From Bigelowiella natans CCMP2755 (taxonomy: Eukaryota > Protista > Cercozoa), in contig ADNK01002143.1 of the NCBI GenBank assembly GCA_000320545.1, forward strand, positions 892 to 64,891: a DNA stretch of 64,000 nucleotides, written 5' to 3'. Made by a program: the position numbers and the translations under genes. A model generated the notes under the pieces. It had not been told where the DNA came from, searched no databases, and saw nothing but the letters and a program-made list of their open reading frames with translations. Shown piece by piece: positions 1 through 64,000 of this stretch (the stretch's first letter is position 1; every line of letters starts with the position of its first letter).

Positions 1-9
1 ATAATGCTA

Positions 10-48
<39 letters not shown>

Positions 49-416
49 AACTACTAGTACTAGTAGTAGTTATTTATACATATACTCAGTAGCTATTCTT
101 CTTCTTCTTCTTCTTCATCTTTTAATACTACTACTGGTACCACTACAACTATAAAGGGATGGAGGGAACCCAGCATCAGAGGTTTGAATGCATAGATCAT
201 GTATATGTATGTGCGTGCTTTGTGTGCGCTTTGTATAATGATAATAATAACAACTAGCATGGTTATATATCATGTATGTCCCTTGTTTGTGTGTTGGACG
301 TGCTTTCCTCCTCGCAACCGTGTTGTTTATTATTCTTACTACACACTGTGACATACACGCATACATACTACTAGTAGTAGTAATACTACTACTAACTGCT
401 ACTGTGTTGTTCATAG

Positions 417-477
417 ATGCCAGATGTCATTCCCAAACCTTTATCTGAAACACAAGCAAAGGCTATTGAGGAAGAAG

Positions 478-518
<41 letters not shown>

Positions 519-1128
519 GATGATGATGTGATGATAGAAGGCATTATTGTCTCATAGGATCATCGTCACCATAAATTATCATGCGTTAATATCTCTTGTT
601 GTTGTTGTTGTCGTTCAGAGCAGTAACAGAGTTTCCGGAGCCTCAGCTTGGAATTCTGCTGGAACATGGGAAGAAAAAGTGCTGCTACCACTTACCTGCT
701 TTGCTTTGTTGTAGATTTATACATTTATATCATTAGTAGTGATGACAATCTACCATTGTGTTATGATTAACAGAGTGTAAAGATATGGGCAAGAGCAAGA
801 CTTGGCCAGCTAATTGAGGTGTGATTATTAGTTTGTTAGTTATAGGAGAAGGTATGCTTTCCTACTCTTCTGACAAGTAGTCTTACTAAACCTATCAAAA
901 TATCGAATAATAGTTATAATAATACACATCGTCATCATCAACAATGATGTTGTAATTATCAATGTATCTAATTTGCTACTGCTGCGTGCATGCAGCACAT
1001 AGGAGCTTTACACGTCCAGGACGATGATGCTTCTTTTCCTGGGAATAGATGTCGTGGGGATGGTGGTGACGGCGGCAAGATTATTGTCTTTCGGATTATC
1101 AAAGTATTATTAGTATTTGTATTAGTAA

Positions 1129-1161
<33 letters not shown>

Positions 1162-1918
1162 AGAAGTAGGATGGATGGATGGATGGATGGATGGATTGTA
1201 GCAAACAATAATATTTATTTCTCCACTCATCATCAAGGAGAACCGCAACAACTGTGTTTTTATTGAGCACTTCATTATGTGCTTTTAAGTAGTATGTTGG
1301 GATGTTTCAATACCAAGTATTAGTTACATGCCATAGATGTATGTGTGCGGGTGGGTGGGTTGGTGGGATTGTTGTTGTTAGCAAAACGTCGTATTAGTAT
1401 CATCATCATCATTATCGTCATTATCATCAATATTCGTAGAAGAAGAAGTGATGACAACAACATTATATCAATGCGATTTTTACCCTTCATTCGCTGCTAC
1501 TTCCACGTACTTGTCCTATTATAATCGCTGTTTTGTTCTTAATCACAATGTAAAGGTCAATTCAGTATCAGGAGAAGCAGATATTGTTTTTATAAGAAAC
1601 AGGAGGTAGTAATCACAATATCTTCTCTTCCTAAAACTGCTGCTAGAGTTGCAGTATTAACACCACTGATATTGATATATCAGGAGATATGGAGTCGACA
1701 TGGAAGCTAGAATATCAATAGATGTTCAAATGGATGCTCAAGTATACACATCATCTTCCACCACTATCATCACAACACTCCATCAAAATGAAAGCGATGA
1801 TGCAATTATAATTATAAAAATAGGAAGAAGAATAACAATGATGATGATCATGATGATGATAGGGAATCATGCCAGTGATGCTGCTGATAAGAAATGGAAG
1901 AGAAATGAGAAGAGAATA

Positions 1919-1962
<44 letters not shown>

Positions 1963-2138
1963 ACGAGATGAAATCAAACAACATAATTTAATTATCATGT
2001 GATTACTATGAGTATGATTATCATCATCATACTACATTTGTATGTAAAGCAGAGCTTCACTCTCAATATAAAGGTGGAGTTGTCAAATAACCAGGTCATA
2101 CTACAACTTCAATATATTCATATATCAAGGCCAATTCT

Positions 2139-2176
<38 letters not shown>

Positions 2177-2858
2177 CAGTGCGAGTATGTGAATGTTGTT
2201 GTTGTTGTTGTTGTTGATGATGATGATGATACGGCTTTTATTCATACATCTCATGCCAGTCATGATCGGGAAAAGGATTGCAATAATTTGGATGGCGTTC
2301 CTTTTTCTCTCTTCATATTTTTCACTTTCCTTTCCACAATTATCGGCTTTGCTTTTTCTATAATTATCTTCTTTCTTTTTTTCTTTTTCTTATCATTGCC
2401 ATCGTTTTTTACACAGGGTACACTTCTGTTCTCCTGCATCAATTTTTGGGTTTCTTTCCTTTTTCTCTCTTTTCTCATTTTCTTTTGCTGAATGGTGTGT
2501 TAAAAAATACCTCTTAGGCAGGATTGCCAGAATTTTCCATAGATTGGGGTGGTGGTGACTTCTGGAATATCAAGGTGGTAGGAGTAAAAGTAGTATTTAC
2601 TTCGTTGTGTATCGTCTTAAACCTAAGAGTAACTACTCTCATAGGTTATTTTTCATGAATAATCACTAATCTCTATTATGTACGTACATGTTTGTAGAAA
2701 AGAGAAAGGATAAAGAATGCAATAAAGAAAGGAGTCATTCCTCCTCTCTCAGATCAGGTATGCTAATCCTGTTTTTCAGTATAGCAATGTGTATCGATGA
2801 TTTCTCGTTATGAATGATTTAGGTGGCGACAATCATCGAAGAAATGAAAGATAAATAG
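417..2858 (+). CDS. Aha1_N-domain Hsp90 co-chaperone (activator of Hsp90 ATPase, N-domain); multi-exon, probably 5'-truncated by the window edge
   Basis: GT-AG exons join to MPDVIPKPLSETQAKAIEEE|SSNRVSGASAWNSAGTWEEK|SVKIWARARLGQLIE...VNSVSGEADIVFIRNR|RYGVDMEARISIDV...VATIIEEMKDK* (TAG 2856-2858). SAWNxAGTWEEK and GEAxIxFIR are Aha1_N hallmarks. Confidence 0.8.
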
Positions 2859-2983
2859 GGAGGAGGGAGGGCAGTAGTACCAGTAGCATTTGGCTGCATG
2901 TTTTCAGTGATGTGTTGCATTGTCAGTAGGGACTACTAAGAGTCTAGACGATGATTCGTATCAAAACACTATTGGTAGTCCCT

Positions 2984-3015
<32 letters not shown>

Positions 3016-3700
3016 TGTAGTGGGAAATAAAACATAAGCGCGTATGCTCCTCAGTCCTGATAGCGATGTTCATCATTATTATCATCATCATGAGTGTCAT
3101 CTTGATTACATGCTAGCATGCATGAAAATTGTCACATCTAGACTTACCTACCTACCTACAGCCATGCAGGCTATCAGGCTACACACCATGCCATAGCTAG
3201 TATAGCTGTTACGGTGCACCACTCGATGGTACTAAAATCTACCAATGTGAAGCTAGAATGTGTCTAGACGCGGTTGAGCGCCGTACGCACAACTATTCTC
3301 ATTAGTCTACATTTTGAGCTTTGTCTCGAGTATGTGTCTAGCGTATATAATAGCAGATAGACATCATCACTACAGGCTAGCAGGGCCATGCATAATGTGT
3401 ATATATGTATATATAGCGTAGCAGCAGCAGCTAGATATCATTATTGGGCCTCTATCTAGTCATGTTGTGCGGTTATAGAAAATCTGTAGCTATACGCTAT
3501 GATCTAGATGATCGATTAGCGCAGCAAGCAACACATCATCACCACAACGAAAGTTGCAGTGAATAAACAGGCATTGATTCCTTGAGATTGGGCTCGCAAG
3601 ACACTACGTCGAATAAAGGCAAAATAAAGCAATGAGGGAACAAGCAACACTCGTTGGCGCCTCTAATCGTTGTTGATCGCAGCAAACCATATTGACATCA

Positions 3701-4284
3701 TTATTTCATGCGTGGAACCAGATGAACAGAATGCTCAATGAGATCACACAATTCCGTAGCATCGTTAATGCCAAGCTTCAGGGATATTGGTATGTCCTAC
3801 CATAATGTGCCCAGAGTTAGGTAATACTCATCTCAACTTATGATCAAACTTATAATTACCTGGAGAGTATTTAAGGTTTGCTGTACAGCCTTAGAAGTCT
3901 ATAGCCAAGAATGAATATTAACTTTTGAGAAAATCGGATTAAATTGTGTATAGTGCTTTATAATGAGAACCTCCTTCAATACGTCCTCGATTCCTTGCAT
4001 TTTATTGTTGACAACCGTTGGCATTTTGCTCAGAAATTTCCTAAAAAACGCAGCTTCATTTTAATTTGGGGTAGTAGCACAATAAAGCTCTGTATCTATA
4101 CCTATTTTTCCCGATGAGGCTGAAGACGGCGGGACTCATCGTTATTCTAGCTGGATCGGATAGCGGGAACGACGACGCATTTACATCTTCCAAGCCTTTT
4201 TCCTCATATCCATTGCCATCATCCAGTTTGGTATCAGGAAACAAACCTGAATCATCATCATCATGGTATCAGGAAACAAACCTG

Positions 4285-4317
<33 letters not shown>

Positions 4318-4753
4318 CGATTAATTTAGCGGAAGAAGAACTACGGTGGAATTGCTATGGTGAGGGACTCACCACTCATTGCCTTCTTTGTTGCGTTTTC
4401 ATCATCATCATCAGTATTGCTACCAGGCTTCAGCATAGTAAGGTGTGGCATATTATTATTTCCCTGTGAAAGTGTAAATCATTTATTGCCATCATCCAAA
4501 CAACATAAATCAGAAAATTAGCGCGTATTTACAGCCTGCTTTTATACCGTGGTTTCTTCCTCTGATTTTCCTCCTGATTTGACATCACCCTCGCTGGAAG
4601 CATTTTCTTCAAATAAAGCAGCATTTGGTTGAAGGGTCTGCTCTTCCTGCTGTGTGTGGCGTAGACATGAATGAAAAAATACACTTTTTTTTTCAATATC
4701 ATCCTCACCTCATTGTCTGTAGATTCATCGTCCTCCCCTAGCACGGTGCTCAT
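3701..4753 (-). CDS. Hypothetical acidic protein, about 7 exons
   Basis: Phase-compatible GT-AG exons: MSTVLGEDDESTDNE|QEEQTLQPNAALFEENASSEGD...|GNNNMPH...KAMS|GLFPDTKLDDGNG...GKN|RKFLSKMPTVVNNKMQGIEDVLKE|TSKAVQQTLNTLQ|DIPISLKLGINDATELCDLIEHS. No recognisable domain; 3' end uncertain. Confidence 0.5.
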
Positions 4754-4940
4754 CTTCCTCAAGTCTCCCCCTCTCAAGACAATGAAGATCGAGAGTCCGT
4801 TCTCTATATTCTTAGTCGCACCCTATTTCTTCCTTGCGACAAGCAGACAGAAGGCTATTTCTGCCTTTGCGACAAATCATTCTGGGAGCATACCAGAGCT
4901 TGGCATGTAGTCATGTAGTCGACTGCTCAAGATTTATGAA

Positions 4941-6575
4941 ATGTTTGCAGGCAACAATGAGCATGAGACAAAGATTCATGTGCTATTATTAAATCATGCT
5001 GATTTTATGTCTTATTTACTAGGAACAACAACCACTAATTTCATTTTCGCTCATGCCATACAAGTACGACTTCCATGGATAAATGGATGATGCCAAGGTT
5101 TTACGATCGATCAGTACTACCATATGCATTACCTGTGCATGTTGGAACTTCAAGGAACTTTAACGACGCATATCTAGCAAGATGTTTCCGCCTGATGCTT
5201 ACAAATTTGCAGAATTCGGATTCACCAATCCTGGAACCTCAGCAGGATTGTGAAAACAATGACCACAAATACTTAAATGAAATCGAAGATAATTCGGACA
5301 GCATCGATTCCTATCTTCAAGATGCAGAACTCTTTGTGGAGATTTTTAAATATTTGCCAGGCAATAAACCATCTCTGAGCACGAATGTTACTTTTCTATC
5401 GTATATCTTGGTACGATCTCAAACAAAATAATCTGCAATTTAGCTTTCGATGTACACAAGAGGCTGAAAATGGTATCAAAAACTTGGCTTCGACGTGCGA
5501 AAGATGATTATCTATGGATGTACTTATGTGAACCTTACTGGCCAAAGGTCAGTTAACCATTTGTTGGACCGTGACACTTAGTAATCATATGCTGTTCTTG
5601 AGTGATATTGTTTTGTTAAGATTGTATTGAGGCGGTCTCTTCGCAAGTACAAAAGCTGGACGTCAATGTTCCTTCGGAGACCTCACGTTAACTTTGATGG
5701 TGATTACCATCGGTGAACAGCGGCAAAGTACTTGATTCAATTTTTATAGGTATCTATGTTTACGAGAAAGCCTATTGGAAGACGGCAACTTTAATGGGCC
5801 ATTTGACATTGGAGAGGAAAGCTGTAAAGTATGACTAGCTCAACTCGTTTGGCAAGTTTCGTTTTCACTATTGGAGGTGATTATTCTCTGTTGATAATGA
5901 AATTAGGTGTGCGTACTACAGGTGCTCCAAGCTCCATCCACCTTGTCTGTTTGTTCTAATTCTATTTGTTGTACACATCCGTTTCAAATAATTGGAATGA
6001 AATTTAAGATATCTTCGATTTTTCCCGAATGGGCGAGCACTTTACGCACTTGTAAACCTTGAGCCAAGGAGAATGATTTCTCAAGTATATTCTGGAAGTT
6101 CTAAGGTCCACGAGGGATTGTACAAGGTATTTTCTGAATGTTGCATATAATTGTAACGCAAAAACGACTAGTAAGATCTTTATAGAGGGCCATCTCACAA
6201 AATAATTGACTTTCAGCTTTTAGAAAACTGAATATTAACAATTACAGGTCCGAAAAGGAATTGTATTTATCGTAGTTCATGTCGGGTACATGAAAGTGTC
6301 AATGAAACTCAAAATCTACAATCGTAAGGGATGGTGCGTAATACATTTTATATTACTTTCTGATAATCTTTCATCACCATTTGGTTAATGTAGGTTCGGC
6401 CGTATGCGTATTGAATCCCTGGAAGGAACTGATCCCAAAAATGGGGAAGTCATGTGCCCATTAGTTCCTTTCTTTCTTTTCATGATTTCTCCTTGCATAT
6501 CCTGGGTTATAGGTAACGTCGTTTCCGGTAGACAAAGAACCCTTTTTATTCCACAGGCTGGCGGTGATGAAATGA
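4941..6575 (+). CDS. FBXO9: F-box protein, FBXO9/Hrt3 family
   Basis: Spliced F-box AELFVEIFKYLP..DVHKRLKMVSKTWLRRAKDDYLWMYLC, then WTSMFLRRPHVNFDGIYV and YYRYLRFFPNG, the characteristic FBXO9 motifs. Stop TGA 6573-6575; start codon uncertain. Confidence 0.82.
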
Positions 6576-7634
6576 TAATATTGCGAAATCACAACACTTT
6601 TAAGCAGTATAATTCAATATGTACAGCATGAGCAGACGCATCGCCGGGGCGACTGATAGTTAGTATAAACTGCTTCCTAGATATCATTTGGGCTTATTCC
6701 AGCAATGCAATAGCCAAAATCCATGTCTAGATGTGCATTAATCCTATGACCTTCTTTAATTCCTAATCTGATATGAGTGAAGTCCCGCTCGCGTAATGGC
6801 TAGATGGATAATTACTTTACCTTAATGATTGCAACATGTGCACTACAAGAGCTGGTAACACATGCGACATTGACAGATCTAGAGATTCTACAATAATGCT
6901 ACGTTGCTGACTCGTGCATTGCACAATCACATGTTGTAACCCAGCATGTGGTAATGGACATAAGGAATCTACTAGCTACGCATTTAATGCGAACACACAT
7001 TTCACAACTAACATGCCATGCTAGCATGTTTAATGTCCATTACTCGCTTCAATCGGTTAGGATGACTAGATTTGCTGTGTGTTCGATGTGTATATGGATG
7101 ATGACTTGCTAGCTGGCCTGCGGCTCAGAACGCTCTAGCTTCACCGCGTGTACGAGCTTGCGCATCGTTTACCATCAAGCTAGCAAGTCGGGTCGTATCG
7201 GTCCACATCATCAGACGCTGTTACTACAAGCTGGGCACATGCATCGTATTTTTCACCGACATAATAATGACACGGTACGCACTCATACACAGCCAGCAAT
7301 GACAGTCTAGCAGTGCTCTGTGATCATCATGCATGCGCCATGCTAGCATGGCTAGATGGTGCACTCGCCAAATCGAAGATGCATTGCCCGCTAGCCCGGC
7401 CTGACTAGCTGGCATTTTCGGGATCAGAATCTGCAATAACGAGAGCTTGTTGTCTCTTTGTGGTTTTCTGCGCCTTTTTTTGTTCTTCGCAGAGCTAGTA
7501 CGCGCACTACAGCATGATCTCTAGATCTAATGCATGGGTTGTTGATGCCATGCGATGAGTGAGCAGTAGTGGCGTTACCCTGCGGCCATGCAGCAAGTCT
7601 TAGTTGACCTTACATTCTGTCCGGAGCTATTTAA

Positions 7635-9119
7635 TCATGCCGACGGTTTCTCCTTTATTTGATCTAGTTGATTTCCATCCGAAGAGGGTGACATTTTATT
7701 GCCACCTCCTGAGTTATTCCCTTTGCCTCTCCACCCTGCTGCTGCTGCCATGTTTTTTGGTGCAGGCGTAACCGGGATATGCTCTATTGATACCTTCACA
7801 AGTGAAATAGAAGTAACATACCATACAAAAGCATCAGCACCAGGAAAACATGACAACTTGGTCACAGTCGTTGTAATATGCTACATCTTTTGCTGTATTT
7901 TCATGCGTGAATGGTGGGAGGAGTTTTGATTATGAATTTTGGTTTGCTGTACAGCACCACAGCCGATGAAACGCACATAACAAAAACCGGCAGCATAGCA
8001 TCGTTACTTATGAAAAACTGATGATGGTGATGTTGATACTCGCAATCATCATCATCATCATCATCATTAAGACAAAATGGATTCACCTCTTCTTCCGGTA
8101 TGGTTTGAATATGTGGTGGTTCCCATGACGATTCTCCCGTCTTTAGGTTGAAGAAGTAGAGTTGTCCGTGCTCAGAGTCGCGATGTGCACTCCAGCCATC
8201 TGGAAGTCGCATGTCAATACTGCTGCTGCTTTGGTGTTCGCTATGACTATCTTGTGATAGCGCGGCAATCTTTGCAGAAGTTATCGTGGAGTTTGATGTA
8301 GCATGGCGTTCGAAAGGTCTCATAGCGTCTCGTTTGTTGTCGTCGTGATTCTTAATCACCCCACTTCTTCCATGCACCGAAGATGAAGAAGAAGAAGAGG
8401 GAGGGGGGGTTGTTGTTTTCACGTCGTCGTATTTCTCGAGACTCACCACCTGTCGCTCCTAATGCCAAAGCAGTATTAGGCACAACGTTCGTTTGAGGAA
8501 AGGCCAAAAAAGTAGCACTTGAATGGAAATTCATGAAACGTGAAAATGATGTCCTGTAAATATACCTTCTTGTCCCGACTATGGAACGCCTTCATCTTGT
8601 TCATACTAATCATGTTTGTACTTCGTCTGTTTTGGAAACTCTCCCTGTCCGTTTGTAGACACACTTTCGATCTCAGATAGAACACGACGAAGGCCAGAAA
8701 CATTATCACTATTACAACGTGAGCAGCAATTATGATTGCCCTTACAAAGTCGGCAAACCCACTACTGTTTCCGTCTCTGTTCTCATCTGCAACTGTTGTC
8801 AGTACCATCAAGGCCGCAGATCCAAAGAACTTGGACAAGTTTATCACGGATAGAATACGGTTGCGCCATCGTTGAACGCATGGAGTCATACATGTATACA
8901 TCGCCGCTTGGAATCCAAAGATCGTCGCCATCAAACCGCTCTGGGGTATTATTAGCATCTAGTAACTAGATGTTTGCTTAGGTGTTTGTGTGCGAAATAT
9001 AAGTTATAGTCCTGATATTAAGACATGATAGCTTCCTTCAACGCGGCAGCCATTATTATAAAGGATACACCACCCAGATGTATCATGATTATACACATGA
9101 CGCACATATATGTATAATA

Positions 9120-9163
<44 letters not shown>

Positions 9164-10061
9164 GTGTGTGTGTGTGTGTAATTAATTATTCGAGGTGCTT
9201 CCTATTGGTTTAGAACTTAGACTTTAAGAAAAATACCATTAAGGCGGCGTTAACACTGAGAAGCGCCAACAACACACCGATAAGCACCTGCGAACAACGA
9301 AAAGAACCTTGACATTGTTTTCAGTCGCAGCTAAAAAAGAGATGTTTACACATAATGTGACTGTGTGCGGAATATGACTGCGTGTGTGCGTGTGCGTGTG
9401 TAGGTTACCCGGATGGATAAGTCGACAATCGCTAGGTAAAAGTACTCGTCTTCATAGTGAGAGCAGAGAACCTTGGAATAACAACAATCGTCAGATATGT
9501 TACATTGAATCCTGAATTAACGCAGAAACGACGGGTAGATACTTTATCGATGGAAGTCCAAACAGCGTAGCCAAATAAACCTTCTTCAAACTGTGAAAAT
9601 GTAGAAGAAAAAAGCAAGTATTCTTTGTATTGACTATAAGCAATGGTGGGCATGGGCATGGGCAAGAAGAAGAGCAAGAATAGAGTATATATCATATTTT
9701 ATTTGAAACAACAACCGTGTTCGTTACGTGCTGAATGTAATCATGCATAGCACCATCTAATTGTGATAATAATAGGTAGTAGTGACTTCTATATGATGAT
9801 AAGATTTCGCATCTTATTTACCGTGCGTCCCTTTCTATCCACAACCTCATATATGATCAATGCCATACCCGCCGCCAAGAAAACCAGTGTCATACCTTTT
9901 CAAGTCAGAGCAGATTTTGATCGTTGCAATGTAGCGTGTGTTTAGTAAACACATTTTTTATGCTGTCGGTAGTACACACTTGGAAGAATTTTGAGGCCTA
10001 CATTTGCCATTTCAGTACCCAATTGCAGCTCATACGCTGCCCCCAATGACAGAGACCCTCT

Positions 10062-10129
<68 letters not shown>

Positions 10130-10593
10130 GCAGGAATGGATTTCATCTACATAATATTTATTCGTGGCTTTACATAGATGAACCAATGATCGGTCTCACT
10201 CTCCTCAATCTGTGTCTTGGGATGTGTGTATACTGTGCTAGGGATGGTGATACGATTACATACATAGAAAGATTGCATAGTCGCACAGCGTTCTTGAAAA
10301 TAGTGATAGTCAATTTCCTCCTCCTCTCCTTCCTTTTCTCCTCCTCCTCTCCTTGGTTTCCGGCAATATCCATTAAAGACGTTGTTATTCCAAACAGGCA
10401 GACAACGAAGAGTACCCCCATTATGCTGATCCACATTACTTCCAACACGTTTGATGGCATTACACCAGCCAAGATCAAGAAAGAGCCAATTGGATCGCTC
10501 TCCCTAACGATAATTTTAACGAGGATGATGATGGTGATGAGTAGGAGAAGGAAGAAGAGGGCTACAGAGGAATTGAATTGAGGAGCTTATTCA

Positions 10594-10631
<38 letters not shown>

Positions 10632-12627
10632 TTCAACCTTGGAGTATTCGTCGTTTCAGATTGTGAGAAGTATGGTATGATGAAAGCTGCCCAAGAGAAT
10701 GATACGCCAAGAGACCGCAGTACAGGGCCTGTGCTAAGAAACCCTACCATTCCTTGATATGCTACAAATTGACAGTAGTCTATGAATAGAAGAGATATCA
10801 TTGGATCTGCTGATGGGACTCCTAGGAGGCCTCCGCCGCCTCCGCTTCCCCCCCCTAATGTATGTATATATGTGTGTGTTTTTATACGAATATGATATTC
10901 CATAATGCTTGTAGTACCAGCTGCAACTGCAATGGTCGCGGCCGCAGTAAGAGCTACAACAGCTGTTGTAGAAGCTGTCAACAATGCATCATTTGATAAT
11001 GTGCATTCTGGAGAAGAAGAAGAAGAAGAAGAAGAAGAAGAAGAAGATGGAGACCACGAACACGCCGACACATTGCAAAACAGATGTCCTTGTGACGAGG
11101 AGTCCCTATCATCGCTGAAGCTTAATCCATCTTTACAATCAACGTGTGCGTATTGAACCTGCAAGAAATTTTGAATGAGAGTGCTGTAGAGAAATATAGA
11201 GAGGGGAGGGGGAAGGGAGTGTATGTACATATTAGGATATATGTAACGTATGGATTGTTTGGTGATGGTTGTTGTATAGACCGTTTTATTCCCTAGTGCA
11301 CAGTCGTAAATGGCACCGGAGGGACAGGAAGTAGAATTGCCATCATGTGAAATCTAACAATTAAATCATTGTGCAATAGCAGTAACAAATCATGCAAGGG
11401 GGAGGAAGGAGGGACTTTGTAGTAGGCACCTACTCGCATTTTATGTCTAGAAATGTGTTGTGTGAATGCAAAATGATGCAGAGCATGACAGTCAAAGTAG
11501 CAAGAGGAACAAGTATTCGAGAAGAGAAAGAGAGTATACGAGATATCATCTACCTTCGAAACACATGACGCTTCTCTATCAAGGCACATGTTTTGACCTG
11601 ATCAGGATTCAAATCATTTACCCACATTTGAATAATTCGAAATCTACCATCGCATTCATTTCACGATACTGACATCATTTAACTAGACTACTCTTTCCAC
11701 TGCTGCTGCTACTGCTATCATATCAACAACCTGTGCACGATGAACATGATTGTGTAAATTTCGTCACAACTGCATATTCGATGTTCAGATCTCCGCATTC
11801 ACAAAGGACCGGTGCTGCAGTAGAGGGAGTTGCCGTGGAAGGAGATACGGTTGGGGTTTGAGTAGGGCTTGAGGTGCAAAAGCCGCAAGTGAAAGCGTTC
11901 GTACATCGCGAACAGATAACGCCGCTATCCTGATTGGGTCGACCCGAGGACCCTGCTTGAGTGATACTACATTCGTGCATTTTCACATAATACTACGTTA
12001 AGATCATCGAAGTAGTATTCTACAAATTTATTGTGCATAAATAAAGGCCACCACACATAGTTTTCTTCTAAGGCTAAGAATCTCATTAAAGAAATATCTC
12101 TCATGTCCAACGGACTACATCCGCATTCAAAATCAGGTCCTCTCCGGGTAAATGAGTTGGTGTGTCGTTGTTTTTTTATAACATAATGATAGTATGGCAC
12201 TAATTGCATGTGGTGACAGCAGCAGGAAACCTGGTGTAACGATAGCACTTCTGATAATCAGATGAACCGCTCCCCTTGACGTACGTAAATGCTACACAAG
12301 TGGACAACTACCACCGAGTATAGTATAACAACACATATGTTAGTGACAAGTATTAAATTAGATCTACTGAGGAGATTGTGGATCTCACCGCTTCACAGAG
12401 AGAATAGCATGCACTCGTAGATGCGATGTTGGCGGGGGAGTCAAAATAGGGCTGCAGCCAATCATAATTGCTGATTGATTATCGTTGGAAGAGGATCGTG
12501 AGACAACAACTGTACTAGCAACCGACTGCATAAACAAGGTTTCTCGATAATAATACCTGATAATCTCTGCAGACGTAGTATACACGAGAAGAAATAACAC
12601 AATAATTCTAATAATGAATAAACCCAT
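7635..12627 (-). CDS. Signal peptide + Cys-rich/Thr-Pro ectodomain + about 7 TM region + cytosolic WW domain; receptor- or TRP-like membrane protein
   Basis: N-terminal MGLFIIRIIVLFLLVYTTSA; Cys-rich exons at 11500-12290; hydrophobic exons LLFIDYCQFVAYQGMVG...FSWAAFIIP, WISIMGVLFVVCLFG, IIIAAHVVIVIMFLAFVVFYL; WW domain LPDGWSAHRDSEHGQLYFFNLKTGESSWEPP at about 8114-8206. Exon joins only partly resolved. Confidence 0.65.
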
Positions 12628-13094
12628 GAGCTTTAAGCTTTAAGGCAGTTACAGCTGCTTTAAGTTGGTGGGGGGAGGTAGCATGAGCGTGATCAGTTAT
12701 TATTTTGATGTCAGACAGAGTCGGTTATTTTCGGTTATCTCCTACCTGACAAACCAATCCGAGACATGTATAATTACTACGAGCTGTTAGGGTTAAGATG
12801 TTTAATTGATAAAAAATGGACTAAAATGATACCACAGAGAATCTTCCAATCCAATCCTAACAACATGATGCACATGTGTACATTACTATATAGGCTGTAG
12901 GATGTTTCTCCGATTAAAAAGGGAGAGTAGTGAGTTTTGAAGAATCACATAAGTACTAAGATAAATCCTATGTGGTTTTTATGGTGCGACAATAAAACTA
13001 TGTTCTTTTTTGTGATAAATTGCCTAGAACTGCTCCTCAAGAAGGAATTAACCACACCTCCTCCTCCTCCCTCCTCCTCCTCCTCCTCCTCCCG

Positions 13095-13841
13095 ATGACC
13101 CCGCTCTCTGGGATACTCCAGTGCAGAAGTGAGTAGTTATGATGACACAGAAAAACAAAATGGGAGGCTAAATTCATCAAATCCTTTTTTGTTGGTGCAG
13201 GGTGTGGGGAGAAGGGCCATCGTTCATTTCAATGCAAGAAGAAGGCCGACAGCAACACCATATGCTATCGATGCAAGAGGAAAGGACACTTTGCGTGGCA
13301 GTGGTCACTATATTAACATTTTATCATAATTTCTGCTTAAAGAAGCTGAGCTAACTCTACTACTTTGCACTTCTCCTCTTCCATCTTCCATCTTCCATCC
13401 ACTGTGTAGCGGTATAAACATCAAGTGCCACCGTTGCGGAGAGATGGGACATTACTCACGCGATTGCAAGATTCCGTATGTGCTACAACTGTGTGAAAGA
13501 AGAAGAAAATACAAATATTGTGTAAAAATCGGAAGAAGCAACGACAAGAACAAGAGATCCCCTCTCTTTCCTTTGATAACTTTCCTTATTGCTTAGTCGC
13601 AACGTTACTTGCAACCACTGCGGTAAGGAAGGGCACGTGATCAAAGAATGTGTGGAGTTCCTTCAGGTTATTATCATGCATAGTGCTCGCATTATAAGTG
13701 GGGAGCAGCCAGTCAGTGGGACATCGAAGATATAATGATAATATTAATAATAAATAGAGATGATGATGATGATGATGATGATGATGATAACTGTGAAACG
13801 ACAATAACAACAGACCAAGTAGCTGTAGCATGCATGGAATG

Positions 13842-13882
<41 letters not shown>

Positions 13883-14077
13883 TGCAGTGATTATTCTCAT
13901 ACTATGAATACTATTACTTTGAAAGAAAACAACATGTTTCGGCTGCGGGCAGACCGGTCATCTTCGTTCTCAATGCCCCGTAAATCCATCATCAGGGTAA
14001 GAATATCAGTAACTAGTTACGACGGTACATGCATGGATATCTGTTTGAATAATTCAACATGATATATTTCTGTCGTT

Positions 14078-14112
<35 letters not shown>

Positions 14113-14305
14113 TATACATATATACATGTACTCATACTACCACTCATGCTAAAAATTTAGAATACGTTGCTTTCGTTGCGGTGGAATCGGTCACAGAATA
14201 GAAGTTTGTCCAACAAAACCTGGACGGGGAGGTAGTAGAGAAGAAGAAGGAATACTGTTCAAACGGCGGAGAATGAAAAGAATAGACGATGCTGACAATA
14301 AGGTT

Positions 14306-14338
<33 letters not shown>

Positions 14339-14928
14339 CAAGAATGACATATATATTACCATTTGCTCATGAGACAACAGCAGCACCCCACAATCAACAA
14401 TATGCAAATATGTACTGATATTTGTGCATGCATTAATTAATTAAGCAGCAGAGAAAGAAAGGACGATCGTTATTCGCAGAATTTGGAGTTTCACCTTATG
14501 GCGGGACTACCACATATGATGCTACCGTAACTTCTAAAACCACCAGCAGCACCAGCAGCAGCCCCAAAGCAGTCGTTCTTGGAGTCGCGGTAGTTGCAAG
14601 TGAACATGTTGAAAGTAAAAGTCATAGTAGGGCATTAGCTAATGGAAATTTAGTAGATAGCAGTGTATCTGGTGATGGTGGGTCGTCGGTTCTCCATTCC
14701 AAGGAAAAACAGCCGCACACAGCAGCAGCAGCAGCAGCAACACAGCAGCAGCAGCAGCAACCTGTCATTCTTGTTAAAGTTATCAGCTCTAACCAACGGA
14801 AAAAAAGGAAGAAGAAGAAGAGGAAAAAGCACAAGTCGAGGAAAGATAATAAAACTGAGGAGCAGGGTGGTGGAGGAGCTCTCGCCCTCCTTAGCGGCTA
14901 TGGCAGTGACGATAGCGAAGAGACATGA
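13095..14928 (+). CDS. CCHC zinc-knuckle RNA-binding protein (6 knuckles; CNBP/GIS2/AIR-like)
   Basis: Six CX2CX4HX4C after splicing: CRRCGEKGHRSFQC, CYRCKRKGHFAWQC, CHRCGEMGHYSRDC, CNHCGKEGHVIKEC, CFGCGQTGHLRSQC, CFRCGGIGHRIEVC. Basic NLS-like tract and C-terminal ALALLSGYGSDDSEET* (TGA 14926-14928). Start may lie further upstream. Confidence 0.88.
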
Positions 14929-15690
14929 TAACCGATATAAGTCATGTAGCGATTGCTGATGAGCTCACAAAGCAACCGATGCAAAGTCGTCTTTTAGATC
15001 AACGAACCTTCGGATCCGTTCTTATTATAGTCTCATTGCAGACTGACTGATATGATGCATGCTTGCAACTCTTCATCATTGCATGTGTACGCGAACAAAG
15101 AATAGAAATGCTACGCTGTCAGGCAAGCTCTCTTAGAAGCTAAGAGTGGTGGTGAGCAAACCTCTCGCACATGCTATAGACACAGTACATGTGTGTGTCA
15201 TGTATATGTCTATTGTGCATATATAGTGGCGGTCTTGGTTGATGCGATCCTGGTACTGTACGCAGCGCATGAGATGTGAATGCAAGCAAGCCTATAGGAG
15301 TGTGCATGCATGCTCTAGCTCGCACAACAATATGATACACAATAACATGATAGATGAGACGGAATGCAATGAAGTAAGTCTTATTATGTAATTTATTCAT
15401 AAAATGATCATATCCTACGTAGCTGGGCAATGCTGCGGCTACGGTGCTTATATGTTGTATCTATTTGTTTCCATCACATTGCATTTCATGCATGTATACT
15501 AGTATGATTAAATATGTGATGATGTATAAGCAGCTTGAATTGCCACGATGGCCGCGTAGTACGACTGATGACCGCATCGACTAGTCATTATTACGCTGCT
15601 GCCATATTGACTGCAGTACGTGTCATGCTACCTTCACCAACAGTGTGGATGTTTCTTACTGCTACATGCATATATGCTACATACACATAA

Positions 15691-15730
<40 letters not shown>

Positions 15731-15847
15731 TACTAGCTAGCTAGGCTCGAGCGTAGCTGTACACTATTGCGGTTCAGGTTAACAAGTAGCAATTTATACA
15801 AGAGCGGTCTCTCATTGTACTCTTTTCATTTGCTATTATCGGCATTA

Positions 15848-16098
15848 TTATTGCTTCTTCCCATTCTTCATCTCACTCCCACCCTCTTTAGTTTTGCCAT
15901 TGCCATTTTTCTTTCCTTCTTCTTTCATGGCCCTAAACAAAAGCATCATCGTTAGTACAGTATTATGCAATGCTAGCCATGGAAAAAGAGAACAATTTTG
16001 TGGAATAAAAAACAAAGTGAGCAAATTTCTCTTCTCCGCTATGTCGTAGCCAATAAGACGGGCGGAAAAATCCGACATATATTCTTCAAGCATATTAC

Positions 16099-16131
<33 letters not shown>

Positions 16132-17255
16132 GCGTTTAGAATGATAGAATCTATGCATGCTTGCTGGGCGAGATAAGGAGAATTTACAACGACTCAATAA
16201 TCATTCTCGAAGTATCATATTTAACACTGAAAATGATTAGAGCGCATCATATATATGGTATTTGTGGAACGATGAGAATGGCTGTTTCATATATAGGGGG
16301 GGGGGTTGTTGCAAACGATGGTTGCACTGCAGGATAGTACTTGGCTAATTCCTTCCAATAATCTAGATTCTTGTCAAGGTTTTTTAAGCAAACCTCCACC
16401 TCTGGGATCACTAATTAATAGTTATTTGATTATATGTGTATACTTCAGTTCACACCGTACAACAACAAGAAGAGGAGTTGTTAAGAAGAACAAAAAAGAA
16501 CACAAACATGATGATTTATGATGGTTGATTGATGATGGGTGATAATATGATAATATGATGATTAATGTACCTTCTTTGAATTGTTCCCATAATGGCTTTA
16601 CGAAACCATCGATAAAGAAAACCTAAGACGTACATTCATGGATAGTGGAATAGTAGTGGTAGTAGTAGTATCTTCTTCCTCTTCTAAGACCCATCTCTCA
16701 GGAGGAAAGAGACTGTGTGAAAAGTGACAGGTATCATAGGAGGAGAAGACGATAACATGCTATTCTTCAAAATGTAACTACAATAACAATAATATCAATT
16801 ATTTAATAATAGTAATAAGTGGTTGGTGTCTACCTGGCCGAGTGGAACGTCTTTAGCTTTACTCCTGTCATTACCTGGTTGTGATGATGATGATGATGAT
16901 GATAATGATGATGATGATGGTGAGAATAGGTGAAGAGTAATCGTGAAACGACTTGCTATCATCATTTAACAAAAGTCTTATAATACACCTATTACTAGTA
17001 CTACAACAAAGAAGTAACTTCAAGGAGTTGTTTTCATCATCATCATCATCATCACCATACTACTATTACTACTACTACTACTACTACTACTACTAACCCA
17101 AGCCAACAGGAAGAGCTTGATCTTTCTCCATATCGCCCTGCTGCCAGAATTCCTACGAGTAGTATGTATGTATGTGTGCATGTATGTATCACGACGACGT
17201 CAATCGAAGACCAACAGCGTCATTAAAGAATAAGGAGAAGAAAAGCTTGGTAAGT

Positions 17256-17292
<37 letters not shown>

Positions 17293-17495
17293 ACCTGCAG
17301 CACTCTATCAGTCCATTTTCGCATGAAGACTTGAGGGCGACAGGGCCCCTGAATATGATGATTAACGATAAGAGTAATAAGAGTAATAAGAATAATAACA
17401 AGAAGAATAGAGACACCCATTCTCATTACGAGGACTAAAATGAAGATTACTACTACTACTGCAGTTGTTGTGTTGGTACTAGAATATTACACACG

Positions 17496-17528
<33 letters not shown>

Positions 17529-17884
17529 CGAAAGATCTGCACAGTGTACGCACAAGTTAAGAAGGGTTTCGACTTCTTTTATCCAAACCTATTTTGGATT
17601 TAATGTACATAATCAATCATGTGGTGTTTCAATCAGTTATATATGTGACGTAGTGATAATAATAATAATAATAATAATAATATTAATAATATTAGGATTA
17701 AGCGTTTGTTGCTGAAGTGAGTGAATCACTGATTCACCTGGGGATCTTTACTATCTAGCCATGAGGCATTGGTACTCTTCTTCCACTTTATCGTATGCTT
17801 TAGGTTACGCACTTGCTCTTGGTGCTTAGCCATGTCAGTGTGTAGTACCTAACATAATTATAATACAACACCTCAATAGTCGTA

Positions 17885-17926
<42 letters not shown>

Positions 17927-19133
17927 ACAAAGCTCATCACGCATCAGCAACCACTTGAAGAAGCAGCAGAAAAAGAAATGAGACGAAATTAGTTTCAAGG
18001 AGGAAAGACAGCACCCACCATCGATATGACGAGTCTTCGGAATGTTCTATAGTCTACGAATAGGGATAGGAGGAGGAGGAGGGCACAACAATAGATACGA
18101 TCATCGTTAACACAACAGAAGAAAAAGAAGAATTGAGAAACTTGTAAGATGATAATGCATGTGGGTATATGTAAGAGAGAGGGGGGGGGGGGGGGGGGGG
18201 GTTGGAGAGACAGAGCCATTTTTAGTAGATTGTTGGTTGTAGTAATAGTACCGAGATGCGACAAGCAATTGAGGAAATCACAGTTCTTCTTCTGTGTAGC
18301 ATAGCATGTAGTAGTAGTTGTGGTAGAAGTAAACACATGGAATCAATAATATAATGCGGATAATAATGCTGATACAATGAGAAGAAACGACGACGTAAGC
18401 AGAAGGAACAAATATCAACCCACTACCACATTACTACTACTACTACTACTACTTGTAAAAGCATGAAGGCCTCAGAGACGTGCATATTTTCTAAAACTGC
18501 AATGTCATTGTATCTGAGGATAGGAGTAGTAGATGATATTAGAAGGAGGACATCAAAACATTGAAGGAAGGATGATCATGCAAGCTTGACGTACATCAAC
18601 GCCAGATCATGTTGGGTCTTCTTGTGGAAATCGTTATTCGTTCCTGCTCGTTATCATTGCATTGAATTTAAATTCGAGTGACCCGCAATACAACAAATGT
18701 ATGATAAAAATGGTTGTTATCAAATGATGCGTCGTCGTGATGTTGATCGCATGCATAGGTACACTCGTACATGCATCGTGGCGATTTAATTAACGAGTAG
18801 ATGTTACCCTCCTCAAGCTACTACTACTGCTGCTGCTACCACTACAACAACAAAACTTCAAAGAATTTGGGGATGGGTGATGCTTTTGTGTGTTCTTTTG
18901 TGCTAGTCCCTCCCCCCTCCCCCCCCTCTCTCCTCTCGAATTTACCCACCTGGATGATTATAATCATGAACAACGGCACCGATGTATGCAGATAAGCGCA
19001 TTAATGGATGCTTCCTGCATAGCTTTGCCATTGTTGAACTAAACATATTTATCAACGACTTATCTTTTTCTTTGCAAAATATTGACAAGCAAACAACACA
19101 CATGACGCACAGCCCTTTCTCTCTCTCTCATGC

Positions 19134-19187
<54 letters not shown>

Positions 19188-20111
19188 TGTGACGTTGTGT
19201 GAGAAAGAATGAATCTCCTATGAATGTCTCGTAACCTACCTTTTTAAAAAGAAATGCGTAGCGTGCAGCACATCGGCTGCATGAATCGCATTATGATAAG
19301 GAACATCGTTGTACCCTGTTTATGATGATGATGATGAAGATGCGTACAAAGAACAAGAAGAAGAACAAGTCGGATGATCATGATCACCGCCATTTTTACA
19401 CGTACACACATAGCTTTTCTTCTTCCTTTTATCATCATCAGCATCACCATGACCATCACCCTTTGCTTCTTCCTCTTCTTCTCCTTCTACTTCTACTTGT
19501 TTGAGTTTGTTCTCCTTTTAGTAAATTGTTCTACTTTCTAACACGTATATATTGCTACCGCAGTGGGCACATCTCCACCAGCATCACCACCACCATCACC
19601 ACTATCAGCAGCACCTTCTTCAACTGCCTTCAGGTAGGTAACAGTCTAAGAAAGGAATAACAATAATGACAACAACTGATGATGATGATGATGATGATCA
19701 ATACATACGATGATAATTACAATAGGTGGAATCATCATAATCATCACATACAATGATAATTACAATAGGTGGTATCATCATAATCATTATCTTTATTATT
19801 ATTATTATTATTATTTATCATCATTATCATCAGTGATTAAATCATAACGATGAACGACTTATTCTACTTATTCTTCGATTAGACAACTACTACTACTATT
19901 AGTAATAGTAGTAGTATTACAACTTAATGAAACAACGAATCAATGTTACAACATGATCATCATCATCGTCATAAGTATCCAACTACAACATAGTTATAAA
20001 TATTAAAGGCCAAAACACACACACACACACACACACACCTGGTGTCTGTTCATACTGAGGCTCTCAAACACATTATATCTGCCAATAATATAACCATTAT
20101 GCACGCGATTT

Positions 20112-20178
<67 letters not shown>

Positions 20179-20564
20179 TATATTCTAGCTACATGAGAAT
20201 ATAGAATATGCTACATTTTCCTCATTCTTCTACTTCCTCCTCCTCCTCCTCCTCCTCCTCGTGCTTATAAGGTATACTAAATGGTATTATATGTGTATAT
20301 ATAATATAAACCTATCAAGAAGATGATAACACAGCAGTGATAGAGCATGGCCATCAGCTTCTTCATTCAATTTCCAAATATCAAATTCATCCCAATGATC
20401 GACCTAATAATAATAACATCACACCATCAACGTCACACGTGATTAATCTGTGTTGAAGAGGGGGAAGGGAAAGGAATTGACCCATCGTCATCATTAGATT
20501 GCTGCTGCTGCTACTCAGAGTGCTGCAAAGAAAGTCTTAATTACCCTTCCATCTTCCAGTCAAA

Positions 20565-20603
<39 letters not shown>

Positions 20604-21775
20604 GAAACACACGGAACCCCATACACACTAATACACACGAATATTATTCACACTCATCATATATATTCTTATGCAACAAGTGATGTATGAGCACCTTTGC
20701 AAGAATCTTCTCTAGCTCTGGTGTTATCATTAATGTAAAACTAAAATTCTCCCCTTTCTTTTGGTACAATCGCTCAATCTGTAAGCACATTTTTAATTAT
20801 TCACTTTATAGCACGATGAAGCTAATTGCTGCTGCTACAGCTATTGTTTATGATGAGCGTTATTCTTGTAGTTCGTCTTCCTTCCATAAGCTATTTTTTA
20901 TTTTCTTCTTCTTTACACGAGGAGGTCCTCCTCTCGCTTCCAAGTAGCAGCAGCAACAACAACAACTAATACTACTACTACTACTACTATCACTTACATT
21001 GCTATTCCGCCGTCTAACTGGCGATCTAGTGCAAGAACATACAAACGTTATAATATTATCATTAATGATAATAATATCAATAATAATAATAATACAAGGT
21101 AGTAGTAGTAGTAGTAGTAGTTGTAGTAATTAGAAGATGAGAACAACAGAAAATAGTCTTAATCAGACAACAATCGAGACAACAAAGCATATCTATGTAG
21201 GGAACGGCATATTCCTATCACATCGTCATGATTAGTTCAATTTTATCACATTTTCCGACAACAATGACAAGAGGATGAGCATATGTATTGTTTATTACTA
21301 ACTGCATACTCATATATATGCCCATACCTTTCCTTTTCTTTAGATGTTTGTACGTTACTTCTGCTTCGATGGTGCTGCGTGTGCACCTTCTTCTTTGTCG
21401 GACTTGGTAAAGGTGATTTTAAGTCCTTCAAACACATTGTGGTCATCAGTATTCATCACCCGATACATCAATCGTCAATATGCTCATTTTCGCCGTTGAA
21501 ATGTCGTTGATATCCATCTACAAGTATGCTAATATATGCAAAATAATACAGATGATGTTGTGCATGATGGGATGTTGAATTGTCGTATGCGTCATTACTA
21601 CTACATTCTCGCTTGTGTATGTATGTACGTATAAATGTATGAATGTATGTATGTACGGAAGTCAGTCAGTACCTCAACGTCCTCCAAGTACTTCTTGAAA
21701 TCCGGTGAACTCTGGACTGTTAGTAGTAGTAGTAGTATTGTCGTCAATTGATAGTATATGTGAACTCTGGACTGT

Positions 21776-21807
<32 letters not shown>

Positions 21808-22939
21808 TTGTCGTCAATTGATAGTAGTAGTACTATATATATCTTGTTATGATGATGACGATATCTGGAAGCTGTTCATTGAGAAGGAGATGGAGGAGGA
21901 CCTGATGCACATCCCATTGCATGTCTTATTGCATCTTGCTCGTCACTGGAAACGCTCTCCAGAATAGTAGCTAGATTATGGGTATTATCATGATGATGAT
22001 AATGATGACGATGATGGAGATCAAATCAATAGAAATACTTATAATGATAGCAAGTAATGATGAAAGCAAATACTCTGCCATACGAATTAGAGAGGTGGGT
22101 TGTAAAGAAAGCTTAAGTATGCTGCATAGTAGTAGTAGTAGTGGTAGTAGTAGTAGTAGTAGAACTCTCATGTCAATAACATATTAGACACGTATGGCAC
22201 GCGTTTGGTACACGCATTGCCGTATATGCTGGCAGCACACTCTGAAATAGAAATTTAATTATACTAAATAATATAATCTTAAGGAAATGTCGGGTTAGTA
22301 AAGTGAATGAACCTCCCTGTAGTGATGATCTCGCGCTTCTACCGAGCGTGTTTCCCATAAGGTCTGTCTGTGCACTTGCTAATAACTTGCGGACCCTAAC
22401 ATCATACAGATGGTGGTAGTACTCTTGGTTTAGCATTTGGTCAACTACTACTATTTATCCACACGTATAATATGCGGTATTATTCACCACCTTGCAACCT
22501 CTTCTCCTTCATCAGTATCTTTCAGCTTATTCTCAAGGTTTATCAAGACCTGGACAATAAAGTTGATGAAATGATCTCTACATATGAATAATTCCATTGG
22601 TTTCTCATATGTAGAGCCACTACCTCTTGTGCTTCTTGTAGACGATTTAATCCCAGTGTGTAAAAGTCAGTTGCAGCGAACAGGTTCTTTATGGATGAAT
22701 TTCCCGATATTGAGGCTAGAGGCAGAACACCTAAAAGGGAGGGGGGTTATTCACACATCCAATATTCAACTAAGAGCATAAAATGATCAGGGTGTCGACA
22801 TACTGGATCGATTCCGCCCCCTCATAATAATGGTTCTCGATGAGGTTGATGATGAAGAGGCGGTGTTCTTGTAGGGGAAAGATGCGCTTTCCTTCGCTAC
22901 TGCTGGATTGCTTTCGTCGCCAACAAGAACTACCTTCAT
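15848..22939 (-). CDS. Class I 3',5'-cyclic nucleotide phosphodiesterase, soluble, about 27 small exons
   Basis: Exons give WDEFDIWKL, GYNDVPYHNAIHAADVLH (19241-19314), AVVHDYNHPG|TNNDF, YNDIAVLENMH, VLHTDMAKH, HCADLS|GPCR..KWTDRVLQ|EFWQQGDMEK and GQ|VFFIDGFVKPLW, i.e. the full PDEase_I motif set. Confidence 0.9.
15930..22200. repeat. Microsatellite-filled introns ((TA)n, (CA)n, (GA)n, (TAG)n, (CAT)n, (TAA)n); same pattern in the Aha1, AP5M1, PPA and KH genes
   Basis: Perfect SSR tracts in most introns, e.g. (TA)n 20129-20174, (CT)n 19139-19181, (GAT)n 17256-17292. Confidence 0.95.
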
Positions 22940-23420
22940 AGTTATGTTACGACATCAAAATCCTCTTGTCGTAAGAATGTTTTCAAGTTTAAATACCTGG
23001 TTGCTGACCTCTACTTGTTTACCTACGTCATGATACAAGTGTTGTCGCAAGCACTAAATCCCTGTGATCTTGCACTTTTGCTTTTTTACAAATCGTGCGC
23101 CCGTTACAACTGGATCTCGCTGATAAGATCTCCAACTCCTCCTCCTCTCCTTCGCAGGCGCTGTCAAGCTGTCAAGTAATCATGTCGCATTAGTTAGATA
23201 AGGTGTTCGCAAACTAGTTGTCGCAGTGAATAAATTGCATTGAATTCCTTGAAATACTTGCAGAATCTATTCTGTCAAACAAACAAACAACAACGTCAAA
23301 GGGTCATCATCAGCCAGGCTCCTCCTTCAAATAAAAAGAGCCATGGGGGGGGGAGGAGGAGGAAACGAGGAACTTGGAGGCTGAGAGCTGCAGAAAGCCA
23401 ATAACAGTAGACCAAGTGAT

Positions 23421-26324
23421 ATGGATGCTTCAAGTGCTATGGAGAGGTATTGATATATAAATAATAATGAAAGCCATAACACATAATCACTTTCATCATC
23501 TCATGGTGATACAAAATCGTATTCAGTGCGGACCGAAAGCAGCAACTTGTGAACGTGGAATTACCAGTGCACACAGGTTCTGGGACAGGTAGTAGGCCCG
23601 GAGTCGAAGGGAAACGTGTGGATGTTGGTGAAATGATCTCATCTAATAAAACGAGAACAGTAGCAAGGACGGATCATGTTCGGCAGACCAATAATAGCAG
23701 CTTAGGAACGGAGAAGAAGCTCAGACACCACGATCATAAGATAATCGAAAAAGTCACAAATCAGATTCCACTACCAACCGAGGCTATGCAAGCCTGGCCT
23801 CCACGATTTCATGACATAGCTGTTGAACGACGCTATCTCTCTTGGCGGCGAAAAACAAACTTCATGGATTTGTGGATCACTTCCCTTGCCATCCTACTCC
23901 TCATTGGTAGCTTTCTAGTGTTTTCGATATCTGAGCAGCTTGAGGAGGACAAGGATGAACAACGGATATATCTTTTCAAAACTGTATTTGCCGTAATCTC
24001 ACTAGTTGTTGCAATCTGCACGTTGCTGCTGGCTCCTTCGAACGCTGACCAAATTTGCTACCTCATAGGTAGGGTATGAGTGTGCGTAATTATCATACTA
24101 CTACTGTCTCACACACTACCCTTCGTTCTCAACCATCCATAGATTGAAAAAAAACACGAGCATCAAAGTAAAGTGTTACAACTACTCATCTATTCATCAT
24201 TCTTGACTCCTAATTTCAATCAATTTAGGACTTGGATGCAGTGGGGGTTTACTAGCTTTTAGTACAGCATTCAAGAACAACAAATTGGACCTATTCCTGG
24301 GAGTGGAAACAATTTTGAGCTTTATGGGTGCTGTAACAGCTTTAGGGACAGTAGTGACCTATGTGTCAGTGTCTATTGCTAACGCAGTGACGGTAGGAGC
24401 CTACTTCATCCTAGCTGTTGTCTTTCTTAAGGGAGGCGAGAATGCCTTGGCAACGATGCATTCACTTGTCACTTTAGTCGTGGTGACCATTGTTTTACAT
24501 ATCATCTCTTACGAGAGCGAAATTGGAAGTCGTCAAACCTTTTACAAACGCCTTTTACTCTGGCAAGCAACACAGAAGCAGAATAAGGACGTTCGCAACC
24601 TGAGACTTGAACGGAAAGAATTAATGATAAATGCTTTCAGTAGCATGCTTAAACGGTTCGACCTGGGAAAGGTGGAGGAGGTGGAGGTGAAACAAAATTA
24701 TGAAAGTGCTGCAGAAGAGCTAATCAAAACACTAAATGAGCTGTGCAGTTTGAAGAAAGAACTCGGTAAGAATCCCATCGCCCTTCGTATTCTGAAAGAC
24801 GTGCGTCGCATCGTGCTAAGATCTGGGGGAGATCTTTACCAGCCGCTACGTGAGGACCTTGATGCGCTACAAGATTCTGAACAATCGGATATGGTGCAGG
24901 TCCTCACCCAGCATAATCGTATGCTACGCGTCGTTTCTAATGTGAACGAAGGAGAGAAGTATAGGATGTTGTCTCCTCGTCGTAACTTCAATAGCATCTC
25001 ATCAGCTATGGGTTCTGCTGAAGACCAGTCTTATCAGCACTTGTACAACCGCATTGATGACTTTGACTTCGATGTGTTTGATGTGATGGGACCTACTAAG
25101 AATAAACCCCTTACATTCGTCGTGTTAGCGTTGTTTGGAAAGCACGAACTCGTTTCAAAGTTCTCGGTAGATCTGAAGAAGCTTAGGTCCTTTTGCAATG
25201 TCATCGAAAAAGGCTACATAAGCTCCAACCCTTATCATAATGAGATCCACGGTGCTGATGTGACGCGGTCATGCCACTATCTTCTCAACGCTGGTGGAGT
25301 ATTTAAAGTTATGACGCCCTTAGAGACCATGGCTGCCATTATTGCGTCCTGTATACATGATTTTCAACATCCAGGGGTCACCAACGACTTCTTGATTCGC
25401 AGTTCGGGTGCCCTTGCCATCACTTACAACGACCAGAGTGTGCTGGAAAACCACCACGTCGCGGCCGCATTTCAGTACCTGACTAAGCCCGAGTATGACT
25501 TTTTGGAACATTTAACGGGAGATGAGTGGAAGGAGTTCAGGAAAATCGTTATAACTATGGTACTAGCCACCGACCTTTCACGCCATAAGGAGAATCTTGA
25601 TAAGCTCAAGCTACGAGCTACTCATATTAATAACATGTTATGGCCTCGTACCCAAGCAATTCAATCCTCCCTTGGAGGATACTATAACCCTAAGCAGCAG
25701 CAGCAGCAGCACCTGCGCTCCTTGTCCGTTGCATCTGGGAGTTCAGTAAACACAGCTATAGAAACCGATGAAAAGGAGGATGCAGCCGATAGGCTTATGC
25801 TTATGAAAATGGCACTAAAAGCATCGGATTTGGGACACTCGATGAAGCCCTTGCGCCAGCATATCAAGTGGTCGGAGCGGATAAAGGATGAATTCTTCCT
25901 GGAAGGAGATCAAGCGAAGAAACTAGGAATGCAGGTGAAACCGCTCTTTGATCGAAACAAAAATCGAAATATGGGTAAGTCGCAAGCGGGTTTCATCAGA
26001 TTCCTGGTAAAACCGCTCTTTCAGGGCCTTATTCCCCTTCTACGGCTAGAAGATCCTATCCTAAAACAAATCGAGTCAAATCTTACTCACTGGAATAAGT
26101 CTGACCAAGCATTCAAAACTTTGGAGTCCAAGAAAGAGGCAGTAGGATCACAAAGGAGGTTAGAAGATGGGGAAACAACGAGCGAGACCAAGGATACAAA
26201 ACAGTCGCCCGTTAATGTGGGGAGGAGAGGCACCGGTAATCTTACAATAAAGCTCGAGATTCCTGAGGAGCAACATGGTGATGATCTCGCCGAGAAAAAT
26301 TTGAAAACAATCAACAGCATTTGA
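23421..26324 (+). CDS. Membrane-anchored class I cyclic nucleotide phosphodiesterase (about 6 N-terminal TM helices), 2 introns
   Basis: 679-aa ORF with YHNEIHGADV, IHDFQHPGVTNDF, YNDQSVLENHH, LATDLSRH, ASDLGH, EFFLEGD, SQAGFI. Upstream exons 23421-23446 and 23527-24068 splice in frame and add hydrophobic helices. Confidence 0.93.
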
Positions 26325-26340
26325 TGCTAACTACACTACT

Positions 26341-28080
26341 CTTGGTGGTGGAAAAGGTCTGTATGTTTCGTCGCTCGCATCGGATGAAGAACGTCCCGCA
26401 GAAAGTGCAGTCGTCACTCAATGTTAGCCAAACATTTGAGACCCTCTGTGAAGAAGACAGCATCAACAACGCTCTGGTTGCACCATCATCATCTTCACGA
26501 AATCAGTCGGAGCTGCCTTCCAGTGTGCCCCGAATGCCATGTAAATGGGTTTTCATCGTGTTTGATGTTGCAAACTGGGATGCATTGGTCACTTTGAGTC
26601 TCCTTTCGAAGATGAAGGAAGCTGAACTTTCATGCATGTCCTTCATCTTATGTGTGCAGCTGTTCCACAACCCCATCATCCGATCATTTCATCAAGTCAT
26701 CATTGAGTGGAACCTGCATTGTGGCCACACCACAACTGCGCACACACACAAAGCACATGACACATGGCAGATGCGCATGCTCATGTTTGTGTGTGTGTCT
26801 GCATCTCCACTTAGCTTTGCGATGCACAACATGCTCACCTAGGTGGTCATGTGCATTCATGTGCATCACGCGGTTCACAGTGCATTGGTGAAAAAGCACA
26901 GAGTCGGCAAACTGGGGCCAAGTTGTGAAGTGTTGGTGAAAAAGCCCAGAGTCGGCAAACTGGAGCCAAGCGTCGTGACCGTCGCCAAGTGGCAACATCA
27001 TCGCGACTGGGCGGATGTGTTGTGCACCAGTGCACACACATCAGACGTGCGTGTGCATGGAACAGCTCCAGAGCTGCTGCTGCATCAGCCGATCGATGGG
27101 ATGGATCGATTCACTGCTGTGACTCGTTCACGCACTTGCCAGCTTGGGTGCTGCCAAAAAGATCGACGCAGCACACTCGTAGCTGCCAGCAAGCTCTAGA
27201 GCTGGACGCACGTAGCGTCTGAAACAACCAACAATATGAGCAGAGAGCAGGAGACGTTTGGTTTGAACGAGTGAATCGTTTCCAACGCTAGAACGGTGCA
27301 GTCGTCGAAGCACAGTCAACTGATCAGAGCACGCCTTCTGACCTTGCTAGCTTGTTCGTTGAGCGAGCAAAAAATGAACGATTCAAGAAGTTCGATGGCA
27401 CACCACAGACACACGCACGTGCAATGCACACGATGCACGTGTCATGTGCACTGAAGACTGTGTCCATTGTGCACAGCTGAAAGGAGTGAACGAACGAAGC
27501 GATTCCAAGCAAGCAGTTCAAAGGATCATCATTGGACACTCTGATTCATCCGTGCCAAGGGTTCGTTGAAAGCTGAACACGTGAACAGAACTGAGTGAGT
27601 GAGTGCCTGAACGAGTGAAATCCACACTCATCCCGACTGGCATGAACGATCGAATGAACAATGAACAATGATGATGAACCACATGTCCAAAGTGTTGCAA
27701 GACACTTGCAGTGTGCGGAATGCAGTGCCTGAATGAATGAATGAAAACATGATTGGTTCCTTGCACGACCTCGGATTCATCCTCGAAAATGATTGCGGGT
27801 GCACTTTGCAATGAACAATGAACAACGAAAAACACGTCTCCAAAGTGTGACATGACACTTGCAATGTGCGAAATGCAGCGCCTCGAACTGGCTTCAGTGA
27901 GGACTGACTAGCAAGCTAGCGGGGTGCATGCAAATTGGCACAAACTGGAGATTGAATGCATCACAACTGACAACTGAGTGACGACGACGACGCAAAGCAT
28001 CCATCCTGAGCAGGCACACATCCTGACAGCCACGTCCACACAAGTGCGACACAATGAGGTGATGTCGCAGGGGTGCTAAA
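26341..28080. other. TpA-depleted, TG/CA-rich intergenic island with degenerate internal repeats (possible decayed mobile element)
   Basis: Hand count about 15 TA in 1740 bp, none in 27351-27908. Internal direct repeats at 26885/26933 (48-bp offset) and about 27654/27810. Confidence 0.85.
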
Positions 28081-28287
28081 ATATGAATGCGACAAGGAAA
28101 AAATGCAGTCGCAATGTGGGAACGGCAACATACTAATAACTACCACATTTCCACCCGGTGCTTGCAGTTCGTAGATCATCATCATCATCGTTCTGGTGGT
28201 GGTGCTGCTGCTGGTGGTGCACTTTTGGAATCGACGTGCCTTCTCCAGCCGTCCACCTGCATCGTATATCATCATTAGTCTTCGATC

Positions 28288-28939
28288 ATGGCTGTCAGGG
28301 GAATTTGGGCGATACACTCTTCAGGAAGCCTCGTATACTCAAGGTATGAGAGTACTTGTACATCGTTCCAGAGAGTAACTTTAATCTGTCCTCCTTTCTA
28401 TGTTATCGCGTTTACGCTCATGCAGGAAGTTTCCCACAGTCGAAGCTAGAGTAAAGGTAATGTTGCATTAGTGTGGTAGGAGGCTCCTCTTAACCAATCG
28501 ACAAAAACTGTAGTAGTGTTATCTGAATACTCACTCAAATCGGATATTTTGCCTACAAATCATGAAACGAATAAGATGTGTACAGGATTACATGTACTCT
28601 CCTGATCGTACATATCCACTTATACTTCAGAGACGAGAACGCAAGGGTGGTGGTAACTATCGAGCGGTGCCCTGTGACCTGGAGTTTCTCAAGGTATTAG
28701 GTCGTTTGGTAGAAAAAGGGAAGAGAGGAGTGTGATACTACGAATGCCTACTGCAAATTATTATCATTAAAGTCGGTGCTTCCACCCCTTCTCCTCACTT
28801 TTGAAACAGTCAGTAGAAAAAGAGATTCTAGATATAAATGCCGAGAAAAATGAACCTATCGTGTCATGCGCTGGAGGCAGGTGATCAATCTTGACGAATA
28901 ACAGCAACAGGGGAAGGTGGTGGTGGTGGTGGTGGTGGT

Positions 28940-28976
<37 letters not shown>

Positions 28977-29390
28977 TATATAGGAGAGAGCGGACAAAAC
29001 AGGCATAATGGATGTTGTTGTTGGCTACTAAATAGAGACACTACTAGTTCTCGTAACAGTAGCACCGTTGGTAGATAAACAGCAATGTGTATGGCTTTTC
29101 CCCCCTAGGTGGCACTTGGTTGTAGTGAGACGTAATGAGCTAATATTGTTTGCCTTACCTGCTGCCACGGGAATAAATAACACTACTACAACTACAACTT
29201 CAACTTGTACTTTCAATGACCCTGGGGTAGCTCTTACCGTATCCCTCCTGCAGGTAGATAATAGGGAACCGACACAACCAAGAAAGGCATGATGATCAAT
29301 CAACAGAATATACATTATTTCCGTACTACACAATAACAATACAAAGGAACTTATAGTGGAACTGCAAAATGGCTCTTTCAGAAGGTATGC

Positions 29391-29424
<34 letters not shown>

Positions 29425-29578
29425 GCAATGGTGAGAGAGAAATGGCGCAGACACAAATGCTTATTATTTGCGAGAGCCTTCTTCTTCCAAGCCCTTTTAT
29501 ATTATGAAGAACCACTACCTTTGAAGTGACCCCAATCGAAATATAATGATAGTAACGATAACAATAATACCAATACTC

Positions 29579-29616
<38 letters not shown>

Positions 29617-29787
29617 AGGGTAGAGCTAGTGGAGTTTGATCGTCTCGTGAGCACCATCATGCCTTTTGGACGGTAATCATAACCCCCCCCCCCCCCCCCC
29701 TCCCCTATCTTCCAGTAGTAGTACTAGGAATCGTAGGGTTAAGGATGAGGATAATGACGATGACGATCATGTGCACCTATGATGTGG

Positions 29788-29819
<32 letters not shown>

Positions 29820-29988
29820 CCTGATTGCATCCATACTTGCCTCCTACCCGTGGGTCTTTCTACTACTACTTCTTCTTCTTCTTTTTCTTCTTCTTGTTAC
29901 ATGGTGGTGATGATGGTGACGATGATGGTGACGGCATTAGATCTATTGGTGTCACAGTTGCAAAAGCAAAAAAGGAGTTGATGAGGTA

Positions 29989-30019
<31 letters not shown>

Positions 30020-31157
30020 ATTATAATAATAAGAGTAGCAGAGTTGTTGTTGTTGTTGTAGTAGTTGTTGTAGTTGTTGTAGTTGTTGTAGTTGTTGGTG
30101 TTGTTGGTGTTGTGTGTTGCCATCACCTGTTTCCTGCTTAGCTACTACCTTGGTTGTACCTACTAGTTACACTGATTAGTACTTCTTATAACTCATATGT
30201 AACACTATCAGCCAATTGTTCTCTTGCTTTCTTCTTCTTTCTCTCTTCCTCCTCCCCCTCCTCCCCCCTCCCTAACTGTGTTTGTTTTTTCCAGCTACAA
30301 CAGCAATAGCAGCAGAACTAAATCATCAGAAATAGTAAGGGTTGTTAGTGTGGATACTACTAATACGGATTCGATATCGTCATCGTCGTCATCATCGATG
30401 CACATGTCTTCAAAGACTACGAGATCAACGTCTAGTATCGCCTCATCATCACCCTCCACAACAACATCAATGATGATAGAAAGAAGCAGCTTGGGAGACC
30501 AGAGTCGAGCCAAAACCTCCTACTCCTCCTCCTCCTCCTCTTCCAATGCCTCTCCCTCCTCAAGTACAGGGAGGAATAAAGGAGATCTGACGTAAGAAGA
30601 CGCAAATTGTTATTATGATATATAGCAATGTCATGTGAACGATGATGATAATGATGATGATGAGGAGGAGGAGGAGGAGGAGAGGGGGAGGAGGCGAAAT
30701 GATGATGATGATGGTGACAGATAGTGCTACATACTAGTACTAATGATGATGATGATGAAGGTGACAGATAGTGCTACATACTACTACTATTTTGGTCACC
30801 TAGCCTCCTAAGAGCAAGACTTCAAAACAATAGTGCTTTGTTGTACGATTGAAACAAATAATAATGGCTTCATTATGTGTGTTTCCCCTCTCCTTGTTTT
30901 CTTCTTCTTCTTCTTCTTCTTCTTCTTTTGGATGTATTCTATCTAGATTGAGTGTCGTAGAAGTCGTGAATGCTGTCATATTTGGTCCAAGGTATGATGG
31001 TGATGATGACGACGAGGATGATGATGATGATGATGAGGATGATGATGTATTCGTCGTCGTTGTTCATAGAAGAAGAGTCAATATCATCATCATCATCATC
31101 ATCGTCGTAATGATGCATGCAGAGCAAACATCTCTTCTTACCGTAATGTTTGTTCTT

Positions 31158-31205
<48 letters not shown>

Positions 31206-31299
31206 GGATTTAGATGATATGTACGCTGCTACTTGGTTGCAGACCTTGTGAGCAAGACGTAAAGATAAGCGGGTTCATTCATGCTCGGGTAATAATAGT

Positions 31300-31331
<32 letters not shown>

Positions 31332-31919
31332 AATGATGATGACGTATATGTTATGACTTGGTGCCGGTAGGTTGTTGACAATTTGCTGGTTTATCATCAT
31401 CATCTCATTTATCATTCTTCTTCAGCTTTCTCTGCTGTTTTCTCATTTGCATCGTTCTGCTTTTCTATCTTATGCTTCGTTATGAAAATGGGAGAATAAA
31501 CAGCACCCATTAACAACCCTGTAGGAGGAGCTGATGTTTTTGCTGTTATTGTTACTATGTATGATGACTCCTCCGTAAGGGTATGATATTCATGCGGTAG
31601 TAGTAGTTGTAGTTGTTGTTGTTGTTGTTGTTGACAATTCTTTCTCTTGCCCCCATCCATCTCATCATCTATTAGGCGACTGTTCAGAATGAATGCAGAA
31701 TACGAGTCAGCTTGCGCAACGAGTTGGAAAAGATATATGACGTTAAGACGACGACGTAATACAATCTTTCTTATCACATCTTACAGCTACTTCCTCACCT
31801 TCCTTTCCTAACACTACAACGAACCACGCTCAAATCGAATAACTCCACATTTATAGTTTCTCCCTAATGCCTTCTTCTTCGTTCTTTTTCCTTTCTTTCT
31901 TCTTTCTTCTTGTTTGTGT

Positions 31920-31955
<36 letters not shown>

Positions 31956-32617
31956 GTTTTACTGTGTTTGAAGGCGGGGAGGTGCAAGCTGATTTATTTC
32001 CTACAAACATGTTGTCGTTATCATCGTCATCATCATCATCGCCTTATGGAGGTGGTGGAGGTGGTGGTGGTGGTAATGATGATGGGGATGGAAGAAGAAG
32101 AAGAAGAACACAGTCTTCTTCTTCTTCTTCTCCTTCTCATTCAGAAAGTTTAGTGCTTTGCACATATCTCGTTGCAGGCTCTCCTCCTCCTCCTCCTCCT
32201 CCTTCTCCTCATTATCCTGTAGTAGTAGCAGCCAATACTCAGAAGGAGCTCAAGCAGAACTGTCCGCAACTTCCATTCAAAGTCAAGTATAAAGTTCTCT
32301 CGTCAACGAGAAAAGCTTTCACTTCGCAGGTCTTGCTGTTGGCCTGAGATGATATTTTTTATGGATATTACACATGATCATCATCGTGATTGCCATCGTT
32401 ATTTTCACCAAGGCCATTTCTGCCTATAGATTTATGCGAAATTATCACCATCTCTGTAGTACCAAATAGGCCGAATTAAATGAATGATAAGAACACAGTT
32501 GTTTTTGATTGTCATTCATTATCACGCATAGTGACTGCATTTTAGAGCAAGAACAAAGAAGAATATATCACACGACCTTTTTCTTCTTGTGTCATGGTTT
32601 CTCAGGATTTACTTATC

Positions 32618-32655
<38 letters not shown>

Positions 32656-32902
32656 GTTAGATTTGGATCGAAGCTGAAGATACTACAACTGCTACAACCA
32701 AACTCTGCAGCAGCACGTTTGACAACCTCAGAATCGACATTCCTCTTGGGCAAGTATGTTTTGATATAGATGAGATTAGAATTAGAAAAAATCTCAAGAA
32801 AAATGAATGAATGGGAGATAGAATATTTAATAGGAAAGCAAGGGTGGGGAGTGCTATTGGTTGTGTAAATTAGCAGCAAAGAATATTCAGTATCTATCTT
32901 CC

Positions 32903-32943
<41 letters not shown>

Positions 32944-32963
32944 TCTCTTTTTCTCTCAATACG

Positions 32964-32996
<33 letters not shown>

Positions 32997-33007
32997 CACG
33001 TACACAT

Positions 33008-33040
<33 letters not shown>

Positions 33041-33223
33041 GACTTTCACCATCATCATCATCATCAATCATCATCATCATCATCACCACCACCAGCAACA
33101 GCGCCACCACCACCACCAATATATTGTTGTTGAACGTTGTTGATCATCAATTAGGCCTCATTCAAAGACTTCAAGGCTATTCAGGTACTACGTCTACAAT
33201 GTCTACTACTGTATTTTCAAGTA

Positions 33224-33274
<51 letters not shown>

Positions 33275-34027
33275 ATTTATACTATTGTATGGTATGGATA
33301 GCCAAAATTTAAGTAAGTAGTTGATGCATGTGTGAAGAATAATGATGATGACGACGATGATGCGAATCAACTACCAGATGAATTCAGGGACAATCGTAAG
33401 ACCGCATGGAGATACTGAGTAAGACAAATATGATATACGATGAGATCATGATTCATGATAACTATGATCATTCTCCTCCTCCTCCTCCCCCATTCTCGTA
33501 CCATGTGCCCCTTTCTTCCATTATCATCAACTTACATGCTGTTCTCCACCTTCAACAAACATTGCTGTTTGTCCATATTAGTGTGAGAGCCGTTTGGAGA
33601 CCTTACGCTAAAGCCAAGAGTAGGGGGGGGGGGGAGAGACAAAAAGGATGGCCTGTACGACATTTATCAACTTCATCATCATCAACAATAAGCGAAACAA
33701 AAAAAGGGGGAGGAGGAGGAGGAGGAGGAGGAGGAGGACCAACACTTTTTCAACGATCAAAGCAATCTGCAGCAGCTCGTGATGATGGTGATGGCGATGA
33801 CGATAAAGGGGGGAGAGGAGGAGCAGGAGGAAGAAGAGGGCAAATTGTTCGGCGCGCGAGCTTGGTCTTCAAAGTACGACTTGCTCAGCTCGATGAAAGT
33901 CACGTTGAGAGTAATCTTAAACCGCAACCGGTAGGTAGGTAGGTAGGAGGCAATGAAGTCAGTCATTATTACCAGTGGAGTGCATATCGTCTGCTTACTT
34001 ACTAAGTGATGAGAGTGTCGGATTCAT

Positions 34028-34060
<33 letters not shown>

Positions 34061-34520
34061 GTGGAGGTGGTGAGTGTGTGAGTGTGTGAGTATGTGTTGC
34101 TAGTCATCATCATCATTATTGTCGCAGATCGATGGCCCTACAAGCTTTGTTTTGCTGCACTGGACGCAACCGAAAACAATCAGTGGGATAGTGCCTAAGG
34201 TGCTTGTTACAGCACTACACAACACAACACTATACAACAAATATCTTCGTCATCTCTTGCTTCTTCTTATTCTTCTTCTTTTTCTCCTTCTCAGAATGAT
34301 TCTAAAATTTGATGTTGCTGATAAACACAGGTTATGGGAGAAAGACTCAAGTTGAGGGTGCAGGAAAGGTGGGTTTTGATGAGTAGCCATCATTATCATC
34401 TAAGTAGCATGTATTTTATTCACGAATCAACAACATCATGCAGCACTCGTACGGAAAAGGTTATCATAGCGGATCAAATATATTTTACAGGTAAATAATA
34501 CATCATGAGATTTGGTACAT

Positions 34521-34561
<41 letters not shown>

Positions 34562-34612
34562 TATTTATTTATATGCATATTTATATTCCCACATTATTAT
34601 TCAGCTGGATGA
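28288..34612 (+). CDS. AP5M1: AP-5 adaptor complex subunit mu
   Basis: Spliced N-terminus MAVRGIWAIHSSGSLVYSRKFPTVEARV matches the AP5M1 pattern R(A/G)xWxI...SRRFPTVE. Also WHLVVVRRNELILFALP, LVSTIMPFG, VVEVVNAVIFG, DVKISGFIHAR, LPFKVKYKV and a C-terminal KTISG. Many microsatellite-filled introns; middle exons approximate. Confidence 0.78.
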
Positions 34613-35772
34613 GATCTTAGCGCTAGAAGTTTTCTCTCTCCGAAGTTCCAGATAGTTCTACAGTTACGTCATCGCTTTGCTGCTATGCTTTGATACTACC
34701 GCTCGATGTTTGTGGGAAACAACATAAAGGAATTGTAGATGGTTGTGTTGTGATAACGCATCCTGCACATGGGTTACTACGTGGCCTTAACAGAATCTGC
34801 TCATTATTTCAAACGAATGAAAATGAATCAAAATTTTGTGCTACATTATATTGACGGCGCTAGCTAAGCTCATTATGTTGGAAAACAGATATGTCGTTGT
34901 ATAGAGTTGTAGAAGTAGTAGAGTAGTAGTAGTTGTAGTAAAGGCATTACCTGTTGTATCACAGCTACGCCGCATCAAGTGAATGCATCAACTCATCGTT
35001 GTCGTACGCATCGCATACTGACCCCTGACTGGCAATGCTAGAATGGCAATGGTTGTACAGCAATGACAATCTAGATCCAGAGATTGCTAGAATGCATGGC
35101 TGACGGGCGAACAGACCCACAGATGAATGATACGGTAGAGATCGTGACATATTTGTAAGACGGATGTAATGTAATATAAAACAAAGCATTACACTTTTCA
35201 ATGGTCATCCTAATGCGGCTGTCTAGCTGTGCAAGTTTTAATGATGTACTCGCAAAAGACCTCATTCTCATCTCTAGTCATGCTCAGTTACGCACAGTTC
35301 GCATCACAACACAAACGAAATTCTACAATCAGCTGTAATCAATTCATTGATTACATCCGTCTCACAACCAACTCTAGAACTCTAGAACTGCCGAAAGTCA
35401 AAATCTAGTGATGGACAGGGATCGGACGCTGACGTGAAGAAATCGTCTCGAGAGGAGAAACAAAGAATGTCGCATGTCCCCACTGCACTAGTGCACGCCT
35501 TGCGCGACTACACGTACTTGTATACCCAAGTGCGCAAGCATTGATGACAATATTTTTGCAAGTAAATGCATATATGACTAGATATAAATTTATATATTGC
35601 CAAACAACTATCATGTATTGAGCTTTATCCAACTTAAAGTTATGAATCTTAGTTTGAAATTCTTTGCATTCACACTCAGTTCTTTTGATGTTCGATTGGA
35701 AACTAAAGTCCATGCATGTAATGCATGGGAGTCTTTTCGTCGATGGGAGAGCAGTTTGAACCACTACGCAGT

Positions 35773-37444
<1,672 letters not shown>

Positions 37445-37887
37445 GCAGTGTATGTGGAGATCTGATGTGTTACGAAGAAAGTATGCCTGTGAGAAACGAT
37501 GGCACTTTCGGTGTCCAATTGAACCAGAGGACCAGTTTGGGGTGATAACAAAATTAACAAGTATGAGGAAGTGACTTGTGATCCTCCTCCCCACCAACCC
37601 AGCCCACCAACCCACCCCACTACCCACTCACAAGGTTGTTGGTGATGAGATTTGCCTGAAGTTTTGACCGCACTGTAAAGTTGGTGCATGATCATGTCTC
37701 TAGGGGTAAAACGCAGGCTGTTCTACTTCAAATCATAACGGCAATATTTTCACTCACGCAACTCGTATCTGCGTGAGAGATCCAGAGATCATCAAGAGTA
37801 TTAATGGTTTGGATTACCGGGACTACCGGGATTATACGTAATCCCGGAACCCAAGCACCTCGTCCTTTCCATCCGCCTCCGACGGTG

Positions 37888-39509
37888 ATGAGCGGAGGCA
37901 GGAGGAACACTAGCGATGGCAAGCTACTTCCAAAAAGCAGCCCGGATACTTTGCCACAATCTATTGGGTCCAAAGAATGGGAAAAAATTCTTAATCGTCG
38001 CAAAATATCTCGCAAGTAGGATAAACTTCACGTACTTGTAGTTCTCATACATGTGACTAAAAGTAGCTTTGTTCAGGGCCATAGACGCTATTGTAATGAA
38101 CTTCTTTGTCGTCGCTGGACTCAAGGATGTTGCTAAAGCTTTTAGAAAGGATTCCGGCCTTAAACGTATTGAATCATTGTTTCATTGAGTTCCTTCCGGT
38201 ATGCCCCTTCTCCCCCATCCTTCTCCTTACCGTGTATGTACATTATAACGCAGCGGAAGTTCCACTGGAATCAATGCAGGATCGAATGGAGATTCGTGAG
38301 GAAGTTTTTAAGGGCGACATCAAAAGAGTAAGTAACTCCTTCTAATTAGATATCCACTGAAGTGACATCATCTTCTACAGGTGATAGAGAAATTGAACGC
38401 CTTGAATCCTGAGGTGATCACTCATCATCGTGTCTACTTTCTCCTTGGAATCCATTTAACATTTATACGAACTTAGATTCTCAAAAATCAACCGGATCTA
38501 GATTTTATGCTTCAACAGCAATATTTCATTGAACTAGTTAGGGAGGTAATAAATCAATAACACATTATTATTAAGGGCGTAGCTTGGAAGTTAATTAGAC
38601 AATCATTTCGTTAATATAAAGAAGGGGCCAGACAAAATCGAGGAGTGCCTAGACTTTGCTCGAAGAGAACTAGCTCCACGAGCTGCAGAAAATGTATAAT
38701 CCTAACCCTCTAATAGCTAATCATTAACAAACAACCAACAACATCAATGAATGTGCTTTATTCCCAATCTATGCCAAAATCAAAATAATCTGGGAACATT
38801 ATGACTGCTTCATGCTGATTATTTTTTACAATGTATATTTTGTAGAATTTCAATGGTAGTCTCTATTAATTTAAATCCTGATGCACCTTCTTTCAGGAGC
38901 AGAGCTTGGGTGAGATGGAGAGAGTTATGGCCCTGCTGGCATTTCCAGATCCTGCAAATAGTGCAGTTGGTGATCTTCTCAGGTGCTACTTACCTACTCA
39001 CTTTATGATGACGACGATGGCATTTAAGTTAATTTAATTATGGAGGGGCCTCGTTATATAAGGAAAACAATGAGTTTTCGATGCAATTTTAACAAAATCA
39101 AGTGTCATTACCACACATCATGATGTTTTATATGGTATACACAGCTATGATAGGCGGGAAAAGGTGATTAGCGCACTCAACACTGCCATTCTCAACAGCC
39201 AGAGCCAAAGCAAAGGTAAGACAAGATAAAATCTCGTTTAATTGGGAAGCGAGAATATATGTGTTGTTGCAGATCCAAAAATATTGAAGATACTTCGTCA
39301 GCTGGTTAAATAATTATACATTTAGATGCCGATCGATATAAAAATGGAAATTAAATATTTTGAAGGTGTTTGCGCAGAAGCAACTTCAAGATAAGATAGG
39401 CTGTCAGTTTCCTATGCTAAAGTAAGTTTCTTGTTCATTCTCCTCTCCTTAACACTTACCTGATGAGCTCTACGTTTTTCTTTGAAGGGATTTTAAAAAA
39501 TCATATTGA
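37888..39509 (+). CDS. GID8: GID8/TWA1 subunit of the CTLH/GID E3 ligase (LisH-CTLH-CRA)
   Basis: 11 short exons: EWEKILNRRKISRK|AIDAIVMNFFVVAG..AKAFRKDSG|..DRMEIREEVFKGDIKR|VIEKLNALNPE|ILKNQPDLDFMLQQQYFIELVRE|..ELAPRA|..EMERVMALLAF|RREKVISALNTAIL; stop 39507-39509. Confidence 0.9.
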
Positions 39510-40467
39510 AAAAATCTGGAGACTGAAGGGAAGGGTATTTAAGTTAGAGCTACCAGATGAAGAATCATACGATTGTCTGGAAACCAAAAAGCACTCTTCT
39601 TTCATCTGCACGGCGTACTAGTGCAGCCGAATGGATGAAGCGTCGTTGGATGGTGTGCTGTAGCGTCGATCATAATAGATAGGTGTTGTATTATTACGGT
39701 GTCTATCATTTGTTTTAATACATCGCATGCAAATTCAATCATAATACTTGTTATGTTGACTGTAATCGGAATCGAAGCTATGTCATTAATAATTTGCATT
39801 CGAATCCAAGTTTGCGCCCAGCTATAGCCAGCCGACTTGTCGCTGTGATGGCCACATATGTGCACACACATGCATGTGTGCACACATGCTAGCATGTGTG
39901 CATACATGTCACACACCATGGCCACAATGCAACATGGAACTAGCCGCCATGTTGCTTTTATTTTGTTCTATAGTTAATTGTGCATGCCGCTGCACACGCT
40001 AGCACGCCGTCCTTACTAGCTTACATTACAGGTGCGGTGTGGCACACAGTATACAATACATTCATCCTGTTTGGCATCCCCTCGTATACATATTTTACAT
40101 GGATATATTGTAGCGCAGTCGTAGTGCAATGCAGGCCGGTCTGCGCACACATTTGTGCAAGACCAATGACTACATATTCATGCAGCTATGGTGATATGAT
40201 GCGTATAATACGTACTAGCGTATGCATATCTAGATATCAGTCAATCGCGCAGGCGCTTTTACGATGATGTTACGTTGGGATGACGACAGCTTTACACAAG
40301 ACAATTGTAATTCGGAACCATTATGGAAAAATACACCTGACATTTCTTTCTCAGTGCCACACAAAACTAAGTCTAGTACACTATGTTAAGCAGTAAAAAT
40401 AGATTAAGCAATATGACACACTGGCTCGCGGACGCCATATTTCTGTAGGAAATATGTGGGAAAACGT

Positions 40468-41992
40468 TCACTTTTTTAGCTTAACAAATCGTCCTCCAAT
40501 ACGTGGTCTCGAAACTGCAAACTTTCGCCTGCATTCATAGCGTATAACCTATGAAACAAGAAATATTGGTCAATATCAGTTAACTAAATCTATTCTTTTG
40601 TAATGGTATGAGGGACTTTCATCAACTAAATTATGAGCCATGCATTAATGTTGTCGGTATGTAGTAAGTACCTTTTTGAAAGAGCGTTTACGTTTCTTTT
40701 CCTTGTATCTTTGAAGAATGATTTTCTTCTCAATTTTGGTATATTCTCGCACATTCCCATCTTCGTCCTCAAGAGGTCCAATTTTATTCTGATCCTTGAC
40801 TTCTTCTTTCGCAGCAACCTTTTCTCGCTTGCTACATTCATCTTTGTCTGATCTTGTTTTACTATTTCCCGTATCTTTTCCCGATCCACTCTCGGATTTT
40901 GAAGGTGTGGATGTAGAGTCATCACCTTGTTCTTCTTTATTCGAATCGTTTTTATGCTTACTTTTTCCATCGTCGCCACTTCCTCCATCATTTTTATCGC
41001 TCTCTGATTTTTGTGATTCTTCTTTTCCCTTTGCGGGCTTCGGTTTTTTCGGCATCAACGGAAGCGCTCCTAGAATGAGATTCTTCTGATCCGTGTTTAC
41101 AGTGGAGAAGTCAAAGAGAGATCCTGAGGTGTAAAGAGTCGTCAACCAATTTTGCTGAGGCGAGCTTCGAATCAAATTGGATCATCATCATCATTATCAT
41201 TATAATCATCATACCGTCATCGCCAGACTTAACACTCGAGAAGGAGTTCACTTTCTGAAACATAACTTTTTGTCTGGGCTCCAGGCTCCCGGAAGATGGA
41301 TTCATTAGACCTTCTGTTCTCTCAAAAGACCCTGCTGATTTCCCAAAAAGGGCAGATTCTTCAAACAGTTCGAAACCTTCTGCTGTTCCCACGAATGACG
41401 ATACTCTGCGGAATGAAGGAATTTCACCGTTGATACTCTTCGTACTTCTCATCTTCATAGAAGAATCTAGAACATCGTGTTCGACACTGAGGAAGCGTTT
41501 GAACTCGTGAGCTTGCATTGTCTGTTCGCATCATCATCATACAATAATTGAATCAACGAAGGATGTGGAAAAAGAGGGAAGTCACTATAAGAAATACTGA
41601 ACATAGGATGATCACCTGCTCTTGGGCTTGGGATCGTTTCTGTGGTAACTGTTTCTGGTTGAGTTTGGGTGCTCTTTTCAACCGAGAAGCTGCTCGTTCG
41701 GATCCTTGTTGAGAGAACAGGGAATTTCTTCCGGAAAGACTCGTACCATGGAAGAGGTTTTGGTTTCGATCGAGATTATCGAGGTTTATCTGATTACAAA
41801 AGCTATTATTACTTCCTTCTTTTGTACTGAGATATATATTATTACCTTTGGAATGCCTCCTAGTGCCTCAATTTTGTTCACCGTCCGCTTCCAGCGGTTA
41901 AAGCGAAGCATTTCCTGATGTACCTTCGAGTCCCTCTCCGACCTGCCCTCCTCGTTCTTCAGACCCGAGAGGGCGACCAAATTCACACTCAT
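40468..41992 (-). CDS. CCT-domain (CONSTANS/CO-like/TOC1) transcription factor
   Basis: C-terminal exons join to KKIILQRYKEKKRKRSFKK|VIRYECRRKFAVSRPRIGGRFVKLKK*, a canonical CCT motif. The rest is low-complexity; start uncertain. Confidence 0.85.
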
Positions 41993-42573
41993 GAGCTCGA
42001 TAGGTAATGACGAGGATAACTCTAGATTAAGCTGAGCTGAACAATGGCCCTTTGCTTCAAGTTCCAGCTCCTTGAGGGTGGCAAAGAAATGAAGAAGTCA
42101 ATAAAGACGCGGTTCGCTGGGATTATCGAAGAGATTTCGTTCTTCTCGTAGGTTTCCGGAGAAGCATCGTATTCGAAGGGGTTTCGCAGCGATTTCTTAC
42201 ATTCTCAGCAGATTTCTCCACAATTCACATTGCATTTTCCGAACAACGACCGTCTAGAGAGAACAATGAGTCGAATACGCCTGCCTTTTCAAATAGCAAT
42301 CACTATGTTTCAGATCTCCCGAAAGTTTTTCCTTTAATCAAGCCGTAGCCACTGTCGAGAGGTACCATGTCCGGGCCATTTTTATAAAATAATTTATCGG
42401 TGAATAGAAATTGCAGGAGGTTTTAAAGTTCTGAGAGCTCTATTCGTCAAATGTCCCGTGAAACCGTTTGGTGAGCCTTGGATATTTTCATACCGATACT
42501 GCGTATTACACCGTTTCTCTTAGTTTCTTACTGTACGAGAAAAAAACTACTCGTAGATCTACATTTTTTCGCA

Positions 42574-42631
42574 TTTTAACCCGTTTTACATTTGTAATGT
42601 CTGGACATTACAAATGTAAAACGGGTTAAAA
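42574..42631. repeat. 58-bp near-perfect palindrome (28-bp arms, 2-nt TG centre)
   Basis: TTTTAACCCGTTTTACATTTGTAATGTC-TG-GACATTACAAATGTAAAACGGGTTAAAA; the arms are exact reverse complements. Confidence 0.97.
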
Positions 42632-42781
42632 ATCGGATGGGTTCTAGACGCAGCCCGTGTTCGCCCTCATTTTAGGTAAAAATATCACAAGAGAATACAT
42701 AGTACGTCGCTTGAAATAGAAGAAGAAATAGAAGAATAAATAGAAGAAATAGAAGAAATAGAAGAAGATGATGATAATGGA

Positions 42782-43069
42782 ATGCCTCACCAACCCTCGA
42801 GGTCGGTCGGTCGGTCACACTTTGAGCATCTGTTCTCACTCATCATCGGCGAAGAAATTCGAGCACATAAAATCGATTGTAAGGCTACGAACATGTGCTC
42901 AGAGGTGGACCTACATAAATGTCTAGAGAGAATTCTTTCAAGAAGAGACCGCATTCTCCAAAAATATTTTGATGCGTTCGATAAATTGGGGGTCTCATGC
43001 AAAATCCATCAGAATGGAAGGGGGGCGAAATTCCACCTGCAATCTCTCATTCAGTTGACGATGCACTAG
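42782..43069 (+). CDS. Possible small intronless hypothetical ORF
   Basis: 95-aa ORF of coding-like composition between low-complexity flanks; no motif recognised. Confidence 0.2.
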   Translation: MPHQPSRSVGRSHFEHLFSLIIGEEIRAHKIDCKATNMCSEVDLHKCLERILSRRDRILQKYFDAFDKLGVSCKIHQNGRGAKFHLQSLIQLTMH

Positions 43070-43427
43070 AATACAATGAGTGATCATCATCAATGCCCAC
43101 CACACAGCTACCACTATCACACTTCTACTGTAACTCCAGATTGAAACACCATGTCTATCAAGTATCATGTATGAGACAAGAAGGCGAAGAAGAAGTAGGA
43201 AGAGGATAAAGAGGAAATATATGATCATGACAATATGATTTTAGAAATAGAGCATGAACAGCGGTGGCAATAGCAGCAGCAGCAGCAGCAGGGAGGGACA
43301 ACAACACGGCAAATGAATAAACGACAAGAACGAGAACGGTGATGATGATGCAAGCAGTAACAGTGATAAGGTCAGTCATGCTGCATTTCCTTTCAAGTGC
43401 TACGAAAGAGAAAGAGGAAGAGAGAGA

Positions 43428-43474
<47 letters not shown>

Positions 43475-44571
43475 GTGATATGTCAATCGTATTCTAATAT
43501 GCACGCATCATCGTTCTATGGAATACTCAGAATAGCATAGAAGCTGTTGGATTATACGGATTTACATGGTCTTGTGTTCATTGTGCTATAGCTTTCCCTG
43601 ATAGTAGACGTGAGAATAACAGCAATAATAAACAGAATGATAGCAGTAGTGATAATTAAGAGTTTCGTTATAAGCTAGATGTACATCGAAAAATTGCACT
43701 CCAACAGCGGACAACGTGAAGGAGTAGTAGCTATGAGAATGACTGGAAAAAAAGTATAATAAGTGTTAGGTGATGATAATAACTGTTAACTTCTCAAGAA
43801 ACTACATTTCCAAAGTGTTTTTTTAAATCTGATTGCAATTCATTAATGCTGCACCCCGCCTGATGACGTACAGCACGCTTCATTAACTAGCTAGCTAGCA
43901 CTGACACTTCGTACGATAGCATCCTACAACTTGTAGTGTGTGATTGCTTGATGAAATTTGTAGCTACGCATACAGCATTTAGTAACTGCATCTGGCGACA
44001 TGGCAACAAATGCATTTGGCAAATTTGCTACAAATTCGTACATGAATGCAACAACCTAATAAGCTGCTAGAATTGAATGAAGGTACCAGATGCTTGCTAC
44101 ACATCAGGTAATCATCTAATTGCAGCGTCTGTGCTTTGCCCCCGCTAGCATGGATGGTCAATGCTTCGAAGCATTGTTACGTGTACTAGTTTGATGTCTA
44201 GATGTGTGTGGTCCGTGCACATTGATGCTATGATGAACAACAGAGAGAAACATTGCGCAGCAGACGAATCGAACAAGTATGCTAAGAAACTACTCCACAC
44301 GATGCCATGAGTGAGCCATTTTCATCAAATGTGAACGTCTTGTACATTGCATGCAGCTTGCTGCGACGAAACGATGAGTGACATCCTCTGGAGCTGGTAC
44401 CTGTCCGCGTAAAACAATCATGGCATCTTTCCTTGTTTAGCTTACGATGTTGACACATTTGCATGTTTAGCTTTCACTTTCTGCATAAAGCTAAATGAAT
44501 ACTGAGGTGCTACTACAACCTTATCATCATACCCCTACCTTGGCGGATGAAAGCAAATGCATATTGCGTAA

Positions 44572-45002
44572 TTAAGGAGTCCATAGTTTGCCCTTATCAG
44601 CTGCACCGCTCATCATGTCCTTGTAGTGCTTGTGGGTTTCTTCAATCACCTTAACTGCATCAGCCTAGTAAAATGAGGAGGAGGAAGAGGAGGAGGAGGT
44701 AGAGAGTTAAGCAAGCCAGCTGCTGATGGTTTTGAGCCATAATAAGAACCGAGAAATCGTAAAGAAGAATGATGAATAATAACGCTATACCTTTCCTAGA
44801 GCTTTCTCTCCATGGCCAAAACCGTTGACAGGCTTGTCATCTGGCGTCTTGTACCATCGAAACCATTCTCTGATTCCAGAGACGGTGCCTGGGTAATGCT
44901 TCTCAATGTCCTCCTAGAAATAGTAACAACAGCGACAACAACATTTATGATGACGATCGATACATAGATTTGAATTTTATAATATTATAAAAATACATAA
45001 TA

Positions 45003-45039
<37 letters not shown>

Positions 45040-45395
45040 TTAAGATTCCTGCTCCTCAATCTCGTAGTAGGATTCTATTCTATCTTCCTAGCCGCCATTC
45101 TTTTCTGAATTTTTTTGGTCGTCTGAGCATATGCAACGTAGTAGTACCACATCGTTGATCTCAGATGCCTTAGGATCGTTAGCATTGATAGCAATAAGTT
45201 TCCAATCAAGTTCTCCGTCATCTATCATACTGAGGACTCCAAGAGGCTTCACTGCAGTGATGGACCCCATTTCAAGCGTAGCAGAGCCAATCTCCACGAC
45301 ATCAAGAGGATCGTTGTCACCGAAAGCACCTCCGACCTGATGATGACGATGTTGAAGAAGAAGAAGATGATGATGATGATGATAATGATGATGAT

Positions 45396-45429
<34 letters not shown>

Positions 45430-46162
45430 CAGTAGTAGTAGTAGTAGCAGTAGTAGTAAGATGCATCAACGTCTCTTTATCATTAATTATAATGAAAGAT
45501 CACAAATAAATAGGTTGTGTCCTCACCACCAACGTCAAAAGATTGAAAACTCTACAATTATTTATCCTCAATTTATATTCTCTATGTGATATTATTATTG
45601 TTGTTTATTGTTATTAATATTATTATTATTATTATCATCATTTGTACGTTATCGTCTCCCTTGATGTTTGGATCTTCCCAAGTTTGAGGCAGGCAGCCAT
45701 AGTTCCAGAAGATAGGGCCATGGTAGTAACGAACCTTCCCCTTCTTCATGTCCTATATCATGCACACGGTACACACATATCTAATGTTATATCGATGTGC
45801 GTGTGCGTGTGCGTGTTTGTATGTGAGTACCAGATAGGTAGTAAAATGCTACAATTTGTTTTCCATCATAGAACTGCTTCTACTACCTGTTTGATAGGGT
45901 TAAAATCTGCCTTTGTATCGATTTCCATCTTTGCCTGTAGTAGTCGGATTATATTGATGATAATGATGATGATGATGATGATGATGGTCAATTGAGTTTT
46001 TCCAGAATAAACATTTGCATCAGCATATTTACTTCTTCTACTTTGTCTTCTTCTTCTTCTTCTTCTTACCTTGGTCATCTTGGGAATCTCGGTAACCATG
46101 TTGTAAAGTCCATTCCCAGCTTCCAAAGGAATCTGGTATTCAAATGTTCATCATTTGAGTGC

Positions 46163-46203
<41 letters not shown>

Positions 46204-46917
46204 ATAGTAGTAGTAGCAGCAGTAGTAAACGTCTGTGTGCACTATTATTCGCTTTGTAACAAATTACGTTGTGCCAGGGGGAAATGGGCTTATCTGCTTC
46301 CGAGAAGTCCATTTTGAACTCCTCTGTTCCAAGCTCTCCTTGAGGTCTAATTTGGTAGACAATAAGTATAGTCTATGTGAGAAGAAGTGACTACTAACAA
46401 TCAATCGAGAGATAATGAGTGCTGACTAAATTCGAAAAACTTACTTGCACACGACGGATGCGACAACAGCCTGTCCTAAAGCGGCCTTGCAAGCGACACC
46501 AGACTATTCAAAACAGAAAAGTACATCAAGTTCAGATATTGAGAAAATCCATCATCTTCAGTAGATGAGACTAACCTTGCTTTGGAGAGATTTTGCTGGG
46601 ATCATATCAGGCGAAGAAGAGCATCCTCCACCCACCAAAACATATCCATATCCACATGATGCCGATGCAAATCCCCTATATCATCGCATAATCGTCATAA
46701 AACTATTTTGACGAAAGCTTTGAGTGGTAGCTTGACACCACCTTCCAGGAGAGAGCCTTTGGTACGAACTGCCTCCGACAGGTCGGACAATGCGAGAGGA
46801 GGAAACTCTGGAAAGAGTACCTGCAACTTGATGAGGCTGCTTTAATTGGTTCATGACTAACAGCAAGGCAAGGGTTGCCGCTGCAACCGGAATGAGGAGG
46901 GATGCAAAGTTTTTCAT
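44572..46917 (-). CDS. PPA: Plastid-targeted soluble inorganic pyrophosphatase (family I) with bipartite signal + transit peptide
   Basis: [21 protein letters not shown] signal followed by a Ser/Arg-rich transit region. Catalytic exons ISPWHNV, EIPKMTK|AKMEI..FNPIKQ|[66 protein letters not shown]; ends GKLWTP*. Confidence 0.93.
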
Positions 46918-46919
46918 CG

Positions 46920-48240
46920 AGCTCGAGGGAGGGGGGGTTCTGTCTCTGCAGCAGTTGCCGTCGACGTGTCACATCGGTGGGAAAACGCAGGCCATTTTCA
47001 CAATTTTCACTCCTGATATTGTTGTCGTCCTTGCGCAAACAGGAAGAGGAACACGCATTCTCGAGAGAGTCCCGTGATGCCCAAGGATGGCGGCGGTGTC
47101 CAGTGAACCCTGCATCGCATTTTTGCTTGCGGGCGCTCTAGCGCTGCTGCCTGCAAATGCATGTCTCCCATGTGGTTCTTGCGCACGTTGTTTTGCATCA
47201 ATCCTAAGTTCAATGTTCAATGTTCAATGTCCTCGTAATTTCTTTGGTTGTTCTTGATCGATTGGTTGGATTCAGCATGCACGAACAAACTGCAAAACGC
47301 AAGACAGACGCACCGCTAGACCGTGAGAATGAGAACGCCAGAAGGGGGTGCACACCACCTGCCACAATCATTGCTTCCTGTGCGCTGTGCGTCCAGAAGT
47401 CTGCCACAAATTGACCATGAATTTTCTTGTGCGGACAATGACCGTGCCCTTCCAGCCTTGGAGTCTCCCTGACCAGCTAGCCAGCCGCCCTGGAGCCAAC
47501 TTTTGGCTCTTTCACATTGCACAATGAACACTCCGAATTTATTTCATTGACACAGGGACAGTGTGGATGACATCATCGGCATTTTTGCACCCCATGAGTT
47601 GCGGTGCATGTCTGTGCTTCAAATCAGACCCAACTCTTGTTGCTCTTTCCGTCGGGAGATTCAATGTGAGCTTTTCAAACACAGCTGGACAGTCTTGCTA
47701 GCTTGGTGCTGACAACCAGACCAGCACTAGCTAGCTAGAGGAGAGGGCAACCTGTAGCGAATCACAACTTGCAAAGAAATGTCAATGTGATCACTGTCAT
47801 CAATTGTGATCTTCATTTTGAAGGAACAGACCAGCAGAACACGAAGGTACGTCGAAAGGTGAGGAAGGCAAGGGGGCACCGCAGCATCCTTGTTGGATTG
47901 CCCTGATTCTAGGATTGTCTGTGATTGAAAGAGATCTGGAATTTGCTAGTTTTGCTGATTTCTGTTGGTGACGATGTCACAAGAATGATTCATCATGTTC
48001 ATCTAGTCACAACATGTGAGCATCACGTGTCACTGACCACTCAAGACCACACATGTGTGAGCGACACACTAGCATTGAACATGCAACTATCACAAAGCAA
48101 TCTAGCGATGATGATGTGTCAAAGCTACGCACATCTCACAGACGTCAGGAGACACATTGCTCCACACACCTGCACAAGTGAACATCGCTAGAATTTCTTG
48201 TTGGTGTAAATTGCACTGACAGCATGTGCAGCTTGGTTCA
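46920..48240. other. TpA-depleted intergenic island
   Basis: Hand count about 22 TA in 46861-48240, 13 of them inside CTAG. Confidence 0.85.
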
Positions 48241-48341
48241 CAACGCCGCATGCCGGCGTACACGCGTGAATGTGGGGTTACTCCTTACAAACCAGTGTGT
48301 TGTGAGGTTGTAGCAGCAGCTTCTTTGCTTTCAGTAGACTG

Positions 48342-51300
48342 TTACACGTTTGCTACTTCAGCTTTTCCATTGTCTGCAGTGGACATCATGTTCCTTTCAT
48401 TTTCACCCTGGGTTTGATTGGCAAACTTTTTGTTTCCTTCCTCCAACTTAGATTTTGAAGCGCGATCATTGTTTTTCATACAACCCCATTTCCTTAGATA
48501 CACAGCACATCCACCTTTTTCTAGAATCCAAGAAAAATCAGAAGCATCTCCTTGAGGTCCGAATAGGAGCAAGACAGACATGAAGAACAACAAACTGAAA
48601 CTCAGGCCGAACGCTACGGTGGAAGCCATGAGGGCTCCCATTGTTGGGAAGAATAAATGTTGTGTTGCAAGTAGCGGAAGCGAGGCACCAAACGTCGTTA
48701 CACCCCCAGCAATTACAGTCGCTGCCATACCCACAGCTGCATGAGAAAACCTGAAAACATGCAACAGTTTAGAAACATGCATACTGTGTAACTTAAAGCC
48801 TTACCTGTCAACTTTAGTTTGGATACCAAAACTGTGGAACGCGTCAACAAAAGTATGACCAAGGTGAATTACATAGTCGACCGAGAACACAATCACATAA
48901 GTCGACCGAGAACCCAATCACTATAACACCAGCCACAGCCTCGCTTACACCAAGAGCGCCTCCGCCCCAGACTATGGTTGCAAGAACACATCCGACAATA
49001 AATAGAATCGAAAAGATTGCGTAGACAGAGACCAAAACATTTTGAGTGGAAATTAGAAGAACACTAAATGCGACAGGAAAACAGATAACTAGCCCAGAAT
49101 AAAATCCCGCAACTATCCCGAGTTCTGCTTCTACGTTGACCCATTCGTCAGATGCTGCAAACGTGTCGTCCATTCGGACCGCACCAATTAAGCGAGCATT
49201 GTTGTTGATTTCATCAGCAAAGTCATCTGCAACCGTGCGGGCTTTTTCCTTGTCAACTGTAGTCTCATCCTCGTCAATTGACGTAGAGAATTCAACTTGC
49301 ACAAACTTCAGCTCGTCGTTGATGAATCCTATAAGCTGTTGTTTCTCAACAACAGATAGATCATCGTCTAATGTTGTGTTCCTGTAGAGTTTCAATTCCG
49401 ACATGAATAAAGATCTTGAGCAGTTGTATGTGGAAAGCCCTGGATTTCGTTCAGAAAACCAAGTTTGGAATGTCGGAAGGAAACATTTTAAAGCATTTGC
49501 ACTAGGGGGCATTAAGAGTCCAAAGTTGCAAGCGGATTTATCGCAAGTTCGTGTTCGACCAGCTTCACAAACAAATAGAAATGCTCTTTGAGATGCTTCC
49601 TAATTATTTTATGATCATGTTATCAAAAGGGGAAATTCTTGAAAATAACACATAGACGCGTCAACATATACTTTGAAATTATCATTATTTAATTGTTCAA
49701 GATGTGTTTTGCAAAGGAAAAGTTTGTGCGGCATATAAAATATAAAATAGAAAAGGTTCGAAGAGGCAGATAGACAGAGGGAAAACTAGAATTCGCGGGA
49801 ATGGGCATAGTTTCACTGAAAAGAAATAATCCATTCGAGAACTCTAAGTTGCCTCTATCTTTGCTTGGTTCATACACATTAAAACTTCCTCGGTCAAAAT
49901 CATCGATTCCAAAAGGATATCGCAGCTCCACGAAACTAGAAAATAAAATAGATATAAGGGATCAGTATGATGTACTGAATCATCACATCAAGAACCTGCT
50001 CAATTTTTCTGGAATGTAATTGTCTATAATTTCATCAGGTACTTCAACAAGCATGTTATCGCTCGGTAAAAACTGTGTTGACTCATCAGGAAGAGAGAGC
50101 TATAAGCCGTAAGCAAAGGAGGTTATCCCATATATTAGGAAAAAAACAAACATTATGATGGCAACCCAGTGATAGCCTTTATACTGCTGTCTCATTGCTG
50201 GAACGTATGCTTTGGAAACAAGCTTATCAAGGATTTCTTGAGATTCTTCCTTGTTTTCTTCTATTACCTTTTCATCTTCATTAGCATTTTTTCCTTCGTG
50301 GGTTGTATTACCATAAAGTTGCCCCATTGCAGCTGTTGACAATACCCCTAGATTACTGGTGCTCCCCTTCCTGTTAATACCATCTACGATAGAATCCTTT
50401 TTCACCCCAAGGGTAGACTCTTTCTGTTCCTTCATTTCAATATGTCTTTTATCCCCCATAATATCTCCTAGAACAGATGGTTTATCTTCGTCCCTCTCAT
50501 CAAGAATCATTCTATACATTCCGTAACAGCAAAACTTCTTTTTCTCGAACCACACGTGGTTTGTAACCAAGATTGCTGGTACAAGTGAAATGACCAAAAT
50601 GAAATTAAGCAGAATCGCCGTAGCTGCAAGAATACCGAAACTTCCGATGGGCATAACAGGGGAAACAGATGTTGCAAGAAAAGATACAATAGTCGTAAAA
50701 GATGTAGTAAAGATTGATCCTACTGAACTTGTAAACGATATCTCCATCCGTTTTTCAAGTATGTCGTCTTCGTCCTCCTCATTCTCAATCATTTCCTGGA
50801 TTTCAGGAGCATCGAGAGAGAAACGCCAACCATCATACATGACAAAGACATCATCCGCACCGATTCCTAAGACGAGGAATATGACGAGGATATGTATAAA
50901 CTGGAAATATGGTACTTGGAAGACGCTTCTGTATACGACAATGGCTAGGGGTAAGGAGAAAATGACTTGGAGCATACAAAATGTAGACAGGAAGAAGTTT
51001 TTCATCTGAAATGCCATCCATCCGTACACAAAGGCAAGTGAGAAAATGCAAAGTAGAAGATCTCCACTTGCGATCTCAGTTGTCTCGATATCTGTAAGGG
51101 GTCCAGAGAACCATTTGCAACGAATACCATTGTGTTCTTGTCGTTCACGATATGGACTAAAAAACCATTGTTGCTCCATATTAAAGAAATCAAAAAAGTC
51201 ATCCTTTACGTATTCGTAGAAGTCTAGGAAATCAATCTGCTGCTCAGATTGTCGATCTGTGGGGGAATTATACCCCTCAAGCGGTGTTCCAAGATCAATC

Positions 51301-52440
51301 TGCGAACGGGTCCTCTCAGTAAAAACTGGAGAGCGCGTCTCAGTATCTTTCTGAAATTAAGGAAGATAGATCAGCTATGATAATTAGAACATAAATATGT
51401 TCGTACGTCCATGAAGAAGAATGAATAAGCTCTGGTTTCATTGCTTATTATCGATCCATCGTAGAGCTCCTGAGCTCTGTTTCTTACGACACTATCGCTT
51501 AGTAGTGGACACGAGGCGTTGGCAACGGTTCCATAGAATGCGTATGTAATTGTAACTGCAACGGACAAGTTATAAGCGAACCATACAAAATAGGATGATG
51601 CTGTTGATCTCACATTGAGGCTCCGCGCAATTTCCAGATGTGCTATTCAATTTGCAATATCGTGTATAGTCCTGGGTATTAAGAAAGATTTGTTCCACTT
51701 CACACATGCTTTTAACATTTTGTGAGGTGAAGATATCTCCGCCTCTGTGTAAAATATAACAGAATTAGCATTGGTTCTGTATTAGAATAAAAATTTACTC
51801 ACCCTCCTTCAAAGGTAATCCAGAAGCGCGATCGATCATCAGCCTGTGCTCTTGGGCTCACCTGGCCTGTAGCAGCTAAATTTTCTGCGTCATCTACCGC
51901 TTCATTTTCGATAGAAGCTCTCCCAAATGGGACAACCTAGAAATATTTGGATTAAAGATCGTAGATGCTGTTGACCATAAAGTACCCAATCATATATCGT
52001 TGGTTCGGAAAACTCAAAAGACCCGCCTGCGAAGCCAGAAACTGTGACACTGAGGAAAATCTACACTGTAATGCTGTTGTCGAATTGTCGAACGACGATG
52101 AATATGGTTACATGAGGCAGAAGAACAAAATACCAAACATAACCGATGCCGGGAATTGAGTCTGACATGAAAGGATATCATGATCACATGGGATTTATTA
52201 ATAAATCTATGCATTACAATGAGTTGAGACATGTATCCAACACTTGAATGAACAGGATGGCAGTCTCTTTTGTGAGGAGGCAAAGCGTGCGGGATTCGTC
52301 TCTGTGGATATCGAGTTGGAAGATCAGTCTAAACGAAAGACGGATCGACGCAATGACGGGACCTTTGCTCTTTGGTGAGCTAATGGAAACGGGTACTGCT
52401 TCTTCTCCTCTTCATAGCCATCATCAAATTCTTCTTTCAT
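48342..52440 (-). CDS. Dispatched/Patched-family RND transporter with sterol-sensing domain; as assembled it carries a 25-nt frameshifting duplication
   Basis: FLVLGIGADDVFV (GxxxDD of TM4), SIFTTSFTT, second-repeat IGFSVD...YVIHLGH, GMAATVIAGGVTT, SLLFFMSVLLLFGP. Two 6-TM repeats and a luminal loop. Start approximate. Confidence 0.85.
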
Positions 52441-52588
52441 CTCGTCTTTTATCTCTTATACCTCGTCTTTCATGGCAACCTCATCCATGGTACTACTAGT
52501 ATCACGCATGATGGCACTTGGATTGTCCGCTTGTACACTCAAGTTGATTGTTTTCCTCAGAAGACAGTGAAGAGCACTGACAACTCAC

Positions 52589-53053
52589 ATGAATGAACTC
52601 CGTTCTATTTCCGCGTCATTCATCGAATGTCTCGAAAAACCATATTTCTACCTAACAAAAAATCGACGAAGATCCAAGCTCGCAAAGTTGAACATGACTT
52701 TTTTGATTGAAAACATCGTTCCTTCGACGCGTGCCTCCGAACATTCTGATTGCGAAGGTTCTGATGATGGCACTCTGTTGGCAGCACCGATTCGACAAAA
52801 TTGCCATGGGCATGATCGGTGCGACACACTTTCCTCGAAATTTATCGAACACAGCGGGTTCGAACAGCCGGAACGGAATCCAGTCCGCAGTGGCCTTTGG
52901 CCTTGGCATCTGTTGATGGTCAACAAGCGAATCAGTGGCAGCATTGTTTTGGATGCAAAAATGTGCCAATGGCAGATGTCTCGGAGAGCCTCCAGAGACA
53001 ACACCTGGCACTTTGAACGTCCTGCACACGCGCTGCACCCAACACTGCCATGA
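52589..53053 (+). pseudogene. Degraded ORF inside a TpA-depleted island (Tyr codons apparently converted to His/Cys)
   Basis: 154-aa frame with no Tyr after about residue 21, which is where TA depletion starts, and many His/Cys codons (e.g. CAA AAT TGC CAT GGG CAT GAT CGG TGC). Confidence 0.4.
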
Positions 53054-53779
53054 CCTCTGTTGCTTCCAAAATCACGAAAATTGCATGCGTCTTTTGACAC
53101 AGAACTGCTTCATTCGTTCTTTCATTCACCATCGATTCAAGCCACTTTTCTTTCAAACACCTTGGTGGCTTGTTTCTCAGCTCTGGCCAGAGCGCTGCTT
53201 CACTGGTGCACCCTTGCTGGCTTGTTGAGCCCGCTGCTCCAGTCCAGCTAGCCAGCAGTGAAACTGTGCCCCTTTTTTTTCTTGAGAAGCGTCCAACTTG
53301 TCGGTGGTGCTTGTGGCCCACCTTGGTTGGAACGTCGAAGTGAACACAAATCAACCAATCAACAAATTGATCAACTGAGCGAAGCTGCAACACGCTGGCA
53401 CGCCCAGATCGGTCTGGCAGTGGACGTCGGTGACCAGTCTGACGAGCGCATCACTGGACCATTGATTTGCATGGGGTGTGCTCATTCCACTAGCCAGATG
53501 GTGCACACAACGATATACGCAGTCAGCGGTCGTTCTGGCGCAAACAAATCCATTTCATTGTTCTGGTGTCATCACTTGTGCATCATCACATGCTGGCATG
53601 CCACAAATTGTGCACTTTGTCAATGAAAACAGCAGCATGTCCGCGCGCAAATGCATGCATGCACATGCGCATTCATCTGCGATGCGATGCGGAGATGGAT
53701 GGCTGATGGATCAAGTGAATCATGATTCGCATGAGCACATTGAATTCACTTGGATCATCCTTGATCAAATTCAATTTTC
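52655..53779. other. TpA-depleted intergenic island
   Basis: Hand count 5 TA in about 1125 bp (1 TTAT, 2 CTAG, 2 in GATATAC); CpG abundant. Confidence 0.9.
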
Positions 53780-53810
53780 TAGCAACCTGTGTCGACATCT
53801 AAGGCGGCTG

Positions 53811-56175
53811 TTACCCTTTTTCTACGTCATCATCTACTTTTGGCTGTAGCGATGTCACTGCGGAAATACTGCGTTTGATGTAAATGTGCTCTTTTTCACT
53901 TTCTTTTACTTCCATAGCCGCTTGCCACCTTAGTGCTGCGTTTGATTGAAGACTTTCACTTGGGTTCGACCTACAAAAGTCTATCATGGCCTGTTTTTGA
54001 GCTGCCGAAATTGCTCTTCTTCCATTAACATGGCCAACACATCGTTCTTGTTTATCGTCCAATAACCAGCACCCCCACTCATACACACGCTGAAAGCCTC
54101 TACTTCTTATATCTGCAATTTGAGCCTGGCCAAACTTGTCTTCGATGAACCCACCACGAGATACTAGCTTCCTTGCTGGATCGAACACAAAACTACGATA
54201 CCATTCGGTCTTGCAGATATGTGTTGAGTCGAGCCATTGAACCAAAGGTGTCAGTGGCACATCGGCAACAACCAATTGCTGAATCTGCGAAGGAATTTGA
54301 ACCTTATGCTTGCCTTTATTCAACAAGTCTCCCAGTTTCTTCAAATATCCGAGAGTGCTAGTATTTTGCAAAAGAATATAATTGACACTTTTCTCAAAAG
54401 CAAGTGCTTTGATAGCACCTAATAAATTAAACTCTCGCATAAATACACGATCGTGCTGAAGTACCAAGACGAAAGGAGTGGACACCTGTCTTAAACCTTC
54501 TCTCACAGCAAAACCAAATCCATGCCGCGAACTCAGCTGGATGATTTTCGAATTCTCCCAAACTCCCATATTAGCTTTAGAGAGCTGCTCCAAACGATTC
54601 TTATAACCCTCATACGCTTTGGACATATCGTCAGTGACTCTACCTCTTCTGTAATTGTTTGTTTCGGTAACTTTGGCACCATCGCATACAACTATCATTG
54701 GGGCTTTGATGAGAGGCGGCGCATACTGTATGAGAGAAGTCAATGTGACCTCTATCAGAGAGGTAGACGGGCATGAAGGAACTGGGGAAGTAGTGACTAG
54801 AACTGTAATTAAATCCTTTATGTCATCTAACGACTTTGGTGTCCTCATCTCCTGGATAGGGATTTCCTGAGAGGACACGTTCGTACCACTCGATTTCATC
54901 TCTGACTGATCCTTGTTTGCTGCACCTTTCTGCTGCACCTTTTTACCATCAAGACCCATATTAAATATCTGTAGTCTCATTTCTTCATCGAATTGGATCT
55001 TCGGGTTTGACGATGCGTATACTTCCAAGATCTTTTGGATATTGCGTCCAATTTCATTGCTAGTATCAAGCAAGGCACTTACAGAGTTCTTTTCCTTCTC
55101 CGTGAGACTTATATCATCCCAGCAGCGACCAATAAGCTTTAGCTGTAGGGTGGTGGACTCAAAGTACTTGATGTCAAACTTTGAATGTATCGTCGATTCA
55201 AGGTGGCCTGGAGGCATGCGGAACGTACAAGGTTTTCGTGAAAGGAGAAAATTACTTTTTAGTTTTATCAATCTAGGCAGAACTCGATCAAGAGGACGAA
55301 TTTCTGGTTTACCCCGTCTTCTCTCCCAGAAAAGCTTCCCAGGGTCATCATTCAAAATTTTCACCAAGTATTTGAATGCTTCTTGGGATATCTTGTAAGC
55401 GAACATTCCCCACACCACGTCGACCAGCTTCCCGTTCTTGACAGGTTGTGGAGCTATCATTGTATACTTTCCTTTACGATATTCATCAGGCAAAGCCTTG
55501 CTCCTCAATTCAGTAATCCTCTTCTGCTCCTCAAGGCTCTTGCAATCCGCCTTGATATCCTCACAACATACAGTTGATGAGAGATTCGAAAGACCATGAA
55601 GGTGAGCTAGCGTGTCGTGATAAATCATGTAACCAAAGTATACTAAGTCCTCTTTCTGGTATTCCTCTAGAATGTCTCGAATTATTTGAGGAGCATCGTT
55701 GCAGAACCTGATATTGTCTTCAACAATGAGATCATAGCCTTCATCAATTGCAACAGCCATAGCCCTCAGATGGGCAATAGCTGCCCCAAGAACCCTTCCA
55801 TCACTATCTCTCAGCTTCTTCGCGCGCTTTTTAAATTCTGAGGCGTCGATGCCAGCCCGGTCACATGCATCCCCGCCATCTTTATTCCAACCCTTTCCCC
55901 TTCGAATCAGCGACGCTCCGTTGACGCCTCCTACGAATCCAAGCTCAATTTCCTGAAGATGAAACAACCCTAGTCTTCATGTTGGCAGATTCGATTCAAT
56001 GTGGTTTGCACTAGGCTGGCGTAAGTAGATTGTAACGTGAAAATGAGCTGCTCTAGATGGCTACCTCCTTGAAATTGGATTGAATCAACTGTTCCAGAAC
56101 CTCCTTTCTTTCGCCACCCATTGTGACAACGAGGATGCGCAGCTTCCGCTTCCTAGTTTCTTTCTCCTCATGCAT
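53811..56175 (-). CDS. Tandem glycosyltransferase: N-terminal GT25-like domain + C-terminal GT-A-fold domain
   Basis: Exon 1 LRILVVTMGGERKEVL splices to the 718-aa ORF: FVGGVNG..GAAIAHLRAM..LIVEDN (GT25-like), then VLVTTSPVPSCPST..IVVCDG..GFGFAVREGLRQVSTPFVLVLQHD (GT-A with QHD in the DxD position). Confidence 0.7.
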
Positions 56176-56920
56176 TTCGTTCTGCTAAAATAGTTATAGG
56201 AGGAAGTATTGGTCCAAATTTAGTACACGAAATGGTTCTTATTGCAAGCCGAAGGAAATAGAAGAGGAAACCAGGGAGACATTAAGAACCCCCTCGGCGA
56301 GGCTGTATAAAGTCGAACGTACTCGAAGAGAGAGAGAGTGAGTACTCGTCTGTTCTTTTTGTTGTCTATACGGAAGGAAGTTAGGAACTTATGTAGGACG
56401 CTTCGATAGGAAGGTACTAATGATCAGACAGCCATTGCATCGCAGCGGGAGGGAGGGGGTGTGTCCATAGATTATTGCAACACTCCGCAACAACAACAAC
56501 AACAACAACAACAACAAGTCAAGGGCGCGAACAGAATAACTAACTATGAAAATCACTTCGGTGTAACAACATAGCTGGGAAGTCAAGGGCGCGAAAAGAA
56601 TAACTAACTAACTAACAACAACCAGCAGCTGCAGCCTATTTTGTACATATCGCATATGGCATATTTCTGACTACAACTCGAATACTTAAACAACACTCCG
56701 CAACAACTAACTAGCACTAACAAGGATGTTATTCGTAAATACATGTAATAATAACACTACTACCACAGATCATTCCAGCCACACAGACAGCCAGACCACG
56801 TAACAACCACGTGGAGGGAGGGAACGGAGGACACACACACACCACCACCACCACCACCAGTAGCACCAGCAGTTAAACAGGCAGCCGGTGCACTATGATG
56901 ATGATACGAAAGCTTGCAAG

Positions 56921-57769
56921 ATGTCGTCAGCCCTGCCTGGTATTATCTTCGTTTACCTTTTGTACATATTCGTGGTCTGTACCAACTGGGTTGTTTGTGT
57001 AAGAGGGAGGCAGATAACTAACGCAACAAAACTTTCCTTAGAGAAGATCTCTAATGTCCAAGCTACACGTTGCACGGAGAAGATCTTTCATGTCAAAGCC
57101 ATGGTATGTTCCTGACTCGGTTGAAGTGGAAGAGAGTAAAGGCGTGACTCCTATTACACTTTACTCAAATTTGAAGCCATGGCGAACTAGGGTCACGGCA
57201 GCTTTCACGACTGGAAATTTCTTCTTCTTCGCATGGTTTATGGAAGCAACGAACACACCTGGCCATTTCATAGAAGAAATACCGGTTGCGAAATTTTGAG
57301 ACTTGCCACATAGCATGATTTTAAAAGTATTGTGTTTTAGTACTGTGGATTCCTCGGCTTTTTCGGTGTCGCTGGAAGCGCGGTCATGCTTGCCGCAAAT
57401 ATGAGAGCACGGACGAACAACATAGTGATGGTATAATTTTCATAACTGCATTGTATATTCTTGAAAGTTCTCACATATTTCTATGTTTATTGATTTTTCA
57501 TTCTCGTTGGTCAGATAAAATTACACGAGGACCAACAAATTCTAGAATTCTTCTGGCATACTATTCTCGGGGGCACTGTTAGCAAGCTCTGCCCGACGTA
57601 TGCACTTAAGATATCTGCATATACCCCTCAGAATAGGGATTCCGAGATGATTTTCTTTCAAGTTCCTTTCCAGAAAGGTAATTTTGCGATAAGCCGAAGG
57701 GGAGAATTCAAAGATGAAGAAAAATTGATGGAAATATTTGGGAAAGGAATGACCCCATATGATGTTTGA
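56921..57769 (+). CDS. TMEM70/TMEM186/TMEM223-like two-TM mitochondrial membrane protein
   Basis: Exons join to ...ITLYSNLKPWRTRVTAAFTTGNFFFFAWF..EIP|YCGFLGFFGVAGSAVMLAANMRARTNNIVM|IKLHEDQQILEFFWHTILGG...RRGEFKDEEKLMEIFG..*. Arg-rich N-terminus; first exon uncertain. Confidence 0.55.
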
Positions 57770-58704
57770 TTTCGGATTGAAAACATTCGAAACAGCGACA
57801 CAGGAACATAACACACGCAGCAAATATGTGCAGGTCCATTGCATGTATTTGTAATCAGCTTCAAAAAGTGTAAAGCTGAAGAGCACATATACTTGTTACG
57901 TTTGGCTTTAGCATGAGAGACTAATAACAATTGAAGACATGCTCTGTTGGAGACGATGTAACGATGTGATTGAACAAGCTTGTCAGATTCTGCCTATCTA
58001 GCTGTCGATCATTGCATTGTTTTCATGTTGACACATCCTACGCATGCGTACACACATGCGATCTAGCTTATTCACTGAACTTTCACCTGATGTTTCAATG
58101 AGACACGCGCGTGCGCAATGAAATGAAAGGTTTTGCATCTGGTTCCTCAAACACTGACATTGTCCGTGTCTGTGCACACAGCCATGCATGTTTGCATGTG
58201 CCGTCGTTACATCGTCCCCATCATCGCACATTACGGCACGCATTACGCAGCAGGGCCAGAGACACCACATTTTTCTTCTTCTTCGATCGTCTTTCATCTT
58301 TGAAGAAGGAGGACTTACACGACATTGGCGATGCTACAAGCAGGTCGCATCACCAAGGTGTGCTAGCAAGGCAACTGAGCAACACTACGCAATCCATCTA
58401 TGCCACCGCAAAGTTCATCACACAATGCACCGTAGCAAAGTGAAGCATCGCATCGCAATGACATGATGTCACTTGTTGTGGTGCAATCACACAGGCATCG
58501 GCTTGCGCTGCGGCGCCCATGCATTCACATGCGCATGCACGCATGCATGTGTAGTGTTGGGGTGCTGTTTGAAAGGTTTGGTCATGTCAGTACATCTGTC
58601 TCTCAGCGCGTGATGAACGTTGCAGACGATGTAGCTAGCGCTATGCTTGTTCTGGTACACGTGCCCACGCTTCGATACTCACTGACGAGGATGCTTCCTG
58701 TCTG

Positions 58705-59767
58705 TCATTGTGGGCTCATCATGTGCCCCCCGTCGCAGTCTAGCACGAGGCCCGTGACAAAGGTGTTGGTCATCAGAAAAAACACTGCGTGCGCCTGTTC
58801 TTCGGCTAGAGAATTACGCTGCAGGGGCACCCTCGCGGCAGTCTTCGCTTGATGTTGCTTCGCCCAATGATCGAGAGTACCCACAGACCGGGGTTAGCGT
58901 CATTCCAGGACTCAGGCAATTAATTCGGACTTACATTTTCGCCCGTCAAACCCTTGGTCGCAGGCCATAGTCTTCACTGCCGTCTCGATAGCCGCGTTCG
59001 CGATGGCGAGGGCGTCATTTCCCTTGCCGGGGCGACGTGATGAAACGCCAGAGGTCATCACGATGCTCCCACCTTCCTTGATCTTCGTCCCGATCGCAAG
59101 CACAGGTGCAAGCTGAGCATAAAATTTGAAGTTCATTTGGCGACGGACGTCGTCGCACGTTCGATTGTTCTTTATCAAGTCTCCACACTTGGCGCTTCCC
59201 CTGGGAGTAGCAACAAGGTGATCGATGCTGCCTCCAGGCAAATCCGCAAAGAAACTCCATTTTGAGACGGCCGGATGTACAGATCAAGCAAATGATATAA
59301 GGTTATCAATCAGTGTCATGGAATGGAAACTATCGATGTTGATTTTACCTTCTTACTGCTTTCTCATCGAAAGCGTCTGAAGAGGTGGCAAACACCTTGA
59401 CCGAGTTCCCAGCGGCTTCAATTGCGGCCTTGGCCTTGGCGAGTTTCTCTGGGTTCCGTGCGACAATGTGGATTCGTGCTGCACCCTGCTGCGCGGTGCC
59501 AATAGCTACGGCCTTACCGATTCCCGAGCTTCCACCAAAAACTACGAGGCTGGTACCCTCGATTTTCGCCGGGCCACATTTGGCAGGTTGTGCGGTGGTG
59601 AGAGGCCTTTTTCCTGCCTTCGCTTCTGCTATCTGCCTAAAGCTGTGGCTATGACTTGTGTACAAAGATGCGCAGAGCACCGCGGGTCCTAATACCCCCA
59701 AAGCTCTCCTCGCTCGCAAGAAACCTCGGATGTTAAAGCGACGGGTGTAGCGCTTGATTCTGAACAT
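58705..59767 (-). pseudogene. Short-chain dehydrogenase/reductase (atypical, no YxxxK) with two compensating frameshifts: pseudogene or sequence error
   Basis: FGGSSGIGKAVA, GSIDHLV, GSIVMTSG, AIANAAIE. The motif VRINCLSPGMTLTPV (58881-58931) is in a shifted frame, while the C-terminus RVPLQRN..FLMTNTFVTGLVLDCDGG is back in the original frame after in-frame stops. Confidence 0.75.
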
Positions 59768-60111
59768 TGGGGTTACCGGATTCTGAACTGAGAATCTTTC
59801 TCCTGGATGTTGATGATGATTTCGGATTAAGGTGCAAAAACAGTTCAGTCGCACTTGAAAAGTGTCCTGTGTTTGCATCATTGTATGGGTTTGAATAGTT
59901 TGAATCAAATTCTCCTACTGTACGAGTACCGGTACTCGTAGGTTTGCACAAAACCAATTGATAGGATGCCATTTTACATCTACGTCTTCACAAACAATGA
60001 AAAGGAGAAATGTCCTAAATTTATCATCATCCGACATGAGGTTGTCGGTTGTCGTAGTACTGTAATAGGTCCGTGGTAGCAGATCCCTTTACGCACACGA
60101 CAACACGCAAG

Positions 60112-60372
60112 ATGAGTGCGGCGCAAGAGATGGGGGCAGCCCCCTCAACCTCCGAAACTACCACAACAACTACCACCACTACTACTACAAACACAGAAAC
60201 TCCAACACCTGTGGCAGGACCTACTCCCCAGCCATCAGACACTAATGAGACAAAGATTGACGTGACAACAACCACCACCTCATCGGGTTAGCAGCGATTT
60301 ATAGAAAGAAAGAAGCTGCCATTGTTTAGTTTTTCTTGCCAAGAGATTATTCAACATGCCCATGTCATAATC

Positions 60373-60428
<56 letters not shown>

Positions 60429-61500
60429 CATATACAATGTTTAGGTGCAGAAGGTGATGAAAAAAAGGAACAGGGCGAGGGAGGAAGTGGAGAAGGCGTA
60501 AGCGGAAACAACGATTTCATTTTTATTATGAGAATCTCTTGTGAACTCCAGACTTGCGGGAATATCATTGGCAAGGTCAGATAAAGACCCAAAATTCATC
60601 TCTGAGAATACTTTAAAGAAAGAAAGAAACATCTATGCTTTAGTATCATTTCCTTGTATTTTATATTGAGTTGTCCACCATGTTCATTTAGGGAGGGGAT
60701 AAGATTAGAAAGATGACGGAAGAGAGTGGAGCATCCATTAGTTTATCGGACTACATTAAAGGGGCGACGCACCGTATCGCATCCATACGTGGCACCAGAG
60801 CTGCGGGTAAATATATTATATATGTATTATATATATATAATTTGGTGTCAAAACCATCAGTATTTCTTCCTCTTCATCTTCATCATCTTCTCCTTCCTCT
60901 AATCGAGATTGTGTTGCATGTATGTATTCAATCATCATAATTTAGTAATTATGGCAACAAAATCCGTTGGTCGCGCTCTGAACGAACCGAAGCTTGTTGG
61001 CAATGAAGTTCCCACCCTTACTGAGCCCCTGAAGTACCTCGCCGTCGTTCTGGTCGTTCCAAAAGCGCACGGTAGAGAGGACAGCATCCTTTCTTAGAAT
61101 CAAGTTTTTGAATATTTATCCTTTGTACTTAAATATGGCGTTTATTGCTACCAGTTGGCGGCATTATCGGAAAGCAAGGAGCAAAGATTAAGCAAACACG
61201 CATAGATTATTCAGAATGCAAGATTCTCATCTCGGTAAATCGATATAACATTGACCTCCACCGCCCATTACTCTACTACTACTACTATTACTACTGTTTC
61301 ACCACTGCTACTACGGTAAACAGATATTATCTATAACAATGATTTGTTGTTTTAACACAGGACAAGGCCATGATGGGCCCTGATAACACAGTCACGATTT
61401 CTGGACCAACGGAAAAAGTGGAACAGCTTATTGAAATGTACGTCAAGAGGAGGAATGTGCAATTAAGAACATGTATGCCATACTGACGTATATTCACGAA

Positions 61501-61538
<38 letters not shown>

Positions 61539-62308
61539 TTAGGTTTGTGAATCAGATTGCAGATCATGTGTCTCCCGGGGCAGACTACCGACTCCCCCCT
61601 GAATGCGTTACTACTTATTCTCCTCCAACACCATCACCTTACGGAGGAGGAGGGGGAGGAGGAGGCCCTCAGGGAGGAGGTTACAATCCCTACCAGCGAG
61701 GGGCACCTGTCACTGGCCCCTCTTTGTATCTCGGGCCTTCTATCGGTCTAACAGGCCAAATGAAGATTCTAGTCGAGTTTGATGCTAATGATGTCGGCAC
61801 CATTATGGGTCGTAACGGCGATCGATTGAGAAGAATATCTATGGAAACAGGAGCATCGGTAACTTTACCTTCCACGTATGACACGTCTCCTACCCGCGTC
61901 GTAACGGTGGCAGGTCCCCCAAAGGGCGTGGCAGCGGCGTTACACTTCATTGCAGTACATATAGGGTTAACTCGTCCGCACAAGGGCACTGGTCCAATGT
62001 TTCTAACCCTCAAGATGGATCCGGGAGAGCTCGGAAGTGTTATTGGGAAGAGGGGCTCGAGAATAAACGCAATGCGTGATGAATCAGGAGCACGAATAGA
62101 AATCGATCCAAAGGGCGGAATTAGCATTGAAGGCCACTCCCCAAATCTTGCAGCTGGCTTGATGATGGTGCTCATGCAGCTTCATGAGCAGCGAGAGAAG
62201 TTCGGCGTGCCTCAGAACGTAGGTAAGCAAAGCTATCCACAAACCTCTGGAGGAGGAGGGGGGTATCAGCAGTACCAGCCACAATCTGGTCCTTACCAGC
62301 ACATGTAA
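60112..62308 (+). CDS. KH-domain RNA-binding protein (4 type-I KH domains; PCBP/hnRNP K/HEN4-like)
   Basis: GNIIGK|GGDKIRKM, GGIIGKQGAKIKQ, GTIMGRNGDRLRRI and GSVIGKRGSRINAM GxxG loops; Gly/Tyr/Gln-rich linker and tail. Confidence 0.9.
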
Positions 62309-63601
62309 TATTATGTAGAGAACGCTCCTCATGCTATATTTTCATCATCGCTCTCCTGCTGCAGGTTTTTAGTCTACCATCACTGCTGTTGTTGACAGTG
62401 GATTAATAGGTCACAAATTGCTGGTGTCTCGATTTAACACTGCATGGGGTCATTCTGTAATACGCTAGCGCGAGTAAATGCAATGTTCCATTCGATCGCG
62501 CGCGTCGCTACAAGTGCATTGCGATGCTAGCTAGCTAGCTCTAGTGCTCGTGCAAGCGCAGCAAGGGATGTGACGTGCTCCGCACACATGTGCACAACCT
62601 TTCGGACGCTGCCATTACAGCCATGCACACATCGCGCGCGCTTCATTCACTTTTGACGCTTCTATGTTGAAAGTGCTCAAACGTTCTTTTTTGACAGTTT
62701 TCTGACAAAATGTTCATCGTTTACTTTTGTGAACTTTTCACCGTTGTTTTCACATGCGTTCGCAAGTGACAGTGTCACTCGTGTTGTTGCAACCTGGGTG
62801 AGATTGCCAATACACGAGACACGACACAATGCTCGTTGCTGGTTATGAACGATGATGACAGCACTCTGTTTTGTTGAAAGAAAGTTTTGGGTTCGTGATT
62901 GTGAACATTGACCACTTCTAGACTTCAATTGACAACTCTCTCGTGTCCCCGTGACGCAAACGTTCCACCCATTCACCATGGAACGTTTTGATGTGAGATG
63001 CTGTGTCATCTAGCTAGTCTAGTAGTCATTGAGGTTTCCAACGTGCAAACTTGAAACAATCACTTTTTTCTTCACCTGTTATGGTCACAGTGGCTGCGCG
63101 TGTGCTAATTCTAGAATTAAATGTGTCACGCAGCTCAGCAGCACCACACTACAGCTGCTATTGCTAGATTGATGCACAGCTCAGATCGAGCAACATGCAA
63201 TGCTAATTCACCGATATCGATGCACACGTGCAGCTGCTACTACTGTGCATGGCCGCGTGGATGGCACCCAATAGTCGCGCACAGAGTAGCATGCATGCTA
63301 CGTGCACCTGCAACGCCGTGCATGACGTGAGCAGAGCTTCAAACTTCGTTGGTCGTGTCATCATCAATGCTAACAATTTGCATGTTATGTGATCATTATG
63401 TACATCTAATCGCATTCTTCTTCTCTCTCCCGCCGATCGACGGAAAACAAGATAAATGTATCATTTGAGTTTTCTCTCCTTCCGTTCCACCTGCTGTTAT
63501 GTATGACATCTCCTACATCGCCTCTTCTTGATCATTTCCGGCAGTGTACATCAGCAATATGTTTGAAGGCGGCTTAAAACACATACACAATCTATCCCCT
63601 C

Positions 63602-63664
63602 TTAAAGCTCGTCGTGATATGTGAGGGTTGGTGTAAACACGTCTAGATTAGCCAAAATTTCGGC
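63602..63664 (-). CDS. Probable terminal exon of an ER-luminal protein extending beyond the window
   Basis: TTTCCAG acceptor, then PKILANLDVFTPTLTYHDEL*, a C-terminal HDEL retention signal. Confidence 0.45.
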   Translation of the reverse strand, partial: AEILANLDVFTPTLTYHDEL

Positions 63665-63772
63665 CTGGAAACATCAAGGAAACGGAATTACACGAGGAAG
63701 ACAGATTTTTACATGTGCGAAATTATAAAACACAGTTCAATAATACACACCACTCGTGCATATAAACCCGTA

Positions 63773-63852
<80 letters not shown>

Positions 63853-64000
63853 TTGTGACATGGTTTAAACTCTGTCAATCTACATGCATGATCGACATTG
63901 CTTATTTACTTACAGACACACAAACACACACACTTATACATAATCACACACCCACAGAGATAGAGACATAGAGAGAGAGATACAGATACATAGATAGAGA

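What the first reader, a model, noticed from the sequence alone, without database searches (positions are those of the whole stretch)
52589..53779. Fossil gene recording the direction of mutation: Tyr codons turned to His/Cys
Seen: only 5 TA in 52655-53779. The + ORF 52589-53053 has Tyr (YFY) only before the island boundary and then none, with many His/Cys. Inference: back-converting selected CAY/TGY codons to TAY gives a more ordinary-looking protein (..PIRQNYYGYDRYDTLSSKFIEYSGF..LWPWYLLMVNKRISG..KMYQWQM..TWYFERPAYALYP), which suggests a once-normal gene or TE fragment overwritten by TA>CA/TG. The process also erases TAA/TAG stops, which explains the dense overlapping His/Cys-rich spurious ORFs in every island.
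Basis: partly seen in the sequence, partly recalled or inferred. Interest (0 to 1): 0.78.

Follow-up and report, generated by a model that had tools for sequence, protein, structure and literature searches.

The report
TA-erasing mutation scars behind algal genes
In this alga a 1.1-kb stretch between two ordinary genes has lost almost every TA step and gained CA and TG, likely the scar of a targeted self-mutation process so far described for inserted viral DNA, and the flagged 'fossil gene' inside it is likely just a by-product of lost stop codons.

Summary
The TA-poor island is real: 5 TA against 72 expected, with CA and TG each 1.66-fold up. The 'fossil gene' is not supported. The ORF's only relative among 1.84 billion representatives is a 97% identical transcript ORF. 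The island is single-copy in three DNA runs. Converting TA in ordinary gaps opens frames this long in 41-100% of trials. The ORF overlaps, antisense, the first exon of a spliced Patched-like transcript. Not in the preprint's main text: all five islands of the window start at a host gene's 3' end (5 of 9 such gaps, 0 of 6 divergent gaps), and CTAG is about three-fold spared.

The parts
52655..53779 (.). TA-depleted, CA/TG-enriched island (island 3), filling the gap between two - strand host genes
   Evidence: 5 TA vs 71.6 expected; sharp edges; flat single-copy depth in 3 DNA runs at 80% likeness
52589..53053 (+).
   Evidence: only relative P0001, 149/154 identical; no Pfam, PHROGs, NCBIfam or PDB match
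52802..52804 (+). Codon TGC (Cys72); Tyr in the relative P0001, compatible with a TA/TG difference
   Evidence: the relative's DNA was not seen
52363..52951 (-). First unspliced piece of a Patched/Dispatched-like transcript (5' leader plus start; only ATG open to the exon end is at 52440); the island covers its first 300 nt
   Evidence: spliced RNA contig of 4317 nt with CT..AC joints; Pfam Patched on 50103-51356; ATG scan. Contig ends do not fix the start site
53811..55976 (-). Host gene (721-aa frame, glycosyltransferase-like by Atlas look-alikes) whose 3' end borders the island; normal TA content up to its last codons
   Evidence: 45% identical to an Amorphochlora amoebiformis protein; RNA contigs end 53759-53796
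53652..53671 (.). Run of 10 alternating units, all CA/TG/CG, no TA; would fit a converted (TA)n microsatellite
   Evidence: similar mosaics with TA units occur outside islands, so this is suggestive only
53248..53493 (.). Two of the five surviving TA lie in CTAG (53248-53251, 53490-53493)
26400..28130 (.). Island 1, between the stop of a + strand phosphodiesterase gene (26324) and the inferred stop of a - strand gene (about 28135)
   Evidence: orientation of the right-hand gene from sequence reading only
46830..48340 (.). Island 2, from the 3' end of the Patched-like gene to the start of a - strand pyrophosphatase gene
47141..47230 (.). Fragment of a dispersed repeat with hundreds of copies; other copies read A, G or T at 47189 and T or C at 47188 (TA, TG, probably CA)
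   Evidence: in run X4, A 13410 and G 6185 of 22574 at 47189, C 2672 of 22574 at 47188; phase unknown
58000..58720 (.). Island 4, between convergent 3' ends (a + strand gene and a - strand short-chain dehydrogenase gene)
62520..63400 (.). Island 5, beyond the 3' end of a + strand KH-domain gene

Best explanation
The island is host intergenic and leader DNA that has likely been overwritten by the TpA>CpA/TpG mutator described in Bigelowiella natans, and the flagged ORF is likely a frame left open because TAA and TAG were erased with the other TA. Shown here: TA loss with matching CA/TG gain, sharp edges, single copy, position from the 3' end of one host gene into the leader of the next, relative sparing of CTAG. 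Inferred: the mutator edits the A of TpA on either strand (A to inosine, read as G, by an ADAT-like deaminase, as the preprint proposes without proof); it reached DNA just past mature mRNA 3' ends, episodically and at some gaps only, and was largely kept out of gene bodies; it acts less on CTAG, through a context preference, a protecting mark or selection on a CTAG element.
For: TA+CA+TG conserved, 0.217 in five island segments vs 0.221 outside. In-silico TpA conversion of four TA-normal 3' gaps brings their trinucleotide spectrum to the islands' (KL 0.157 to 0.031); context-free AT>GC reaches only 0.114; converted coding DNA 0.086. Same spectrum measured in mutation-accumulation lines of B. 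natans; window 53001-54000 passes that preprint's cut-offs. Chlorarachniophyte origin. ORF: no relative but P0001; frames of 132+ codons arise in 72% of simulations from this island's own Markov model, 25-27% from the other islands', and in 41-100% of conversions of each of 6 other stretches; purine at codon position 1 is 69/132 vs 63% in host genes, p=0.007. Position: non-CTAG TA falls from 34-77 per kb in 3' UTR or last codons to 7-20 per kb in the next 300 nt at all 6 gene ends examined; 5 of 9 3' gaps vs 0 of 6 divergent gaps are islands, p=0.044. CTAG is 35 of 113 TA in strong gaps vs 39 of 309 in weak gaps, OR 3.1, p=4e-5.
Against: The ORF part (52655-53053) is compositionally closer to converted coding or 5' DNA (KL 0.143, 0.154) than to converted 3' gaps (0.212). 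Its codon score lies between the classes (3.5% of converted coding segments score lower, 12% of island segments higher; purine/pyrimidine phase 7% and 13%). Three or more frames of 132+ codons occur in only 9% of own-model and under 1% of other-island simulations. P0001 has Tyr at Cys72. Four of 9 3' gaps keep their TA, so position alone does not suffice; classes were drawn after seeing the data, and gene ends left of 44500 rest on codon scans, not RNA. Sharp edges and a weak inverted repeat at them (p=0.034, 1 of 5 islands) would also fit an old insertion. No mutation was observed in the island itself, and the species is not shown.
Confidence: 0.62

Rival explanations
1. One reading: the ORF (or the whole island) is a decayed foreign insert, a gene, TE or viral fragment, that drew the mutator; His/Cys codons are former Tyr codons.
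For: The preprint ties the mutator to foreign DNA and finds RT/DDE domains enriched among TpA-poor CDS. Coding-like composition of the ORF part, intermediate coding scores, Tyr72 in P0001, 14/17 inverted repeat at the island edges, a high-copy repeat fragment inside island 2.
Against: No relative in 1.84 billion representatives, in longer proteins, viral, metagenome or prokaryote contigs, phages or plasmids, or profile libraries. No second copy at 80% likeness in 3 DNA runs. 11 of 12 His/Cys sites unchanged in P0001; one Tyr difference among 5 has chance 0.15 without any TpA effect. Island gaps (0.6-1.8 kb) are no longer than TA-normal 3' gaps (0.9-1.0 kb as delimited). Host-like purine bias is missing.
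Confidence: 0.25
2. Same scar, other chemistry: a thymine modification of TpA (5-hydroxymethyluracil or base-J-like) is laid in transcription-termination zones and miscodes T>C, which on the two strands gives the same CA/TG products.
For: Islands start at 3' ends and three of five lie between convergent genes. [quoted passage not shown] TpA is self-complementary, so sequence cannot tell A>G from T>C.
Against: No such enzyme or base was looked for or is reported for this lineage in the papers seen (listing); the preprint names an ADAT2-like candidate.
Confidence: 0.12
3. No dedicated mutator: GC-biased gene conversion or selection against UA in RNA produced the islands.
For: Islands are GC-richer (0.47-0.51 vs 0.41-0.46 in weak gaps); TA-poor DNA is near transcript ends.
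Against: Context-free AT>GC does not reproduce the spectrum; the loss is strongest outside mature mRNA, with 3' UTRs near normal; CA and TG rise equally.
Confidence: 0.05
4. The ORF is a young, working antisense gene born from stop-codon loss.
For: Start, stop and length are the same in P0001, which was called on a 2552-nt transcript.
Against: Five amino-acid differences in 154 between close relatives; low Atlas recognition, 1109 (weak evidence by the tool's own note); spliced RNA over this DNA is from the opposite strand.
Confidence: 0.04

Closest known systems
TpA hypermutation in Bigelowiella natans (bioRxiv 10.64898/2026.01.13.699255; whole main text read, supplements not seen)
   Same: TpA>CpA/TpG on both strands, TA depletion with CA+TG gain, chlorarachniophyte host; three of 64 non-overlapping 1-kb windows here, one over this island, pass its cut-offs.
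   Different: The preprint's targets are 186-kb and 25-kb viral inserts and clusters of 3 kb or more; these islands are 0.7-1.8 kb, have no detectable foreign homology and start at host gene 3' ends. 'CTAG', 'downstream' and 'terminat' do not occur in its main text.
Repeat-induced point mutation (RIP) of fungi (recalled; also compared in the preprint)
   Same: Regional, dinucleotide-specific, two-strand transition mutagenesis with sharp compositional islands.
   Different: RIP runs CpA>TpA and needs repeats; this runs the opposite way, removes stops instead of making them, and island 3 is single-copy.
Base J / 5-hydroxymethyluracil at transcription ends of kinetoplastids (PMC4344527, PMC2896530; listing and start of abstract only)
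   Same: A base-level mark concentrated where transcription stops, notably between convergent units.
   Different: Not known as a T>C mutator of TpA; no evidence here for a modified base.

Membership tests
B. natans-type TpA hypermutation scar | [quoted passage not shown] | tested here: met
   0.07 and 1.66 for the island; 0.26 and 1.66 for 53001-54000
B. natans-type TpA hypermutation scar | Both products (CA and TG) in equal measure, TpA-specific rather than general AT>GC | tested here: met
   CA 120, TG 113; simulation
B. natans-type TpA hypermutation scar | Direction shown by de novo or polarised changes in the region | tested here: inconclusive
   Cys/Tyr difference with P0001, no DNA, unpolarised; TA majority with TG and C alleles in the island-2 repeat, unphased; no differences in island 3 among the DNA runs laid
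B. natans-type TpA hypermutation scar | Target is foreign (viral, virophage, TE) DNA | tested here: not met
   No homology found for island 3; decayed foreign DNA could escape these searches
B. natans-type TpA hypermutation scar | Host is B. natans | tested here: inconclusive
   Chlorarachniophyte by neighbour gene; no call named the species
B. natans-type TpA hypermutation scar | Caused by a DNA adenosine deaminase | not testable with these tools
   Hypothesis in the preprint too; no genome held
Pseudogene / fossil gene | Detectable homology to an intact gene | tested here: not met
   only P0001, the same locus in a close relative
Pseudogene / fossil gene | Residual three-base coding signal beyond chance | tested here: inconclusive
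   between coding and non-coding; purine-1 bias absent (p=0.007 vs host genes)
Transposon fragment or MITE | Further copies in the genome | tested here: not met
   flat depth over 47423-53900 apart from two short bins, 3 DNA runs, 80% likeness
Transposon fragment or MITE | Terminal inverted repeats at the edges | tested here: inconclusive
   14/17 arms at 52662-52678 and 53749-53765, p=0.034 uncorrected, 1 of 5 islands
Fungal RIP | C>T at CpA raising TpA in repeats | tested here: not met
   TA is lost, not gained; single copy

The most novel reading that the evidence does not exclude
The chlorarachniophyte TpA mutator is not only an antiviral defence: it strikes the transcription-termination zones of ordinary host genes, gap by gap, rewrites the promoter and leader of the next gene and synonymous sites of nearby exons, and is held off CTAG by a protecting DNA mark, which would make it a chromatin-guided DNA editor with a built-in self-protection motif.
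Probability: 0.27. Interest if true: 0.78.

Novelty: new variant of a known kind. Interest (0 to 1): 0.42.

Why it matters
The process itself is in a 2026 preprint, and the flagged ORF is probably not a gene, so the finding as written is of modest value. What could matter is where the scars lie. If short TA-erased islands track host poly(A) ends genome-wide, the mutator is recruited by a feature of transcription termination or of untranscribed chromatin, not by foreignness alone, which narrows the search for the unknown enzyme and its guide. CTAG sparing gives a testable substrate rule. Practically, such islands breed spurious His/Cys-rich ORFs that enter databases (P0001 is likely one), which may explain part of the excess of unannotated genes that the preprint saw in TA-poor clusters.

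Tried and rejected
Homology for the ORF: none in Pfam, PHROGs, NCBIfam, PDB sequences, phages and plasmids by tblastn, viral contigs (30, 72), metagenome contigs (53), prokaryote genomes (70), longer proteins (47), ESM Atlas (73); 'shorter' proteins were not searched by words, but one search had no length limit. A search with a back-converted protein was not run, so a relative visible only after back-conversion stays open. No whole genome is held; no orthologous locus of the 721-aa neighbour in metagenome contigs; exact look-up of 10 window frames found none, so the species stayed unnamed. No RNA holder is listed as on record; the guessed-RNA contigs do show splice joints. Low or missing RNA cover over 52963-53750 is not used as evidence. 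No structure model was obtained. No Rfam match (43), no tRNA (102), no stable fold of the island-2 repeat (101), no exact match of its core in viral contigs (71). A giant-virus early-promoter-like 8-mer at 53771-53778 is at chance level, 8 in the window vs 5.8 expected: rejected. The internal duplication in island 1 shows no CA-vs-TG site and gives no direction. Blastn on TA/CA/TG-collapsed DNA gave only low-complexity hits. The synonymous-site count included an out-of-frame piece and was redone. The bacterial promoter scan (78) is not applicable. Paper searches for CTAG/6mA in Bigelowiella, modified T in chlorarachniophytes (51), Amorphochlora dinucleotides (56), TpA editing at convergent genes (65) and TadA/6mA (83) listed nothing on islands at gene ends; the library misses most subscription papers.

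Full report
Observation. The stretch 52655-53779 holds 5 TA against 71.6 expected; CA and TG are each 1.66-fold enriched and CG is 0.82. Change points fall at 52654 and 53780. The + ORF 52589-53053 is there, with 2 Tyr before the edge and 0 Tyr, 8 His, 4 Cys in the 132 codons inside. That His+Cys share (9.1%) is below the share in all frames of the island (10.5%). Four more strong islands lie in the window.

Organism. The neighbouring 721-aa frame has one relative among the 7997 candidates scored, 45% identical over 684 columns, in a cluster named Amorphochlora amoebiformis. The window has spliceosomal introns. It is therefore chlorarachniophyte nuclear DNA; Bigelowiella is my inference, no call named the species.

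The process. In five island segments TA+CA+TG sums to 0.217 per base against 0.221 outside, as expected if TA was turned into CA and TG. Converting 85% of TA in four TA-normal 3' gaps moves their trinucleotide spectrum from KL 0.157 to 0.031 of the islands'; the best of four context-free AT>GC levels reaches 0.114; converted introns and coding DNA stay at 0.089 and 0.086. A bioRxiv preprint (10.64898/2026.01.13.699255; whole main text read; supplements not seen) reports 231 of 302 nuclear mutations of B. natans accumulation lines in two viral inserts, almost all TpA>TpG or CpA, and 124 clusters of TA-poor, CA+TG-rich windows. Three of 64 non-overlapping 1-kb windows here pass its cut-offs, one of them over this island, but none forms a three-window cluster. 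Direction within this window is only hinted: a repeat fragment in island 2 has hundreds of copies whose commonest letters at 47188-9 are T and A, with G (6185 of 22574) and C (2672 of 22574) as minor letters in run X4, phase unknown.

The ORF. Searches found one relative, P0001, an automatically called ORF on a 2552-nt MMETSP transcript, 149 of 154 identical; HMMER over 1.84 billion representatives returned only it, and 354 longer candidates gave nothing. Three DNA runs, any of which may be the source of the window, show flat single-copy depth over the island at 80% likeness, so there is no close paralogue. An open frame of 132 codons or more arises in 72% of 2000 simulations from this island's own Markov model and 25-27% from the other islands', and in 41-100% of 200 conversions of each of six other 1.1-kb stretches, some of which include bits of predicted exon. 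A spliced contig of the Patched-like gene runs on the - strand from 52951 to 48183 (strand from CT..AC joints), so 363 nt of the ORF are antisense to its first exon; the leader would hold 15 upstream ATG, so the main start may lie further down and contig ends cannot settle it. Against my reading: the codon score of the ORF lies between converted coding DNA (3.5% of 86 segments lower) and island DNA (12% of 182 higher), the purine/pyrimidine phase score likewise (7% of 57, 13% of 204), the ORF part resembles coding or 5' DNA more than 3' gaps, this island has more long frames than its own model usually gives (9%), and its edges carry a 14/17 inverted repeat (p=0.034 uncorrected). For it: purines at codon position 1 are 69 of 132 against 63% in ten host pieces, p=0.007. 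I put a fossil insert at about one in four.

Where the islands lie. With RNA joints for 44500-64000 and codon and Pfam scans elsewhere, all five islands begin at a host gene's 3' end: three between convergent genes, two between tandem genes. Non-CTAG TA density is 34-77 per kb in 3' UTRs or last codons and 7-20 per kb in the 300 nt beyond, at 6 of 6 ends examined. Five of 9 gaps with a 3' end are islands and 0 of 6 divergent gaps (Fisher p=0.044); the classes were drawn after looking and 8 of the 15 gaps, plus both ends of island 1, lack RNA support. The four TA-normal 3' gaps share the CA/TG-, TGCA- and CTAG-rich flavour and look like unconverted versions. The last 100 codons of the phosphodiesterase and 721-aa genes keep normal synonymous TA, whereas the 3' exons of the dehydrogenase gene have 7 of 45 against 324 of 893 elsewhere, p=0.004, so the process may leak into some exons. 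CTAG makes up 34 of 100 surviving TA in islands against 168 of 4341 outside; against the fairer control of weak 3' gaps it falls 1.7-fold while other TA fall 5.3-fold, OR 3.1, p=4e-5. CTAA/TTAG, CTAC/GTAG and GTAA/TTAC are partly spared as well (0.3-0.4 vs about 0.1).

Mechanism. Most likely an episodic TpA editor, by the preprint's unproven proposal an ADAT-like DNA adenosine deaminase, acted on DNA just beyond mature 3' ends and ran to the next gene body. The enzyme, the trigger and the reason for CTAG sparing are inferred, not shown; a thymine modification would leave the same trace (listing of base J papers). The preprint's main text has no 'CTAG', 'downstream' or 'terminat'; searches listed no paper on such islands, within a library that lacks most subscription journals. 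Of the ChlorV preprint (10.1101/2025.11.19.688996) I saw passages only; CTAG does not occur in its main text. Two earlier AI notes on diatom genomes describe TA- and CG-erasing islands; they are unchecked leads, and CG is not erased here.

Verdict. Real island, known kind of process, probably no fossil gene; the placement at host gene ends and the CTAG rule are the parts worth following.

Noticed in passing
window 47141-47230: About 90 nt of a dispersed repeat with several hundred copies by depth (up to about 85,000 vs 88 in run X4), also abundant in the guessed-RNA contigs; other copies continue leftwards beyond 47144. Family unidentified.
   Followed up: partly
window 6650-7600, 14931-15850, 39600-40600, 43500-44400: TA-normal 3' gaps rich in CTAG (rho 1.9-4.7), TGCA/CATG and alternating purine-pyrimidine runs, including tandem CTAG repeats; CTAG also occurs close to several RNA contig 3' ends. 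A 3'-end element is possible.
   Followed up: partly
window 53811-55976 (-): Expressed gene with a 2.1-kb exon and no Pfam match; Atlas look-alikes are mostly viral clusters, one a 685-aa Glyco_transf_25 plus Glycos_transf_2 cluster; orthologue in Amorphochlora; TA content normal.
   Followed up: partly
window 58726-59252 (-): Short-chain dehydrogenase 3' exons have reduced synonymous TA and high GC3 (0.61-0.71) next to island 4; the reading of the last exon junction was not resolved.
   Followed up: partly
window 52440-52510 (-): Upstream of the Patched-like ATG an in-frame acidic stretch with three further ATG is cut off by a single TAA next to a short duplication; the true N-terminus may differ between strains.
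   Followed up: no
window 26885-26970 and 27653-27883: Two local duplications (38 nt, 95%; about 78 nt, 81%) inside island 1.
   Followed up: partly
window 50676-50761: An 86-nt piece of the Patched-like coding region has a second copy elsewhere in the DNA runs with 5 differences: a paralogue.
   Followed up: no
window 46741-46962 (-): First exon of a pyrophosphatase gene with a signal-peptide-like leader (bipartite plastid targeting, recalled pattern); it is mildly TA-poor where island 2 reaches it.
   Followed up: no
window 1-46000: Introns are crowded with microsatellites ((TA)n, (CA)n, (GA)n, (TAG)n, (GAT)n); none of 12 nt or more was masked inside the five strong gaps.
   Followed up: no
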